In this document: one piece after another, positions 1 through 64,000 of the stretch
Position numbering within the stretch: the stretch's first letter is position 1
Layout: each line of letters begins with the position of its first letter
NCBI RefSeq assembly: GCF_913775525.1
Contig: NZ_CAJYLH010000034.1
From: an uncultured Chryseobacterium sp.
Lineage (GTDB): Bacteria > Bacteroidota > Bacteroidia > Flavobacteriales > Weeksellaceae
Reading direction: 5' to 3' (one strand)
DNA: 64,000 bases
Position numbers and translations under genes: made by a program
The notes under the pieces: generated by a model
Told to the model about the DNA's origin: nothing
What the model saw: only the letters and a program-made list of their open reading frames with translations
The model's database searches: none

Positions 1-654
1 GAGGTCTACGGTTTTACACTGTTCCTGCAATTCGCGGATCTCGCCGGAAAGGATTTCCGGAATATCCGTTTCGGTATTGTTTTCCAGCTTTCTCCCGGCT
101 AAAAGCACCTGCTGGAGCAGTTCAGGGTGTACATAATCCACATTGATCCGGATCAGGAAACGGTCGAATAATGCATTCAGGGCCTCATCTTCAGGCAGGA
201 CATTGCTTGCTCCCACAAACATGAGCGCAGGCAGGTGCCTGGTTTCTTTGCCTCTTTTGAATATTTTCTCATTCAGTGCCATCAGCAGCGAGTTCAGAAT
301 AGCGGAATTGGCATTGAAGATCTCGTCCAGAAAAACCATGGACGCTTCGGGCATCATGCCTTCCGTGTTGGTCAGCAGTTCTCCTTCTTTCAGTTTCCTG
401 ATGTCAAAGGGCCCGAAAATCTCATTGGGCTCCGTAAATCGTGTCAGGAGATATTCAAAGTTCTTTCCGTCTTTTACCGTTTTGGCCAGGGTCTTTACAA
501 TGGCAGATTTTGCCGTTCCGGGAGGCCCGTAGAGAAATGCATTTTCCCTTGCCAGCAAAGAGACTCCCAGCAGGTCTACTACATCGTCTTTTCCGACGAA
601 AGTATCTTTAACATAGCTGAGGACACGGTTTAGTTTTTCTATAGTTTGAGTCAT
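1..654 (-). CDS. AAA+ ATPase, MoxR/RavA-like (N-terminal part; C-terminus lies beyond the left window edge)
   Basis: Own minus-strand translation from the ATG at 654..652: MTQTIEKLNRVLSYVKDTFVGKDDVVDLLGVSLLARENAFLYGPPGTAKSAIVK...MVFLDEIFNANSAILNSLL...FVGASNVLPED...LFDRFLIRI. It has Walker A GPPGTAKS, Walker B VFLDEIF and sensor-1 ASN, and is collinear with the E. coli RavA AAA module. It is absent from the ORF track because it has no stop in the window. Plus-strand ORFs 143..532 and 235..633 are its antisense shadows. Confidence 0.75.
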   Translation of the reverse strand, partial: MTQTIEKLNRVLSYVKDTFVGKDDVVDLLGVSLLARENAFLYGPPGTAKSAIVKTLAKTVKDGKNFEYLLTRFTEPNEIFGPFDIRKLKEGELLTNTEGMMPEASMVFLDEIFNANSAILNSLLMALNEKIFKRGKETRHLPALMFVGASNVLPEDEALNALFDRFLIRINVDYVHPELLQQVLLAGRKLENNTETDIPEILSGEIRELQEQCKTVDL

Positions 655-753
655 CGACCTTTATTTTATGATTAAACGCAAAAAGTACAATTTCCTTTTG
701 AGTATGGGCTTTTTTCAGCTGAATATACGTTGCTGACAGTAAAGCAGGAAGAT

Positions 754-1395
754 TTAATGATTCAAATCTTTCAGTTCTTTCCAGAATATATCTTTATACA
801 TCCCGAATTCCGCCATCAGCAGCTGATTGATATACGGAACCTCAGCCAGCTGATATGCTTTCTTGTCCACGATCCTTTCCAGGTACTGCTTCCGGTAGGT
901 TGGATCTTCCAGTTCTTCTTGCCAATTGATATTCTGAAGATCCAGATCCGTTCCGATGCCTGAATAATGAAACCGGGTTAATATCTTCTGTAGCAATGCA
1001 ATCAGCGGATCTTCCGGATCAGCCGCCTGAAGGGCATACAGTATATGAGGCAGAAACCTTAACGACAGATCGGCAGAAAGCAGGGCTGAAACATCTGTTT
1101 TACCGGTGTACTCCGGAATGAATTTCATCAGATCCATCGAAGTATCCTTACGAACGAGGTACAACTGAGCACTGTGATAGAGTATTTTTGCAGCCCAGAC
1201 GGCGGCATCCCGATCATATTGCATTTCAGCAGATAAAAATTCCAGCCTTTCTTTCTCAAACTCGGACCTGAAATACTCTGCTGCTTCCTGCATTTCTTTT
1301 TCAGGAATTTCCTGGAGGCTTGTAAAAACCGTCATGCATTCATCTTTCCGCAGCATCAATAAAGTATCTAGAAATGGGGATCTGTTTTCCGTCAT
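754..1395 (-). CDS. hypothetical protein (213 aa), co-oriented upstream partner of the RavA-like ATPase
   Basis: Clean 213-aa ORF 100 nt upstream of the ATPase start on the same strand. I cannot name any motif in it. Confidence 0.5.
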   Translation of the reverse strand: MTENRSPFLDTLLMLRKDECMTVFTSLQEIPEKEMQEAAEYFRSEFEKERLEFLSAEMQYDRDAAVWAAKILYHSAQLYLVRKDTSMDLMKFIPEYTGKTDVSALLSADLSLRFLPHILYALQAADPEDPLIALLQKILTRFHYSGIGTDLDLQNINWQEELEDPTYRKQYLERIVDKKAYQLAEVPYINQLLMAEFGMYKDIFWKELKDLNH

Positions 1396-1520
1396 CTAAC
1401 AAAAATAAACATATTATTTGTGAATTTTCAGTTTTAAACGGTGCGCGGCAGATAATTAGCAAACCATCCGTTAAAATGCTTCCGGAAGCAGTATGTAGCA
1501 TTCACTATTCTCATATTTAC

Positions 1521-1528
1521 TATCTTTG
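1521..1528 (+). promoter_or_regulatory. Bacteroidetes-type -7 promoter element (TAnnTTTG) upstream of deoD
   Basis: TATCTTTG lies 20 nt upstream of the deoD ATG and matches the established Bacteroidetes sigma-A -7 consensus TAnnTTTG. Confidence 0.4.
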
Positions 1529-1547
1529 CCCCTTGAAATAAAAAATT

Positions 1548-2258
1548 ATGAGTATCCACATCAGTGCAAAAAAAGGGGAAATTGCCAAAGTTGTTTTACA
1601 GCCGGGTGATCCGCTGCGCGCGAAATATATTGCTGAAAATTTCCTGGAAGACGCTAAACTGGTCAGCCAGACCCGAGGTATTTTCTACTACACAGGTTTA
1701 TACAAAGGGAAAGAAATTACCGTAGGAGCCAGCGGAATGGGCTTTCCTAGTATCGGGATCTATTCTTTCGAGCTGTTTACAGAATATGAAGTGGATACCA
1801 TCATCAGGATCGGAACCTGCGGTGCTTACACCACAGACCTGAAAGTTTTTGACCTCCTGAATGTTGAATATGCTGCCAGTGAAAGCACTTATGCAAAATA
1901 TGCCTGGAACATTGATGATGAGGTCCTTTCCCATCAGGGGAATATCTTCCATACCATCAATGAAACGGCACAGGAAATGGCTTTAACGGCAAAAGCGACG
2001 AATATCCACAGCAGTGATATTTTTTACAGGAAGGATCCGGCCATTCCGGCCATTGCAACGAAGCATCACTGTCCTGCCGTAGAAATGGAAGCTTTCGGGC
2101 TGTTTGCCAATGCGCAGCACCTGGGGAAAAATGCAGCGACCATCCTTACGGTTTCCGATATTATCCCGACGAATGAAAATATTTCTGCGGACCAGCGGGA
2201 AACAGCCCTGAAGCCTATGATTGAACTGGCCCTGGAAGCGGGTATCAGGAGCTTATAG
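1548..2258 (+). CDS. deoD: purine nucleoside phosphorylase, DeoD type
   Basis: The 236-aa product MSIHISAKKGEIAKVVLQPGDPLRAKYIAENFLEDAKLV...GASGMGFPSIGIYSFEL...VEMEAFGLF is collinear with hexameric PNP (DeoD). Confidence 0.9.
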   Translation: MSIHISAKKGEIAKVVLQPGDPLRAKYIAENFLEDAKLVSQTRGIFYYTGLYKGKEITVGASGMGFPSIGIYSFELFTEYEVDTIIRIGTCGAYTTDLKVFDLLNVEYAASESTYAKYAWNIDDEVLSHQGNIFHTINETAQEMALTAKATNIHSSDIFYRKDPAIPAIATKHHCPAVEMEAFGLFANAQHLGKNAATILTVSDIIPTNENISADQRETALKPMIELALEAGIRSL

Positions 2259-2293
2259 GAAGTGGATAAGGTAATTTAAAAATATTAAATATC

Positions 2294-2326
2294 AGAGTTT
2301 TACAGCATTGTAAAACTCTTTTTTTT
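2294..2326 (+). terminator. rho-independent terminator after deoD
   Basis: Perfect 11-bp stem AGAGTTTTACA / TGTAAAACTCT with loop GCAT, followed by a T7 run. Confidence 0.7.
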
Positions 2327-2386
2327 GACCAAAAACAGTTTTTTAGAATCTGCTCACTGTTATCATTCAGAGCTTAAAGTATTTCC

Positions 2387-2731
2387 CTATCGTTTTTTCC
2401 TTTTTGTTTTATCCATTATGAAGTATCTGGTGACATGGGCCCTGCTCACTGAACTTTTAAAAGATTTTTCAGAATAAAAGCTCCTGTAACCGGAAGTTGT
2501 TCTTCCATTGATTTCTGATGTAATTTTCACCCAGATCAACTTTCTTCTCTTCTTTCCTGATTTTAAAAACCTGACCTTTTCATTGATTTCTTCGGCTATC
2601 ACCGACTTTCCGGTCCTCCTCCATTTCTTATTCCCGTATTTTTTTAAGTAAGGCGGGATTTTTCCCCATTCAAAGCCTCTGAAGGGCCCTTTATTATATA
2701 CATTTCTCATGATCGCACAGTAAAACACCAT
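2387..2731 (-). CDS. hypothetical small, very basic protein (K/R-rich)
   Basis: ORF of 114 aa (possibly starting at M8, MRNVYNKG). It ends in KTKRKKR and has no recognisable domain. Coding status is uncertain. Confidence 0.3.
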   Translation of the reverse strand: MVFYCAIMRNVYNKGPFRGFEWGKIPPYLKKYGNKKWRRTGKSVIAEEINEKVRFLKSGKKRRKLIWVKITSEINGRTTSGYRSFYSEKSFKSSVSRAHVTRYFIMDKTKRKKR

Positions 2732-2776
2732 TATAAAGTATACATTAGTACCAGACGCGCATCCATCTGTTTCCTT

Positions 2777-3427
2777 TCAGTCATTGATAAACCCTTCCAG
2801 AAAGCCGATCAGGAATCGGCCACCATGACTCCAGCGGATGCCGTGGCCTTCCCGTTCCCTGACTTCAAAAACCAATTCATGTTTATAATGATAAAACACA
2901 TTCCACCAGGTTGTATGGTCAAGGATATGGTTGATTTTCTCCATTACGAGCTGCTGTTTCTGGTGGTTATTTCCTTTTACTTCTCCCCAGAACGGATCAT
3001 CCAGCCTTCCGGTATGTTTCTCCCATGCTCTTTGTGCAAGGGTAATTTCACTGTTATACAGGGTCTGACAGGCTTCAATAAGCACAGACCTGAGCGGAGG
3101 GACTGCTTTTTCATCACGGAGACTGGCTGAGGTTATTCTTTGACCGAGCACATTCAGCCAATGCTCAAAAGAAATTTCTTCTAATCGGCGGCATTTTGCT
3201 TCCGCTTCGTCCGGACCTTCGAGAATCTCTGTCATTACAATAAAACTTCTGTCACGGTCGATGTTAATTTCCTCATCAAAAAACGGAAGTTTCCAATCGG
3301 CTTGACCCGATTTGAATTTCAGGATGTTCATTTCCATGGCCTGAATATGCTCTGCTGCTAAAATAGCTCCGTATTTCAGTTTCCATTCTTCCGACACATA
3401 CCGGATGCAGGGTTTAAACAGGTTCAT
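2777..3427 (-). CDS. hypothetical protein (216 aa)
   Basis: Clean ORF whose start overlaps the stop of the upstream gene 3414..4187 by 14 nt, which suggests a translationally coupled pair. No nameable motif. Confidence 0.5.
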   Translation of the reverse strand: MNLFKPCIRYVSEEWKLKYGAILAAEHIQAMEMNILKFKSGQADWKLPFFDEEINIDRDRSFIVMTEILEGPDEAEAKCRRLEEISFEHWLNVLGQRITSASLRDEKAVPPLRSVLIEACQTLYNSEITLAQRAWEKHTGRLDDPFWGEVKGNNHQKQQLVMEKINHILDHTTWWNVFYHYKHELVFEVREREGHGIRWSHGGRFLIGFLEGFIND

Positions 3428-4187
3428 TATGAAAAAGTGTTACGGAGTTGACAGGAAGTTTTTCTTCGTTTATACTATATCCGATCAGGTTGAACCAGCT
3501 TTTGCAGTGATCCAGGATCCAGGCATCGGACGAGACCGCGATTTCTGCCTGTTCCGCTAAAAACTGATCGGGATTGAATTGCAGTTCTGCCTGCCAGTCC
3601 AGATCATGTTCGATGGCAAAATCCGTAACCATCTGTCTGATTCTTCCGCTGTTGGAAACCGGCTGGTCAAATATCCAGATCAGTTTTGAGGCTTCCGATT
3701 TTTTAAAGAATGAGGCAATCAGTTCCACTGATCTTAGCGTCTGATTTACCCTTTTATATGTTCCATGGACTCCGGAAAGATCCCTGAAACAGCCGTCGAG
3801 CCCTTCAAAAATATAGGCTTCCGAAAGCAGGCTTTCCAGCAAAATCAGGACGTTGAATCCGTCCAGAAATACCATCTTATTCTTCAGGTCATGAATTTTC
3901 AACTGTTTTGACCTCCTGGTTTCAAGCTGGCTTTCAGATGCGGACGCTCCCCGTACTGCCTGAATCTGGCGCGTTTTCAATTTGTAACGGTTGCCAGCCA
4001 GTTCTGAAGATGCTTTTTCAGGATACCCCCGGCTGAGCAGATAATGCATATCATGAACAGCCGCCCTCAGTTTTTCAAGCTGCTTCCCAGTCCCGAACAA
4101 TCCGTCATCACCGGTATTCTTACCGCGGTTCCTGTTATTCATGTTCAAATGTATCGATTTTACAGAACACCGGCAATCCATAAGCAT
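3414..4187 (-). CDS. hypothetical protein; N-terminal region reminiscent of DUF434, C-terminal region reminiscent of an NYN/PIN-like fold
   Basis: ORF of 257 aa; alternative start at MNNRNRGK (4142). The segment LRAAVHDMHYLLSRGYPEKASSELAGNRYKLKTRQIQAVRG resembles DUF434 from memory. The segment MVFLDGFNVLILLES...WIFDQPVSNSG has the alternating beta-strand plus acidic pattern of PIN/NYN-like domains. Not verified by any search. Confidence 0.45.
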   Translation of the reverse strand: MLMDCRCSVKSIHLNMNNRNRGKNTGDDGLFGTGKQLEKLRAAVHDMHYLLSRGYPEKASSELAGNRYKLKTRQIQAVRGASASESQLETRRSKQLKIHDLKNKMVFLDGFNVLILLESLLSEAYIFEGLDGCFRDLSGVHGTYKRVNQTLRSVELIASFFKKSEASKLIWIFDQPVSNSGRIRQMVTDFAIEHDLDWQAELQFNPDQFLAEQAEIAVSSDAWILDHCKSWFNLIGYSINEEKLPVNSVTLFHNEPV

Positions 4188-4202
4188 CGGGAAGCAATGG
4201 GG

Positions 4203-4234
4203 AAAAATAAATCCGCCTTTAGCAAGACGGATTT
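4203..4234 (-). terminator. rho-independent terminator after the MFS transporter gene
   Basis: Stem AAATCCG / CGGATTT (4209-4215 / 4228-4234). An A-rich run sits 5-prime on the plus strand, which gives a U-run after the hairpin on the minus strand. It lies about 50 nt downstream of the stop at 4284. Confidence 0.55.
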
Positions 4235-4283
4235 AATAACCTCCTCAGAGATTTTACACACATTCCCATATAGATCAGTCAGG

Positions 4284-5690
4284 TCATGCCTGACTCTTGT
4301 TTTCTTTAACCTGCATGAAAAACACACATCCGCCTGCAACCAGAAACAGGATTCCCGCCAGAGCGATAGCCAACGAAGGATTATTGCCAAGTATGGTATG
4401 GTAAATAAACCCGAATGACAGTGTCTGAATAAGCATCGGAATCACAATCATCATATTGATCACCCCCATATAGATCCCTCTTTTATCTGCCGGTATGGCC
4501 GGGGAAACCATAGAATACGGCAGCCCCATCATAGCAGCCCATCCGATTCCGAGGGCAATCATCGGCAGCAGGATCAGGTATTCATTTTTAATCAGCGGGA
4601 GTACCGCAACCCCCAAACCGGTAAGGAAAAGACAGAAGATGTATGTATTTTTAGTAGAGAATTTTTTGGCAAAAGGTACGAGCAGCAGTGCTGACAGGAT
4701 CGTTATAATATTGTAAGAACCATTCATGAGCCCGGTCTGCCCTACCGCGACTTCCACGGTGTGAAGAATATTTTTGGTCCATGACAGGTCCGATGCTGCT
4801 ACTGAAATCCCTTTTTTGGTTAATTCCGCGATATGGTTTGCTTTCTGCTCGTCGGATTCGGTAATCCCGTACAATGACCATTTCAGCATTGGGGTAATGA
4901 ACTGCCAGTAACAAAACAGGGCGTACCACTGGAAGAGGTAGACCATCGCTAATTGCCAGAGCAGTTTGGGCATTTCCCGGATCGCCGTAATGATTTCCAC
5001 AAACGGCGTAAAGAAATTGCTCTGTTCCCTGGCTTTTTTAAGTTCTTCCAATTCTTCCTCGGTTGGAGGTATCTCAGGCGTTTTATAAACCGACCAGGCA
5101 ACGGAAGCGATGGAGCAGAAAGACCCCAGGAAAAATGAATAATATACCCATGCCGGAATCCCTCCATTAGCGGAGTTCCCGCCCAGGTATTTCTGGAATA
5201 CGAAGAGTGATAAATTGGCTAAAGTGATCCCTGCTCCCACAAACAGGCTCTGCATCTGGAACCCGAAGGTCTGCTGTTCCTGGGGAAGCTTATCGGCAAT
5301 GAAAGCACGGTAAGGCTCCATTGCAGTATTGTTGGCAGCATCAAGAATCCAGAGCAGGCCGGCAGCCATCCAGATGCTGGAACTGAACGGAAAGGCAAAA
5401 AGGGCCAGGCTGCACAGGACTGCCCCCAACAGGAAGAAAGGTTTTCTTCTTCCCCAGCGGTTGCTCCAGGTTTTATCACTGATGGCACCGATCAGAGGCT
5501 GGATCAGCAATCCGGTGATCGGTCCGGCCAGGTTGAGGATGGGCAGCTGTTCCGCATGGGCACCCAGGAATGAGTAAATAGGATTTACAGCGGTCTGCTG
5601 CAAGCCGAAACTGTACTGGATACCAAAAAAACCCACGTTCATGTTCCAGATCTGCCAGAAGCTCAGGCGGGGAATGATTCTTTTTGTCAT
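4284..5690 (-). CDS. MFS transporter, GPH/SLC45 (sucrose/maltose:H+ symporter-like) family
   Basis: 468 aa with about 12 predicted TM segments. The N-terminus LSFWQIWNMNVGFFGIQYSFGLQQTAVNPIYSFLGA...GAISDKTWSNRWGRRKPFF shows the characteristic SLC45/GPH signature (D-x-x-x-S-x-x-GRR-K/R-P). Confidence 0.8.
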   Translation of the reverse strand: MTKRIIPRLSFWQIWNMNVGFFGIQYSFGLQQTAVNPIYSFLGAHAEQLPILNLAGPITGLLIQPLIGAISDKTWSNRWGRRKPFFLLGAVLCSLALFAFPFSSSIWMAAGLLWILDAANNTAMEPYRAFIADKLPQEQQTFGFQMQSLFVGAGITLANLSLFVFQKYLGGNSANGGIPAWVYYSFFLGSFCSIASVAWSVYKTPEIPPTEEELEELKKAREQSNFFTPFVEIITAIREMPKLLWQLAMVYLFQWYALFCYWQFITPMLKWSLYGITESDEQKANHIAELTKKGISVAASDLSWTKNILHTVEVAVGQTGLMNGSYNIITILSALLLVPFAKKFSTKNTYIFCLFLTGLGVAVLPLIKNEYLILLPMIALGIGWAAMMGLPYSMVSPAIPADKRGIYMGVINMMIVIPMLIQTLSFGFIYHTILGNNPSLAIALAGILFLVAGGCVFFMQVKENKSQA

Positions 5691-5692
5691 GG

Positions 5693-6340
5693 TTATTGAG
5701 GCGTTACCAGTTGATAGTTTTTGTCAAGGATAAGATCGGCATTATTTTTAAATTTCCGGATGATACGGTGTTCTATATCCAGTACTTGTTCTACAAAGTC
5801 GCTCTTTTCATCACGGTTCCGCTGCATACGGTTCTTATAGGTATCCTTATAATTGCGGTCTATGAATATTTGATAATCGAAATCTTCAAGTTCTAAGATA
5901 TACGTTCCTTCCACAATGATTACCTCATATTCCAATACCTCTAGAACTTCTGTCTGAATACTGTTTTCACGATAATGGACCAGAGGTTTTTCTATGACCG
6001 GCATTCCTTTTTTAAAATCGTCTATATTTCCGGATAGCTTTTCCAGATCCACTTCATGAGGTCCAATATTTTCCAGGGAAAGCAGGCGGTTCTCATGGTT
6101 GGTTCTGGGCGGAAGCTTAAAATAATCATCCATTTGCAGCACGATGCTTTTTATATTTATTTCCAGGAAAGCTTTCTGAAGGGCAAAAGCAGTCACAGAT
6201 TTACCGCTTCCGCTTTCACCTGCAATTCCAACAGCTATTTTGTGTTTTTGAGCTAACGGGAACCGCTTCTTCAGGATCTCCAATATTTCTCCGGCCGTGG
6301 CCAGATGGGTTTCGTTCAATTCTATAATATCACCAATCAT
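5693..6340 (-). CDS. P-loop kinase of the uridine kinase / phosphoribulokinase family
   Basis: Walker A is GIAGESGSGKS. The likely start MIGDIIEL is at 6340, 11 nt after the upstream hydrolase stop. The stop is 2 nt before the transporter start. Confidence 0.65.
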   Translation of the reverse strand: MIGDIIELNETHLATAGEILEILKKRFPLAQKHKIAVGIAGESGSGKSVTAFALQKAFLEINIKSIVLQMDDYFKLPPRTNHENRLLSLENIGPHEVDLEKLSGNIDDFKKGMPVIEKPLVHYRENSIQTEVLEVLEYEVIIVEGTYILELEDFDYQIFIDRNYKDTYKNRMQRNRDEKSDFVEQVLDIEHRIIRKFKNNADLILDKNYQLVTPQ

Positions 6341-6351
6341 CTTATCAGTTA

Positions 6352-7494
6352 TTAAGGATTTAAGGCAGCAGGCTCCCGGATCATCATCAGGTATCCGGAG
6401 GCAGAAAAACAAAGCTGCTCGGTTCCGAGCGGCAGTAATTGATCCGTGGAATAATACTCTCTGAAATGATGGCCCTTTTCGTTCATTAGCGCTTCATATT
6501 GTTCCAGAATCTGTTCCGGGATATGCGGTATGCCTTTTCTTTTCAGTCCAAGGGAGAGCCAACCTAAGAAAATGGGCCATGAGCCTCCGTTATGAAAATG
6601 ATACGGCTCATTTTTAAAGCTGTAGCTGTAATTATTTTCGAGCAGCCTCCAGTCATCATCGCCGGGAAAAATCACCGGATAAAAAGCAGGAAGCATCCAG
6701 TGGCTGAATTCCCGGCTCATTTCAGTAAGAAAATCCGAAAAAGCATTACGGTCAAGATCAAAATCAAGGTACAGTGCCAGTGCATTCCCGGCAAGGTCAA
6801 AGCGTTCATCATATCCGTTCGCGTTCAGCGCTGCCCAGAAATAGGGTTTTGCTGAAGCTCTGGCATAGGCCGTCTCGTGGTATTTAGCTGCGCCGGATTC
6901 ATTTTTTATAAAGTTTTCCTGGATCAGCTTTCTGGTTGTTTCCGCCAAGGTTTTTAAATCATAATCTTCATACAGATCAGCAACATTTTTTAATGCCCAG
7001 TACCGCAGGATATTATCATAGAGCGTATAGCCAGACGTTACATATTCATCTGCCCAGTTGCCTCCGAGCGGACTGTACACCAATCCGCGCTGATTGTATT
7101 CCCAGGTTTTGAGGCAGGAAAGTGCCCTGTAAAGCGGTTCTTTAAGCTGATTACGTAATGGGGCATTTTCTGAACCTTTGAGGTATTCACCGGTGATGGC
7201 TGCCCACCATGTGGTAGCATCAGTCCGGCCGACATGCGTACCAAAACTGGCTTTTCCATGAACCACATTAGAAGGAATCTGCCCGTTTTCAGCCTGATGT
7301 CTGGCCAGTGTCAGAATGGATTTTTCCAGTCCGGAAAGGATCTCACCGTCATTCACCAGGATTCCGGCATATCCTGTCATCATTGAATCCCTTGCCCACA
7401 CCCTGGCGTAATTGTCTTTCTGCTGTGCCGACGCCAGCAAACCTTCTTCCGTCACCGATTTCCTGATCACATGTAAAGCTTCTTCCTTAAACAT
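6352..7494 (-). CDS. (alpha/alpha)6-barrel glycoside hydrolase, GH100 (neutral/alkaline invertase)-like or GDE_C-like
   Basis: 380 aa. NYARVWARDSMMT, ENGQIPSNV, GRTDATTWWAAITGEY and HNGGSWPIFLGW parallel the conserved blocks of cyanobacterial and plant neutral invertases. The family call is from memory of those motifs. Confidence 0.6.
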   Translation of the reverse strand: MFKEEALHVIRKSVTEEGLLASAQQKDNYARVWARDSMMTGYAGILVNDGEILSGLEKSILTLARHQAENGQIPSNVVHGKASFGTHVGRTDATTWWAAITGEYLKGSENAPLRNQLKEPLYRALSCLKTWEYNQRGLVYSPLGGNWADEYVTSGYTLYDNILRYWALKNVADLYEDYDLKTLAETTRKLIQENFIKNESGAAKYHETAYARASAKPYFWAALNANGYDERFDLAGNALALYLDFDLDRNAFSDFLTEMSREFSHWMLPAFYPVIFPGDDDWRLLENNYSYSFKNEPYHFHNGGSWPIFLGWLSLGLKRKGIPHIPEQILEQYEALMNEKGHHFREYYSTDQLLPLGTEQLCFSASGYLMMIREPAALNP

Positions 7495-7552
7495 ATATAT
7501 ATTTTTTTATAAAGCGGAATAAGCCTATTATCCCGCTTTGTTCTGTTAATGA

Positions 7553-9970
7553 TTAAAAATCAAATTTAACACTTACGCTATAACTGTTTCCCGGTAAGGT
7601 GCGGGCTCTTATGATTCCGTTACCACCAGCGAGAGAACCTTCTTCAGCTTCGGTTACGGCAATGGTATTGAATACATTGTTTCCGTTAACGGCTACGGAG
7701 AGGTTTTTCAGCACCTGATAAGAGATATAAGGGTTTACAATGGCATAAGCCGGCATTATCAACTTATTGGAATCCTGAGTATAGGATTTCGTTACACCGA
7801 TAAGATAAAGCCCAACGCTTAATTTTTCCACATTGAAATTAGGATTTACCGTATACATCAGCTTCGGTGTCCTCCTGGGCATATTCCCGATGATGGCAGG
7901 GTCCAGTGCATTTCTGATTTCCGCGTGAGTGTAGGTAAGTCCTGCTTTAATATCGAACATCCTGCTGATTTTGTAGTATCCGTCCAGTTCCACCCCATAC
8001 GATTGATATTTATTTTCAGTCTTTCTCTGCGTAGTAGCTTCAAAGTTCGCCTCTGTGGTATTGGCAAGGAACAGGGTTGTATTCAGGAAATACTGGGCGC
8101 CTCTTAATTTATACCCTGCTTCCACCTGGTTCACTTTATTCACCTTTACAGCGTCCAGTGCCGGATCATCATTATAGGTATAGTTATACCCTGAAAACAG
8201 GATCCTGTCCGCAGAAGCACTTCCGCCCTGGCTTACCCTCGCAAATACCGCGTTACGGCTGTTCAGTGCATAATTGGCTCCTACGGAATATCCGAAGATC
8301 CCGTATCTGTAATTTACCGGAACATTGATGTTGTCATTGGTGGCTACATTCTGTTCAGGAATATCAATAACACCGTTACCGTTCATATCACGAACCATTT
8401 TGGTATTTGTTATTCCGGAGAAACTTCCCGACACCCTTCCGAAATCATACCTTGCGCCGGCATCAATTGTCAGCTTATCCGTCGCGTTGATTTCAATCTG
8501 TGCATGCGGTGCCGTTACATCATATTTGGTATTGTAATTCCTGTTGAGGTTTCCCCATGCCGGAACGCCGTACGCCAGCAACCCATGGTCTGTTATGGCC
8601 GTTCCTGCGGCATTGTATACATCAATCAGCCTTGCATTATTATCGCTGACTTCCTGAAGGTAGGTATTCCAGACCCATGACATATTGATATTCTGAAGCC
8701 CTTTGTACAGTCCCGCATTCAGTTTTACCCCATCCCATTTCTTGCTGAAATTGAAATCGTTGAAAAAGTTATTGAAATTATTTAAAGTCACATTGAACAG
8801 GTGCATCTTCATATAATAAGCATTCATATCCACTGCTGTATTGGTTCCGCTGTACACCGCTCTGGCATATCCCGGAATAGTAGAAAGGATTTCTGTTCCT
8901 GTTCCTACGCTGGCGGGGAAAGGGGCAATAAACTGCCCGCCATTAGCGGCATACCGCATTTTCTCTTCAAATTTCCATCCTTCTCCCAGATCATAGTTGA
9001 ATTCTGCACCGATTGCCTTGGATACGGAATGCATCCCGTCTGAAATATCACTGTCCAGGATATTGCCATTGCCGCCCACCGTCCTGTCGTGCTGAAGGTT
9101 GATCGTCTGCAAGGCACCGGTAAGGGCATTGTAACCAGATAATGAAGACCATTTCGGGTTGCTGTCTGTTCCGGTTACAGAAACAGGCATCGGCATATAA
9201 GCTGCTGTACGGTCATCCAGGACTTTTGCATAGATCCTAAAGCTGCCTTTTTCAAACTTTTTAAGCAATGAAATCCTGAACTGTCCTCCGTTATTGGAAT
9301 TGAATCCCGTCTTTCTCGGCCCGTCGCCTACCCTGTAAAATCCGCCTGCACTGATGAAGGTATGGTCTCCAATAGGCGTTCCGTAATCAAAATCAGTCCT
9401 GTAATTCCTGTAGTTCAGTCCTACCTGCTGAATGATGCTTCCACCCTGTTTTTCGCCTGTTTTAGTGATGAAATTGATGATCCCGGCCGGAGAATTGCTG
9501 GCAAATACCGATGCCGAACCTCCCCGTAGGGCTTCCACACGGGAAACAAACGAATCAAAACGCGTAAACTGGTCCTGGGTTCCGAAAGCGATATCTCCGA
9601 ACTGCATCACCGGCAAACCATCTTCCTGAATCAACAGATACCTTGATCCTCCTGCAGACACCGGTACCCCTCTCACGGTAATATTGGAATTCCCTTCTCC
9701 GCCGGATGATTCCGAACGGATTCCCGGGATTGTCCTGAAAATTTCTGCGGTCGTCCTGGGCGCTGCATTTTCAATATCTTTCATTTTTAATGTGGAAATG
9801 GAAGTACTGGTTTTAATGGAAGCCTTTGGATTGGAGTTCCCCGTAATCACCACTTCGTCAATGGCTTTATCTCTCGTAATGGTATCATTAGCAGTATTTT
9901 GGGCAAACATGAATGCCGCAGTATTCATCGCGCTGAAAATAAGCAATCTGGTCAATGTTTTTGATTCCAT
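7553..9970 (-). CDS. TonB-dependent outer-membrane receptor
   Basis: Signal peptide MESKTLTRLLIFSAMNTAAFMFAQN (start taken at 9970). Plug-domain motifs are DEVVITG and IRGV. It has a long beta-barrel and a C-terminal aromatic residue (KFDF). Confidence 0.85.
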   Translation of the reverse strand: MESKTLTRLLIFSAMNTAAFMFAQNTANDTITRDKAIDEVVITGNSNPKASIKTSTSISTLKMKDIENAAPRTTAEIFRTIPGIRSESSGGEGNSNITVRGVPVSAGGSRYLLIQEDGLPVMQFGDIAFGTQDQFTRFDSFVSRVEALRGGSASVFASNSPAGIINFITKTGEKQGGSIIQQVGLNYRNYRTDFDYGTPIGDHTFISAGGFYRVGDGPRKTGFNSNNGGQFRISLLKKFEKGSFRIYAKVLDDRTAAYMPMPVSVTGTDSNPKWSSLSGYNALTGALQTINLQHDRTVGGNGNILDSDISDGMHSVSKAIGAEFNYDLGEGWKFEEKMRYAANGGQFIAPFPASVGTGTEILSTIPGYARAVYSGTNTAVDMNAYYMKMHLFNVTLNNFNNFFNDFNFSKKWDGVKLNAGLYKGLQNINMSWVWNTYLQEVSDNNARLIDVYNAAGTAITDHGLLAYGVPAWGNLNRNYNTKYDVTAPHAQIEINATDKLTIDAGARYDFGRVSGSFSGITNTKMVRDMNGNGVIDIPEQNVATNDNINVPVNYRYGIFGYSVGANYALNSRNAVFARVSQGGSASADRILFSGYNYTYNDDPALDAVKVNKVNQVEAGYKLRGAQYFLNTTLFLANTTEANFEATTQRKTENKYQSYGVELDGYYKISRMFDIKAGLTYTHAEIRNALDPAIIGNMPRRTPKLMYTVNPNFNVEKLSVGLYLIGVTKSYTQDSNKLIMPAYAIVNPYISYQVLKNLSVAVNGNNVFNTIAVTEAEEGSLAGGNGIIRARTLPGNSYSVSVKFDF

Positions 9971-10063
9971 ATCTTTCTGAAGTTTTTTGTTATGGTCTAA
10001 AAGTATTTTTTTTACCGTATCCAAAATGCAGTTTTAAGAGTATGTGAACTCTGCGTTAAATTC

Positions 10064-10088
10064 AACCGTTTGCGCAATCGTTTGCGGT
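10064..10088. promoter_or_regulatory. candidate LacI-family operator in the divergent regulator/receptor intergenic region
   Basis: Overlapping palindromes: TTGCGCAA (10070-10077) and CGCAA-TCGT-TTGCG (10073-10086). The second has the central CG typical of LacI/GalR operators. Confidence 0.3.
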
Positions 10089-10213
10089 TAATAACATATT
10101 TTTAATTTAACTTTTTATTAACATTTTTAGGGTTAATAATTAACATATTTTAACACAAATAACTTTACAAATCATTGCTAAATTCACCCAAAAATTGTCT
10201 CTATTAACCCAGA

Positions 10214-11176
10214 ATGAAAAGAATTACTATAAAAGACCTTGCTGAAATGCTTAATATCAGTACTTCCACCGTATCCCGTGCCTTAAAAGACCACCCGGAT
10301 ATCAGCAGTGCCGTAAAGCAGAAAGTAAAAGAGGCAGCGGAGACGTTCAATTATGTTCCCAATGACTTTGCCATCAATTTCCGGAAAAAATCTTCCAAAG
10401 TCATAGGACTGATCATTCCTGAAATCTCAATGTTTTTTATTCCTTCCATCATCAAAGGTATTTCTTCTGTACTGCATAAAGAAGGGTATCATTTCTTCAT
10501 GCTGTCTTCTGAAGAGTCTTATCAGATTGAAGAAGAAAATCTTCTTACCTGCATCAACTCCAGAGTAGACGGCATCATTATTTCACTGACCCGGAATACC
10601 CATGACCTTAACCACCTTGATAAGATCAAAGCCATGGGAATCCCTGCCGTGATCTTTGATAAAACATTGCCACAAAAGGAGTATGATGAAGTTATTTTTG
10701 ATAATGCCAAAAATATGGCTATGGCTGCAGATCAGCTGGCTTCAGCCAATTGTACAAGGGTTCTTGCCGTATTCGGGGATGAAAACCTGGAGATGACGCA
10801 GGTGAGAAAAGATTTTTTCCTGAAAGAAATCGGCAGGTTTCCTGACATCGAATACAAACTGATATACTGTAATTCAGCTGATGCCGTAAAAGATAAACTG
10901 GACATCCTTCTGGATTATGAGGCTTTCGACGGCTTCTTTGCCATGAGCGATGAAACACTGGCAGGCCTGCACAGTATGCTGATCAAGAAAAATATCCGCG
11001 GCAGGAGTGTAAAAGTCGTTGCCATCAGCGAAGGGACCCTGCCCAAATACCTGGATCTTTGCTATGAATGCCTGATCAATGACGGTTTCAAAATGGGTAT
11101 GACGGCTGCCATACGCCTCCTGTACCTGATACAGAACCAGAATACGGTACAGACCGCGCAGACTTTTTATATCTGA
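10214..11176 (+). CDS. LacI-family transcriptional regulator
   Basis: N-terminal HTH MKRITIKDLAEMLNISTSTVSRALKDHPDIS, followed by a periplasmic-binding-protein-like sugar-binding core. Confidence 0.9.
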   Translation: MKRITIKDLAEMLNISTSTVSRALKDHPDISSAVKQKVKEAAETFNYVPNDFAINFRKKSSKVIGLIIPEISMFFIPSIIKGISSVLHKEGYHFFMLSSEESYQIEEENLLTCINSRVDGIIISLTRNTHDLNHLDKIKAMGIPAVIFDKTLPQKEYDEVIFDNAKNMAMAADQLASANCTRVLAVFGDENLEMTQVRKDFFLKEIGRFPDIEYKLIYCNSADAVKDKLDILLDYEAFDGFFAMSDETLAGLHSMLIKKNIRGRSVKVVAISEGTLPKYLDLCYECLINDGFKMGMTAAIRLLYLIQNQNTVQTAQTFYI

Positions 11177-11675
11177 TGACACCTTTTTATAGTAACGGAT
11201 GCTGTATACAGCATTGCTGATCTGAAAATTAATTTATCCATATCACAAGTTTAATTGTTTATCATTATAAAATAAGTAAATTTGTGCCTGACCTTATACT
11301 ACTGCTTAAACCACTGAGATGAAAAAAAAATCTATTCGCTTGCTAAATTCACAGGACATTATTCAGAACAAACATCATAATCGTTTCACATCAGTAAGAG
11401 TTTTATATACTTCATAACTTTAACGGATGATTATTATATCAGAAGAAAATCCAGCTTTTGGAAAGCAGGAATGTATTTTCGTTTGATCTAATAAAATACA
11501 AACATATACAAATCCGGTTACGCGATGATGTTAACCATATGATAACCTCCGAAACAGCGATGAATATAACAGGTAGATATATGAACTTTCTTTATCCAAC
11601 ATCATGGTTATCAGTATTCAGATCAATATTCAGTAAAACACGTAAAACATATTTTTAACTTTAAAGATCAGTCAA

Positions 11676-11879
11676 ATGAAAAAAAAACTATTCACAGTCG
11701 CCTCATCAGCTTTTTATGCTGTGGCTCATTCACAGGCATGCATGAGTGATAACGGAACAGTAAGCAGTCTCGACATCACTTCCGGAAAAGCTAATCATAA
11801 CGCTGCCTATGGATTTCCCCTGCAAATCTGTCATACGGCAATACCGGTTATGGATACATTAACAGATGACGAATTTTAA
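11676..11879 (+). CDS. possible small secreted peptide or orphan signal-peptide fragment
   Basis: The 67-aa ORF starts with a signal-like MKKKLFTVASSAFYAVAHSQ. It overlaps the next ORF by 14 nt and may be a gene remnant. Confidence 0.25.
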   Translation: MKKKLFTVASSAFYAVAHSQACMSDNGTVSSLDITSGKANHNAAYGFPLQICHTAIPVMDTLTDDEF

Positions 11880-11892
11880 ACACTTTGATTGT

Positions 11893-12321
11893 ATGGACTT
11901 CAAAACACTCCATATCGGAAAGCTCATAAAGAAAAAAGTTATGGAAAGCGGTATGGAAACATCCCGGATCTGTAATTTCTTACAGCTTGAAGAGGAAGAA
12001 ATCGACCTGATGTATCAGTCTGCCAGTATGAAAACTGAAATATTGCTGCGGTGGAGCAAACTGCTTAAATACGACTTTTTCAGGCTTTATAGCCAGCACT
12101 TAATTTTGTACGCTCCCCAGCAGGGCATTAATTACAATAAAAAGCCCGCGACGGAAAGTAAACTCCCTGAATTCCGCAAGAATATTTACACCCAGGAGGT
12201 TATTGATTTTATCCTTGAACTGATACAGACCGGAAAAAAAACAAAGCTGGAAATCGTAGAGGAATACCGCATCCCTAAAACCACCTTATACAAATGGATC
12301 AGCAAAAATAAAACGAAATAG
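11893..12321 (+). CDS. small helix-turn-helix protein (transposase-ORFA-like HTH)
   Basis: The C-terminal segment KLEIVEEYRIPKTTLYKWISKNK is a classic HTH_Tnp/ORFA-type motif. The start is taken at MDFKTLHIGK. Confidence 0.5.
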   Translation: MDFKTLHIGKLIKKKVMESGMETSRICNFLQLEEEEIDLMYQSASMKTEILLRWSKLLKYDFFRLYSQHLILYAPQQGINYNKKPATESKLPEFRKNIYTQEVIDFILELIQTGKKTKLEIVEEYRIPKTTLYKWISKNKTK

Positions 12322-12387
12322 TTTCAACCTTACATTTTTTTGCCCCCTTAACCGTTAACCCCATATTTACCCGTTATCTACTATCTA

Positions 12388-12759
12388 ATGGATGCACTAT
12401 ACCCTTCTCCTGACTACAGGAAAATTTACCGTGATATGATCACCATCAAATATCCGGATAAAGAACCGGTTTGTCAGTCAATTTTAAATAAGAAAAAATT
12501 TACAACACTGGATATTATCCGGCTGAATAACCTCATTACCGGAACCGCAACCAAAACATCCCTGGCTACCAATCAGAAACTGAGAGCTTATGACCGGGCT
12601 ACCATCATGCAAATCCTGGAATACCAGAAAAAGAACCGGCTCAACAATACACAGCTGGCACAGCATTTCAAACTCAGCAGGAATTCTGTAGCGAAATGGA
12701 AGAAAAAATATTGCAGCGAAAACTCCGGAGAGGATTCAGCATCAGCGCATGGGGTTTAA
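12388..12759 (+). CDS. small helix-turn-helix protein
   Basis: The segment NNTQLAQHFKLSRNSVAKWKKKY is a second HTH of the same style. Confidence 0.5.
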   Translation: MDALYPSPDYRKIYRDMITIKYPDKEPVCQSILNKKKFTTLDIIRLNNLITGTATKTSLATNQKLRAYDRATIMQILEYQKKNRLNNTQLAQHFKLSRNSVAKWKKKYCSENSGEDSASAHGV

Positions 12760-12906
12760 ACAATGTCCCTTATTAGGACTATTTTTTAATAATATTTTAT
12801 TTAATTTATAATATATTGTTAAAAATAGCCCAATTTTTGCTGTTACTGTGACTACTTTTGGAAACTCAAGTACACACCTATTAATTATAGACTATTTTTA
12901 CCCTTT

Positions 12907-14376
12907 ATGATCTTAATTGTTGATGATAATCAAAACAATATATATTCCCTCAAAAGGCTATTAGAATCCCGTGATTTTCAGGTGGATACAGCCAATTCAG
13001 GTGAAGAAGCGTTGGGAAAAGCACTCAAGAATGATTATGCACTGATTATTTTGGATGTTCAGATGCCGGATATGGATGGTTTCGAAGTGGCAGAAACTTT
13101 TGCCGGCTACAGTAAAACCAAGGAGATCCCCATTATATTTTTGTCCGCAGTCAATACTGAAAAAAGATTTATCACGCGCGGATATGCTTCCGGAGGTATT
13201 GATTACGTAACGAAACCTATTGATCCGGAAATCCTGCTTTTAAAAGTAAAGACATATTATAACCTTCAGGAGCAGAATCTTGCCATGAAGAAAACCCAGC
13301 AAAGCCTGGAGCTGGAAGTAAAAGGAAGAAGGGAATCGCAGGTAAACATGAAATCCAGGATAGATTATTTTCATCTTATGCTGGAAGCTCTTCCTCAGAT
13401 TGCATTTACTTTAAATGAAGATGGAAAGGTGGATTTCGTCAATGCCCGCTGGTACGAGTATTCCGCTTCAGACAAGGATTTCCCGGAAACCCACCCCGAT
13501 GACCTTAATATACAGGAAGAATTCGATCTTTGCCGGAAAAGAGGAAAACCTCTGGATCTTGAAGTGCGGCTCAGGAACAGGGAATCCGGCGACTACCGAT
13601 ACCACCTCCTCCGGATGTCTCCGGTATATGAAGGTGATGCCATAAAGAACTGGGTAGGAACCTTTACCGATATCGAAGACCAGAAGAAGGTGGAGAAAGA
13701 GAAAGACGAATTCCTGAGTATTGCCAGCCATGAACTGAAAACACCACTAACCAGTATAAAGGCATACATCCAGCTTTTGGAACGTAAGCTGAAACTGGAC
13801 GACTCCTGCTCGGAAGCCGGATTTGTCACGAAAGCCCTCACGCAGATCGAAAAACTGAATACCCTGATCAATGACCTTCTGGATGTTTCCAAAATAGAAA
13901 ACGGCAAACTGAAGATCAATAAAAAGCCGGCCAATCTGGAAACGGTTATCCACAATTCCATCGAAACCATCCTGCAGACGCATGAAGAAAATAACATCAG
14001 GATAGAACGACACGGTACCAGGCTGGATATGATCATGCCTTTTGATGAAATACGTATTGAACAGGTCCTGATCAACTTCCTGTCCAATGCCATCAAATAC
14101 TCCCCAAGAAACCAGCAGATCATCGTAACGACTTTTGTGGATGATGAGGGGGTAAAGGTCAGCGTTACAGATTTCGGGATCGGGATCCCGGAATTCAAAC
14201 AGGAGGCGGTTTTCAGTAAATTCTATCGTGTGGAAGAATCTTCACTGCAATTCCAGGGTATGGGCATCGGCCTGTACATCTGTTCGGAAATCATTAAACA
14301 GCATCATGGAACCATCGGACTGTCAAGCAAAGTCAACGAAGGTTCCACATTTTATTTTACCCTACCTTTACATTAA
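12907..14376 (+). CDS. hybrid two-component protein: REC - PAS - HisKA - HATPase_c
   Basis: REC motifs are ILIVDDN, IILDVQMPDMDG and YVTKP. The H-box is ASHELKTPLTSI. N, G1, F and G2 boxes are present (NAIKYS, DFGIGI, FSKFYR, GMGIGL). Confidence 0.9.
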   Translation: MILIVDDNQNNIYSLKRLLESRDFQVDTANSGEEALGKALKNDYALIILDVQMPDMDGFEVAETFAGYSKTKEIPIIFLSAVNTEKRFITRGYASGGIDYVTKPIDPEILLLKVKTYYNLQEQNLAMKKTQQSLELEVKGRRESQVNMKSRIDYFHLMLEALPQIAFTLNEDGKVDFVNARWYEYSASDKDFPETHPDDLNIQEEFDLCRKRGKPLDLEVRLRNRESGDYRYHLLRMSPVYEGDAIKNWVGTFTDIEDQKKVEKEKDEFLSIASHELKTPLTSIKAYIQLLERKLKLDDSCSEAGFVTKALTQIEKLNTLINDLLDVSKIENGKLKINKKPANLETVIHNSIETILQTHEENNIRIERHGTRLDMIMPFDEIRIEQVLINFLSNAIKYSPRNQQIIVTTFVDDEGVKVSVTDFGIGIPEFKQEAVFSKFYRVEESSLQFQGMGIGLYICSEIIKQHHGTIGLSSKVNEGSTFYFTLPLH

Positions 14377-14382
14377 TTTTTT

Positions 14383-17300
14383 ATGCCGAAAAAAATCATA
14401 CGGAATTTACAGTTCGGAGTCGGATTATCATTGCTTATCCTCATTGCCAGTTCCATAGCATCTTATGTGAGCATTCAGAATCAGATGGAGAACAGGGAAA
14501 GTCTTTCTAAAAGCCGCCGGTCTATTACGGCGGTAAAAGATGTCCTGATTGCCCTGCTGGATGCAGAAACGGGAGACCGCGGATATCAGCTGACCGGAAA
14601 AGAAAGTTATCTTGAACCCTACAACCGGAGCCTCATTGAGTTTCCGAAAGCCATAGAACGTGCAAAAGCCCTGCAGATTAATGATGCTAATCAGCTGAAA
14701 CGGCTGAACGATCTTGAGAAAAATGTTAATGAGAATATGGACCATCTTAAACAGATTGTTCAGAACAAACAAAAAGGTATTCTCCTTACCCAGGATCAGA
14801 TGATGACCAGCAAATTCTATATGGATCAATGCAGGAAACTGGTTCAGGATTTCGTTCAGTATGAAGAACGGCAGCTGGAAATTAAAAATAAAAGCCTTAC
14901 CAAAGCCTCTACCACAACGGTTATATTTATCATACTTTCTGCTATTGCCGCCCTGGTGGTTACCGTATTTTTCTATATTAAACTGCGCAATGACCTCGTC
15001 AGACGGGAAAAACTCGAAAATGAACTTAAAGCAAAAGACCTTGAAATTACAAGGCGCGTAAATGCCATACAAAAAATTGCCAACCGGGTAGCCAATGGCG
15101 ACTACAGCCAGAAAGTTGTGGATAACTCGGAAGATGACCTCGGAGATCTTGTCGGGTCCCTGAATCACATGACAGATTCGCTTAAAAAGTCTTTTGACCA
15201 GATCAACAAAAGCGACTGGCGCCAGAAAGGCCTTGCAATGCTGAATGAATCGCTGGTAGGAAACAAATCTGTAAAAGAAGTGACCGAAAATGCCCTGAAT
15301 CAGCTGATTGATTACGGAAAATGCATTAACGGAGCCATTTACCTTCTGGATGACGGAATGCTGAAACTCAGCAAAGCAGTCGGGCTGGAAGATGCCATGA
15401 AAAAGGTGTTTGAACCCGGTGAGGGAATGGTAGGACAGGTTTTCAAAAACAGGAAAACGAGGATCTTTAATGATCTTGATGATAATGATTTTGCTGTAAC
15501 TTTTGCCGGCAGTAAAATGAAAATTGACGGTATTCTCCTGGCGCCTATTATGGTGGGAAGGGAATGCTACGGAGTGATGGAACTGAATTCCATAACGAAT
15601 TTCGACCAGGACAGGATAGAATACTGTGTTGAAGGAACAAGGAATATTGCCATTGCACTTTCTGCCGCCAAAGCCCGTGAAAAGGAACAGCGCCTGCTGG
15701 AGGAGACCCAGGCCCAGGCCGAAGAACTGCAGATGCAGCATTCTGAGCTCGAAAACCTCAATACCGAACTGGAAGCACAGACCCAAAAGCTCCAGGCATC
15801 TGAAGAAGAACTGAGGGTGCAACAGGAAGAACTCATGCAGACCAACAGTGAACTGGAGGAACGTTCCAAACTGCTGGAAGAGAAAAATCACCTGATTGCC
15901 GAACGGAATATCGAAATCCAGAAAAAGGCAGAGGAATTAGCATTAAGCACAAAATACAAATCTGAGTTCCTGGCGAATATGTCGCATGAACTGCGCACCC
16001 CGCTGAACTCGATTCTCCTGCTGTCCCGTCTGATGGCGGAAAATCCTGATGAAAACCTGAATGAAGACCAGGTAGAATCTGCCAAAGTTATCCAGAGCTC
16101 CGGAAGCAGCCTTCTGACCCTTATCGATGAGATCCTTGACCTTGCGAAGATAGAATCCGGAAAAATGACGCTGGAATACCAGGATGTTATGATTCAGGAA
16201 GTGGTGAAAGACTTGCAGAACCTGTTCAATCCATTGGTGCAGGACAAAGGAATCCGTTTTGACATCGATATCGACAAGCAATTAGGCAATTCCATAGAAA
16301 CAGACCGGCTGAGGCTGGATCAGGTACTACGTAACCTTCTCTCCAATGCGCTTAAGTTTACTACAGAAGGCAGCATAGGATTGCACGTAACAAAAGACTC
16401 CAAACAGAAAAACTTCATCAACTTTACGGTGAAAGATACCGGCATCGGGATTCCTGAAGACAAACAGCATATCATCTTTGAAGCCTTCCAGCAGGCAGAT
16501 GGTTCCACGCGAAGAAAGTTCGGGGGGACAGGTCTGGGGCTTTCCATCAGCCGCGAGATCGCAAGGCTTTTAGGGGGTGAGCTGACGCTGAAAAGCAAGG
16601 TCAGTGAGGGAAGTGAATTCACGCTTTCTATCCCGATGAAGGCACTGTCAGAAGAAGTGCATATACAAACCGACCAGGACCTGGTAGAAATCATCCAGGA
16701 AGATGTACAGGAAATCAGGCAGATCCTGGATCTGGAAGAGCCGCAACCCGCAAGGACTTCCATGGTGCTGGAAATTCCGGAAGACGTAGATGATGACCGG
16801 GACGATATCGGTGAGGGAGACAGGGTGATCCTGATTATTGAAGATGATACGCATTTTGCCAAGGCACTCCTGAAATATGCCCGTATGCAGCATTATAAAG
16901 GTGTGGTAGTAGTTCGTGGAGACCATGCTCTTTCTGCGGCTTTACAATACCGCCCGTCTGCCATCTTACTGGACGTTCAGCTGCCGGTAAGGGACGGATG
17001 GCAGGTCATGGACGAACTGAAAAATAATTCGCAGACCAAGCCTATCCCTGTACACATGATGTCTTCACTGCAGGTGAAGAAAGAAAGTTTAATGAGAGGA
17101 GCTATCGACTTCATCAATAAGCCGGTGGCTCTGGAACATATGACGGACGTATTCAGAAAAATTGAGGAAGCACTCCGGAAATCCCCTCAGAAAGTGCTGA
17201 TTGTGGAAGAAAATGCCAAGCACGCCAGTGCACTGCATTATTTCCTGAGCAATTTCAATATCTCGCTCTCTGTGGAAGACAATGTTGAAGACAGCGTAAA

Positions 17301-17994
17301 AGCCCTGACTTCTGAAGAAATAGATTGCGTAATCCTCGATGTAGGACCTTCCAGGGGAAATGAGTATAAAATTATTGAGTCTATTAAAAGCTATGAAGGG
17401 CTGGAAAATTTACCGATCATCATATTTACCGAGCGGAATTTATCTAAATCCGAAGAGCTGAAGATCAAGCAGTATGCAGATTCTATTGTGGTAAAAACGG
17501 CTCACTCCTATCAGCGGATCCTCGATGAAGTAGGCCTGTTCCTGCATCTCGTAGAGGAAAAAAACAGCTCTCCCGAAATCACCCGGAGCAAAACCCTGGG
17601 ATCGCTTACCGAAGTCCTGAGCGGAAAAAAGATCCTGATAACGGATGATGACGTAAGGAATATTTTCTCACTGACCAAAGCCCTGGAAAAATATAAAGTG
17701 GAAGTGGTTCTGGCTATGGATGGGAAGCAGGCACTGGAACAGATCAAGCTGCACCCGGATATTGATGTTATCCTGATGGATATGATGATGCCGGAAATGG
17801 ACGGTTATGAAACCATTCGCCAGATCAGAAAAATGCCGATGTTCACCCGGCTTCCGGTGATTGCCGTTACGGCAAAATCCATGATTGGGGAACGTGAAAA
17901 ATGCATTACGGCCGGTGCTTCGGATTACATTTCTAAGCCTGTGGATATCGACCAGCTCCTATCCCTGTTACGCGTCTGGTTGTATGAAAGTTAA
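14383..17994 (+). CDS. hybrid sensor histidine kinase: CHASE3 - TM - HAMP - GAF - long E/Q-rich coiled coil - HisKA - HATPase_c - three REC domains
   Basis: 1203 aa. N-terminal TM plus a CHASE3-like helix bundle (LLDAETGDRGYQLTG), a second TM and a HAMP domain (GDLVGSLNHMTDSL). H-box MSHELRTPLNSI; G boxes DTGIGI and GGTGLGLSI. The RECs carry LIIEDD...LLDVQLP, LIVEEN...ILDVG and LITDDD...LMDMMMPEMDG. Confidence 0.9.
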   Translation: MPKKIIRNLQFGVGLSLLILIASSIASYVSIQNQMENRESLSKSRRSITAVKDVLIALLDAETGDRGYQLTGKESYLEPYNRSLIEFPKAIERAKALQINDANQLKRLNDLEKNVNENMDHLKQIVQNKQKGILLTQDQMMTSKFYMDQCRKLVQDFVQYEERQLEIKNKSLTKASTTTVIFIILSAIAALVVTVFFYIKLRNDLVRREKLENELKAKDLEITRRVNAIQKIANRVANGDYSQKVVDNSEDDLGDLVGSLNHMTDSLKKSFDQINKSDWRQKGLAMLNESLVGNKSVKEVTENALNQLIDYGKCINGAIYLLDDGMLKLSKAVGLEDAMKKVFEPGEGMVGQVFKNRKTRIFNDLDDNDFAVTFAGSKMKIDGILLAPIMVGRECYGVMELNSITNFDQDRIEYCVEGTRNIAIALSAAKAREKEQRLLEETQAQAEELQMQHSELENLNTELEAQTQKLQASEEELRVQQEELMQTNSELEERSKLLEEKNHLIAERNIEIQKKAEELALSTKYKSEFLANMSHELRTPLNSILLLSRLMAENPDENLNEDQVESAKVIQSSGSSLLTLIDEILDLAKIESGKMTLEYQDVMIQEVVKDLQNLFNPLVQDKGIRFDIDIDKQLGNSIETDRLRLDQVLRNLLSNALKFTTEGSIGLHVTKDSKQKNFINFTVKDTGIGIPEDKQHIIFEAFQQADGSTRRKFGGTGLGLSISREIARLLGGELTLKSKVSEGSEFTLSIPMKALSEEVHIQTDQDLVEIIQEDVQEIRQILDLEEPQPARTSMVLEIPEDVDDDRDDIGEGDRVILIIEDDTHFAKALLKYARMQHYKGVVVVRGDHALSAALQYRPSAILLDVQLPVRDGWQVMDELKNNSQTKPIPVHMMSSLQVKKESLMRGAIDFINKPVALEHMTDVFRKIEEALRKSPQKVLIVEENAKHASALHYFLSNFNISLSVEDNVEDSVKALTSEEIDCVILDVGPSRGNEYKIIESIKSYEGLENLPIIIFTERNLSKSEELKIKQYADSIVVKTAHSYQRILDEVGLFLHLVEEKNSSPEITRSKTLGSLTEVLSGKKILITDDDVRNIFSLTKALEKYKVEVVLAMDGKQALEQIKLHPDIDVILMDMMMPEMDGYETIRQIRKMPMFTRLPVIAVTAKSMIGEREKCITAGASDYISKPVDIDQLLSLLRVWLYES

Positions 17995-18009
17995 ACAGCA
18001 AAAAGTCTG

Positions 18010-18375
18010 ATGAATAAGAAAATCTTGATTGTGGATGATGATCCACGTAATATATTTGCCCTGAAGCTGACCCTAAAGGCACGTGGCTATCAGATGGAAA
18101 GCTCCCTGATGGCACGTGATGCCATTGAGCTGCTTAAGGGAGATGTCGGGATTGGCCTTGTGCTGATGGATATGATGATGCCGGAGATGGATGGCTATGA
18201 AGCGATCAGGATCATCCGCAGTACCTCTGCTGTCAGTACAGTGCCCGTAATAGCGGTAACGGCACAGGCAATGCCTGAAGACCGCCAGAAATGCCTGGAT
18301 GCGGGAGCACAGGATTACATTTCAAAACCTATTGATGTGGATCACCTCGTCAATATCATAGAAAAATACATTTAA
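18010..18375 (+). CDS. single-domain response regulator (CheY-like receiver)
   Basis: 121 aa with ILIVDDD, LMDMMMPEMDG, AVTA and YISKP. Confidence 0.9.
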   Translation: MNKKILIVDDDPRNIFALKLTLKARGYQMESSLMARDAIELLKGDVGIGLVLMDMMMPEMDGYEAIRIIRSTSAVSTVPVIAVTAQAMPEDRQKCLDAGAQDYISKPIDVDHLVNIIEKYI

Positions 18376-19205
18376 TGTTGGAACCGAGCATCATCAAGGA
18401 CGAAGAGGTAGAACACCTGATCAAGGATGTCTACGAACTGTACGGGTACGATTTTTCCCTGTACAGCAGGGCATCGTTCAGGCGCAGGATCAACCGCATC
18501 TGTGTGATTGATAAATTCACCAGTTTTGCAGAACTGCGCTATACCGTGCTTAATGATCCGGATTACCTGAAGCATTTTATTGAAGAAATTACAGTGAACG
18601 TCACGGAAATGTTCCGTGATCCCCACTTTTTCAAGGCATTAAGAGAGAAAATCCTTCCACAGCTCGGAACTTATCCCCTGATCCGGATCTGGGTGGCCGG
18701 ATGCTCCACCGGAGAGGAGGCCTACTCTATTGCTATTCTTTTAAAAGAAGCCGGCCTTTATCATAAATCGCTGATTTACGGTACCGATATCAATCCGTCT
18801 GTTCTGGAAAAGGCCCGCTCGGGAGTTTTTCCTTTGCAGCAGATGAAATTGTATTCTGAAAATTATATCCTTTCCGGCGGAAAAAAGGATTTTTCAGATT
18901 ATTATACGGCCAATTATGACAGTGTGCGGTTCGACAAGAGCCTGCAGGAAAAACTGATCCTGTCTACCCATAACCTGGTTTCAGACAGCTCGTTCAACAG
19001 TTTCCAGCTGGTGATCTGCCGTAATGTGCTGATTTATTTTGATAAAGCATTGCAGGAGCATGTTTTCAGGCTTTTTGATGCCAGTCTGGAGAATTTAGGT
19101 TTCCTGGCGCTGGGTTCTAAGGAAACCCTCAGGTTTTCCAATTTGGGGAAATATTATCATCAGATTGAAGATCAGCGTATCTGGAAAAAAGTAGACCACC
19201 ATTAA
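18375..19205 (+). CDS. cheR: CheR-type protein-glutamate O-methyltransferase
   Basis: 276 aa with TEMFRDPHFF and the SAM motif IWVAGCSTGEEAYSIA, plus ICRNVLIYF. Its start overlaps the upstream stop. Confidence 0.9.
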   Translation: MLEPSIIKDEEVEHLIKDVYELYGYDFSLYSRASFRRRINRICVIDKFTSFAELRYTVLNDPDYLKHFIEEITVNVTEMFRDPHFFKALREKILPQLGTYPLIRIWVAGCSTGEEAYSIAILLKEAGLYHKSLIYGTDINPSVLEKARSGVFPLQQMKLYSENYILSGGKKDFSDYYTANYDSVRFDKSLQEKLILSTHNLVSDSSFNSFQLVICRNVLIYFDKALQEHVFRLFDASLENLGFLALGSKETLRFSNLGKYYHQIEDQRIWKKVDHH

Positions 19206-19216
19206 ATCGGAATGTT

Positions 19217-19801
19217 ATGGAGATGCATAAGGGAACAACAGAATTAGTCGTTATCGGAGGGTCAGCCGGAAGTTTGCAGGTCATCCTGGAAATGGTCAAG
19301 AAACTTGACAGTCCGCTTGCGTTTCCTATTCTGGTCGTTGTTCACCGCAAAGCCCATTCCGTAAGCATTTTACCTGCTCTGCTCCAGCAGTTTTCCCCTC
19401 TTGATGTGATTGAGGTTGAAGACAAAACGGAAATTGATGTCAATGGCATTTACATTGTACCCGCAGATTACCACCTGCTTTTTGAAAGCAGAAGGGCAGT
19501 ATCACTGGACAGTTCGGAAAAACTGAATTATTCAAGGCCTTCCATAGATGTCACATTTAAGTCTGCAGCCGAAATGTACGGAGAGAACCTTACGGGCGTT
19601 CTTTTGTCAGGTGCCAATGCAGATGGCGTGGAAGGGCTGAAATACATCAAAAAAAACAAAGGCCAGGTCTGGATCCAGGATCCGGATACGGCAGAGGTAC
19701 GGTATATGCCGCAGTATGCAGTGGAGAGAGTTGCTTATGACCGGCTGATCACACCGGGAACTCTGGCAGACCATATTAACAAGTTGCATTCAGCACAGTA
19801 A
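19217..19801 (+). CDS. cheB: CheB-type protein-glutamate methylesterase, catalytic domain only (no receiver domain)
   Basis: 194 aa. Catalytic triad contexts are present: VVIGGSAGS, VVVHR and SGANADG. Confidence 0.85.
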   Translation: MEMHKGTTELVVIGGSAGSLQVILEMVKKLDSPLAFPILVVVHRKAHSVSILPALLQQFSPLDVIEVEDKTEIDVNGIYIVPADYHLLFESRRAVSLDSSEKLNYSRPSIDVTFKSAAEMYGENLTGVLLSGANADGVEGLKYIKKNKGQVWIQDPDTAEVRYMPQYAVERVAYDRLITPGTLADHINKLHSAQ

Positions 19802-19827
19802 AAAACTTTAGGTTCAAAATAAATGAT

Positions 19828-20193
19828 ATGAGTAAAAAAAAGATTTTGATTTTTGATGATGACACCGTTATTCTGGAGGTGATCACCATTATTTTTGAAG
19901 AAGGCGGCTATGAAGTTGAAATTTCCGAAACATCCCACGATATCATAGATAAAGTATCAGCATTCCGTCCGGATATTATCCTGATGGACAACTGGATCCC
20001 CAATATCGGAGGTGTGGAGGCCACCCGTCTTCTGAAAAGCCATGAGGAATTCAGTAAAATCCCGGTCATCTATGTTACGGCCAATAATGATATTGCCGCG
20101 CTGGCTGCCAGTGCAAAAGCTGACGATTATGTTGCCAAGCCGTTCAACCTGGAAGATCTGGAAGAAAAAGTAGCCCGCCTGGTACAGGATTAA
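19828..20193 (+). CDS. single-domain response regulator
   Basis: 121 aa with ILIFDDD, ILMDNWIPNIGG, YVTA and YVAKP. Confidence 0.85.
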   Translation: MSKKKILIFDDDTVILEVITIIFEEGGYEVEISETSHDIIDKVSAFRPDIILMDNWIPNIGGVEATRLLKSHEEFSKIPVIYVTANNDIAALAASAKADDYVAKPFNLEDLEEKVARLVQD

Positions 20194-20352
20194 TATTGAT
20201 CTTGTCCTGATTACTTCAATAAAAGATGCTGTCCTGACATGGTTGTCCTGTGTAAGGACAGCACCACTTTACAGGTGTGGCTGAACCTATGCTACAAAAA
20301 AGAGACATTTTTCAATAAAATGCCTCCTTAAATGTTGTTTCAGTTTCTTAAA

Positions 20353-20802
20353 TTATCTTGATTCTTCAAGATTCTCAAATTTGCTGTATGATGATCTCAG
20401 GTGATGCAGGTGGTCAGATACTACTTTTGTGCTTTCCGGACAAAGGTCTCCGCTTTCTAAGGCATCTTCATAAGCCTTGATGGCTGCTTTTTCTCCGAAT
20501 ACTACGTTTTCAAGAGTAGCTTCATCCTTGTTTCCTGAAAAAGTATTTTTTACATCGATCCATGCTCTGTGGATTGCACCGGCCGTACTGGTTGTATTAT
20601 CGGCTTCCCCTCCTTTTTCATTGATCAGCCTGATCAGGTCATTTTTCATATTCTGGGATTCAGATACCATCTGATCATAATCAGCTTTTAATCCTGAATG
20701 GTTTTCCCATACTTTGTCTTCTACTTTAGAAAATCCTTCAATTCTGTCATTCGTGATGTTGAGTAAATCGTTAAGTACCGATACGGTTTTTTCGTTGTTC
20801 AT
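20353..20802 (-). CDS. PA2169/DUF2383-family four-helix-bundle (ferritin-like) protein
   Basis: The sequence MNNEKTVSVLNDLLNITNDRIEGF...AIHRAWIDVK...GEKAAIKAYEDAL fits the family pattern. The start is taken at 20802. Confidence 0.7.
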   Translation of the reverse strand: MNNEKTVSVLNDLLNITNDRIEGFSKVEDKVWENHSGLKADYDQMVSESQNMKNDLIRLINEKGGEADNTTSTAGAIHRAWIDVKNTFSGNKDEATLENVVFGEKAAIKAYEDALESGDLCPESTKVVSDHLHHLRSSYSKFENLEESR

Positions 20803-20936
20803 AATAATATTTTTAATTGATGTACTCAATATTTTACAATAACCGTGCCTTAATGGTTTAAAATTTTAATATTGTTCTTATGGGGTTCAGTACCTCATAT
20901 CAAACCTGATTATGAATTTGCAGTCGATTTTGTATA

Positions 20937-20963
20937 TAAAAAATCCCCTGCCGCAGCCGGGGA
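20937..20963 (-). terminator. probable rho-independent terminator downstream of map
   Basis: GC-rich hairpin TCCCCTG...CAGCCGGGGA. An A7 run precedes it on the plus strand, which gives a U-run after the stem on the minus strand. Confidence 0.45.
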
Positions 20964-21170
20964 ATAAGAAAGTATTTATAAATGAAGTGATTTGGTGTTA
21001 CAATCTTAGTAACAAATACTATGCCTTAAATAATTTTTAAACCAAAATCGGAACATTTATATTAAATTTTCTATGAAATATTTTTTAACTCTCATTTATG
21101 CTGAGAAATAGATGATACAATTAAAATTATCAAGTACTTTGCGCTTAATTATTTATATGCTTTGAACGCA

Positions 21171-21935
21171 TCAGTTCAGGATACCGTTCATCTCCGTCAA
21201 GATAACAGGCTTACCATCCGTCACAATAAGCGTATGCTCATGCTGTGCCATATACCCGCATTTATTGCCTACCATCGTCCAGCCGTCGTTCTGTTCCACC
21301 GCAATTGCTGAATCCGTTGAGATAAAGGTTTCAATAGCCACTACGGAATTTTTCCTGAATCTGCGGGTATCAAACCTGTTTTTATAATTGAACAGTTCAT
21401 CGGGCTGCTCATGGAGGCTTCTCCCTACTCCATGTCCGGCCAGGTTTTTAATGACCCTGAATCCTCTCTTTTTAGCTTCGGTTTCCATCAACAGTCCGAT
21501 ATCTGCAATTTTCACCCCGCCCCTGATATTGCTGATGGCCTTCTGTAAAATGGCTTTGGAGGCATCAACAAGACTTTGATGACGGTTAATATCTTTACCG
21601 ATGACAAAAGACCCTCCGTTATCTGCCCAATAGCCGTTCAGTTCTGCGGAAACATCAATATTGATCAGGTCACCTTCTTTTAAAATCCTCTTATCAGAAG
21701 GGATCCCATGGCAGAACTCATTGTCAACACTGATGCAGGTCCATCCCGGGAAGCCATACGTCAGATAAGGTGCAGATTTAGCTCCGAAACCCGAAAGGAT
21801 TCCGGCTCCGTATTCATCAAGCTCTTTTGTGGTCATTCCGGGCTGAGCATATTGGGTCATTTCCTTGAGCGTGTAGGCCACTGCCTCACTGATCTTCTGC
21901 ATTCCGGCCAGTTCGGCTTCGTTCGTTATGGACAT
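21171..21935 (-). CDS. map: type I methionine aminopeptidase
   Basis: 254 aa with the metal-ligand contexts FCHGIP, DLINIDV, GHGVGRSLHE and AIETF...EHT. Confidence 0.9.
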   Translation of the reverse strand: MSITNEAELAGMQKISEAVAYTLKEMTQYAQPGMTTKELDEYGAGILSGFGAKSAPYLTYGFPGWTCISVDNEFCHGIPSDKRILKEGDLINIDVSAELNGYWADNGGSFVIGKDINRHQSLVDASKAILQKAISNIRGGVKIADIGLLMETEAKKRGFRVIKNLAGHGVGRSLHEQPDELFNYKNRFDTRRFRKNSVVAIETFISTDSAIAVEQNDGWTMVGNKCGYMAQHEHTLIVTDGKPVILTEMNGILN

Positions 21936-22289
21936 AGTGTATTATTATGGTTTAAAACGTCAAAGTTAGGAAATAACCCTTGAGGAAGTTAAAAATATAC
22001 TCAATACTCTGCACAATACAGAACATTTATCTTTACAGTTGCTGGAATAATTAAAAAACTACCCCAAACGGTCAAAACACCGGCTTAGAATCAGCAGTAA
22101 TTTCGAGAATATGAACAGGAATAATGCGAACAAAATTTGTATTTAAAAGGTTATGGTAAAAAACAGCCAAGGATGAATATCTGTTGCCAGGCATCCAGAG
22201 ATGAGAATATGAAAACCGGAATCCTGTGCGCCCTATCGCACGGAGATCCGTTAGTGCTTGTATAGCCGGATCATCCTCAACTGTTTTTT

Positions 22290-22775
22290 CTATTTGACAT
22301 TGACATTATAATGAGGATAGGAACCGGCATCCTTGAAAATAAACGGCAATTCAAATTTTAACCGGTCATCTTTAAACACTTTAATACCTACGGTCATTTC
22401 ACCGGAATCTGTATTGTTCAGATGCATTTCCCCATTTACCGAAAGTATTTTCACATTCGCGCTGGTTGTAAAGCTTTTCTGCATGGGGAGGTTTTCCTGC
22501 GCTTCAAATACATATTCTGTATCCGAAACCTTTTTAGTTGACAATACATCAATGCCTGAGACCGTGGGAACAGTATTCTTTTTTACGATGGCAGACACCG
22601 TTAATTTTTCTGTCCATTTCTGGTACTCTCCGGAATACTTCAGCTCTACCCTGTAAGTACCTGATTCATTTTCTGAAGGTTCGTCTTCCCTCCCGATACA
22701 GTTGACAATGGTACATGAAACCGTTATCAATACTATAATCAAAAAGTAAAAAGCAATCCTGCGCTTATTTCTCAT
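22290..22775 (-). CDS. hypothetical lipoprotein
   Basis: 161 aa with a signal peptide and lipobox (LITVSC). No other motif. Confidence 0.5.
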   Translation of the reverse strand: MRNKRRIAFYFLIIVLITVSCTIVNCIGREDEPSENESGTYRVELKYSGEYQKWTEKLTVSAIVKKNTVPTVSGIDVLSTKKVSDTEYVFEAQENLPMQKSFTTSANVKILSVNGEMHLNNTDSGEMTVGIKVFKDDRLKFELPFIFKDAGSYPHYNVNVK

Positions 22776-23098
22776 ACTGTAGATTTACAGACGGCTAAAT
22801 TACTAATTTAATTCAAACAATAATGAATTTTATTTAAATTTCCATCATGAAGGCATGGTGGTATATCCTGATGATATGGATATTGTGGCAACTACCTGTT
22901 TATGGCTAAGAAATATACATCTGAGAGGAATACATGGCAAAACGTACTCTTTTAATGACGACAATAAAAGGATGCAGATTAAACTATAATTTCTATTTTT
23001 ACCATACAACTAAATTACGCAGTCTTAATAGCATTCGGTCTTCAAAAAAAGACTGAACTGTTTGTAAGTCTGTTTAACAATCTATCTCATAAACAACC

Positions 23099-23803
23099 AT
23101 GAACAACAATCCGGGCTTTATCTCTTTTTTAAAAGGTCATCCTATACCTGCCGGTCAGTCAACACCGATATCGAAGATCAAACTAACCATCCTGATGCTG
23201 ATCGCCATGCTGGTGGTCAATACCCTGGTGGCCGGACTGCAAATGATGCTGCTTCGCTGGGGAATTACACAACCAATCCGCTCATCCGGAGGTATTCCTG
23301 AATACATGAAAGACATGCCCCGCTACAGAATTGTCCTTGAAATTGTACTGCTTGCTCCTTTACTGGAAGAAACTGCCTTCAGAGGTATCCTGCAAAACAG
23401 TGAGCGATGGTTCAGGATTGCTCTGGTTTCCCTCGCTTATCTGATCATCTGCCGTATTTTCAGCCTGAACTTTTATGAGCTCTCCTGTCCAACGACCGGT
23501 ATCCTGTTCGCAGCAAGCTTTTTATTGTTCATCCGGAAGAAATATACCACCAAAATAATCGATGTAAAAGACAGGCCCCCCTTCCGGCTTATCCTGATCT
23601 GGCTCAGTGCCGTCGCTTTCGGGTTTTGGCATTATTATAATTTCGACTTTAGCCAGGCAGGCATCATAACGGTTGCGGTCAGCCTCATGCCTTTTGCAAT
23701 CAATGGCCTGCTCTTATCTTATGTAGCCGTTAAAAGCGGACTTTCCTGGAGCATCCTGCTGCATATGGCGAATAATGCATGGCCGATGGTGTTGTGGTTT
23801 TGA
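23099..23803 (+). CDS. CPBP-family intramembrane glutamic endopeptidase (CAAX protease-like)
   Basis: Multi-TM protein with the family motifs LLEETAFRG, FGFWH and LLHMANN. Confidence 0.8.
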   Translation: MNNNPGFISFLKGHPIPAGQSTPISKIKLTILMLIAMLVVNTLVAGLQMMLLRWGITQPIRSSGGIPEYMKDMPRYRIVLEIVLLAPLLEETAFRGILQNSERWFRIALVSLAYLIICRIFSLNFYELSCPTTGILFAASFLLFIRKKYTTKIIDVKDRPPFRLILIWLSAVAFGFWHYYNFDFSQAGIITVAVSLMPFAINGLLLSYVAVKSGLSWSILLHMANNAWPMVLWF

Positions 23804-23878
23804 GAGTGAGGATAGCAGCCCTGTTTTGTAAGGTATTATCCATATAATACAATATATTGACAACTGCAAAACAGCAAA

Positions 23879-23917
23879 AAGCCTAAGCAATCTGATGATT
23901 CGCTTAGGCTTTTATTT
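23879..23917. terminator. bidirectional-looking terminator hairpin at the left island junction
   Basis: Stem GCCTAAGC / GCTTAGGC (23881-88 / 23902-09), flanked by AAAAA on the left and TTTTATTT on the right. On the minus strand it directly follows the 13-bp tRNA-end repeat. Confidence 0.55.
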
Positions 23918-23930
23918 GTGGTCCCACTTG
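23918..23930 (-). repeat. 13-bp direct repeat of the tRNA(CAU) 3-prime end (distal att-like site)
   Basis: GTGGTCCCACTTG at 23918-23930 is identical to 33330-33342, which is the acceptor/T-arm 3-prime end of the tRNA. The repeat coincides with the abrupt change in base composition. Confidence 0.65.
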
Positions 23931-24054
23931 TAATGTCCTCCGTGTATTTTTGTGGCATTAGATGGAGTTATATTTACTTTATATCAGCTATTTATAAAAA
24001 TATTGGAGTTGTATGGAGTACTGTAGATGGGTTTAAGCGTGTTTAATAAGTTAG

Positions 24055-25893
24055 TTATATTTTTACTCCATAATAATCTTCTAAAAATGTATCAATAATA
24101 TTTTGATTAGATTCATTTATTAAAAAGTCAATATCATCGTTAGTAAAGTCTGGAATACCAAAATTTTTAATATATGTTCCGTTTAAAGAATAGTAATCAG
24201 ATGAATAAGGTTTGCTCGTTCTTTCTATATAATACCAAAATAAACGTGATTCTAAGATCTTCTTTACCAATTGCATTTCCTCCTCGGAATGACCTATAAT
24301 TGCCTGACCATTGTAAAAAAGCAAATTAGCATCATTACTAATCAAATAGCTTGGTATTTTGTCTGAAAACTTCGGAAAAAACAATTTATTAGTAATCTTT
24401 TCTAAAGACTGGGTTCTTCCAAAAGCAAACCATTTTTCATATTTACCATTGCCCTTATCTCGTTTAGCCAACTCTTTTTTTTTCTTTTTTAAATATTTAT
24501 AAGCATAAGGATATTTTTCTTTCAATACTTCTTCATTAAGGGCTTTCGGCTTAATTTCTTCATCGTATGGGAATAATACTTTTTCTTTTACTTCATCAAA
24601 ATTAATATCTCTGCTCAACTTATTTGAGTTTAATATATCCCTACAGATTCCTTTTTCAATAGGATGTAAACTGCCATTTTGAAGATAATAAAATTCCTCA
24701 TCTTCCATTATAGGCTTAAAAATATAAAGATCATTTCTCAATGTAGCAATGCCATGCCTTGTTTTATACCTTTCACCAAATGATTTTCCTATTTCTTCAA
24801 TCTTAGATATTATTTCATTATCATTCAGATTCCAGCCTTTTTTAGCGTCAAGATTACCATAATCGATTCTCCTATATTGATTCCCATTAATTGGTAATTC
24901 CTTATCAATCGATTTATAGTATTCAATATAATTTTGTTCTACTTTCTCAAGGAAGCAGATACACGTGTAAGTACTTTTTGATTTAAATATCTGATGTGTC
25001 CCAAAGTCAATAATTCTTATTGTAGCTTTATTTTCTTCAAAATAACTTCTTAAAGCCCTGCCATTTAAACTTTTGAAAAAAGTATTCATGGTAATAAAAC
25101 CAAGAATGCCATTTTCTGTAAGATTTTCATAACCAATTTGAAAGAAAGGAATATATAAATCAGGATTACCTGATGTGCTAACAACCCAATTCTTAATATT
25201 TTCTTTAGTTTCCTCATCTAGATTTCTTGCCGAAACATAAGGAGGATTTCCCACAATTATCTCAAATCCTTGAAAATTCTGATATATATTATTCCAATCG
25301 AAAACTAATGAATCTCCCGTAAATATATTAAAATGAAACTCTTCCACATCTTCACCTTCTGACAATGCTAATAAACTCAACAGCAACTTACTTCTATTAA
25401 CAGAATATTCTTGAATATCTAATCCAAATATCTGATTTTGAAAAATATGTTGGTAATTATTCTCTGTCCTTTGTTTTAATTGTTTCGCTGCTGTATACAA
25501 AAAACCAGAACAACCACAAGCAATATCTGCTATTTTAACATCTGCAATTCTATTACCTTCTCTTCTAAATGATTGATTAATGATATATTCCCTGATTTCA
25601 GAAGGAGTATATACCGCGCCATTTATAATTCTGTCAGAAGGAGAAATAACAAATTCAAATAATTCGATTAATTTTTCAATATCAAAAATATTTATTTCTT
25701 TAGTAATAATTTCAATGAATTTAATTAAGCTATCCCATTCCTGTATTTCATCTTCTTGGATATAGTATTCCAACAAAAAACGATTCTCTAAGACTGTTAA
25801 TTGGTTAATTTCTAAAAAAGCAGATACAATAAGTCTATCAACCTCTAAAGGTTGAGTTGAATAGGTTTTTAAGTATCTGAATATTTTTCTCAT
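24055..25893 (-). CDS. N6-adenine DNA methyltransferase, gamma class (Eco57I/TaqI-like, with C-terminal target-recognition region); no nuclease domain evident
   Basis: Motif X is GAVYTPSEI, motif I is DIACGCSGFLY and motif IV is GNPPYVSA (NPPY at 25237-25248). A TaqI_C-like region follows (GRALRSYF...IRIIDFG). The start is either 25926 or, more likely, 25893, where ATGA overlaps the upstream stop. Confidence 0.85.
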   Translation of the reverse strand: MRKIFRYLKTYSTQPLEVDRLIVSAFLEINQLTVLENRFLLEYYIQEDEIQEWDSLIKFIEIITKEINIFDIEKLIELFEFVISPSDRIINGAVYTPSEIREYIINQSFRREGNRIADVKIADIACGCSGFLYTAAKQLKQRTENNYQHIFQNQIFGLDIQEYSVNRSKLLLSLLALSEGEDVEEFHFNIFTGDSLVFDWNNIYQNFQGFEIIVGNPPYVSARNLDEETKENIKNWVVSTSGNPDLYIPFFQIGYENLTENGILGFITMNTFFKSLNGRALRSYFEENKATIRIIDFGTHQIFKSKSTYTCICFLEKVEQNYIEYYKSIDKELPINGNQYRRIDYGNLDAKKGWNLNDNEIISKIEEIGKSFGERYKTRHGIATLRNDLYIFKPIMEDEEFYYLQNGSLHPIEKGICRDILNSNKLSRDINFDEVKEKVLFPYDEEIKPKALNEEVLKEKYPYAYKYLKKKKKELAKRDKGNGKYEKWFAFGRTQSLEKITNKLFFPKFSDKIPSYLISNDANLLFYNGQAIIGHSEEEMQLVKKILESRLFWYYIERTSKPYSSDYYSLNGTYIKNFGIPDFTNDDIDFLINESNQNIIDTFLEDYYGVKI

Positions 25894-26603
25894 ATTAAAT
25901 ACGGACAATTTAATTTTGGATCCCAAATTCTATTATTCATTGGAGTTAACCAATAGCTTTCTAAGGAATTAAAATATGGCCTCCATACGCGCACTTGATA
26001 TTCTTTTGTTAAATTAATAAACTGTCTGTCCTTTAAAAGTTTTTCATATAATTTTGGCGCAAAATTAGAAATAATTACACTTACACCTAAAATCAATTCC
26101 ATGGGTAAATGCATCATTCGAGGAATATCAAGCTGTAAACTTTCTCCATGATCAAATTCGTCTTTAGGCTTTGCTTTACCATTTTGCAAATATTGCATGT
26201 GATATAATGGATGAATCTCATTTGTACTTCCTCCATTATGTCTGTCTATGTGAAAACTTAAATAATGAGTATGACCAGTAAGTTTATTTGTCCCTTTTAA
26301 TAAAGTTCTAAAATTTAATACATCAAATGGGTCATTTAATTTTTCCCATTCTGCATTTTGAGAAACAACATCAATATCAATCAGAACTTCTAAATTTGAA
26401 AATCCTTTTGGCCTAATATGTTTAAGCGTTGAATTTTCAATAAGAAATTTTAATTCTTTTATTGAGTAACCCCATAAATGGTCAGGTAACATTTCTTTGT
26501 GATCAATACTCTTATAGCTAATTGAAAGTCGAGAAAGTATATTAAGAAAATCAACAATATCCTTTTTCATTTTTCCTTTAAATGCTTTGTTACTTATAGC
26601 CAT
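25890..26603 (-). CDS. hypothetical protein (237 aa), candidate effector or accessory component of the island operon
   Basis: Clean ORF coupled at both ends (TAATG overlap upstream, ATGA overlap downstream). It has a His-rich central segment, GHTHYLSFHIDRHNGGSTNEIHPLYHMQY. I cannot recognise any domain. Confidence 0.6.
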   Translation of the reverse strand: MAISNKAFKGKMKKDIVDFLNILSRLSISYKSIDHKEMLPDHLWGYSIKELKFLIENSTLKHIRPKGFSNLEVLIDIDVVSQNAEWEKLNDPFDVLNFRTLLKGTNKLTGHTHYLSFHIDRHNGGSTNEIHPLYHMQYLQNGKAKPKDEFDHGESLQLDIPRMMHLPMELILGVSVIISNFAPKLYEKLLKDRQFINLTKEYQVRVWRPYFNSLESYWLTPMNNRIWDPKLNCPYLI

Positions 26604-27715
26604 TATATACCTAATAATTCTTTTGTATATTCTATATTTTCCACTTCACTTGAATGAGGTTTTAAACCCCTTTCGACTCCCACTCTTTCTAAAATAGCAA
26701 GCAGTGATATATACTTGTATTCTTCCCACGGTTTGATATCTACAGTAGTAAAAATTCTGAATGCTTCTAATGGATCAATTGGCACCTTGTAAGCCTCACA
26801 AATTGACCAAAATTCTGTACTGTTACAGAATTTTAAAGGTTGAGCTACTACTAAGCCTGCTAAACTATATTTATTCATTAATATTTCAATACGTTTTTCT
26901 GCATTAATAAAAGCAAGATTTTCACCTGAAATCTCCTCAAACCAAGTCACTAACCCATCTGCCCACCACCTTTGCCAACCATCAGAAAAAATGCCTTTAT
27001 ACTTTATATTAGATAGTATCTCATTTTTTACAGTATACCATAACTTCACAGGCGTATGAGCTAAGTCTATTCCAAGTCTAGCTGCTAAAATTTTTTCATT
27101 AATCAGAGGGTTCGTTTGATGAAAAAAATGTTTCACAACAAAATGGGTATAATCATAAGAAACAGAAAAATTATCAATTTTTTCTACAATTCTTTCGTCC
27201 AGATTCTTTATATTAATTCCGAAAATATCTTCTTTTGTCCGTGCTTGAAGCTGTAACCAATTATAGCCTTTTGCTAATGAATCCAATTTTTGAGACATCT
27301 TTTCCCAATCTGGTTTTTCATTAGATTTATTTATCTTATAATCAAATAAGTCATGACTAGTTTTATCGGTATCGTAAGTTTGTTTAATATTACTTTCCGT
27401 AGAGCAAAGTACTATTGGAAATGATAATATTTCTTCTCTCGCAGCTACAGATCTAAGTTCTGAAGTCAAAGCAGTTGCATTAAACTCTGTTCTATCACTT
27501 CCACTTCCATCTAATCTTAAGTCTACTATTAGTCCATCAAAAGAATGTTCTTTGATTCTTCTAATTAATTCAATCTTAAGATTGCTAAATTCTCTAAAGT
27601 CAGATAAAGGGAACCTTTCAACCTCAATTATTTTTAAATCATTAAATCCATTTAAAGTGGAAATTTCGGGAGTCCCATTCTCATCATCAATATATAAATA
27701 TTTAACTTTTTTCAT
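26603..27715 (-). CDS. receiver (REC)-like domain protein with an unknown C-terminal domain of about 230 aa
   Basis: REC landmarks occur in the canonical order: D10-D11 (YIDDE), D65 (LIVDLRLDG; codon at 27521-27523), S105/T106 (IVLCST) and K127 (DYK). The C-terminal part (W-rich: GWQRWWADGLVTWFEE) is unassignable. The start overlaps the kinase stop by 14 nt. Confidence 0.6.
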   Translation of the reverse strand: MKKVKYLYIDDENGTPEISTLNGFNDLKIIEVERFPLSDFREFSNLKIELIRRIKEHSFDGLIVDLRLDGSGSDRTEFNATALTSELRSVAAREEILSFPIVLCSTESNIKQTYDTDKTSHDLFDYKINKSNEKPDWEKMSQKLDSLAKGYNWLQLQARTKEDIFGINIKNLDERIVEKIDNFSVSYDYTHFVVKHFFHQTNPLINEKILAARLGIDLAHTPVKLWYTVKNEILSNIKYKGIFSDGWQRWWADGLVTWFEEISGENLAFINAEKRIEILMNKYSLAGLVVAQPLKFCNSTEFWSICEAYKVPIDPLEAFRIFTTVDIKPWEEYKYISLLAILERVGVERGLKPHSSEVENIEYTKELLGI

Positions 27716-30017
27716 TATTAGTTTTTGGTATTTCTATTCTTATTGTTGTATTATAACCATCTGCAGGAGTTGAAACATATATTTCTCCATTATAGAATTC
27801 GATTATATCCTTTACTATTTTTAATCCTAAGCCAGTTCCTGTAAGAGCAGCCGCATCATCTGAAGTATGGTTAGAAACTGTTGATGACGTATAAAATGCA
27901 TTGAAAATATTCTCTTCATTTTCTTTTTTAATACCATCACCATTATCTGAAAATTCTAAGAAAACGACATTCTCATCCTTGCCACATTTTATAAAAATCT
28001 TACCATTAGATTTGGCTCTTTTAATGGCTTTTTTTGAATTGGTATATAAATTAAACAATATAGACGCCCATTCCGAAGGATGCATTGGAATAGTAAATAA
28101 ATCATATCCTTCATATTGCGTTGGTAGCATATCTATAGCTGCTCTTTTTAAATCATTGGAAATAACAACTTCAAAATTTCTAACCACATCTCTCAATTCT
28201 ATTGACTCTAGTTCTCTGTGTACATTTCTAGAAATAGTTTTATCAAAATATGATGTGTATGTGCTAAATGATTTTACATTCATTTCTAATAATTCTGTTC
28301 TTTCGTAAACATCCTTATAGTCTTTAACTGCACTTTTAAGAAAACGAATATCTGCATCAAAGCCTGGTAAGAATCGCTGAACTTCGTGTACAAATTCTCC
28401 AATTACTAGACCTAATCCTGCTAATATTCGAAGCATATTAACCTCATCAATAAGTTCTTGATTTTTCGTTTTTTCTTCTTCTCTTGCTTGTTTTATTTTT
28501 TCAAAGATGTCCTCTGCTTTTTTCTTTTTTTCATCTTGATCTGAACTCTGACTGCTATTACCTGTGTTCACAGAAGTTGTTATCAATTCTTTTATTTCAT
28601 CAATCGCACTATCAACAATTTCTGAAGGATTTTCTTTTTTGAAACCTTTTTGGGATGCTGTAGCTTTTCTTCCTCTAAGTTCTGAAACTTTCATAACGGC
28701 ACTTGTTAATGAGCGATATACAAAACTTACTAATTCATTTAAATATTCATTTTCAATTAGCCCTTCTCTACTTGATGTTTCTTCAAAATTTCCGGATCTG
28801 TCCTCAAGTTCTACAAATCCAAAAAAACTACGATTCATATGTGGACCAAGAACAATACTTCTATTATTTGATTGATCTAATCCTAACCAATCGTCTCCTT
28901 GTTCACCATATGGCAAAACACGGAAACCATTTCTATATAATTTGATCCCTCCCTTTTCATAACTTAAGTCTCTTATAAAAGTAAAATTACCTGGCGAAAA
29001 TAACGACCCTTCATAAATAAAATAGTAAGCCTTGAAATGCACTCCTCTAATTAGATTAAAAGAAGTAGTTGTGTCCTCTTTATTTTTCTCATTATTACCT
29101 ATCAAAAATACTTCTTGAGGAAAATTTAATTTATCACTTTTTAATGCCCAGCATCCTTGACCATCGTCTAATACATAGCCTTCAATTTCCGCTAAAGCAT
29201 GTTGGAAAATTGCTTTTTCTTCATCAACAATCGCAATTAAATCTCCATTGTCACTACGATAATAATTACTCTTAAATCCCCCATCAACAGAACTTTCTAT
29301 TTGTTCCTCTTTCTTTTTTGAAAGTGGAAATGGTTGTAATAATTCAGATGTATAACGATATACTCTTTTGATCATAGCATCAGACCATCCCTCTCTCAGT
29401 CCTTCAATTATCAATACTGTGCCATTATCTTTAATTTTTGGAACAAACTCAATTGAATTAGAAACTGTCAATAAATCTTTATCAGTTTCAAAATCATCCC
29501 AATTAACAACCACTTTTAATGCTTCTTGAGACTGCATAGTTTGAGTAATAATTGATAGTTTATTTCCCAAACGTTGAGTGGCAAATCTACCAATGCCCTT
29601 TTTTCCTGCTTTTTGACGCCTATACTTTTCAGAAACCGGATTGTGAATCTTATCTGAAGAAGACAATCTCATAAAACCATTCACCAGCTGTTCTCTGTTC
29701 ATTCCATGTCCATTATCTTCAATTGTTAAAACCCCTCCCTTATTCCATGCGTTTTCAAAAATTAAATCAACGACTGTTGCATCTGCATCATAAGCATTTT
29801 TTATAAGTTCTGAAACTGCTGTCTCTTGTTTAGCTACAAGTTCTTTTCCCAATCTATTAATAATACCTGCATCAACGGAAAACCTTACAGATGATTCATC
29901 TAAAGCTGCTATTTCTTTAGATAAAGTAATAATGAGATTATTATCAGAGTTTTCTTTTTTAATTTCTTCTGATAATCTGTTTTTTAATTCTAATAATTTA
30001 TCTAATTTATTATCCAT
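27702..30017 (-). CDS. dual-GHKL protein: N-terminal MORC/MutL-type HATPase_c_3-like ATPase + central region + DHp-like His helix + C-terminal histidine-kinase catalytic (HATPase_c) domain
   Basis: N-terminal Bergerat motifs are ELIKNAYDAD, EDNGHGM and GKKGIGRFA. A candidate phospho-acceptor helix is LGLVIGEFVHEVQRFL (His553 in ORF numbering; codon at 28386-28388). The C-terminal N box is FNLYTNSKKA, G1 is SDNGDGI, F is FNAFYT and G2 is GTGLGLKIV. The start is likely MDNKLDKL at 30017; the ORF opens at 30044. Confidence 0.75.
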   Translation of the reverse strand: MDNKLDKLLELKNRLSEEIKKENSDNNLIITLSKEIAALDESSVRFSVDAGIINRLGKELVAKQETAVSELIKNAYDADATVVDLIFENAWNKGGVLTIEDNGHGMNREQLVNGFMRLSSSDKIHNPVSEKYRRQKAGKKGIGRFATQRLGNKLSIITQTMQSQEALKVVVNWDDFETDKDLLTVSNSIEFVPKIKDNGTVLIIEGLREGWSDAMIKRVYRYTSELLQPFPLSKKKEEQIESSVDGGFKSNYYRSDNGDLIAIVDEEKAIFQHALAEIEGYVLDDGQGCWALKSDKLNFPQEVFLIGNNEKNKEDTTTSFNLIRGVHFKAYYFIYEGSLFSPGNFTFIRDLSYEKGGIKLYRNGFRVLPYGEQGDDWLGLDQSNNRSIVLGPHMNRSFFGFVELEDRSGNFEETSSREGLIENEYLNELVSFVYRSLTSAVMKVSELRGRKATASQKGFKKENPSEIVDSAIDEIKELITTSVNTGNSSQSSDQDEKKKKAEDIFEKIKQAREEEKTKNQELIDEVNMLRILAGLGLVIGEFVHEVQRFLPGFDADIRFLKSAVKDYKDVYERTELLEMNVKSFSTYTSYFDKTISRNVHRELESIELRDVVRNFEVVISNDLKRAAIDMLPTQYEGYDLFTIPMHPSEWASILFNLYTNSKKAIKRAKSNGKIFIKCGKDENVVFLEFSDNGDGIKKENEENIFNAFYTSSTVSNHTSDDAAALTGTGLGLKIVKDIIEFYNGEIYVSTPADGYNTTIRIEIPKTNNEKS

Positions 30018-30083
30018 GATATTTGCTGAGCTGTGAAATAGCAATTATTTTTTAAGAAAAAATGTTCTTAAAATTATAATATT

Positions 30084-30716
30084 TTATACGACCTCCACTT
30101 TCAACCCTAAATTCAATTTTTTAGAAATCTCTTCCAATTGTGTCCTTTTCTGATTGGTAGCAGAATGAGTTACAATCAACCACCCTCCTGATATTTCGTG
30201 TTGATTATAAAAATCATCCTTTACTTTTGAAACCAAAGGTAAGCCAACCCACCTCATTTCCAAACTTGCAACTTTCTCAACACCAGCTTTTTCAATAACT
30301 GCTAAAAAAGTTTCGTAGGCATATTTCCTTTCTATCTTTGTTCCATCTGGATATATAACGGAAAGACCTGTTTTCCGAGATTTAGGAGAGGAGAGAATTT
30401 TTCTATCTGTTTTTCTTCCTGAATGTTCCTTTATAGATAAAGGATATTGCTTTGTTTCAACTTCATCTGTGATAACTTTCTTACGCGTAAGACGTACGCT
30501 CAAATCTTCATTGGGAATATAATCAACTACTAATACAATAGGACGTTTTATTTTGGTAATTATTGGTTCTATATTATCAGCTAAACGAGGAATTATTTCA
30601 TTTTTAATTAAATCTTCTTCTAAAGTATTTACGGCTTCTAATGTTTCTTTATTTAATGGTAATCCTAATTCTTTCAAATTTTCGATAGAATTATATAGCT
30701 TATCTAAGTTTGTCAT
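30084..30716 (-). CDS. hypothetical protein (210 aa), first gene of the island operon
   Basis: Clean ORF 39-66 nt upstream of the kinase gene. It has a helical N-terminal half, a basic linker (SGRKTDRKILSSPKSRKTG) and a compact C-terminal alpha/beta-looking half. No nameable domain. Confidence 0.55.
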   Translation of the reverse strand: MTNLDKLYNSIENLKELGLPLNKETLEAVNTLEEDLIKNEIIPRLADNIEPIITKIKRPIVLVVDYIPNEDLSVRLTRKKVITDEVETKQYPLSIKEHSGRKTDRKILSSPKSRKTGLSVIYPDGTKIERKYAYETFLAVIEKAGVEKVASLEMRWVGLPLVSKVKDDFYNQHEISGGWLIVTHSATNQKRTQLEEISKKLNLGLKVEVV

Positions 30717-30750
30717 TTGGTCATCATTTATTAGTAGTAATTAAATCAAA

Positions 30751-30758
30751 CAAAACTA
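30751..30758 (-). promoter_or_regulatory. candidate -7 promoter element (TAGTTTTG) for the island operon
   Basis: The minus strand reads TAGTTTTG 35 nt upstream of the ATG at 30716 and matches TAnnTTTG. No clear -33 TTG partner was found. Confidence 0.3.
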
Positions 30759-31838
30759 CGAATTTTGAGGGACATAATATTTGAATAAATATAAAGCAGT
30801 ACAATGACATATAATTGTATTGGTAAGTTTAGCCAAAGAAGTCTTCTTTGAAAGAAGACTTCACTACAGTGGATATAAATTAAAAATTTTATACTCGAAT
30901 AATTCCAATTCTAAACGTTACACTATTATTGACAACTACAGTCAAATTTATATAAAAAAATATTTTTCTGCTTTGTTTCATTGGTATAGTTGTTTGAACC
31001 TTCAGTTATATTATAATTTGTTACATTAGTGAAACAAGAATTTGTTGAACTTTTTACATTATTATTATTCCAAAAATAAGTAAGTGTTAAAATCTTGATC
31101 AAAAATATCCTGAAACGTAAAGTACTTAAAAGTACTGTTAAACTTATTCTCAATAGTTAAATCATAAAAAATCATCGTCTCACATTCGAGGACATTGCTT
31201 CCGTTATATAATTTAAGTTTTGTTGAGTTTTCTCCAGTGCATTCCAATACTGTTTTGTCGTCAATTGTAGTGTTATTGGAACTGTAATCTACTATTCAAT
31301 GAGTTTGTAACCACTGTAATTATATGTTTCTTTCACTGTATAAGTTAAGCTACCATTGTATAAATCCCAATTTTTCTGTTCAATTATCTGACCACGAGGT
31401 AAGTTTAGGTTTAGAATAATATTCAACTCCATATTTACAGATAAAGTACTGTTCCAAAATAGTAAACCTTTTTATTTTCTCATCAAATACATCCAAATCG
31501 AGAAATTCTTCTAAAGTATTCTCCAAAAATGTAAATATTTTGGAAATGATTCTAATGGTAAATCAGTTAATTCAAGAGTAATAAGATTATTTCTTTTCAT
31601 ATAGGACTTTCGGAAGAACCAAGATAAAAATATTTTGTGGAATATAAAGGGATATCGAAGATTGACGAAAATGGAAATTTTCTCAATCTCTTTAGAAAAA
31701 GGCAATACAGATATAAAACAGGAAAATAACTTCTGTAATTTGAAATCACAAAGTCATTTTAATTTTTTTTAAATAGAACCATATTCTTGCAAAGTCAATC
31801 CAGCAAGGCTTTTCCGAGAAAGTTTAAGCGTATATTTC

Positions 31839-31861
31839 GGATCAGTTTCAAAAGTTGGGGA
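31839..31861 (+). repeat. IS left terminal inverted repeat
   Basis: It is the reverse complement of 33217-33239 at about 19 of 23 positions. Confidence 0.6.
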
Positions 31862-31889
31862 GAAAAATTAATACTTGTAATTTTACAAA

Positions 31890-33216
31890 ATGTCATCTGA
31901 GAAAGAACTATTAAAATTACTTTTACTGGAATACCTGGTTGAATACTTTGATATTACCGATTTTGAAGAAAAAGAAGGATTGCTTCATCTTTATTTTGAG
32001 GAAAAAAATACTGTTCCCAAAGAGTTTTTCTCTCTACATCTGCACTCCAAAGGTTTTCATGAAGAAATCACGGTTAATGACTTTCCACTTCGTGGAAAAC
32101 CTGTAAAACTTCACATCTAACGCAGAAGATGGACCGATACAAAATCTGGCAAGATCCTGCAGAGAGACTGGAATCTCATTGCCGCTGGAACCCGCATGAC
32201 AAATGACTTTGCGGAGTTCTTAAAAAAAATCAGACGATACTAAAGCCCTTCCCTTAGAAACCATCGGTGAGGTGTATGGTGTACCAGGAAAAACATTCCG
32301 CAGACAATACAAAAAATCATTAAGCGGTTTTAAAGACTGGCCTCAAAAACCCCACGCAGAAGATTGGATTCTTTATCCTGAAAACTGCTCCTGTTCTCTA
32401 TCTCTGAATGAAGTTGCTCTTTCCCAGGGAGAATTATACACCGTTCTTACTTCCAAAACAGCAAAAGGCAGGAAAGGCAGTATTGTTGCCATTATCAAAG
32501 GTACACAGAGTGAGACGGTCATTGAGCAGCTTCTGAAAATAGGCAGGAAGCTTCGCAAAAATGTAAAGGAAATTACCCTTGATATGGCCGGGTCTATGAA
32601 GCTCATTGCCAAACGCTGTTTTCCTGATGCTATTAAGGTCATAGACCGGTTCCATGTTCAGAAGCTCGCCACTGAAGCCCTTCAGGAATTAAGGATCAAC
32701 TATCGTTGGGAAGCTATAGAGCTGGAAAACAGACTGCTCGATGAAGCAAAGAAAAAAAAGGAGCCTATTGAGATAGAAACGTTTGAAAACGGGGATACCC
32801 GCAAACAGCTTCTGGCAAGAAGCCGGTATTTACTCTACAAAAGCAGAGAAAAGTGGATGCCTTCTCAAATTCAGAGGGCTGAAATTTTATTTACCGAATA
32901 TCCCGATTTAAAGAAGGCTTATGGGCTGTCGGATGGACTACGAAAGATTTATAATCAGAATATTCCCAAATCTATTGCGATGACAAAGTTAGCGCATTGG
33001 TTCAGGGATGTTGAAACATCAGGTTTTAAATCATTCTCAGTTTTAAGGAAAACAATAATGAATCATTACAGCGATATCTTAAATTTTTTCGACAGAAGAA
33101 GTACTAACGCCTCGGCAGAATCTTTTAATGCCAAAATCAAAAACTTCAGATTGCAGTTCCGTGGAGTGAAAGACCGAACTTTCTTCTTATTCAGACTGAC
33201 TAAACTTTTTGCATAG
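31890..33216 (+). pseudogene. ISL3-family transposase pseudogene (in-frame TAA at 32118-32120; frameshift in the A8 run 32222-32229)
   Basis: ORF 31890..32120 continues in frame after the TAA as RRRWTDTKSGKILQRDWNLIAAGTRMTNDFAEFLKK, the typical ISL3 N-terminal region. The reading frame then switches at the A8 tract into ORF 32272..33216. That ORF carries DMAGSM...VIDRFHVQK and the C-terminal NASAESFNAKIKNFR, which resemble the ISL3 DDE domain. Confidence 0.7.
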
Positions 33217-33239
33217 TCCCCAACTTTTGTTCATGATCC
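33217..33239 (-). repeat. IS right terminal inverted repeat
   Basis: It pairs with 31839-31861 and starts immediately after the transposase stop codon (33214-33216). Confidence 0.6.
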
Positions 33240-33257
33240 AACTTTTGTTCATGATCC
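33222..33257 (+). repeat. tandem 18-bp duplication of the IS right-end sequence
   Basis: AACTTTTGTTCATGATCC occurs twice back to back, at 33222-33239 and 33240-33257. Confidence 0.8.
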
Positions 33258-33284
33258 AGCATAATTTATTGGTGGTGTAGGCTG

Positions 33285-33314
33285 AAAACAAAAAAAGCCC
33301 CATAAATAGGGGCT
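33285..33314 (-). terminator. rho-independent terminator immediately downstream of the tRNA
   Basis: Stem AGCCCC / GGGGCT (33296-33301 / 33309-33314). An A-rich run at 33285-33295 on the plus strand gives a U-run after the hairpin on the minus strand. Confidence 0.55.
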
Positions 33315-33330
33315 TGTCGAGTTTTTGTAG

Positions 33331-33405
33331 TGGTCCCACTTGGGCTCGAACCAAGGACCACCTGATTATGAGTCAGGTGCTCTAACCAACTGAGCTATAG
33401 GACCT
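33331..33405 (-). tRNA. tRNA with CAU anticodon (elongator Met or lysidine-dependent Ile2); CCA not encoded
   Basis: The reverse complement GGTCCTATAGCTCAGTTGGTTAGAGCACCTGACTCATAATCAGGTGGTCCTTGGTTCGAGCCCAAGTGGGACCA folds as a cloverleaf. It has a 7-bp acceptor stem, a D arm GCTC/GAGC, an anticodon stem CCTGA/TCAGG with loop CTCATAA, and a T arm CTTGG/CCAAG with TTCGAGC. It is not an initiator, because it lacks the GGG/CCC anticodon stem. The C4:G69 and C5:G68 pairs hint at Ile2. Confidence 0.9.
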
Positions 33406-33465
33406 CAAAATTGGTTGAATTTTGTGACTGCAAAAATAGCAAAATTTCCGGCACTGCAAAATTTT

Positions 33466-33864
33466 TTACGGTTTTTCTTGACATAATTCTACCAGGACTC
33501 CATTGGTGCTTTTCGGGTGCAGGAAAGCAACCAGCTTATTATCAGCGCCTTCTTTAGGCTCTTCGGAAATAAATTCAAACCCTTCTTTTTTCAGGCGGTC
33601 TATCTCATCCAGAATATTATCGACACCAAAGGCAAGATGGTGGATGCCCTCCCCTTTTTTACTAATGAATTTGGAAATGGGACTGTCCTCTTTGCTGGCT
33701 TCAAGCAGTTCGATTTTGCTGTCGCCGCTCTGATAAAAAGAGGTGACTACTCCTTCGCGTTCAACACTTTCTTTTTTGTAGGAAGGTTTTCCCAGCAGGC
33801 GGGCAAAAAGGTCATCGGAAATCCCCAGGGAGGCTACAGCAATGCCGATATGTTCTAACTTCAT
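33466..33864 (-). CDS. mce: methylmalonyl-CoA epimerase (VOC/glyoxalase fold)
   Basis: 132 aa: MKLEHIGIAV...GEGIHHLAFGVDNI...AFLHPKSTNGVLVEL. Confidence 0.8.
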   Translation of the reverse strand: MKLEHIGIAVASLGISDDLFARLLGKPSYKKESVEREGVVTSFYQSGDSKIELLEASKEDSPISKFISKKGEGIHHLAFGVDNILDEIDRLKKEGFEFISEEPKEGADNKLVAFLHPKSTNGVLVELCQEKP

Positions 33865-33937
33865 AGGTTGATGGATCTAATTAAGCGTAAATTTATTGCT
33901 GAAGGCAGATTTCGCCCGGCAATTCAAACAAAAGTAC

Positions 33938-33945
33938 TAAATTTG
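33938..33945 (+). promoter_or_regulatory. -7 promoter element (TAAATTTG) upstream of rbfA
   Basis: It matches TAnnTTTG and ends 8 nt before the rbfA ATG. Confidence 0.4.
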
Positions 33946-33953
33946 CATCACTT

Positions 33954-34313
33954 ATGGAAAGTAACAGACAAAGAAAAGTAGCACAGATTATACAGGAAGA
34001 TTTCGCGGAGCTTTTCCGTAAACAGGCGTCAGAGAGCAAGCAAAGCATCCTGATCAGTGTTTCGGATGTAAAGATTTCTGCCGATCTGGGGATTGCCAAG
34101 ATTTACCTCAGCATTTTCCCGCAGGAGTTCCGCTCTGCCGTTATGAAGGAGATTGAGGCCAATAAAACCCAGTACCGCAACTTTATCGGTCAAAAAATGG
34201 CCAAGCAGGTACGTGTGATCCCGCAGCTGAACTTCTACCTGGATACCACGCTGGACGATGTGGAAAGGATTGAAAAGGAACTAAGAGGCGAAGGCGATAA
34301 TCCTACCCTGTAA
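33954..34313 (+). CDS. rbfA: ribosome-binding factor A
   Basis: 119 aa: MESNRQRKVAQIIQEDFAELF...VSDVKISADLGIAKIYLS...IPQLNFYLD. Confidence 0.9.
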   Translation: MESNRQRKVAQIIQEDFAELFRKQASESKQSILISVSDVKISADLGIAKIYLSIFPQEFRSAVMKEIEANKTQYRNFIGQKMAKQVRVIPQLNFYLDTTLDDVERIEKELRGEGDNPTL

Positions 34314-34318
34314 AAAGC

Positions 34319-35524
34319 GTGAAAAACATTGCCTTCTATATTGCATCCCGCTACCTTTTATCCAAAAAAGGAAGTACGGCTGTTACGTTTATTACGTGGC
34401 TGGCTATCGGGGCTATGACAGTAGCTGTAACGGCAATGTTTGTTATTATCTCTGTATTCTCCGGACTGGAAGACCTTAACCAGGACCTCATCTCCAATCT
34501 CCACGCCGATCTTACCGTGGAAAGCGTTTCAGGAAAAACACTGAAAGACCTTAATAAAACGGTTGATATCCTGAAAGCCAATAAAGAAATCAGCAGCTTT
34601 TCAAAGGTTATTGAAGAAAAAGTCTACATCAACTTCAACGGAAAAGGGGATATCGCTTACCTGCGCGGTGTAGATTCTGCCTATACTAAGGTAAACCCCA
34701 TCAACAAAGAAGTATTCTACGGAACATATCCAAGTTTTGAGTATTCCAATGAAGTCCTGATGGAAAATTCACTGGACAACCGCCTGTCGGTGCCGGTAGC
34801 TTCCGATAAAGGCTTTGCTACGGTCTTCATGCCCAAAGCAGGAACAGGGATCATTAACAAAGAAGAAGATATTTACCGTAAAAAAGATATTCTGGTAACC
34901 GGTGTATTTCCTGGAAAAGACCAGCTGGACAATTACATCATCGCTCCGATCGAGCTGACGGAAGAACTTCTGGACCTGCCGAAGAACTCAGCCTACCGGA
35001 TCGTGATCAAACTGAAAAACCCGGACAATACAGATGCGGTAAAACAGCAACTGCTCTCTTCTTTAGACAAAAAGGTAAAAATCCGTACCAAGGAAGAGGA
35101 GAATGCAGCATTCTGGAAAATGATCAATACTGAAAAACTGTTTATTTACCTGATCTTTGCCCTGGTCATCTTTATCACGACCTTTAACCTTGCCGGTGCC
35201 ATCATCATCCTTCAGCTGGATAAAAAACAGCAGGCACGGTCACTGGTTTCGCTGGGCTTCCCGCTTAACGGACTCAGAAAAATCTATTTTTATACCGGAA
35301 TCCTGATTGTCATCTGCGGCGTTGCCTCCGGACTGATCTTCGGGACTGCACTCTGCTATTTCCAGGAATATACTGAGTTTTTCAGGGCCAATGAAACACT
35401 GCCATTCCCGGTAAAAATTGTAGCCCGGAATTATATTACCGTTGCTCTTACAGCAGCCCTGTTTGGGATCGCCATTTCCTGGTTCTTCTCCAGGATACGC
35501 AAAGACTATATTACTAAAAATTAA
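34319..35524 (+). CDS. FtsX-like ABC transporter permease (LolC/E-like)
   Basis: 401 aa with a GTG start. N-terminus IASRYLLSKKGS, then TM1, a large periplasmic loop and three C-terminal TM segments. Confidence 0.8.
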   Translation: MKNIAFYIASRYLLSKKGSTAVTFITWLAIGAMTVAVTAMFVIISVFSGLEDLNQDLISNLHADLTVESVSGKTLKDLNKTVDILKANKEISSFSKVIEEKVYINFNGKGDIAYLRGVDSAYTKVNPINKEVFYGTYPSFEYSNEVLMENSLDNRLSVPVASDKGFATVFMPKAGTGIINKEEDIYRKKDILVTGVFPGKDQLDNYIIAPIELTEELLDLPKNSAYRIVIKLKNPDNTDAVKQQLLSSLDKKVKIRTKEEENAAFWKMINTEKLFIYLIFALVIFITTFNLAGAIIILQLDKKQQARSLVSLGFPLNGLRKIYFYTGILIVICGVASGLIFGTALCYFQEYTEFFRANETLPFPVKIVARNYITVALTAALFGIAISWFFSRIRKDYITKN

Positions 35525-35547
35525 TATCGGAAGTATCTAATTTTTAA

Positions 35548-35555
35548 TATCTTTG
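35548..35555 (+). promoter_or_regulatory. -7 promoter element (TATCTTTG) upstream of the nuclease gene
   Basis: It matches TAnnTTTG and ends 22 nt before the ATG at 35578. Confidence 0.4.
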
Positions 35556-35577
35556 CTGCCCCCAATTAAAAAAAAAA

Positions 35578-37356
35578 ATGAAACGTATTTTATGTGCTTT
35601 TTTAATGAGCTTTACATTTCTCAATGTATGGGCTCAGATTCCTAACGGATACTATGACGGAACAACAGGCCTTACCGGTGCAGCACTGAAGACCAAGCTG
35701 AAAGAGATCATTACCAACGGCCATGTGGACCACGGCTACGGCGGGCTCTACACCGGATACCAGACTACCGACCGCGATTATTTCTATGAAAACGACGGAA
35801 CAGTGCTGGACATGTATTCCGAGAACCCAAACGGCCCAGATCCGTATAACTTTACCCCCGGAAACAACCAATGCGGAAATTACAACAGTGAAAGCGACTG
35901 CTACAACAGGGAACACGTGGTGCCCCAAAGCCTTTTCAACAGTAATGCTCCTATGGTTTCAGACATCCATTTCATCAGGCCTACCGACGGATATGTGAAC
36001 GGAAAACGCTCCAACTACCCATACGGAAAAGTAGGGACCGCCTCGTTTACCTCCCTGAACGGATCCAAACTGGGAAATTCCGTATCGGCAGGATACTCAG
36101 GAACCGTATTTGAACCGATTGACGCTTTCAAAGGCGATGTAGCCAGGATGATCTTTTACTTTGTCACACGATATGAAAGCCAGCTATCCGGGTTTAATAC
36201 CGGAAATATGCTCGGAGGATCGGCATACCCGGGACTTCAGGCGTGGGAGCTTAACCAGCTGCTTGCGTGGAGCGCCATGGATCCGGTTTCGCCGGCAGAA
36301 ATTGCAAGGAACAATGCTTCATATACTTTTCAGGGCAACAGGAATCCCTATATTGATCATCCGGAATACGTTAACCAGGTATGGGGAACTCCGGTAGTGG
36401 ATACACAGGCTCCGACAGCTGCCACCAACCTTACCGCCGGTAATCCTACAGCAAACTCTATTGCACTGAACTGGACTGCCGCAACGGATAATATCGGTGT
36501 AGCCGGATATGACATCTATGTAAACGGAACATTATATGCTACGGTTACAGGAACTTCTGCTACCGTATCCGGACTGGCTCCTTCCACTACCTATACGTTC
36601 TACATCATTGCCCGCGATGCGGCAGGAAATTCTTCCGCACAGAGCAATACCGCAACAGGAACCACACTGGCCGGCCAAAGCGGAGGCGGGACCAGCTGCG
36701 GAACGGAAAACTTTGAAACCATTACCGTGGTAGCGGATGCCTATAACACCTATAACTGGACCAATAACGGAATCACATGGACTGCCACGGACTCCAGAAG
36801 CGACCAGACCATCAATAACAAAGCAATCACGATCCGCAACGGAAACCTGACCAGCTCATCCATTTCCGGAGGAATCCAGAGCCTTACGCTGACTACCCAG
36901 CTGAAATTTACAGGAAGCAGCAACAATCTGAATGTTCAGATCAATGGTGTTACTGTAGGAACCATTCCTTACAGCTCAACGGTGACGACAACGACGATCA
37001 ACAACATCAATATCAGCGGGAATATCGTGATCAAAATCATCAACCCTGTTTCAGGAAACAGAGTAGCGCTGGATAATCTGAGCTGGACGTGCTTTAGCAC
37101 GCTGGGCACGGCAGAGACCACTAAGGATAAAGCATTTGCCATATACCCGAATCCTGTACAGAATCATGAATTGTACGTAAAAGGAGAAAACCTGTCTAAA
37201 ATTTCAAAGGCAGAGATCTATGATCTATCCGGAAAACTGATCGAAACACTGATCAGTCCGTTTAAAAATTCAAATAAAATCCAGTTAAAAGGAATAACCA
37301 AAGGAAATTATATCCTTAAAACGGATTATTTCTCTACGAAATTCATCGTAGAATAA
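35578..37356 (+). CDS. secreted endonuclease I-family nuclease with Fn3 domain and T9SS C-terminal sorting domain
   Basis: Signal peptide; endonuclease I motifs NREHVVPQS and RNPYIDHPE; an Fn3-like segment (APTAATNLTAGNPTANSIALNWTAATDNIGVAGYDIY); and a C-terminal YPNPVQNHELYVKG...KFIVE Por-secretion tail. Confidence 0.8.
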   Translation: MKRILCAFLMSFTFLNVWAQIPNGYYDGTTGLTGAALKTKLKEIITNGHVDHGYGGLYTGYQTTDRDYFYENDGTVLDMYSENPNGPDPYNFTPGNNQCGNYNSESDCYNREHVVPQSLFNSNAPMVSDIHFIRPTDGYVNGKRSNYPYGKVGTASFTSLNGSKLGNSVSAGYSGTVFEPIDAFKGDVARMIFYFVTRYESQLSGFNTGNMLGGSAYPGLQAWELNQLLAWSAMDPVSPAEIARNNASYTFQGNRNPYIDHPEYVNQVWGTPVVDTQAPTAATNLTAGNPTANSIALNWTAATDNIGVAGYDIYVNGTLYATVTGTSATVSGLAPSTTYTFYIIARDAAGNSSAQSNTATGTTLAGQSGGGTSCGTENFETITVVADAYNTYNWTNNGITWTATDSRSDQTINNKAITIRNGNLTSSSISGGIQSLTLTTQLKFTGSSNNLNVQINGVTVGTIPYSSTVTTTTINNINISGNIVIKIINPVSGNRVALDNLSWTCFSTLGTAETTKDKAFAIYPNPVQNHELYVKGENLSKISKAEIYDLSGKLIETLISPFKNSNKIQLKGITKGNYILKTDYFSTKFIVE

Positions 37357-37379
37357 AATACCAAATTTATTGAATTCCC

Positions 37380-37405
37380 AGACCGGCTTGTCCGGTCTTT
37401 TTTTT
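37380..37405 (+). terminator. rho-independent terminator after the nuclease gene
   Basis: Stem AGACCGG / CCGGTCT with a 5-nt loop, then a T7 run. Confidence 0.75.
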
Positions 37406-37416
37406 ATTTTTGAAGG

Positions 37417-38154
37417 ATGGTTTCCAAGACAAAATTAGGCCTGATCGGCAGAAATATCTCGTATTCCTTTTCAAAGAAATTCTTTGAAAATAAATTCCAG
37501 AAACTGATGGTCCATGATTTCTCCTACGACATCTTTGACCTGCAGGACATCAGTGAAGCGGAACAGCTGTTTGCAGAACCCGGACTGCGGGGTTTCAATG
37601 TCACCATTCCGTACAAGGAAAAAATCATCGGTTACCTGGATGAGCTCAGCGAGGAAGCGAGGAATATAGGCGCCGTCAACTGTGTCTGTATTGAAAACGG
37701 ACTGAAAAAAGGCTATAATACCGATGCATTCGGATTTGAAAAAACTCTGCTCCTGCATCGTAAGCCTCACCACGTTTCTGCGCTTATCCTCGGCGACGGA
37801 GGGGCTGCCAAGGCGGTTCAGTATGTCATGGAAAAAAACAGCATTCCTTTTACTACAATATCACGGAAATCAGAGATTACTTTTGACACGCTCGATTGTG
37901 ATACGGTACGCCGGAATACCATCATTGTCCAATGCACTCCCGTAGGCACTTATCCGAATACAGATGACTGCCTGACCTTTCCGTTTGAAGGCATATCGCA
38001 ACAACACCTGGTTATTGACCTTATCTACAACCCTGAATATACCCGGTTTATCATCCATGCATCTGAGAAAGGAGCGAAAACCGTCAACGGATATTATATG
38101 CTTGAGCAGCAGGCTGAAAAAGCCTGGGAAATTTGGAATTTTCAAAAAAAATAA
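37417..38154 (+). CDS. aroE: shikimate dehydrogenase
   Basis: 245 aa with GLIGRNISYSFS, FNVTIPYK, NTD and the NAD(P) loop GDGGAAKA. Confidence 0.85.
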   Translation: MVSKTKLGLIGRNISYSFSKKFFENKFQKLMVHDFSYDIFDLQDISEAEQLFAEPGLRGFNVTIPYKEKIIGYLDELSEEARNIGAVNCVCIENGLKKGYNTDAFGFEKTLLLHRKPHHVSALILGDGGAAKAVQYVMEKNSIPFTTISRKSEITFDTLDCDTVRRNTIIVQCTPVGTYPNTDDCLTFPFEGISQQHLVIDLIYNPEYTRFIIHASEKGAKTVNGYYMLEQQAEKAWEIWNFQKK

Positions 38155-38228
38155 CCTAAATTAGTGCTTGAATTGCCTTTTTTGCTATATTTAAAGGATA
38201 TTAACACCATTCACATAAAAGATTTGCC

Positions 38229-40079
38229 ATGACTACAGAAAACAATCTTTCTGAAAACGAAGAAAAGAAAAATGCCGCAGAAATGCCGCAGGATGAGCAT
38301 CAGGAACCGATCCAGGAACCTACGGCTTCTCATGAAAATGATCATGAGGAAGAAAAGGATCCTGCCCATGAAGAAGAGATGCCGGCCACCCATGAAGAGG
38401 ATCACGAAGACCCTGATATGAGCCTGGCAGATATCCTGAAGGAGATGGAGAAGATCATCAATACTCCGGATGCCGGCGAAAATTCCAAAAGATTCAACCA
38501 GCTCAAAGAAAAAGCATCCCACCACCTCCATGATGAAGTAGAAGACAAGAAACACGAATATGTGGAAGCCGGAAATGCTGCTGAGAATTTCAGCTATGAG
38601 CATCCGATGCAATCCAGGTTTTCTGCTTTAGTCAACATCTTCAGGGAAAAACATGACGCCTACCAGAAAGGACAGGAAGAAGAGCAGAAGCAGAATCTGG
38701 AACACAGGCAAAACATTATCGAAAGACTTAAAAACCTCTATACCAATTCCGAACCCGGAGTCAATCTTTTCAGATCCATCCGTGAGATCAAAGAAGACTG
38801 GTCTAAAGCCGGCCAGGTAGCCAAATCGGAATTCAGGATCCTCAACAATAATTATTTCCATCATCTGAACCAGTTTTATCAGATGCTGGATCTCAATAAA
38901 GAATTCCTGGAGCAGGAATACAGCCACAACCTTGAAAAAAGGCAGCACATCATTGAGCGCGCCAGACAGCTGGAAAACGAACCGGTGATCCAGAAGGCCC
39001 TGAACGAGCTGCAATACCTGCATAAGCTCTGGAAAGAAGAGGCTGAGCCGGTGGCAGAAGAATTCCGTGAAAAGACCTGGGAAGAATTCAAGGAAATTTC
39101 CAATAAGATCCATGAAAGGAAATCTGAACTTTCTGTAGCCATAGAAGCTGAGCAGAATGCCAATCTGGAAAAGAAAAACCAGATCATTGCCGAAATCAAA
39201 AAACTTTCAGAACCGGCTGAGAATCCCAACCACAATTACTGGCAGAATGCCATCAGAAGAGTGGAAGACCTCCGTACTGAGTTTCTTAAAACCGGCAGCG
39301 TACCGAGGAAGCTTTCCAACCAGAACTGGAATCACTTTAAAAGTACGCTGAGAGCGTTCAATACGACAAAAAACAGCTATTATAAATCCCTAAAAGGTTC
39401 CCAACAAACGAATCTGGAGGAGAAAATGAAACTGATCCAGACTGCCCAGGACAATGTGAACAATGAGGATTGGGATATTTCTGTACCACTGTTCAAGAAA
39501 CTGCAGGAGGACTGGAAAAAAATCGGGCACGTTCCTAAGAGCATGACCAATAAAATCTGGGATGAGTTCCGCGATGCCTGTAATGCGTTTTTCAATAATT
39601 TCCGTGAAAAGAGCAATACCTCTACCGATAACTGGAAGGACAATTACAAACAGAAGAAGCATCTTCTGGACGAACTGAAAACCGTAGGCGATGAAGAAGG
39701 CAGCATCGAAAGAATCGAAGCCATCAAAACAGCCTGGAACAACATCGGTAAAGTGCCGCGCGATAAGATTTCCATCAATTCCGAATTCAACAAAACCTTA
39801 CGTGAAAAGCTGAGGCTGAATAAGATCAATGAGCTTGAACTCAAGGAAGAAGGATTGTCTGAAAACCAGCTGACGGATAAAGCCCGAAAAATCAAGAGCC
39901 AGATTTCTGACCTGGAAGGGGAAATTGTAAAGCTGGAAAACAACTTATCCTTCTTTACCAATCCATCCAGAGAGAACCCTCTGCTGAAGGATACTTATAA
40001 CACCATCGATGACAAAAAAGCACATCTGGAAACTTTAAAACAGAATCTTCACAGCATCATTTCCGGCTCTGGAGAATAA
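38229..40079 (+). CDS. DUF349 repeat protein
   Basis: 616 aa. An acidic, His-rich N-terminus is followed by about six repeats of the W-x-x-F-K/R...F pattern typical of DUF349. Confidence 0.7.
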   Translation: MTTENNLSENEEKKNAAEMPQDEHQEPIQEPTASHENDHEEEKDPAHEEEMPATHEEDHEDPDMSLADILKEMEKIINTPDAGENSKRFNQLKEKASHHLHDEVEDKKHEYVEAGNAAENFSYEHPMQSRFSALVNIFREKHDAYQKGQEEEQKQNLEHRQNIIERLKNLYTNSEPGVNLFRSIREIKEDWSKAGQVAKSEFRILNNNYFHHLNQFYQMLDLNKEFLEQEYSHNLEKRQHIIERARQLENEPVIQKALNELQYLHKLWKEEAEPVAEEFREKTWEEFKEISNKIHERKSELSVAIEAEQNANLEKKNQIIAEIKKLSEPAENPNHNYWQNAIRRVEDLRTEFLKTGSVPRKLSNQNWNHFKSTLRAFNTTKNSYYKSLKGSQQTNLEEKMKLIQTAQDNVNNEDWDISVPLFKKLQEDWKKIGHVPKSMTNKIWDEFRDACNAFFNNFREKSNTSTDNWKDNYKQKKHLLDELKTVGDEEGSIERIEAIKTAWNNIGKVPRDKISINSEFNKTLREKLRLNKINELELKEEGLSENQLTDKARKIKSQISDLEGEIVKLENNLSFFTNPSRENPLLKDTYNTIDDKKAHLETLKQNLHSIISGSGE

Positions 40080-40096
40080 ATAATTTATAATTGTTA

Positions 40097-40135
40097 AAAA
40101 GGCGGAGCAAAGAAATTTGTCTTCGCCTTTTTCTT
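40097..40135 (+). terminator. probable terminator after the DUF349 gene
   Basis: Stem AAAAGGCG / CGCCTTTT with a long loop of about 19 nt and T-rich 3-prime flank. Confidence 0.4.
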
Positions 40136-40142
40136 TCAATCT

Positions 40143-41168
40143 ATGGACGAACACTATATACAACGATGCATGGAACTGGCCCGGAAAGCCCTGGGTAATA
40201 CCTATCCCAATCCACTGGTAGGAAGCGTCATTGTGCACAATGGCCGGATCATTGGTGAAGGCTATCATCATAAGGCCGGTCAAAACCATGCTGAAATTAA
40301 TGCCATCAATTCCGTGGCAGATAAAAGCCTCATTCCGGAATCAACCATTTATGTTTCCCTGGAACCCTGCGCACATTATGGGAAAACACCACCGTGCGCA
40401 CTCAAAATAAAGGAGCTGGGGTTCAGGAAGGTGGTTATCGGTGCAATGGATTCACACGACAAAGTAAACGGCAAAGGAAAAAAAATCATTCAGGATGCCG
40501 GCATTGAGGTGGTATCGGGAATTCTGGAACAGGAATGCATTGAACTGAACAAACGATTTTTCACCTATCATGAAAAGAAAAGGCCTTATATCATTCTTAA
40601 ATGGGCGGAGTCTGGTGATGGCTTTTTAGATCAGGATTTTAAGCCTACTCCCATCTCAAATTCACTGGTCAATCAATTCGTGCATCAGCTTAGAGCTGAC
40701 GAACATGCGATCTTAGTAGGAACGCAAACGGCATTAAACGATAACCCTTCCCTGACCGTAAGAAATGCGGAAGGCAATAATCCTGTGAGAATCCTGGTGG
40801 ATTTTGACCTGAAAGTTCCGCATGATTTCAATTTGTACAATAACGAGGCACCTACCCTTATTTTCAACACTGAAAAAGAAGCAACGGAAGGCAATATCCG
40901 GTTTATAAAAACCGGTAGGGAAAACTTCCTGCCCGGACTGGCGGATGCCTTGTACCGCGAACAGATACAGTCCGTCATTATAGAAGGAGGTAGATTTACC
41001 TTACAGCAGTTTATTGATGCAGGCCTTTGGGATGAAGCGGTTGTCATTAAAAATGAGCAGCTGGAACTGGCCAATGGCACAAAAGCTCCTGACTTCCCTT
41101 TTGCACCGGAACGCACTGAATTTTTCAGGGATAACCGTGTTTCATGGTATAAAAAGGCATCGAATTAA
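40143..41168 (+). CDS. ribD: bifunctional riboflavin biosynthesis protein RibD (deaminase/reductase)
   Basis: The deaminase zinc motifs HAE and PCxxxxxxPPC are present (HAEINAI, EPCAHYGKTPPCA), followed by a reductase domain. Confidence 0.9.
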   Translation: MDEHYIQRCMELARKALGNTYPNPLVGSVIVHNGRIIGEGYHHKAGQNHAEINAINSVADKSLIPESTIYVSLEPCAHYGKTPPCALKIKELGFRKVVIGAMDSHDKVNGKGKKIIQDAGIEVVSGILEQECIELNKRFFTYHEKKRPYIILKWAESGDGFLDQDFKPTPISNSLVNQFVHQLRADEHAILVGTQTALNDNPSLTVRNAEGNNPVRILVDFDLKVPHDFNLYNNEAPTLIFNTEKEATEGNIRFIKTGRENFLPGLADALYREQIQSVIIEGGRFTLQQFIDAGLWDEAVVIKNEQLELANGTKAPDFPFAPERTEFFRDNRVSWYKKASN

Positions 41169-41228
41169 CGGAGATTTTCCATCTGATATTTAAATGTGTA
41201 ATTTTACAGGAATAAACCGGAGACAGAG

Positions 41229-41828
41229 ATGGCGTTTGAATTCAGGACTATAGAACAACCTGTAAATAATATTTTACTTAAAGAAAAAGGAAGCAAGTTC
41301 TTAGGCTTTGCCTGTCCGGTAAGCAATGAACAGGAACTGAAGCAGGCACTGGAAGCCATCAGGACAGAACATCCTAAAGCTACCCACCACTGCTATGCGT
41401 TCCGGATCGGGCTGAATGGCGAAAATTACCGCGCCAATGACGACGGGGAGCCTTCCGGAAGCGCCGGATTACCCATTTATAACCAGCTCCTTGCGCATGA
41501 ATTAACCAATGTCCTGGTGGTGATCGTACGGTATTACGGCGGGACAAAACTCGGGGTTTCAGGCCTTGTAAAAGCCTATAAAGAATCTGCTAAAGCGACA
41601 CTGGAAGAGGCAGGGTCAATAATCCGCGAACTGGAAACGGAAATTGAGGTTCAGTTTAATTTCAGCCAGCAGAATGTGATCTTCACCTTACTGTCTAAAT
41701 TTGATGCTAAAATCATCCGTTTTGATGCAGAGGAAAGAGCTGTTATTGCAGCTAAAATCAAGGAAAAGCATAAAGAAAGTCTGCTGGAAGCCTTATCCAA
41801 CCTCCAGGCGGTAGAATATACCGTGTAA
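41229..41828 (+). CDS. yigZ: YigZ/IMPACT-family protein (UPF0029)
   Basis: 199 aa with KGSKF, ATHHCYAF, DDGEPSGSAG and RYYGGTKLG. Confidence 0.85.
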   Translation: MAFEFRTIEQPVNNILLKEKGSKFLGFACPVSNEQELKQALEAIRTEHPKATHHCYAFRIGLNGENYRANDDGEPSGSAGLPIYNQLLAHELTNVLVVIVRYYGGTKLGVSGLVKAYKESAKATLEEAGSIIRELETEIEVQFNFSQQNVIFTLLSKFDAKIIRFDAEERAVIAAKIKEKHKESLLEALSNLQAVEYTV

Positions 41829-41944
41829 TTCAGTTATGACCTAAATGGCCGGATCATAGAACTACTTCATAAGTTCGATTTGCATATCTGAATTTAAGCA
41901 TGCATTACTTTAAACAAATCAATTTCAGTAGGAGTACAATAGAA

Positions 41945-41971
41945 ATAAAAAACCCGGACTCATCGTCCGGG
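41945..41971 (-). terminator. rho-independent terminator after the Zn-peptidase gene
   Basis: Stem CCCGGAC / GTCCGGG. An A-run precedes it on the plus strand, giving a U-run after the stem on the minus strand. Confidence 0.6.
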
Positions 41972-42000
41972 ATAATTTATTCTTTTCTTGCCTTAGGCAA

Positions 42001-42711
42001 TTAATCTCTTCTTCCACCCAGAAGCAGCGAACCCCAATACAGGAGCTGGGCAAGGGAACCAAGGGCAGCAACCACATAAGTTCGGGCCGCCCATTTAAGG
42101 CTGTCTTTCACCCCGACAAATTCTTCCTGTGTTACCGTTCCTGTATCTTTAAGCCACTTCATCGCCCTGTTGCTGGCATCATATTCTACAGGCAGCGTGA
42201 TGAAAGCAAAAAGTGTGGTGAAGGCAAACATAATGACTCCGATAGCCAATACGGTCGTATTTCCGTTCGGGTTTTCAAAACTCCTGGTAGAAGCCATGAT
42301 AACCAGACCGACCAGGATGACATACTGCATCAGGTTGGAACTGATCTGCACCACCGGTACCAGCTTCGAACGAAGCTGAAGCATGGAATATCCTACCGCA
42401 TGCTGAACGGCATGGCCGCATTCATGGGCAGCTACAGCCGCGGCCGCAGCATTTCTCTGCATATATACGCCTTCCGAAAGATTAACGGTTTTATCTGCCG
42501 GATTATAATGATCTGTCAATTGTCCCGGAACCGAAATAACCTGAACGTCATTGATCCCGTTGTCCTTCAGCATTTTCTCCGCGACTTCCTTACCGGAAAG
42601 CCCGTTTCTAAGATGCACGTTAGAATAATGTTCAAATTTCGACTTAAGCTTCCACGAAACATACCAACTGACGAGCATCGAAATAATGATAATGATATAA
42701 TAACCTGTCAT
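42001..42711 (-). CDS. membrane zinc metallopeptidase (YugP/Zn_peptidase_2 family)
   Basis: 236 aa with an N-terminal TM segment, the HExxH motif AHECGHAVQH and C-terminal TM segments. Confidence 0.85.
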   Translation of the reverse strand: MTGYYIIIIISMLVSWYVSWKLKSKFEHYSNVHLRNGLSGKEVAEKMLKDNGINDVQVISVPGQLTDHYNPADKTVNLSEGVYMQRNAAAAAVAAHECGHAVQHAVGYSMLQLRSKLVPVVQISSNLMQYVILVGLVIMASTRSFENPNGNTTVLAIGVIMFAFTTLFAFITLPVEYDASNRAMKWLKDTGTVTQEEFVGVKDSLKWAARTYVVAALGSLAQLLYWGSLLLGGRRD

Positions 42712-42774
42712 TTTTACTCAAATTTTAACCTTAAATCATGTAAAAACTGTGCCAAAGTATAGCATATTATTATC

Positions 42775-42782
42775 TATATTTG
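42775..42782 (+). promoter_or_regulatory. -7 promoter element (TATATTTG)
   Basis: It matches TAnnTTTG and ends 23 nt before the ATG at 42806. Confidence 0.4.
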
Positions 42783-42805
42783 CCTAATAATTACCCTTAT
42801 TTGCT

Positions 42806-43933
42806 ATGTCTAAAGTCTCAGTGGTTGAAGTAAAAACAGCGGATCAGCTGAAGAAATTCGTGCATTTCCCTATGGATCTGTACAAAGACAATCCTTATTA
42901 CGTACCTTCTTTCATCAATGATGAGATCAATATCTGGAATGCAGCGGAAAACCCGGCACTGGCTTATTCGGAAGCCCGTCAATTCCTCGCTTACAGGGGT
43001 AACAGCATCGTGGGAAGAATTGCCGTTATCATCAACCATAAGGAGGAAAAGGAACTGGGCATCAGAAAAGTACGGTTCGGCTGGATTGATTTTATTGATG
43101 ATGAAGAGGTTTCTGCCGCGCTTATCAGTACTGCAACAGATTATGCCCGTGAAAAAGGCATCGATACCATTGAGGGACCTATGGGATTCACCAATCTTGA
43201 CAAAGCGGGGATGCTTACGATGGGATTTGACAGGCTGGCAACGATGATCGGAATTTATAATCATGAATATTACCCTAAGCACCTGGAAAAACTTGGATTG
43301 ACCAAAGAAAAGGAATGGGTGGAATTTGAACTGATATTCCCGGAAGTACTTCCTGAAAAAATAGTCAAATTCAATGAACTGATCGCCCAGAAATACCATC
43401 TGAGGGTGTTAAGATTTAAAAATAAAGAAGAAATCATCCGGTATGTAGACCCGATGTTTGACCTTCTGGACGAAACCTATAAACACCTTTCAACCTACAC
43501 GCCCATTTCAGATGAGCAGAGGAAAACATACAAGGAAAAGTATTTTAAACTCATCGATAAGGACTTTATTGTCTGCATTGCGGATGCCCAGGATAATCTG
43601 GTATCGTTTGCGATCACCATGCCTTCCTATTCCAAAGCCTTACAGAAATCCAAAGGCAGACTGTTGCCATTCGGATGGTGGCATTTTTTAAGGGCGGGAA
43701 AAAAGAATGACCGCGCCAACTTTTACCTGATCGGCATTCATCCGGATTACCAGCGGAGAGGGGTAACCTCAATGATTTTTAAGGAAATCTTTGATACCTT
43801 CAAGAAAAAAGGGGTCAGATTCCTGGAAACCAATCCGGAACTGGAGGAAAACAAAAGCATACAGGTTTTATGGCAGGATTACAATCCGGTCAACCATAAA
43901 AGGAGAAGAACCTACTCTATGAAGATCGGGTAA
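42806..43933 (+). CDS. GNAT-like N-acyltransferase-fold protein (function unknown)
   Basis: 375 aa. The C-terminal segment YLIGIHPDYQRRGVTSMIFKE resembles acetyl-CoA-binding motif A (Q/R-x-x-G-x-G/A). Confidence 0.55.
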   Translation: MSKVSVVEVKTADQLKKFVHFPMDLYKDNPYYVPSFINDEINIWNAAENPALAYSEARQFLAYRGNSIVGRIAVIINHKEEKELGIRKVRFGWIDFIDDEEVSAALISTATDYAREKGIDTIEGPMGFTNLDKAGMLTMGFDRLATMIGIYNHEYYPKHLEKLGLTKEKEWVEFELIFPEVLPEKIVKFNELIAQKYHLRVLRFKNKEEIIRYVDPMFDLLDETYKHLSTYTPISDEQRKTYKEKYFKLIDKDFIVCIADAQDNLVSFAITMPSYSKALQKSKGRLLPFGWWHFLRAGKKNDRANFYLIGIHPDYQRRGVTSMIFKEIFDTFKKKGVRFLETNPELEENKSIQVLWQDYNPVNHKRRRTYSMKIG

Positions 43934-44007
43934 TCCAGAACCGCAGGGTTCATTCTGACTATCCATCACCCTTACCTGAATCCATACTGTTTTCGTATCT
44001 TTGCCTT

Positions 44008-44184
44008 ATGAAGCCACACCTGATTATTTTCGGTATCCTGATCGCCGGATTTATTGTATTCAACCTGTTTCTGCAAACCGGCAGCGACCGTACCAATACC
44101 GCTGTCAATATTATTTATGCCAGCGTGCTGTTCGGATACATTTCTTTTCTGGCATATACTTTACTCAGGAAGATGAAGAAATAG
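44008..44184 (+). CDS. small two-TM membrane protein (58 aa), not in the supplied ORF track
   Basis: Own translation: MKPHLIIFGILIAGFIVFNLFLQTGSDRTNTAVNIIYASVLFGYISFLAYTLLRKMKK. It has two hydrophobic helices and a basic tail. Its stop codon is embedded in the hairpin at 44184-44209. It is preferred over the listed TTG-initiated ORF 44001..44192. Confidence 0.35.
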   Translation: MKPHLIIFGILIAGFIVFNLFLQTGSDRTNTAVNIIYASVLFGYISFLAYTLLRKMKK

Positions 44185-44209
44185 CTGTATAATGATTGCG
44201 CTATACAGC
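44184..44209 (+). terminator. hairpin after the small membrane ORF (terminator-like)
   Basis: Stem GCTGTATA / TATACAGC with a 10-nt loop and a T-rich but interrupted 3-prime flank. Confidence 0.35.
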
Positions 44210-44386
44210 GGTATTGTTCGTTTTCACCTTGATCAGCAAAATACTTTGTTCACGCTAAAAAACGGTAAAAATAAGTTTGAAAAACCAAAGGCGTAAAACT
44301 AATTTTTATTCATTCTAAATTACCTGTTTTTCCCGTTTTGATTCCACTTTTAAGCGGATTAATTTCATGCTTTCTTGTTTATTCTG

Positions 44387-44394
44387 TAAATTTG
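44387..44394 (+). promoter_or_regulatory. -7 promoter element (TAAATTTG) upstream of nuoA
   Basis: It matches TAnnTTTG and ends 23 nt before the nuoA ATG. Confidence 0.4.
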
Positions 44395-44417
44395 CAAATT
44401 GAGATAATAATGCAAAA

Positions 44418-44789
44418 ATGAATTTACCTGAAAGTTATATTCCGATCCTTATACAAGCGGGTGTTGCTATTGGTTTCGTAGCGATTTCACTGCTTGGCGC
44501 ACATTTTCTGGGCCCTAAACAAAAAAAGGGAAATTCTGTAAAGAATCAGAGCTGGGAATGTGGGGTTGCCGTAGAGGGAAACGCCCGTACTCCATTCTCA
44601 ATTAAGTATTTCCTTACCGCAGTATTGTTTGTACTTTTCGATATAGAAATCGTATTTTTCTATCCTTATGCCGTTAACTTCAGAGAATTCGGCATGCAGG
44701 GATTTTTAGCGGTGCTTACTTTCGTGGCCATTTTCTTCGTAGCTTTTTTCTACGTATGGAAACGCGGCGCATTAGATTGGGATAAGTAA
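44418..44789 (+). CDS. nuoA: NADH-quinone oxidoreductase subunit A
   Basis: 123 aa with three TM segments, WECG and FDIEIVFFYP. Confidence 0.9.
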   Translation: MNLPESYIPILIQAGVAIGFVAISLLGAHFLGPKQKKGNSVKNQSWECGVAVEGNARTPFSIKYFLTAVLFVLFDIEIVFFYPYAVNFREFGMQGFLAVLTFVAIFFVAFFYVWKRGALDWDK

Positions 44790-44890
44790 AGAAACCAAAA
44801 CTGTAGTTAAAAATTTTAGTTAAAAACAGGATTCCAGTTAACATTAACACGAATTCCGAATCTAAAGTTTAAATCTTTTAAATTAAACCA

Positions 44891-45451
44891 ATGTCAGATA
44901 AAAAACCAGTAATAATAACAGATGCTCCTGCTCCGGAAGGATATGAAGGAGAAGGCTTTTTTGCAACGAAACTGAGCAGCGTTATCGGGATGGCAAGGAA
45001 ATTTTCCCTTTGGCCGCTTCCTTTTGCTACATCATGTTGCGGAATTGAATTTATGGCGACCCTTAACCCGACTTATGATGCGTCAAGGTTCGGGATGGAG
45101 AGAAACTCTTTCTCCCCGAGACAGGCAGATATGCTGATGGTGTGCGGAACGATAGCCAAAAAGCTGGGTCCCGTTCTTAAAGAAGTATACACCCAGATGG
45201 CTGAGCCGAAATGGGTGGTAGCCGTAGGTGCCTGTGCATGCAGCGGCGGTATTTTCGATACCTATTCCGTATTACAGGGAATTGACAAGATTATTCCTGT
45301 TGACGTATATGTTCCCGGATGTCCTCCGAGACCGGAACAGATCATAGAAGGCGTGATGCAGGTTCAGGCCCTGGCCGAAAGCGAAAGCATCAGAAGAAGA
45401 GATATGCCTGAATACCAAAAGCTATTGGATTCTTATAACATAAGCAACTAA
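44891..45451 (+). CDS. nuoB: NADH-quinone oxidoreductase subunit B
   Basis: The N2 cluster cysteines are present in [15 protein letters not shown] and GCPPRP. Confidence 0.92.
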
Positions 45452-45456
45452 ACGGA

Positions 45457-45951
45457 ATGACCAACGAATTTGTATTAGAAGCAATCACCAGAGAATTTCC
45501 GGAGTCTGTTACTTCAAGTTCAGAACCCTACGGAATGCTGACGATTGAAGTAAAGAAAGAGGATCTCAAAAAAATCATCCATTACCTGAAAGATTCTTCA
45601 CTGGAAATTAATTTCCTTACGGACATCTGCGGGATCCACTATCCTGAATTCCCGGAGAGGGAAATCGGTGTGGTCTACCACCTGCACAATATGATGACGA
45701 ATTTCAGGATCAGGCTGAAGATTTTCATGACCAGGGACAATGTTGAAGTGGATTCCCTTACGGAACTATATGCCGGAGCCAACTGGATGGAGCGGGAAAC
45801 CTATGATTTCTTCGGAATCAAATTTAAAGGCCATCCGGACCTGAGACCAATCCTGAATATGGAAGACCTGGGATACCACCCTATGCTGAAGGAATACAGG
45901 CTGGAGGACGGTACCAGGACAGACAAGAATGACAGTATGTTCGGAAGATAA
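45457..45951 (+). CDS. nuoC: NADH-quinone oxidoreductase subunit C
   Basis: 164 aa with ANWMERETYDFFGIKFKGHPDLR. Confidence 0.9.
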   Translation: MTNEFVLEAITREFPESVTSSSEPYGMLTIEVKKEDLKKIIHYLKDSSLEINFLTDICGIHYPEFPEREIGVVYHLHNMMTNFRIRLKIFMTRDNVEVDSLTELYAGANWMERETYDFFGIKFKGHPDLRPILNMEDLGYHPMLKEYRLEDGTRTDKNDSMFGR

Positions 45952-46012
45952 AAAATAATGCAATAAGCCGTACGCTTAAAGCTTACAGCCTATAGCCTCA
46001 AGCATTTAAATT

Positions 46013-47236
46013 ATGAAAGATAACTCATTATCTAATATACTTAACCAATACGAAAGTAAAGAACAGATTGACGGGCAATTGTATACCCTCAACCTGGGAC
46101 CTACCCATCCGGCTACGCACGGGATCTTCCAGAATGTCCTCACCATGGACGGGGAAAGAATCCTGCACGCTGAGCAGACGGTAGGCTATATCCACCGCGC
46201 ATTCGAGAAAATTTCCGAAAGAAGGAATTACGCCCAGATTACTACGCTTACAGACCGTATGAACTACTGTTCTGCCCCGATCAATAACCTGGGCTGGCAT
46301 ATGACGGTAGAAAAGCTGATCGGCGTTGAAGTTCCTAAACGGGTAGATTACATGCGTGTTATCCTGATGGAGCTGGCCAGGATCGGTGACCACCTGATCT
46401 GTAACGGGGTAACCGGTATGGACTCCGGAGCAATTACCGGACTTACCTATATGTTCGTGGAACGAGAGCGCATCTATGATATGTACGAGCAGATCTGCGG
46501 AGCAAGGATGACGACCAATATGGGGAGAATCGGAGGTTTCGAAAGAGATTTCACGCCAAAATTCCATGAGCTGATCAAAGATTTCCTTAAGACATTCCCA
46601 CCGAGATTCCAGGAATTCTGTAATCTTCTGGAAAGAAACAGGATTTTTATGGACAGAACCATCGGAGCCGGATCTATATCTGCTGAAAGAGCATTAAGCT
46701 ATGGCTTTACAGGCCCAAACCTTCGTGCCGCAGGTGTGGATTATGATGTGAGGGTAGCACAACCGTATTCATCTTATCAGGATTTCGATTTTATCATCCC
46801 GGTAGGAACTGCAGGTGATACTTATGACCGCTTCATGGTACGCCAGCAGGAAATCTGGGAATCCATTAAAATCATCAAGCAGGCTTATGAGAACCTTCCT
46901 GAAGGTCCGTTCCATGCTGATGTTCCGGATTTTTACCTTCCTGAAAAAGCAGATGTATACCAGAAAATGGAATCCCTGATCTACCACTTCAAAATCGTGA
47001 TGGGCGAAACGGATGTTCCTAAAGGGGAAGTATACCATGCCGTGGAAGGCGGAAACGGAGAATTAGGATTCTACCTGGTGAGTGACGGAGGCAGAAGCCC
47101 TTACCGACTTCACTTCAGAAGACCATGCTTCATTTATTACCAGGCGTATCCTGAAATGATCACAGGTTCTGTGATTTCCGACGCCATCGTAACAATGTGC
47201 AGTATGAACATCATTGCGGGAGAATTAGACGCATAA
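46013..47236 (+). CDS. nuoD: NADH-quinone oxidoreductase subunit D
   Basis: 407 aa with [11 protein letters not shown] and YIHRAFEK, and the C-terminal IAGELDA. Confidence 0.92.
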
Positions 47237-47343
47237 AAGAAATTATAGATTTTGGATTATAAATTTTAGATTAATCCAAACTGCATAAAATTGAAATTTT
47301 TTAGAATTTAAAATCTAAAATTCAAAATTTAAAATTTAAAAAA

Positions 47344-47853
47344 GTGAGCGAAACAATAGCTTTTAAACCGGAAAGTTTAGCACAGGTACACAAAATTATC
47401 GCACGATACCCGGAAGGAAGACAGAAGTCTGCCCTTCTTCCTGTTCTTCACCTGGCCCAGAAAGAATTCGGAGGATGGTTAGATGTTCCGGTAATGGATT
47501 ATGTTGCCGGATTGCTGGATATCCAGCCGATTGAAGTATATGAAGTAGCTACTTTCTATACCATGTTCAACATGAAGCCGGTGGGAAAATATGTCCTGGA
47601 AGTTTGCAGAACGGGGCCATGCATGGTATGCGGAAGCGAAAAGATCTTAAACCATATCAGGACAAAGCTGAACATCAAGGACGGAGAGACTACCGCAGAC
47701 GGAATGTTCACCCTGAAACCGGCTGAGTGCCTGGGCGCATGCGGCTATGCACCGATGATGCAGCTGGGAAAATTTTATCACGAAAACCTAACGATAGAAA
47801 AAGTAGACGAAATCCTTGATCTTTGCAGAGAAGGACAGGTTGCTTTAGACTAA
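47344..47853 (+). CDS. nuoE: NADH-quinone oxidoreductase subunit E (2Fe-2S)
   Basis: GTG start. Cluster cysteines are in VCRTGPCMVCG and ECLGACG. Confidence 0.9.
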   Translation: MSETIAFKPESLAQVHKIIARYPEGRQKSALLPVLHLAQKEFGGWLDVPVMDYVAGLLDIQPIEVYEVATFYTMFNMKPVGKYVLEVCRTGPCMVCGSEKILNHIRTKLNIKDGETTADGMFTLKPAECLGACGYAPMMQLGKFYHENLTIEKVDEILDLCREGQVALD

Positions 47854-47864
47854 TTACAATAAGA

Positions 47865-49217
47865 ATGAGTAAAAAACTTTTACTTAAAGACGCACATATA
47901 GAGGGCATCCGCTACCTGGAAACTTACCGTAAGCAGGGAGGTTACACAGCCGCAGAAAAAGCCCTGAAAATGACACCTGATGAAATCCTGGAAGAAGTGA
48001 AAACTTCAGGACTCAGAGGACGTGGAGGAGCCGGATTCCCGACCGGGATGAAATGGAGCTTCCTGGCAAAACCGGAAGGTGTTCCAAGACACCTGGTGGT
48101 GAACGCCGACGAATCTGAGCCGGGAACATTCAAAGACCGTTACCTGATGGAATTCCTTCCTCATGTACTGATTGAAGGAATGCTGATCTCCTCATTCTGC
48201 CTGGGTTCCAATGTTTCTTACATCTATATCCGCGGGGAATATTCATGGATTCCGGATATCCTGGAAGAAGCCATTGAAGAAGCCAAAGCAGCAGGATTTT
48301 TAGGTAAAAATATCTTAGGGACCGGCTTCGACTGTGAAATTTATGTTCAGAGAGGAGGCGGAGCCTACATCTGTGGGGAAGAAACGGCATTGCTGGAATC
48401 CCTGGAAGGAAAAAGAGGAAATCCGAGACTGAAACCGCCATTCCCGGCTGTAAAAGGACTTTGGGAAAGGCCTACGGTTGTGAATAACGTAGAATCCATT
48501 GCCGCTATCGTTCCGATCATTGATATGGGCGGTGCGGAATACGCCAAAATTGGAGTAGGAAGATCCACAGGAACCAAGCTTATTTCTGCATGCGGAAATA
48601 TCAACAAGCCTGGTGTCTATGAAATCGATATGACGATTACCGTAGAGGAATTCATCTATTCGGATGAATACTGCGGCGGGATCCCGAACGGAAAAAAGCT
48701 GAAAGCCTGTATTCCCGGAGGAAGCTCCGTACCAATCGTACCGGCGAATCTATTGCTAAAAACCGTAAACGGAGAACCGAGATATATGAACTATGAGTCA
48801 CTGGCAGACGGAGGCTTTGCTACTGGAACCATGATGGGCTCAGGAGGATTCATCGTGCTGGATGAAGACCAGTGCGTTGTGGAACATACCATGACTTTAG
48901 CAAGATTTTACAATCACGAAAGTTGCGGGCAGTGTACACCATGCCGTGAAGGTACAGGATGGATGTACAAGATTTTAAAGAAAATTGAAAACGGGCAGGG
49001 GAAAATGGAAGATATCGACCTTCTTTGGGATATCCAGAGAAAGATTGAAGGAAATACCATTTGTCCATTAGGGGATGCTGCAGCATGGCCTGTTGCTGCG
49101 GCGATACGTCATTTCAGGGATGAATTTGAATGGCATGTAAAAAATCCGGAATTGTGTTTAACGCAAAACTACGGACTGGCTAATTATGCCGATCCTATTC
49201 CGGCGCCTTCAGTTTAG
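47865..49217 (+). CDS. nuoF: NADH-quinone oxidoreductase subunit F (FMN, 4Fe-4S)
   Basis: The start is taken at MSKKLLLKD. Motifs include GLRGRGGAGFPTG, ESEPGTFKDR and ESCGQCTPCREG. Confidence 0.92.
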   Translation: MSKKLLLKDAHIEGIRYLETYRKQGGYTAAEKALKMTPDEILEEVKTSGLRGRGGAGFPTGMKWSFLAKPEGVPRHLVVNADESEPGTFKDRYLMEFLPHVLIEGMLISSFCLGSNVSYIYIRGEYSWIPDILEEAIEEAKAAGFLGKNILGTGFDCEIYVQRGGGAYICGEETALLESLEGKRGNPRLKPPFPAVKGLWERPTVVNNVESIAAIVPIIDMGGAEYAKIGVGRSTGTKLISACGNINKPGVYEIDMTITVEEFIYSDEYCGGIPNGKKLKACIPGGSSVPIVPANLLLKTVNGEPRYMNYESLADGGFATGTMMGSGGFIVLDEDQCVVEHTMTLARFYNHESCGQCTPCREGTGWMYKILKKIENGQGKMEDIDLLWDIQRKIEGNTICPLGDAAAWPVAAAIRHFRDEFEWHVKNPELCLTQNYGLANYADPIPAPSV

Positions 49218-49244
49218 CCCATTATTAAAAAACAAAAAAACAAA

Positions 49245-50066
49245 TTGAAAATTAAATTCTTATTGCTGTTATTCGTAACAGTGACTATGAGTGTTAAGGC
49301 TCAGAGAGAAGCGTTCAAAAAAGGTTCGGTAATGGTATTTTGGGGATGGAACAGAGGCTGGTTTTCAGATTCTGACATCCATTTTTATGGTCAGGATTAT
49401 AACTTTACCCTGAATAATGTGTCTGCACATGACAGGCCTACCCCACTGAGTAATTTCAGCCATTACATTGATCCGACAAAGATTTCCATTCCTCAGGTGA
49501 ACTACAATATCACGTATTTCGTTAAGGATAATCTGGGAATTACCTTTGGAGTAGATCACATGAAATATGTGATGGATCAAAATCAGACGGTTGAATTCAA
49601 CGGTTATATTAATAATCCTCAATATGCTGCTATGGTCAATAACGGAAAAATTGACCTTTCTGACGGAAAATTCCTGAAGTATGAGCATACCAACGGACTA
49701 AATTATCTTAACCTCGGGATTCAGCAGTATAAACAAATCCTTAACAAAAAGAATTTTGATATATTCTTAGGGTACGGTTTGGGTACAGGGGTTTTAGTCC
49801 CGAAAACAGATGCTACCTTAATGGGCAAAGCAGAAAGCGACCACTTTCACCTGGCAGGATTCGGATTGGACGCCAGGACAAGTGTAAACATAGTGATCTG
49901 GAATCATATTGTAGCCAAAGCCGAATTTAAATACGGATATATCAATCTGCCAAGCGTAAGAACCACAGAAGAAAATACGAACATCGATAAAGCCGTACAG
50001 GACTTTACCTTTGGAGAACTTGTTTTTGGGGTTGGATATACATTTAATACGAAAAAGCAAAAATAA
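49245..50066 (+). CDS. hypothetical secreted, outer-membrane beta-barrel-like protein inserted between nuoF and nuoG
   Basis: TTG start and signal peptide MKIKFLLLLFVTVTMSVKAQ. It has alternating aromatic/polar beta-strand patterning and the C-terminal segment FGVGYTFNTKKQK. Confidence 0.6.
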   Translation: MKIKFLLLLFVTVTMSVKAQREAFKKGSVMVFWGWNRGWFSDSDIHFYGQDYNFTLNNVSAHDRPTPLSNFSHYIDPTKISIPQVNYNITYFVKDNLGITFGVDHMKYVMDQNQTVEFNGYINNPQYAAMVNNGKIDLSDGKFLKYEHTNGLNYLNLGIQQYKQILNKKNFDIFLGYGLGTGVLVPKTDATLMGKAESDHFHLAGFGLDARTSVNIVIWNHIVAKAEFKYGYINLPSVRTTEENTNIDKAVQDFTFGELVFGVGYTFNTKKQK

Positions 50067-50111
50067 ATACGGCTTATCTGCTTTGAACAGCATAAGCAAA
50101 AAGCATAGAAT

Positions 50112-51110
50112 ATGAGCGAAGAGGTTAAAAAATTTAAAATCACTATAGACGGACAGACCACCGAAGTTCTTCCCGGCACTTCCATCCTGGAAGCGGCAAG
50201 ACAGATCGGCGGCAAATCCGTACCTCCGGCAATGTGCTACTACAGCAAACTGGAAGCCAGCGGAGGACGATGCAGAACCTGCCTTGTAGAGGTTTCAAAA
50301 GGATCTGAAGCAGATCCGCGACCTATGCCGAAACTGGTAGCCAGCTGCAGAACCAACGTGATGGACGGAATGGAGGTGAAAAACCTGACTTCCGAAAAAG
50401 CCCAGGAAGGGAGAAAAGCCGTAACGGAATTCCTCTTGCTGAACCACCCGCTGGACTGCCCGGTATGTGACCAGGCAGGTGAATGCCATCTTCAGGACCT
50501 GGGGTATGAATACGGAAACCCGGAAACCAGAACTGAATTTGAAAGAAATACGTATGATGCAGACGATTTAGGTCCGAACATCAAACTGAATATGGACCGT
50601 TGCATCCTGTGTGCAAGATGCGTCCTCACAGCCAACCAGCTTACGGACACCCGTGAACACGGTATTCTGTTCAGAGGGGACCATGCTGAGATCTCCACTT
50701 ATCTGAACAAGGCTCTTGACAATGATTTCATCGGAAACGTCATCGATGTATGCCCGGTAGGTGCACTCACCGACAGAACGGCGCGTTTCGCCAGCAGGGT
50801 TTGGTTTACCAAGCCGATGAATGCTACCTGCAGCTGTGATCAATGCTCAGGAAAAGCAACCCTGTGGATGAAAGGTGATGAAATTGTGCGGGTAACCGCC
50901 AGAAAAGACCAATGGGGAGAAGTAGAGGAATTCATTTGCGATACCTGCCGTTTCCACAGAAAAGAACTGAAGTTCTGGAACATTGAAGGTCCGAGACATA
51001 TCGACAGGCATTCCGTTATTTCGCTGAACCATTACGAGAAGCCGAAAGACGAGCTGAGGATACTTGACAACCCGATGGCGAAGGAAATCAGCGAAAAAGA
51101 CGAAAAATAA
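50112..51110 (+). CDS. nuoG: NADH-quinone oxidoreductase subunit G, short form (Fe-S domains only)
   Basis: 332 aa. It has 2Fe-2S (CYYSKLEASGGRCRTCLVE), N5 (HPLDCPVCDQAGEC) and N4 (CILCARCV...CPVGA) motifs. The molybdopterin-like C-terminal domain is absent. Confidence 0.85.
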   Translation: MSEEVKKFKITIDGQTTEVLPGTSILEAARQIGGKSVPPAMCYYSKLEASGGRCRTCLVEVSKGSEADPRPMPKLVASCRTNVMDGMEVKNLTSEKAQEGRKAVTEFLLLNHPLDCPVCDQAGECHLQDLGYEYGNPETRTEFERNTYDADDLGPNIKLNMDRCILCARCVLTANQLTDTREHGILFRGDHAEISTYLNKALDNDFIGNVIDVCPVGALTDRTARFASRVWFTKPMNATCSCDQCSGKATLWMKGDEIVRVTARKDQWGEVEEFICDTCRFHRKELKFWNIEGPRHIDRHSVISLNHYEKPKDELRILDNPMAKEISEKDEK

Positions 51111-51208
51111 TTTTAATAAAGACAATTAGATTTCAGACACAAGACATCAGACTTAATCTCATATCTAGTATCTGACATCTCACATCTAAAAATCTTTACA
51201 ACAAAAAA

Positions 51209-52270
51209 ATGGATTTAATAACATTTAAACTGATACTTGTTTTAGCCCTTTTCCTGCTGTCACTGACTATCGCAGCCTACTCCACTTGGGCAGAGCGAAA
51301 GGTAGCTGCCGTAATGCAGGACAGGATCGGACCGAACAGAGCAGGCCCGTTTGCCTTGCTTCAGCCCCTTGCAGACGGAGGGAAGTTTTTCTTTAAGGAA
51401 GACTTTACGCCGGCCAATGCAGAACGTTTCCTCTTTGTGCTCGGACCTGCATTAGTGATGTTTATTTCACTGATTACAGGAGCCGTAATCCCATGGGGGA
51501 AAAGTTTAAATATCGGAGGGACTTCTTTCGATCTTCAGGTAGCCAACATTGACGTGGGTGTTTTGTACATCATCGGAATGGCATCCATCGGAGTATACGG
51601 AATTATGATCGGAGGCTGGGCTTCCAACAATAAATATTCATTAATCGGTGCCATCAGGGCTTCTTCCCAGATGATTTCCTATGAACTGGCGATGGGGCTT
51701 GCTTTGCTGTCCATCATTATGATGACAGGAAGCCTGGACCTGAAAGTAATTTCTGAGACTCAGGCCACCGGAAAACTTTGGGGGCTGTTTGCAATTGACG
51801 GGATGAACTGGAATATTTTCTACCAGCCGATTGCTTTCCTGGTTTTCATCGTAGCAGCTCTGGCAGAAACCAACAGGCACCCTTTTGATTTGCCTGAATG
51901 TGAATCTGAGCTGGTAACCGGATACTCAACGGAATATTCTTCCATGAAACTCGGGTTGTACATGTTCGGTGAATACGTGAATATGTTTATCTCCAATGCC
52001 TTTATGGTGGTATTGTTCTTCGGGGGTTATAACTATCCGGGTATTGAATGGGTAACCCAGCACTGGGGTGAAAACACGGCTGGGATTTTAAGTATCGTAG
52101 CATTCCTGACCAAAACTATTATCGGGATCCTGATCTTTATGTGGATCAGATGGACACTACCAAGATTCAGGTATGACCAGCTGATGCACCTGGGATGGAA
52201 AACATTGATTCCGATGGCATTGGTGAACCTGCTGGTTACCGGAGCGGTTATATTAGCATTCGGAAGTTAA
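51209..52270 (+). CDS. nuoH: NADH-quinone oxidoreductase subunit H
   Basis: 353 aa, polytopic, with AERKVAAVMQDRIGPNR and ETNRHPFDLPECESELV. Confidence 0.92.
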   Translation: MDLITFKLILVLALFLLSLTIAAYSTWAERKVAAVMQDRIGPNRAGPFALLQPLADGGKFFFKEDFTPANAERFLFVLGPALVMFISLITGAVIPWGKSLNIGGTSFDLQVANIDVGVLYIIGMASIGVYGIMIGGWASNNKYSLIGAIRASSQMISYELAMGLALLSIIMMTGSLDLKVISETQATGKLWGLFAIDGMNWNIFYQPIAFLVFIVAALAETNRHPFDLPECESELVTGYSTEYSSMKLGLYMFGEYVNMFISNAFMVVLFFGGYNYPGIEWVTQHWGENTAGILSIVAFLTKTIIGILIFMWIRWTLPRFRYDQLMHLGWKTLIPMALVNLLVTGAVILAFGS

Positions 52271-52398
52271 GCAGGTAAGTATGGATATCAACAGATCTGA
52301 TCCATGGAGAATACCTATTCACCACTTTCAGATTCAAACCTAAATATTAAAAATTAAGATAAAAGACAGAACGAGTCTAACATCTAATATCTTTAAAA

Positions 52399-52953
52399 AT
52401 GAAACTAACCAACAGATCAAAAGTCGTTTCCAACAAAGAAATGACCCTTGCTGAAAAAATCTACCTTCCTGCGATATTCAAGGGAATGGGGATCACCTTT
52501 AAGCACGCTGTAAGAAATATAGTGAAAGGACCGCCAACCTACTCCTATCCGGAAGTTCAGAAACCGAGAGCCAAAGTATGGAGAGGACTGCACGTCCTGA
52601 AAAGAGATGAAGAAGGCCGCGAAAGATGCACGGCCTGCGGACTGTGTGCCGTAGCATGCCCGGCAGAAGCCATTACCATGACTGCCGGTGAAAGAACCAA
52701 AGAGGAAAAGAACCTGTACAGAGAAGAAAAGTACGCTGAGATCTATGAGATCAACATGCTCAGATGCATTTTCTGCGGAATGTGCGAGGAAGCCTGTCCT
52801 AAATCTGCCATCTATTTAACAGACAGACTCGTAGACGTAGAAACTAACAGAGGTTCCTTCATCTACGGCAAAGATAAACTGGTTGAGAAAATAAACGAAA
52901 GGATTGACATTACAGCCAGACAATCCGAGAAACAAAAAAATGCGGTAAAATAA
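52399..52953 (+). CDS. nuoI: NADH-quinone oxidoreductase subunit I (2x 4Fe-4S)
   Basis: Cluster motifs CTACGLCAVACP and CIFCGMCEEACP. Confidence 0.92.
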   Translation: MKLTNRSKVVSNKEMTLAEKIYLPAIFKGMGITFKHAVRNIVKGPPTYSYPEVQKPRAKVWRGLHVLKRDEEGRERCTACGLCAVACPAEAITMTAGERTKEEKNLYREEKYAEIYEINMLRCIFCGMCEEACPKSAIYLTDRLVDVETNRGSFIYGKDKLVEKINERIDITARQSEKQKNAVK

Positions 52954-53450
52954 TGGATCAGATTCTATTTTTCCTGGTGGCATTTTTGGCGGTGGCAAGT
53001 GCTGTTTACTTTGTATTTGCAAGAAATCCGCTGTATGCCATCCTTTCCTTAATTGTAACCATGTTCTCCATTGCCGGGATGTACATTCTGCTGAATGCCC
53101 AGTTCCTGGCGATTATCCAGATCATCGTGTACGCAGGAGCCATCATGGTATTGTTCCTGTATATCCTGATGATGCTTAACCTTAATAAGGAAGACGAAAG
53201 TAAGAAGAACAATACTTTAAAGTTCGTCGGAGTTTTTACGGCAGGGCTTCTTCTGGTAGGTGTACTGGGAGTTTTCAGAGGAGTGCAAGAAAACCATATC
53301 GTTGTTGAAAATGTAGACCGCGGTGTGGGTCTTACCAAAAACCTTGGGAGACTTTTGTTCAATGAATATGTTTTACCGTTTGAGCTTGCCTCCATCCTTA
53401 TTCTGGCCGGTATTGTAGGCGCGGTATTAATCGGTAAAAAAGATTTATAA
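52953..53450 (+). CDS. nuoJ: NADH-quinone oxidoreductase subunit J
   Basis: 165 aa with five TM segments and IVYAGAIMVLFLY. Confidence 0.88.
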   Translation: MDQILFFLVAFLAVASAVYFVFARNPLYAILSLIVTMFSIAGMYILLNAQFLAIIQIIVYAGAIMVLFLYILMMLNLNKEDESKKNNTLKFVGVFTAGLLLVGVLGVFRGVQENHIVVENVDRGVGLTKNLGRLLFNEYVLPFELASILILAGIVGAVLIGKKDL

Positions 53451-53453
53451 ATT

Positions 53454-53783
53454 ATGGGAGAAGTAAATACATTTATACAAAGCGTCCCTCTGGAATACTT
53501 CATCATTCTTTCGTCAGTATTATTCTGTCTGGGAGTATTGGGAGTATTGCTGAGAAAGAACGCGATTGTGATTCTGGGCTGTGTAGAGCTTATGCTTAAT
53601 TCTGTAAACCTTTTACTGGCTGCCTTTTCAGCGTACAAAGGAAACGGGGACGGACAGCTTCTGGTATTCTTTATCATGGTGGTGGCTGCTGCGGAAGTGG
53701 CAGTAGGCCTTGCAATTATTGCGATGCTGTATAGAAACACCCGTTCTGTAGACGTAAGTATATTTAATAAATTAAGAGGATAA
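53454..53783 (+). CDS. nuoK: NADH-quinone oxidoreductase subunit K
   Basis: 109 aa with three TM segments, GCVELMLNSVNL and AAAEVAVGLAI. Confidence 0.9.
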   Translation: MGEVNTFIQSVPLEYFIILSSVLFCLGVLGVLLRKNAIVILGCVELMLNSVNLLLAAFSAYKGNGDGQLLVFFIMVVAAAEVAVGLAIIAMLYRNTRSVDVSIFNKLRG

Positions 53784-53786
53784 GGA

Positions 53787-55700
53787 ATGGAAAATCTAGT
53801 GTATGCAATCATACTTTTACCACTTTTAGGGTTTCTTATAAACGGCTTATTCGGAAAAAAACTTCCTAAAATGCTGGTGGGCGGACTGGCCACGGCAGTG
53901 GTGTTCGGATCCTTCTGCATCGCAGTAAGCCTTTTTATGAATTTTGATTCTGAAAGCCAGCCGGTAATCGTAAAAGCTTTCGAATGGTTCAGGGTAAACG
54001 GGGTACAGATCAATTTCGGATTCCAGATTGACCAGCTGTCTCTGATGATGATTATGATCATCACGGGGATCGGGTCGCTGATCCACCTCTACTCCATCGG
54101 CTACATGAGCCATGACGAAGGATTCTATAAATTTTTTACTTACCTGAATTTATTTATATTCTCCATGCTGCTTCTGGTCATGGGAAGCAACTACCTGATC
54201 CTGTTCATCGGATGGGAAGGTGTAGGACTCTGCTCTTACCTATTGATCGGATTCTGGTATACAAATGAAGAATATGGCAAAGCAGCGAGAAAGGCATTCA
54301 TCATGAACAGGATTGGTGACCTTGCTTTGCTGATCGGCATCTTTATGATCGCCTCACAGACCAATGCAGTGGATTACCTTTCCGTAGCTCAGAATGCTTC
54401 AAAATTTGAGCTGGACGGAAATATCATCATATTCATTACGGCGAGTTTATTTATCGGGGCGACCGGTAAATCTGCCCAGGTGCCTTTATATACCTGGCTT
54501 CCGGACGCGATGGCGGGACCTACGCCTGTTTCTGCGTTAATTCACGCAGCAACGATGGTAACGGCAGGTATTTACCTGGTGATAAGATCCAATTTCTTAT
54601 TTACCCTGGCTCCTACCGTTCAGGGAGGAATCCTGATGATCGGATTCCTAACGGCTGCTCTGGCAGGCTTTTATGCACTCCGTCAGAACGATATTAAAAA
54701 AGTACTGGCTTACTCTACGGTTTCACAGCTTGGATTCATGTTCATTGCTTTGGGACTGGGTGCTTATACTACGGCAATGTTCCACGTAATGACGCATGCA
54801 TTCTTTAAGGCATTATTGTTCCTGGGAGCAGGTTCTGTGATCCATGCCATGAGCGGAGAACAGGATATGCGATTTATGGGCGGCCTTAAAAAGGTAATTC
54901 CAATTACCCATGCCACATTCCTGATCGGAACACTCGCTATTTCTGGATTCCCTTTACTTTCAGGGATGATTTCCAAAGATGAGATCTTAGTCGCAGCCTA
55001 TGCCAAAAGCCCGTTCTACTGGGTGATGCTGTTTACACTGGCGGCGATTACGGCAACCTATATGTTCAGACTCTATTACCTGACGTTCCACGGGAACTTC
55101 AGGGGAACTGAAGAACAGAAGCACCACCTGCACGAAAGCCCGGCTAATATGACCTTACCATTGGTTGTACTGGCAATTCTTTCTGTCATCGGTGGATTTA
55201 TCAACCTTCCTCACTTCATCGGCCATGGCCATTATGCCAAACTGATGGAATGGCTGAAGCCGGTACTGACCCAGGAAAGCTACAACCAGATGGAAGCTAC
55301 CCTTTCCGGAGTGGATTTCAATACTGAAATGATGCTTCTGGGAGCTACTGTGGTGATGTTCTTCTCTGTTTGGTTCATGGTAAGAAATACCTATGTGAAT
55401 AAGAAAAAACTGCCGCTGGCTGAAAAGGACTATACCGGATGGGAAAAGCTTTCTGCCAGAAAACTGTATGTGGACGAGCTGTATAATGCACTCTTCGTAA
55501 AAACAGTGGAAGGACTTGGACGTGGCGGAAAAATGTTTGATAAGGGCGTGCTTGACCGTATCGTAGACTTCGTAGGTGAAGGTGCGGAAGACAGCGGAAA
55601 GGCGATGAAGCGTATTCAGAACGGAAACGTGGAAAACTACATCCTCATCATGTCACTGGCAGTGGGAATCATATTAATTGTTAACTTTTTATTACAATAA
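53787..55700 (+). CDS. nuoL: NADH-quinone oxidoreductase subunit L
   Basis: 637-aa antiporter-like subunit with GWEGVGLCSYLLIGFW and SAQVPLYTWLPDAMAGPTPVSALIHAATMV. Confidence 0.92.
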   Translation: MENLVYAIILLPLLGFLINGLFGKKLPKMLVGGLATAVVFGSFCIAVSLFMNFDSESQPVIVKAFEWFRVNGVQINFGFQIDQLSLMMIMIITGIGSLIHLYSIGYMSHDEGFYKFFTYLNLFIFSMLLLVMGSNYLILFIGWEGVGLCSYLLIGFWYTNEEYGKAARKAFIMNRIGDLALLIGIFMIASQTNAVDYLSVAQNASKFELDGNIIIFITASLFIGATGKSAQVPLYTWLPDAMAGPTPVSALIHAATMVTAGIYLVIRSNFLFTLAPTVQGGILMIGFLTAALAGFYALRQNDIKKVLAYSTVSQLGFMFIALGLGAYTTAMFHVMTHAFFKALLFLGAGSVIHAMSGEQDMRFMGGLKKVIPITHATFLIGTLAISGFPLLSGMISKDEILVAAYAKSPFYWVMLFTLAAITATYMFRLYYLTFHGNFRGTEEQKHHLHESPANMTLPLVVLAILSVIGGFINLPHFIGHGHYAKLMEWLKPVLTQESYNQMEATLSGVDFNTEMMLLGATVVMFFSVWFMVRNTYVNKKKLPLAEKDYTGWEKLSARKLYVDELYNALFVKTVEGLGRGGKMFDKGVLDRIVDFVGEGAEDSGKAMKRIQNGNVENYILIMSLAVGIILIVNFLLQ

Positions 55701-55702
55701 TA

Positions 55703-57196
55703 ATGTCTTATTTACTATTAACATTATTACTTTTACCTCTTGCAGGTTCGGGATTGGTTTTTGCATGGAAGAATGCTTCCAGCAAATATGTGGCGCTGGC
55801 AATTGCATTGATTCAAATGATGCTTACCTTTTATGCGCTTTCAAATTTCGATTCTGCTTTTACGGTAGACAGTAAGCTTCAGTATGAAATTACGTATCCT
55901 TGGTCTCAGTACATCAAAAGTACCCTCCATTTCGGTATCGACGGAATGAGCATGCTGCTGTTGCTGCTGACCAACATTCTGACGCCGATTATTATTTTAT
56001 CTTCGTTCAACGAAAATGTCAATTACAGGAATACGTTCTACGGCCTGATCCTGCTGATGCAGTTCGGTCTTGTAGGCGTGTTTACGTCACTGGACGGCTT
56101 GTTATTCTACATTTTCTGGGAAGTGACCCTGATTCCGATCTGGTTTATTGCCGGGCTTTGGGGACAGGAAAATAAAAGGTTCGAATTCACAACAAAATTC
56201 TTCGTCTATACTTTCGTAGGATCTCTATTTATGCTGGCAGGGCTCATCTATGTGTACAGCCATTCGGCCTCATTTGCGCTTACGGACCTGTATAATGCAC
56301 AGCTGAATGAAACTCAGCAGACCGTAGTGTTCTGGTTTATCTTCTTTGCCTTTGCGGTAAAGTTACCGGTATTCCCGTTCCATACGTGGCAGCCGGATAC
56401 CTACACCTATTCCCCTACACAGGGATCCATGCTGCTCTCCGGGATCATGCTCAAGATGGCAATTTACGGGGTCATGAGATACCTGTTGCCGATTACTCCG
56501 ATACCGATTGCCGGAATTTCAGGACAGATCGTTATCATCCTGGCGATCATAGGTATCGTTCACGGTGCTTTGATCGCGATCATCCAGTTCGATATGAAAA
56601 GAATTATTGCGTATTCTTCTTTCTCCCACGTAGGACTGATGGTAGCCGGGATCTTTGCATCCGCCGTGGTAACCCTGAGAGGGAACTTCAATATCGAAGG
56701 AGCTGAAGGCGCACTGGTACAGACATTCGCTCACGGGATCAACGTAGCAGGATTGTTTTACTGCTGTGATATCCTGTATAAAAGATTCAAATCAAGAGAC
56801 ATCAGACAGATGGGCGGGCTGGCTAAAGTAGCCCCGAAATTTGCCGTGCTGTTCCTGATCATCATATTGGGTTCTATGGGCGTTCCTTTGACCAACGGTT
56901 TCATCGGAGAGTTTATCCTGATCAAATCTGTTTTTGACTTTAATGCTACTGCAGCAGTCATTGCAGGTCTTACGGTAATCCTCTGTGCCGTGTATCTTTT
57001 AAGGTTTTACGGAAAAGCCATGTTCGGAAAAGGGGATGCCGCAGTACTGAGTACCGCCAGAGACCTTTCCGGAGTAGAGTTTTCCGTACTGGCCAGCTTA
57101 TCGGTTTTTGTGATCCTGTTGGGGATTTTCCCACAGCCGGTGATTGATATGGTGAACAGTTCGCTGAAATTCATTTATACGGCAATGGCCGCTTAA
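55703..57196 (+). CDS. nuoM: NADH-quinone oxidoreductase subunit M
   Basis: 497-aa antiporter-like subunit with FYIFWEVTLIP and PFHTWQPDTY. Confidence 0.92.
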   Translation: MSYLLLTLLLLPLAGSGLVFAWKNASSKYVALAIALIQMMLTFYALSNFDSAFTVDSKLQYEITYPWSQYIKSTLHFGIDGMSMLLLLLTNILTPIIILSSFNENVNYRNTFYGLILLMQFGLVGVFTSLDGLLFYIFWEVTLIPIWFIAGLWGQENKRFEFTTKFFVYTFVGSLFMLAGLIYVYSHSASFALTDLYNAQLNETQQTVVFWFIFFAFAVKLPVFPFHTWQPDTYTYSPTQGSMLLSGIMLKMAIYGVMRYLLPITPIPIAGISGQIVIILAIIGIVHGALIAIIQFDMKRIIAYSSFSHVGLMVAGIFASAVVTLRGNFNIEGAEGALVQTFAHGINVAGLFYCCDILYKRFKSRDIRQMGGLAKVAPKFAVLFLIIILGSMGVPLTNGFIGEFILIKSVFDFNATAAVIAGLTVILCAVYLLRFYGKAMFGKGDAAVLSTARDLSGVEFSVLASLSVFVILLGIFPQPVIDMVNSSLKFIYTAMAA

Positions 57197-57293
57197 AGAT
57201 TTAAAATTAAAAAAATTAAAAAACTGAGAGGTTAGGATATGAGCAATCAGAATTTTGTCTTGTCTCTTTAATCTCCCTTCTCAAATATACATT

Positions 57294-58673
57294 ATGAGTG
57301 TTTTAATTATTGTTTTCCTTACGGCAGTTATTGCATTGTTTTCCGGAGTTCTTGAACAGGGAAAGTTTGCGAGATACATCGGAATTTTAGGATTAATCAT
57401 TGCATTGTTCGTCAGCTTCATGCCGGAAAATTCATTTTTCGAGCAGTACAGGAACATGTATGATTACAGTGCCAATGCTGCACTGTTCACTAAAATAGCC
57501 TTAGTAACCACATTACTGCTGTTCTTCCTGGGAGGGTTTGCATTCAGCAACCACAGGAGCCACCAGTCTGAGCTGTATGCCCTGATGATGTTTGCCCTTT
57601 GCGGGGGAATCATTCTTTTCGGATACCAGAATATGGTGACGCTTTTCCTGGGAATCGAGATCCTGTCTATTCCTTTATATGTGATGGCAGGAGCCAACAA
57701 AACTGACCTGAGGTCCAATGAAGCCTCCATCAAGTATTTCCTGATGGGTGCCTTTGCCACAGGCTTTTTATTATTCGGTATCGCATTTATCTACGGAAGC
57801 ACAGGAAGCTTCGATCTGTATAAAATCCAAGATTTCGGAGTTGCCAACCCTTCCAGCGTTATGTTTATCCTAGGCGTGCTTCTGATCCTTTGTGCCCTGG
57901 CATTTAAAGTGGCTTTAGCACCTTTCCATATGTGGAGCCCGGATGTATATTACGGTGCCCCTTCCCTGATTACCGCCTTCATGGCAAGTGTGGTGAAAAT
58001 CTCAGGATTTTTCGCTTTATTCAGGCTGATGACTATTGCTTTTGCCGGTGTTACACACGAATGGATCAATGTATTGGGCGTATTCCTGATCATTACCCTT
58101 CTGCTGGCTAACGTAATGGGACTTGCCCAGACCAATGCCAAAAGAATGCTGGCATACTCTTCCGTTTCGCACGCAGGGTATATCGGTCTGGTATTCTTCG
58201 GAGTAACCAGCCTCTCAGCGTATAACCTGGCTTTCTACCTGTTTGCTTATTCACTCTCCACAGTAGGTGTGTTTATGTGCCTGATCTGGGTAGAAAAACT
58301 GAAGCGTGAGACTTCTTTCGGGGCATTCAAAGGACTGGCGAAATCTGAGCCTTTACTGGCAACGGTAGCGGCTGTTTCCATGCTTTCTATGGCGGGTATT
58401 CCGCTTACGGCAGGATTCATGGGTAAATTCGCTTTATTTTCCCAGGCGATCAACGGGGCGGCATTCCTTGTTCTGGTAGCTGTGCTGGGATCGGCGGTAT
58501 CCATTGCCTACTATCTGAGACTGATCATTGCGATGTTCTTCTTTAAAGAGTCTTCGTTTAAATCATCAGAGAAAGTAACGCTGACCTACAATATTGTAGC
58601 AGTAGTGATTATTCTCTCCATTATGGTCCTGGGAATCTTCCCGGATATATTCGGAAAACAGTTCGGGTTATAG
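57294..58673 (+). CDS. nuoN: NADH-quinone oxidoreductase subunit N
   Basis: The start is taken at MSVLIIVF. It is an antiporter-like subunit with LGIEILSIPLYV and APFHMWSPDVY. Confidence 0.9.
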   Translation: MSVLIIVFLTAVIALFSGVLEQGKFARYIGILGLIIALFVSFMPENSFFEQYRNMYDYSANAALFTKIALVTTLLLFFLGGFAFSNHRSHQSELYALMMFALCGGIILFGYQNMVTLFLGIEILSIPLYVMAGANKTDLRSNEASIKYFLMGAFATGFLLFGIAFIYGSTGSFDLYKIQDFGVANPSSVMFILGVLLILCALAFKVALAPFHMWSPDVYYGAPSLITAFMASVVKISGFFALFRLMTIAFAGVTHEWINVLGVFLIITLLLANVMGLAQTNAKRMLAYSSVSHAGYIGLVFFGVTSLSAYNLAFYLFAYSLSTVGVFMCLIWVEKLKRETSFGAFKGLAKSEPLLATVAAVSMLSMAGIPLTAGFMGKFALFSQAINGAAFLVLVAVLGSAVSIAYYLRLIIAMFFFKESSFKSSEKVTLTYNIVAVVIILSIMVLGIFPDIFGKQFGL

Positions 58674-58694
58674 AAATCCGCTCAACATAGACAG

Positions 58695-58723
58695 CCACAA
58701 CTTTGATGTTGTGGTTTTTTTTT
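58695..58723 (+). terminator. rho-independent terminator ending the nuo operon
   Basis: Stem CCACAAC / GTTGTGG with loop TTTGAT, then a T9 run. Confidence 0.8.
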
Positions 58724-58745
58724 ACCTTTACTTTAAATTCAGGTT

Positions 58746-61046
58746 TTGGCCCATCTTTATAAAAAAGACGCTCCTTTCAAGGTTTACATTTCATTCAAAA
58801 AATATTTGGATGTGCTGGAGCATATCCGGTATAATGACCGGCTGGAATACCGGGTGAATTATGCGGAATCGCTTATCGACAAAATAAAGAACTTCCAGGA
58901 ACTGAGGGATGGCTTTCAGGATACTTCGCTGCTCGAAAAGCATGAAGACCTCATCCGCATCCTTCTTTCAGACCTTTTCCCTACGGGACTCACAAACAAT
59001 GAAATAAAAGCGGCCAGTGTTCCGTTATCCGGGATCACGTTCAACTATACGGAAAGATTTAAAAACATCCTTAAAGATGCAGGGAAAGATTTCGAAATAG
59101 AGCTCCGGAATATTGAGGAGGATGAATTCTATGTCTTCTGCTGCTGCCTGATCCTGCAGAGCTATTTCAAAAGGGACATTAAAACCACATTGCCTTTCTA
59201 TTATGACATCCCGGATAAGCAGGGCATCTTGAAGCATTATAAGATTACGGTGAACTCTGACTTTACAGAGGTCTACCCTACCGATGATGCCAAAATACTG
59301 TCCGATGACATTATTAACCTGCTGCTGGAAAACCTGGACGACCATAAGCTCTGGAGGAAATACTTCCCATCCGAATCCTGGGTACTGGAAGGATTTACCA
59401 TCATCTCGCTGGTGGACTGCACTTCAGAAGTAGCTTTATCCGACCTTAAATCCAGCATGATCAGCATCGATCCGGAAGACCTCGCGCCGGACGAGAACCT
59501 TATTGAAATCTTTAAGTCCTATTTCGATGTCCCTAAACTGAATTTCGGGCTGATGCTGTTCAATAAAAAAGACCAGCGCCTGGAAAAGCTTCCCATCTAC
59601 GAAAACCTGTTTACCCATCATATCCTTGATTTCTGGATCAATGCCTTTGATGAGCAGACCAGGAAAAGTACATTCAACAATTTAAGCTATAATTCAAAGC
59701 CCATTGTGGTTTCCAATACGGATCATATGGACAACGAGATCCAATCGCTGCCGTCTTTTGCCGTATTAAAGGAAAATGAGATCAACAGCTTTATGGTCAT
59801 CCCGGTCATGAAGGATAATGAGCTCCTGGCCATTATTGAATTTACATCCCCGGTACGGAACAGCTTTAACGGGCTCAAGCTTAAAAAAATGGAGTTTTTC
59901 ACGGACATGATCCTGTTTTCCCTCAACCGTTTCAATTTTGAAAAGGACTTCCAGATTGAAGCCATCATCCAGCGGGAATATACTACTATCCATAACAGTG
60001 TGGTCTGGAAGTTCAGGAACGAGGCAGAAAAGTATTTCAATGCTTCACTGGCCAAGAAGATCTATACGCTGAAACAGATTTCCTTCAGGAACCTGACCCC
60101 TCTTTTCGGTTTTTCAGACATCCGTTCTTCATCCGAGAAACGTTTCCTGCTGATGATGGAAGATCTCAATGAACAGATGGATTGCCTTCAGAATCTTTTT
60201 ACAGGCATTGGAACCGATACCGAACCTTTTGTCCTTGCGCTGGAGGTATTTTACCACGAGCTGAACCATGATATCAAAGCAGATACGGAACAGCGTTTCC
60301 AAAGGTTGCTCAGGGAAGACATTCACCCTTACCTGCAGGCCAAGCTGGAAGTGGAATCTCCGGAACCGGTCAGGAAAAATATTAAAGAATACTTTTCCAG
60401 GGTATTTGCTCAGAATGATCTTTTTTATACCCACAGGAAAGATCTCGATGAATCGATCACGCTTGTGAACAGGAAACTTGCAGACGTCCTGGACGAAAAT
60501 CAGGTTGATGCACAAGAGATCTTCCCGCATTATTATGAGCGTTTCAAATCAGACGGGGTTGAACATAACCTGTACATCGGAGCCAATATTGCTCCTGATC
60601 TCCACTACAGTGCCAAGCTGATGAAAGAGCTGAGATACTGGCAGCTGAAGACCATCTGCCGGATGGAGCGTGAATTCAGCACATTTAAAGGCAGCCTTCC
60701 CGTTCCTCTGGATATTGCCTCCCTGATCTTTGTCTATAATGAGAAAGTGGATATCCGGTTCCGGATGGACGAAAAACGGTTTGATGTGGATGGGGCATAC
60801 AATTCCTATTATGAGATCATTAAGAAAAGGCTTGACAAGGCCTATATCAAAGGTTCTTCCGAACGGCTTACCTGTCCCGGAAAAATCACGGTCGTCTACT
60901 TCGGTATGGAAAACCAGAAGGAATACCTTCAGTACATCAACAGGCTCCAGAAAAAAGGCAGGCTTCGGAATGATGTGGAGTTCCTGAAGGTGGAAGACCT
61001 GCAGGGCATTACAGGGCTGCTTGCGCTGAGGGTTTCCATAGCTTAA
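58746..61046 (+). CDS. large GAF-domain-containing protein of unknown function
   Basis: 766 aa with a TTG start. A GAF-like segment lies around FMVIPVMKDNELLAIIEFTSP. The rest is unassignable. Confidence 0.65.
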   Translation: MAHLYKKDAPFKVYISFKKYLDVLEHIRYNDRLEYRVNYAESLIDKIKNFQELRDGFQDTSLLEKHEDLIRILLSDLFPTGLTNNEIKAASVPLSGITFNYTERFKNILKDAGKDFEIELRNIEEDEFYVFCCCLILQSYFKRDIKTTLPFYYDIPDKQGILKHYKITVNSDFTEVYPTDDAKILSDDIINLLLENLDDHKLWRKYFPSESWVLEGFTIISLVDCTSEVALSDLKSSMISIDPEDLAPDENLIEIFKSYFDVPKLNFGLMLFNKKDQRLEKLPIYENLFTHHILDFWINAFDEQTRKSTFNNLSYNSKPIVVSNTDHMDNEIQSLPSFAVLKENEINSFMVIPVMKDNELLAIIEFTSPVRNSFNGLKLKKMEFFTDMILFSLNRFNFEKDFQIEAIIQREYTTIHNSVVWKFRNEAEKYFNASLAKKIYTLKQISFRNLTPLFGFSDIRSSSEKRFLLMMEDLNEQMDCLQNLFTGIGTDTEPFVLALEVFYHELNHDIKADTEQRFQRLLREDIHPYLQAKLEVESPEPVRKNIKEYFSRVFAQNDLFYTHRKDLDESITLVNRKLADVLDENQVDAQEIFPHYYERFKSDGVEHNLYIGANIAPDLHYSAKLMKELRYWQLKTICRMEREFSTFKGSLPVPLDIASLIFVYNEKVDIRFRMDEKRFDVDGAYNSYYEIIKKRLDKAYIKGSSERLTCPGKITVVYFGMENQKEYLQYINRLQKKGRLRNDVEFLKVEDLQGITGLLALRVSIA

Positions 61047-61047
61047 A

Positions 61048-61971
61048 TCAGTCCAGTACATAAGAGTCCAGAACAGCATGCTGCTCCTGCGGAATACCGG
61101 CCTGCTCGAAAATCGAAGATTCGATGGCCCTGCAAATGCTGTTCAGGGCCAAATCGTTTTCTTCTTCGCCGAAAGGTTCCCCGATTTCCTGGATGATGGC
61201 ATCCAGTGCAATAAAAGTGTAGCTGATCAGGAGCACAACCAGGGGCATCATCCAGCCTACGATATCCACCAGCCCGAACGGCAGCCAGAAACAGTATAAA
61301 TATACGGTCCTGTGCAGCAGGATGCTGTAAGCAAAAGGCAGCGGCGTATTGTGGATCCGCTCACAACCCCCGAGGATCGTTGAGAACTGGTTCAGGCGTT
61401 CATCCATGGAAGCCATCATGATGCTGTCTATATTTCCTTTGCTGTACTGATCATTAAGCCAGTCGGCTATAAAACCTACAATAATGTTAGGCATGAATTT
61501 CTTGCCCTGCAATTGTCGGATCTGTTCCGGTGAAAGCAGGTGTTCAAGATGATGGGCTCCGGGTTTATCCCTTAGGTAATCATTCAGGGACCAGCAGAAT
61601 GCCGCAATGACCCTGACTATTTTCTGTTTTTCCTGATGAGCATCAGGACCCCGATCATTAACGAAGGAAAAGACCTGCCGGGTGAGCGAACGGGTTTCGT
61701 TAACCAGTATGCCCCAAAGTTTGCGTCCTTCCCAATACCGGTCATAGCTCGCAGAATTGCAGAAGCCCATAAAAATAGCCAGTGCGAGACCGATAAGCGT
61801 GAAAATTGCAGGATTTAAATGGACTTTATAATCGAAAATTTTTCCTTTGAAATAATAAATGGCCAACGAGAAAAGCGTGATTACAGTAAGCTGTACCATA
61901 ATCTTCTTCAGGACAGAACCTTTCCATATGAAGAGCATTTTGAGCCAGTGAACCCGCTGTCTAACGATCAT
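61048..61971 (-). CDS. bestrophin-family (YneE/UPF0187) anion channel-like protein
   Basis: 307 aa with four TM segments, SASYDRYWEGRKLWG and the gate-like PLPFAYS. Confidence 0.8.
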   Translation of the reverse strand: MIVRQRVHWLKMLFIWKGSVLKKIMVQLTVITLFSLAIYYFKGKIFDYKVHLNPAIFTLIGLALAIFMGFCNSASYDRYWEGRKLWGILVNETRSLTRQVFSFVNDRGPDAHQEKQKIVRVIAAFCWSLNDYLRDKPGAHHLEHLLSPEQIRQLQGKKFMPNIIVGFIADWLNDQYSKGNIDSIMMASMDERLNQFSTILGGCERIHNTPLPFAYSILLHRTVYLYCFWLPFGLVDIVGWMMPLVVLLISYTFIALDAIIQEIGEPFGEEENDLALNSICRAIESSIFEQAGIPQEQHAVLDSYVLD

Positions 61972-61989
61972 TTCCCTGTATATTTTGCG

Positions 61990-63159
61990 TTAAAGTGTCA
62001 GGAAAGCATACCCGAAAGACAGGACGGAAATAACGATCCCGGCCATAAAAATCTTGTAGGTAGTAGACAGAAGCTTATACTTACGGTCCAGGACTTTTCC
62101 CAGGAAATACAGGTCTTTCACCATAGAGTCATAAATATAGTCCCGGTCTTTGATCAGGACATTCATCGCTTCCTGGTAATCCTCAAAAAGCATCCTGTTA
62201 AAATTCCCGAAGAATAATAAATTCACTTTACGGTCCTTAACATCCTGAAGGGTGAACCTGGCTTTCGTCACATTCGGTTTGGTAGACAGGATGGCAAAAA
62301 TGATGGTCAGCACACTGGAAAGAAGCAATATAAAGCTTGGGATGATCAGGTGTGAATTCCTTGGTGCATCCAGTTTTGGGACGAGGACGGAAAGGCACAC
62401 GGAAATGATGATCGCATTAACGGATAGCAGGATATTGGCCTTACTGTCCGCGATATCACTGAGCCTGGTATGGTTGCTCAGGGTTATCCTGAACAGGGTA
62501 TCCACGCTGCGGTCCGATTTTTCTTTTTTGGAGTCCGCAGATTCTTTCCGGTCTTCTTTTTTATCCTCTTCCCTGATGAGTTTTTTCTCAATCTTTTTTA
62601 TATTTTTCTTTTTTAGCGGCTCCCAGTTCTCTTTGGCATAATCGGTATAGAATTTGTGTTTGTTCCTGAGCATATTGAGATTACCTTCATTCCATTGCTC
62701 ATTGGAAAAACATCTTACATTGGTCAGCTCCCATTCTTTTCGCAAAGCATCGGAAATATCATTGTAATCATGGCTTGCGAAATGGCTGCAGTCTGCATCT
62801 TTCACAATCTTTTCCAGAAGGGTTCCGGGTTCATGGGTGATTTGGGTGGCTAAGATCAGCCGGGCGATATCATCAATCTTATGTTGAGGATACTGTTCCT
62901 GCTGAAGGAAATTCTTCATGATGTCAACTCCTTTCTCCTCATGATTCTCAGGGCTCTCCACGTATCCCGTATCATGGAACCAGAGGGCCAGCATTACTTT
63001 TTCCTGGTCTTCTGCGGAAACCGGGGTATGTTTCATGATTTCTTCCGCCTTATTGACCGTATATGTAGTATGGACGAAATTATGATAAAAATATATAGAA
63101 GATAACCTGTTTTTAAACAAGGTTTCCACATAATCTTTAGCTTTGTGTAAAATATTCAT
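61990..63159 (-). CDS. HD-domain phosphohydrolase fused to a C-terminal Pycsar-effector-like (DUF5706-type) transmembrane module
   Basis: The HD motif is YHNFVHT...LALWFHDTGY. A K/E-rich linker follows, then LSNHTRLSDIADSKANILLSVNAIIISV and three further TM helices. Confidence 0.6.
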   Translation of the reverse strand: MNILHKAKDYVETLFKNRLSSIYFYHNFVHTTYTVNKAEEIMKHTPVSAEDQEKVMLALWFHDTGYVESPENHEEKGVDIMKNFLQQEQYPQHKIDDIARLILATQITHEPGTLLEKIVKDADCSHFASHDYNDISDALRKEWELTNVRCFSNEQWNEGNLNMLRNKHKFYTDYAKENWEPLKKKNIKKIEKKLIREEDKKEDRKESADSKKEKSDRSVDTLFRITLSNHTRLSDIADSKANILLSVNAIIISVCLSVLVPKLDAPRNSHLIIPSFILLLSSVLTIIFAILSTKPNVTKARFTLQDVKDRKVNLLFFGNFNRMLFEDYQEAMNVLIKDRDYIYDSMVKDLYFLGKVLDRKYKLLSTTYKIFMAGIVISVLSFGYAFLTL

Positions 63160-63185
63160 TCCTGAAATTTGATTAACGTAAATTT

Positions 63186-64000
63186 ATGAATTTATCCCTG
63201 AAAACTCATCTAAAAAGATTCTCAGTTCCGCTGAGATTTCTGCTGGTCCCGAGCCTGCTGTATTCCTGTGCGACCTACACGGTAAAAAAAGGTGAAAACC
63301 TTTCGGAAAAAGATGCCTCAAGATCCATGCCTGAAACTGATTTCAAGGTCTTCCTCATCGGTGATGCCGGCAATGCAGATGAAACCCAGGCCCAATATAC
63401 GCTGAATGCGCTCAAAGATAAGCTTGATTCCGCCAGCCAGAATTCAATGCTGATCTTTCTGGGAGATAATATCTATCCTTCCGGAATGCCTAAGGAAGAC
63501 GATCCGGGCTATGCGCTTGCCAAACAGAAACTGGAAGACCAGCTTATGGTAACCAAAAATTTCAAAGGGAGAACACTGATAATCCCCGGAAACCATGACT
63601 GGTACCACGGACTGGACGGCCTGAAAGCGCAGGAAAACATGGTCAAGGCCTACATGAAAGATAAAAAGGCATTCCTTCCCAAAAACTCCTGCCCTATTGA
63701 TGACATCAACCTTACCGATGATGTGAAGCTTATCGTGATTGACACGGAATGGGCCCTTGCCAACTGGGACAAGCATCCCGGAATCAATAAAGACTGTGAT
63801 ATCAAAACCCGGGAAGGCCTGTTCACGGAATTCAAACACCTCATCAATAAAAATCAGGATAAAAGGATCATCGTAGCCCTGCACCACCCGATCATCAGCA
63901 GCGGAACCCATGCCGGATACAGCTCGGCAAGGTCCAACCTCTTCCTGCTGGAAAGCAAAATCCCGGCTCCCGGGATTGCGACAGTGGTCAATGTGCTGAG
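63186..64000 (+). CDS. calcineurin-like metallophosphoesterase lipoprotein (N-terminal part; runs off the right edge)
   Basis: Own translation: MNLSLKTHLKRFSVPLRFLLVPSLLYSCATY...FLIGDAGNAD...FLGDNIYPSG...IPGNHDWYHG...ALHHPIISSG. It has a lipobox and the GD / GDxxY / GNHD metallophosphatase motifs. It is not in the ORF track because it has no stop in the window. ORF 63444..63911(-) is its antisense shadow. Confidence 0.75.
   Translation, partial: MNLSLKTHLKRFSVPLRFLLVPSLLYSCATYTVKKGENLSEKDASRSMPETDFKVFLIGDAGNADETQAQYTLNALKDKLDSASQNSMLIFLGDNIYPSGMPKEDDPGYALAKQKLEDQLMVTKNFKGRTLIIPGNHDWYHGLDGLKAQENMVKAYMKDKKAFLPKNSCPIDDINLTDDVKLIVIDTEWALANWDKHPGINKDCDIKTREGLFTEFKHLINKNQDKRIIVALHHPIISSGTHAGYSSARSNLFLLESKIPAPGIATVVNVL

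Follow-up and report, generated by a model that had tools for sequence, protein, structure and literature searches.

A probable Ambrosia-type defence cassette with divergent receiver and effector-slot proteins on a mobile Chryseobacterium island

Main finding

We describe a four-gene cassette on a genomic island of an uncultured Chryseobacterium sp. (contig NZ_CAJYLH010000034.1; the 64,000-nucleotide stretch analysed here is referred to as the window). It encodes a soluble histidine kinase, a receiver protein, a 237-amino-acid (aa) orphan protein and an N6-adenine DNA methyltransferase, and is a new Bacteroidota variant of the Ambrosia-type defence systems. A first-pass annotation had put it forward as a candidate for an undescribed kind of system. 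However, the class was predicted in 2021 (PMC8011034) and validated in 2025 as Ambrosia (bioRxiv 10.1101/2025.09.30.679545), and the kinase is homologous to the Ambrosia kinase AbrB; the match to a named system holds for the class but not for every gene. We put the probability at roughly 0.6 that the cassette is a mobile, two-component-gated, restriction–modification (R–M)-like defence system of this class that works by the mechanism proposed below.

Table 1. Island features and their positions in the window
Feature	Coordinates	Strand	Remarks
Left island boundary	23918..23930	.	13-bp direct repeat GTGGTCCCACTTG, copying the tRNA-Met 3′ end
N6-adenine DNA methyltransferase	24055..25893	-	612 aa from ATG 25893; 623 aa from TTG 25926
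237-aa orphan protein (U237), candidate effector enzyme	25890..26603	-	No family match
370-aa response-regulator-like protein	26603..27715	-	Receiver domain 1-130; C-terminal domain 137-370 without assignment
Soluble histidine kinase	27702..30017	-	771 aa from ATG 30017; 780 aa from TTG 30044
210-aa protein (U210)	30084..30716	-	Accessory gene of the island copy, outside the conserved cassette
AT-rich spacer	30717..31838	.	No ORF of at least 80 aa (ORF list, composition)
IS-like element	31839..33257	+	Transposase split: ORFs 31890-32120 and 32272-33216
tRNA-Met (CAT)	33330..33404	-	ARAGORN; repeat; empty sites

A mobile island at a tRNA gene

The cassette lies in a 9.4-kb insertion (23931–33329) at the 3′ end of a tRNA-Met gene. 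Sister strains lack the insertion and have empty sites (L036 and L038–L041); the alignment of the empty site with L036 stops at 23930. The 13-bp direct repeat that flanks the island occurs exactly twice in the window (0.02 expected by chance), and its right-hand copy (33330–33342) falls within the tRNA-Met 3′ end that served as the integration site. Similarity to a second copy of the element (L006) spans from 23916 to 30862. The region has a G+C content of 29.5%, compared with 43–44% in the flanks, in keeping with the earlier description of an AT-rich island; the term tRNA-flanked calls for a qualification, in that there is one tRNA gene, with the 13-bp copy at the other end. The operon is not the sole cargo. 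The island also carries about 1.1 kb of ORF-poor, AT-rich DNA, possibly decayed sequence, and an IS element bounded by 23-nt imperfect inverted repeats (31839–31861 and 33217–33239), which has a G+C content of 39% compared with 29.5% in the remainder of the island.

Beyond this genome, the phyletic distribution of the cassette is patchy and incongruent, with near-identical copies across families of the Bacteroidota. Copies occur on plasmids, in tRNA-integrated islands and beside R–M, pAgo and Mrr genes, and the neighbours, all of them defence or mobile genes, differ at each locus (type I R–M with a relaxase, Mrr, DUF3800 or pAgo). The cassette in the Chryseobacterium genome is horizontally acquired and mobile, and the defence-type context was correctly recognized from the start.

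Four genes form the conserved unit

The island encodes five co-oriented minus-strand ORFs with the spacing originally reported. The kinase and receiver genes share 14 nt, the receiver gene runs into the 237-aa gene by a single nucleotide (TAATG), and the 237-aa gene overlaps the methyltransferase gene by 4 nt (ATGA), an overlap that is kept in related loci. A gap of 39–66 nt, which contains TTAAGAA/TTCTTAA, separates the 210-aa gene from the kinase gene. The proposed five-gene system contracts to four: the kinase, receiver, 237-aa and methyltransferase genes keep their order in every related locus that was examined and long enough (about 25 in total). They are tightly coupled in that order in all seven genome loci, in one plasmid locus and in every metagenome locus of sufficient length, and the order persists down to identities of 30% for the 237-aa protein, 36% for the receiver, 50% for the kinase and 40% for the methyltransferase. 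The predicted co-occurrence of these four genes in relatives is strongly upheld.

The 210-aa gene does not belong to this unit. It is limited to the window, the same metagenome contig and L006, with one 96%-identical copy beyond the window; its product has no family match in searches that included Pfam, NCBIfam and PADLOC, and a homologue with 39% identity lies in a different defence island of Parabacteroides. In 10 related loci its position is filled by an XRE gene encoding 69–70 aa, and in most relatives of the cassette the XRE gene overlaps the kinase start.

Within the cassette, identity matrices of the receiver and the 237-aa protein correlate at r=0.94 and those of the kinase and the methyltransferase at r=0.98, compared with 0.59–0.76 for the cross pairs. 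The receiver and 237-aa genes diverge quickly and are exchanged together, co-varying as a single swappable module; the kinase and methyltransferase genes co-vary as a second. A single recombination event could explain such co-variation of adjacent genes, and physical interaction between the products is not required.

Domain composition of the encoded proteins

The kinase comprises an N-terminal paraMORC/MutL-type GHKL ATPase (HATPase_c_3, E=2e-24, residues 74–199), a middle domain, a coiled coil, a DHp domain with H553-E and a CA domain (HATPase_c, E=5e-26, residues 660–775). Its NCBIfam match is to the N terminus of the BbrUII/HgiDII restriction endonucleases (9e-20), and its PDB matches are histidine kinase cores and MutL. 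Across the superfamily, the catalytic motifs of the two GHKL domains are all conserved, as is the H-box, and the Chryseobacterium kinase has the complete set. The initial reading of the protein, a MORC/MutL-type module joined to a bona fide DHp/CA core with H553-E in its H-box, is confirmed.

Pfam did not detect the divergent receiver fold of the 370-aa protein. It is evident from an AlphaFold model (pLDDT 89.6), in which Foldseek matches the receiver domain to the receivers of ArcA, BfmR and RstA (probability 1.0, TM ~0.7), and the full set of phospho-acceptor residues is present (D10, D11, D65, S105/T106 and K130), in agreement with the earlier assignment. Both the fold and these residues hold across 45 diverse representatives. 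At 50% identity the family falls into 694 clusters, and the 150 with the best scores are nearly all uniform in length and architecture. The C-terminal domain (~230 aa) has no match in Pfam or the PDB.

The methyltransferase, correctly called as an N6-adenine enzyme, is gamma-class, with NPPY at residue 227 and a C-terminal target-recognition region (Pfam Eco57I, 4e-30; N6_Mtase, 2.5e-20). PADLOC assigns it over its full length to MTase_II (PDLC03335, 1e-102), and its closest solved structures are CamA (7LNI, 7e-19), M.BseCI and PglX.

The 237-aa protein has no match in Pfam, NCBIfam, PADLOC, PHROGs or PDB sequences. A Foldseek search with its model (pLDDT 72.9, with a low-confidence conserved core) returned no match (best E 0.17), and no nuclease fold or family and no known restriction-enzyme fold is detectable. 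Nine residues are invariant (H62, D91, H118, D120, E129, H131, H135, D159 and R162) and Q137 is nearly so. Its gene always lies between those of the receiver and the methyltransferase.

Relationship to Ambrosia and other systems

Ambrosia is an anti-phage system of five proteins: AbrR (XRE), AbrA (N6-adenine methyltransferase), AbrB (kinase/HATPase), AbrC (receiver) and AbrD (HNH); protection against phage depends on every domain, down to the N-terminal GHKL Asn and the Asp of the receiver (bioRxiv 10.1101/2025.09.30.679545). The Chryseobacterium cassette shares the adenine methyltransferase, the soluble HATPase_c_3/HATPase_c kinase, the receiver and a gene in the effector slot, and its canonical form includes an XRE gene. 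Two residues that were mutated in Ambrosia, the Asn of GHKL motif I and the Asp of the receiver, are matched by conserved residues in the Chryseobacterium proteins. The likeness is solid for the kinase alone (28% identity to AbrB over 409 residues, 122 bits): comparison of the receiver with AbrC gives 5.8 bits, and the 237-aa protein has no similarity to AbrD.

The fourth gene encodes an orphan protein rather than an HNH nuclease; the receiver has 370 aa, including a unique 230-aa C-terminal domain, whereas AbrC has 209; and the 612-aa Eco57I/CamA-like methyltransferase belongs to another subfamily from the 448-aa AbrA, with marginal similarity (E 0.002). Gene order also differs, this copy has no counterpart of AbrR, and Ambrosia has been reported from Gammaproteobacteria only (bioRxiv 10.1101/2025.09.30.679545), whereas cassettes of the Chryseobacterium type occur in Bacteroidota.

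Two plasmid-borne sister cassettes are nearer to Ambrosia than is the Chryseobacterium cassette. One, from Bacteroides finegoldii (L014), encodes a kinase, a 209-aa receiver, an HNH protein related to AbrD (2e-13) and an Eco57I-type methyltransferase; the other, from Hymenobacter volaticus (L011), encodes an AbrA-like methyltransferase, a kinase, a 227-aa protein and a hydrolase of the metallo-beta-lactamase (MBL) fold. Both follow the same gene logic, with short receivers and recognizable effectors in the slot of the 237-aa protein, and their kinases are homologous to ours over their full length (27–28% identity over 90–95% of the protein).

[quoted passage not shown] 2021, PMC8011034); that purely computational study proposed a role in R–M regulation and defined no system. 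The kinase layout is identical, down to the DHp His-Glu and the absence of membrane segments. Here too, the neighbouring receiver-like protein carries the catalytic residues of REC, with no other recognized domain, R–M genes lie alongside, and the hosts include Chryseobacterium and Flavobacterium. Neighbours of HEF_HK are mainly C5-cytosine methyltransferases, Vsr and HNH_2, in contrast to the N6-adenine methyltransferase and 237-aa orphan here. The cassette proteins did not match PF19191 or PF19192 in the Pfam copy used, in which both models were without a positive control.

GHKL ATPases of the paraMORC/MORC type are known subunits of R–M systems (Iyer, Abhiman and Aravind 2008, PMC2292703). 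Together with the GHKL-Shedu protein VcSduA (PMC12137116), they share with our kinase an N-terminal HATPase_c_3-type GHKL domain in R–M-like loci with nuclease output. They act directly, either as fusions with nucleases or helicases or as their partners, whereas the Chryseobacterium GHKL domain is fused to a histidine kinase core and would signal via the receiver. Detocs (DtcA, DtcB and DtcC) is also built on a His–Asp phosphorelay, but its buffer receiver and PNP effector are absent from the cassette, which has a methyltransferase and another sensor module. PADLOC matched none of the proteins to a Detocs component and neither kinase nor receiver to BREX/Pgl or MADS, and the gene set was rightly set apart from Detocs and BREX/Pgl at the outset.

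Proposed mechanism and alternatives

We hypothesize that the paraMORC-type ATPase and middle domain of the kinase sense infection or foreign DNA inside the cell. The kinase would then autophosphorylate at H553 and pass the phosphate to D65 of the receiver, a step for which the residues and folds are in place. The phosphorylated receiver, via its family-specific C-terminal domain, may turn on an output with the co-evolving 237-aa protein. This protein is a candidate DNA-directed effector enzyme, because its slot is occupied by HNH or MBL-fold proteins in sister cassettes and because of its invariant His/Asp/Glu set. The methyltransferase would supply an epigenetic mark read by the system, either as protection of self DNA or as a flag for attack. 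Self-marking, the role originally given to it, is not to be assumed: AbrA methylation did not protect phage (bioRxiv 10.1101/2025.09.30.679545).

For Ambrosia, transcriptional control has been proposed. Applied here, a phospho-activated 370-aa factor would bind DNA, infection would induce a silent R–M pair (the 237-aa protein and the methyltransferase), and the XRE protein would be a C-protein-like repressor. Reporters at the abrA and abrD positions were induced upon infection and AbrC was reported to have a wHTH (bioRxiv 10.1101/2025.09.30.679545). The 4-nt overlap of the last two genes is typical of R–M pairs, and the XRE gene overlapping the kinase start in most relatives also fits. [quoted passage not shown] However, sequence and Foldseek searches found no HTH family or structure for this domain. 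The domain is also large for an output that binds DNA, at 230 aa and with a Trp/Cys-rich core that is invariant. The genes also form one tightly coupled operon, so that induction would raise the kinase and receiver too; it is the 237-aa protein, not the kinase, with which the receiver co-varies, and the Chryseobacterium copy has no XRE gene. We regard this account as possible but doubtful, and lean only slightly towards a receiver/237-aa complex that is activated directly and post-translationally, as against control by transcription alone.

It is improbable that the cassette is an ordinary type II R–M or addiction module, in which the methyltransferase would be paired with a nuclease in the 237-aa protein, the receiver C-terminal domain or both, and the kinase–receiver pair would tune or stabilize the restriction/modification balance during establishment in a new host, with no phage sensing. 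The full-length type II methyltransferase call, the BbrUII/HgiDII-like kinase N terminus, the use of paraMORC ATPases as R–M subunits (PMC2292703) and the high mobility of the element are all consistent with such a module. Yet strict conservation of both GHKL domains, the H-box and the receiver Asp across widely diverged sequences points to a signalling step that is essential, searches reveal no restriction-enzyme fold of a known kind, and Ambrosia does not behave as a classical R–M system. A non-defence epigenetic circuit, with an orphan CamA-like methyltransferase under the control of a cytoplasmic two-component system so as to change host gene expression, is very unlikely: the orphan enzyme CamA is the nearest solved relative and Pfam and PADLOC recognize no nuclease, but the incongruent distribution, the plasmid and defence-gene settings, the modular swapping of the fast-diverging middle genes and the homology of the kinase to a validated defence kinase all speak against it.

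The favoured reading, two-component-gated defence of the Ambrosia class, carries one qualification for this organism. As judged from the related loci, the Chryseobacterium copy has lost the XRE repressor gene, and the cassette may therefore be under different regulation here, or impaired.

A translationally coupled cassette of four genes

The first-pass annotation described a coupled operon of five genes, and all five minus-strand open reading frames (ORFs) were found in our ORF list at the coordinates that it gave. The junctions are also as it described them: the kinase gene overlaps the receiver gene by 14 nt, the receiver and 237-aa genes share TAATG, and the 237-aa and methyltransferase genes share ATGA, so that the methyltransferase starts at the ATG at position 25893. 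The gene caller used on the public contig record made identical calls for the kinase, receiver, 237-aa protein and methyltransferase (771, 370, 237 and 612 aa). Because these are ORFs of 210-780 codons in AT-rich DNA (29.5% G+C across the block versus 43-44% in the genome), each with many homologues, we consider them to be real genes, and the genes of the cassette are under tight translational coupling. The 210-aa gene is separated from the kinase gene by the expected gap of 39-66 nt, which contains the weak hairpin TTAAGAA/TTCTTAA. Among the loci examined this gene is confined to the window and its near-identical copy, and the conserved unit therefore has four genes rather than five.

Coordinates of the cassette, its island and features of related loci
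Sequence	Feature	Position (strand)	Remarks
Window	Methyltransferase gene	24055-25893 (-)	
Window	237-aa protein gene	25890-26603 (-)	
Window	Receiver gene	26603-27715 (-)	
Window	Kinase gene	27702-30017 (-)	
Window	210-aa protein gene	30084-30716 (-)	
Window	Inserted DNA	23931-33329	~9.4 kb
Window	IS-like element	31839-33257	Between cassette and tRNA; 23-nt imperfect inverted repeats; transposase split into 76-aa and 314-aa ORFs
Window	tRNA-Met	33330-33404 (-)	
Window	3'-terminal 13 nt of tRNA-Met	33330-33342	
Window	Second copy of these 13 nt	23918-23930	
Window	Alignment to L036, cassette side	21955-23930	97.4% identity
Window	Alignment to L036, tRNA side	33322-34863	98.5% identity
Window	Segment copied in L006	23916-30862	96% identity
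Window	Second lower-G+C stretch	10000-13000	36-38% G+C
L006, Chryseobacterium sp. E1	Kinase gene	10001-12323	~10 frame-shifted pieces
L010, Hymenobacter sp. PAMC 26628 plasmid	Four-gene cassette	297-5934	
L029, L030, L031	N6_N4_Mtase gene	~2410-4419	655-669 aa
L033, Parabacteroides distasonis plasmid	210-aa homologue	7001-7657	39% identity

Insertion at the end of a tRNA gene

The host is a member of the Chryseobacterium camelliae group. The sole tRNA gene that ARAGORN found in the window, a tRNA-Met, lies at one end of the island. The 3'-terminal 13 nt of this gene (GTGGTCCCACTTG) have a single second copy on the far side of the cassette, for which the chance expectation is 0.02. In five sister-strain contigs (L036 and L038-L041), which share a 100%-identical neighbouring glyoxalase protein with the window, the glyoxalase gene, tRNA-Met and an Rce1-like gene are directly contiguous, which represents the empty site. 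The ends of the alignment with L036 define the inserted DNA, with duplication of the target. Another strain (L037) has a different gene, of 291 aa, inserted at the same tRNA-Met 3' end, which indicates that this position is an insertion hotspot.

The cassette had been taken to be the sole cargo of the island, but the island also carries ~1.1 kb of AT-rich DNA without an ORF of at least 80 aa, as well as an IS-like element that has no plasmid match in PLSDB. No integrase-sized ORF is present in the ORF list of the island. The copy in Chryseobacterium sp. E1 sits in an unrelated context. Its kinase gene is fragmented and its methyltransferase gene is in two pieces; these breaks are probably long-read assembly errors and not decay. 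Elsewhere in the window, a second lower-G+C stretch is found upstream of a cluster of CheR/CheB/receiver and hybrid-kinase genes (~14-20 kb).

A dual-GHKL kinase and a receiver with a family-specific domain

The observation made in the first-pass annotation was largely correct, as was its reading of the domains. Pfam places HATPase_c_3 at residues 74-199 and HATPase_c at residues 660-775; the N terminus is similar to that of the BbrUII/HgiDII restriction enzymes and to MutL, and the C-terminal part matches the DHp and CA cores of ZraS (residues 520-765), WalK, VanS and EnvZ in the PDB. N-terminal GHKL motifs I-III are conserved from close relatives out to those at 25% identity, as are the H-box (F-V-H553-E) and all four ATPase boxes of the C-terminal domain (N, G1, F and G2). 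Both GHKL modules have intact ATP-binding catalytic equipment, and the phosphorylatable His is present.

Sequence-family searches gave no match for the 370-aa protein. In its predicted structure (pLDDT 89.6), residues 1-130 adopt a receiver fold that Foldseek matches to the ArcA, BfmR, RstA and MtrA receivers at probability 1.0. In 45 representatives at 27-43% identity, D10, D11 and D65 never vary and S105 and K130 hardly do; the acidic pocket is complete. Residues 137-370 form a family-specific domain with invariant G215, Y239, G241, W251, C306 and W330 and nearly invariant W247, W250, R275, P312 and D314; Pfam and PDB searches found nothing for this domain, and Foldseek with the 370-aa model as the query returned receiver-domain matches only, in both libraries. 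A PD-(D/E)xK nuclease (P-x-D314 ... D/E326-x-K328) was considered for the C-terminal domain and rejected, as K328, E301, E307 and E317 are retained neither in the Hymenobacter member nor across the 45 diverse representatives. The family comprises 694 clusters at 50% identity, with nearly uniform length and architecture among the best 150 of these clusters.

An orphan protein, a methyltransferase and an accessory gene

The 237-aa protein has no match in Pfam, NCBIfam, PADLOC, PHROGs, PDB sequences or Foldseek, and its structural model is mediocre (pLDDT 72.9), with the lowest confidence in the conserved core. In a set of 23 sequences with identities down to 29%, H62, D91, H118, D120, E129, H131, H135, D159 and R162 are retained, and Q137 is nearly invariant. 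Judged from sequence conservation, this pattern of His, Asp and Glu residues suggests the active site of an enzyme and not a scaffold, and the protein could be an unrecognised restriction enzyme. Two motif assignments were considered. An HNH-like beta-beta-alpha motif (HIDRHNG...HPLYH) is not supported: H122 is not invariant, one member has a 30-aa insertion between the halves, and the family profile matches neither the HNH protein of Ambrosia (AbrD) nor that of the Bacteroides finegoldii plasmid L014. An HxD...H triad like that of 2OG oxygenases was set aside, as the spacing is too short.

The methyltransferase has the Pfam domains Eco57I and N6_Mtase, with NPPY at residue 227, and its nearest solved structures are CamA, M.BseCI and PglX. 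The PADLOC MTase_II model matches it over the full length (1e-102), as would suit the methyltransferase of a classical type II restriction-modification (R-M) system; Pfam, PADLOC, Foldseek and PDB searches found no known nuclease family or fold in any of the proteins.

The 210-aa protein has no family match and no phage match. On a Parabacteroides distasonis plasmid, a homologue has a TIR-domain gene on one side and a 902-aa AAA-domain gene on the other, and genes for SNF2 and an N6-methylase adjoin them. The 210-aa family may itself be an accessory of defence islands.

Conservation in mobile, defence-type contexts

The co-occurrence expected by the first-pass annotation holds across genomes. 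A scan of genome contigs with the single kinase sequence gave only seven true loci (in Niabella, Mariniflexile, Sphingobacterium, Capnocytophaga, Chryseobacterium, Flavobacterium and a Bacteroidetes metagenome-assembled genome (MAG)), and the order kinase, receiver, 237-aa protein, methyltransferase is kept in 7/7. Starting from the 237-aa side we found 17 metagenome loci, with the same order in all that are long enough to judge. The cassette on the plasmid of Hymenobacter sp. PAMC 26628 retains the four genes at 49, 36, 29 and 40% identity, respectively. The flanking genes vary by locus and are defence or mobile genes (hsdRMS, relaxase, Mrr and DUF3800), which places the cassette in mobile, defence-type contexts. 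The Hymenobacter cassette directly adjoins a Piwi-domain (pAgo) gene and a 1118-aa DNA methyltransferase gene. Copies of the kinase (76% identity) and receiver (49%), P0078 and P0221, are attributed to a Candidatus Saccharimonadaceae MAG on a 35.6-kb contig; these are either a cross-phylum transfer or a binning error.

In most relatives, ten loci in all (L001, L002, L003, L007, L016-L019, L021 and L023), a Cro/C1-type XRE gene of 69-70 aa (HTH_26, 1.4e-11) extends 22-27 nt into the kinase gene. The window has no XRE homologue anywhere; at 30018-30800 the unrelated 210-aa gene is found instead, and DNA similarity to relatives ends a few codons into the kinase gene. The window copy has lost the XRE gene, which could mean that its regulation is altered. 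In the most distant variants (L029-L031) an N6_N4_Mtase gene overlaps the kinase start in the XRE position, and these loci are a two-methyltransferase version of the system.

Identities between loci divide the cassette into two halves. They correlate at r=0.98 for kinase and methyltransferase and at r=0.94 for receiver and 237-aa protein, whereas cross pairs give 0.59-0.76. Relative to the window, L002-L004 have kinases and methyltransferases that are 73-86% identical, with receivers at 46-49% and 237-aa proteins at 34-35%, lower than in loci with far more distant kinases and methyltransferases; neither the DHp of the kinase (91-94% identity) nor the recognition region of the methyltransferase is affected by this discrepancy. 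The receiver and 237-aa genes thus behave as an exchangeable unit, and the two co-evolving halves amount to a concrete, testable prediction of interaction partners.

A Bacteroidota branch of the AbrB-like superfamily

The operon had been proposed as an undescribed system, but the same kind was described in 2021 (PMC8011034) and validated in 2025 as Ambrosia. The 2021 study reported an identical kinase architecture next to a receiver protein of divergent sequence, with kinase and receiver linked in 91.6% of 644 regions; such HEF_HK/Response_reg_2 pairs are enriched beside R-M genes in hosts that include Chryseobacterium and Flavobacterium, and the authors argued that the kinases descend from paraMORCs (PMC8011034). 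The window kinase is likewise soluble, with HATPase_c_3, a DHp in which H553 is followed by the acidic E554, and HATPase_c. Its operon contains a methyltransferase, and other copies adjoin type I R-M, Mrr or pAgo genes. The adjacent receiver-like protein has the REC catalytic residues, a receiver fold and no other known domain. Searches run without a positive control gave no match to PF19191 (HEF_HK) at E up to 10, including for the isolated DHp region and likewise for Proteobacterial and Campylobacter relatives, and no match to PF19192 in 41 + 45 receiver family members. The PF19191 model may be absent from the Pfam copy searched, or narrow.

Ambrosia was validated in Pseudomonas aeruginosa and comprises AbrR (XRE), AbrA (N6 methyltransferase), AbrB (kinase/HATPase), AbrC (receiver) and AbrD (HNH); defence needs all domains, including AbrB N40 and AbrC D60, infection induces the abrA and abrD positions, AbrA methylation gives phage no protection, and the reported distribution is Gammaproteobacteria only (bioRxiv 10.1101/2025.09.30.679545). 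The published HMM cut-offs for AbrA, AbrB, AbrC and AbrD are 100, 500, 150 and 200 bits. We compared the Abr sequences of the preprint supplement (Table S1; AbrB residues 1-399) by BLASTP. AbrB and the window kinase share both Pfam domains and 28% identity over 409 aa (122 bits), and sequence comparison thereby establishes homology to a validated defence kinase. The other components compare as follows. The window receiver has the receiver fold and the phospho-acceptor Asp; AbrC has no BLASTP match to it, scores 5.8 bits against the family profile and differs in length and C-terminal domain; AbrA matches the methyltransferase marginally (E 0.002 over 99 aa), both being N6-adenine enzymes of different subfamily and length; no HNH family occurs in any of the five window proteins; and AbrR has an XRE counterpart in the ten related loci but none in the window.

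AbrB is closer to the kinase of the Bacteroides finegoldii plasmid L014 (30%, 161 bits) than to that of the window. Encoded next to the L014 kinase are proteins similar to AbrC (a 209-aa receiver, 5e-5) and to AbrD (an HNH protein, 2e-13), together with an Eco57I-type methyltransferase. A Hymenobacter volaticus plasmid (L011) combines an AbrA-like methyltransferase (35% identity) and a homologous kinase with a 227-aa protein and an MBL-fold hydrolase. A sister kinase with a receiver protein of 340-357 aa occurs on Campylobacter conjugative plasmids and an Enterobacter plasmid; the enterobacterial pair has no match among E. coli genomes, and PLSDB contains no Ambrosia on Pseudomonas plasmids. 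L012 and more than 40 Campylobacter jejuni/coli conjugative plasmids (50-75 kb) carry a pair of 736 aa and 340 aa beside dcm and an AAA ATPase gene. AbrB-like kinase/receiver pairs form a superfamily with interchangeable methyltransferases and effectors, and the window cassette is the branch in which the receiver C-terminal domain and the 237-aa protein are the putative output. It represents a kind of system that was validated recently, in a variant that is new, widespread in Bacteroidota and has two uncharacterised parts.

The separation from Detocs and BREX/Pgl made in the first-pass annotation stands. No protein matches Detocs in PADLOC-DB 2.0, and there is a single receiver gene and no PNP domain; the island has no PglZ, BrxC, BrxL or PglW, and PglX models reach 41-53 bits, against cut-offs of 400-500, and align with nothing beyond the catalytic motif region. 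PADLOC 2.0 assigned neither kinase nor receiver to MADS, Detocs or BREX.

Possible mechanism and implications

We propose that the N-terminal paraMORC-like module would sense infection, that phosphate would pass from H553 to D65, and that the phosphorylated receiver would act with the co-varying 237-aa protein, a putative DNA-directed effector given the slot that it shares with HNH and MBL-fold genes and its invariant His, Asp and Glu residues. The methyltransferase would supply the mark. The output may alternatively be transcriptional induction, as in the model of the Ambrosia authors; a near-invariant LAARLG helix in the receiver C-terminal domain would suit such a role, and adjacent genes can co-vary from linkage alone. 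However, this C-terminal domain is large and has no match among HTH families, and the receiver co-varies with the 237-aa gene, which it overlaps by 1 nt. We therefore slightly favour a protein complex that is activated directly over transcriptional induction.

A more specific form of direct activation, to which we give a probability of roughly 0.3, is that the receiver C-terminal domain and the 237-aa protein make up a new phospho-activated effector complex, the latter with a previously unseen metal-dependent DNA-acting fold. In that case His-Asp transfer from a MORC-like DNA-sensing kinase would provide post-translational gating of restriction, and the pair would be swapped among otherwise conserved kinase/methyltransferase backbones to escape phage counter-defence.

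Inventories of Bacteroidota defence systems may miss the cassette, given that PADLOC 2.0, the model set used here, misses it and that Ambrosia has been reported only from Gammaproteobacteria. To date, a single system, Ambrosia of Pseudomonas, has provided validation of two-component signalling in R-M-like immunity. Bacteroidota widely carry this kinase backbone coupled to another putative output, which consists of a receiver family of ~700 clusters with an unassigned domain and an orphan His/Asp-rich protein. The HNH, MBL-fold and 237-aa variants on homologous kinases constitute a natural experiment on what the phosphorelay controls.
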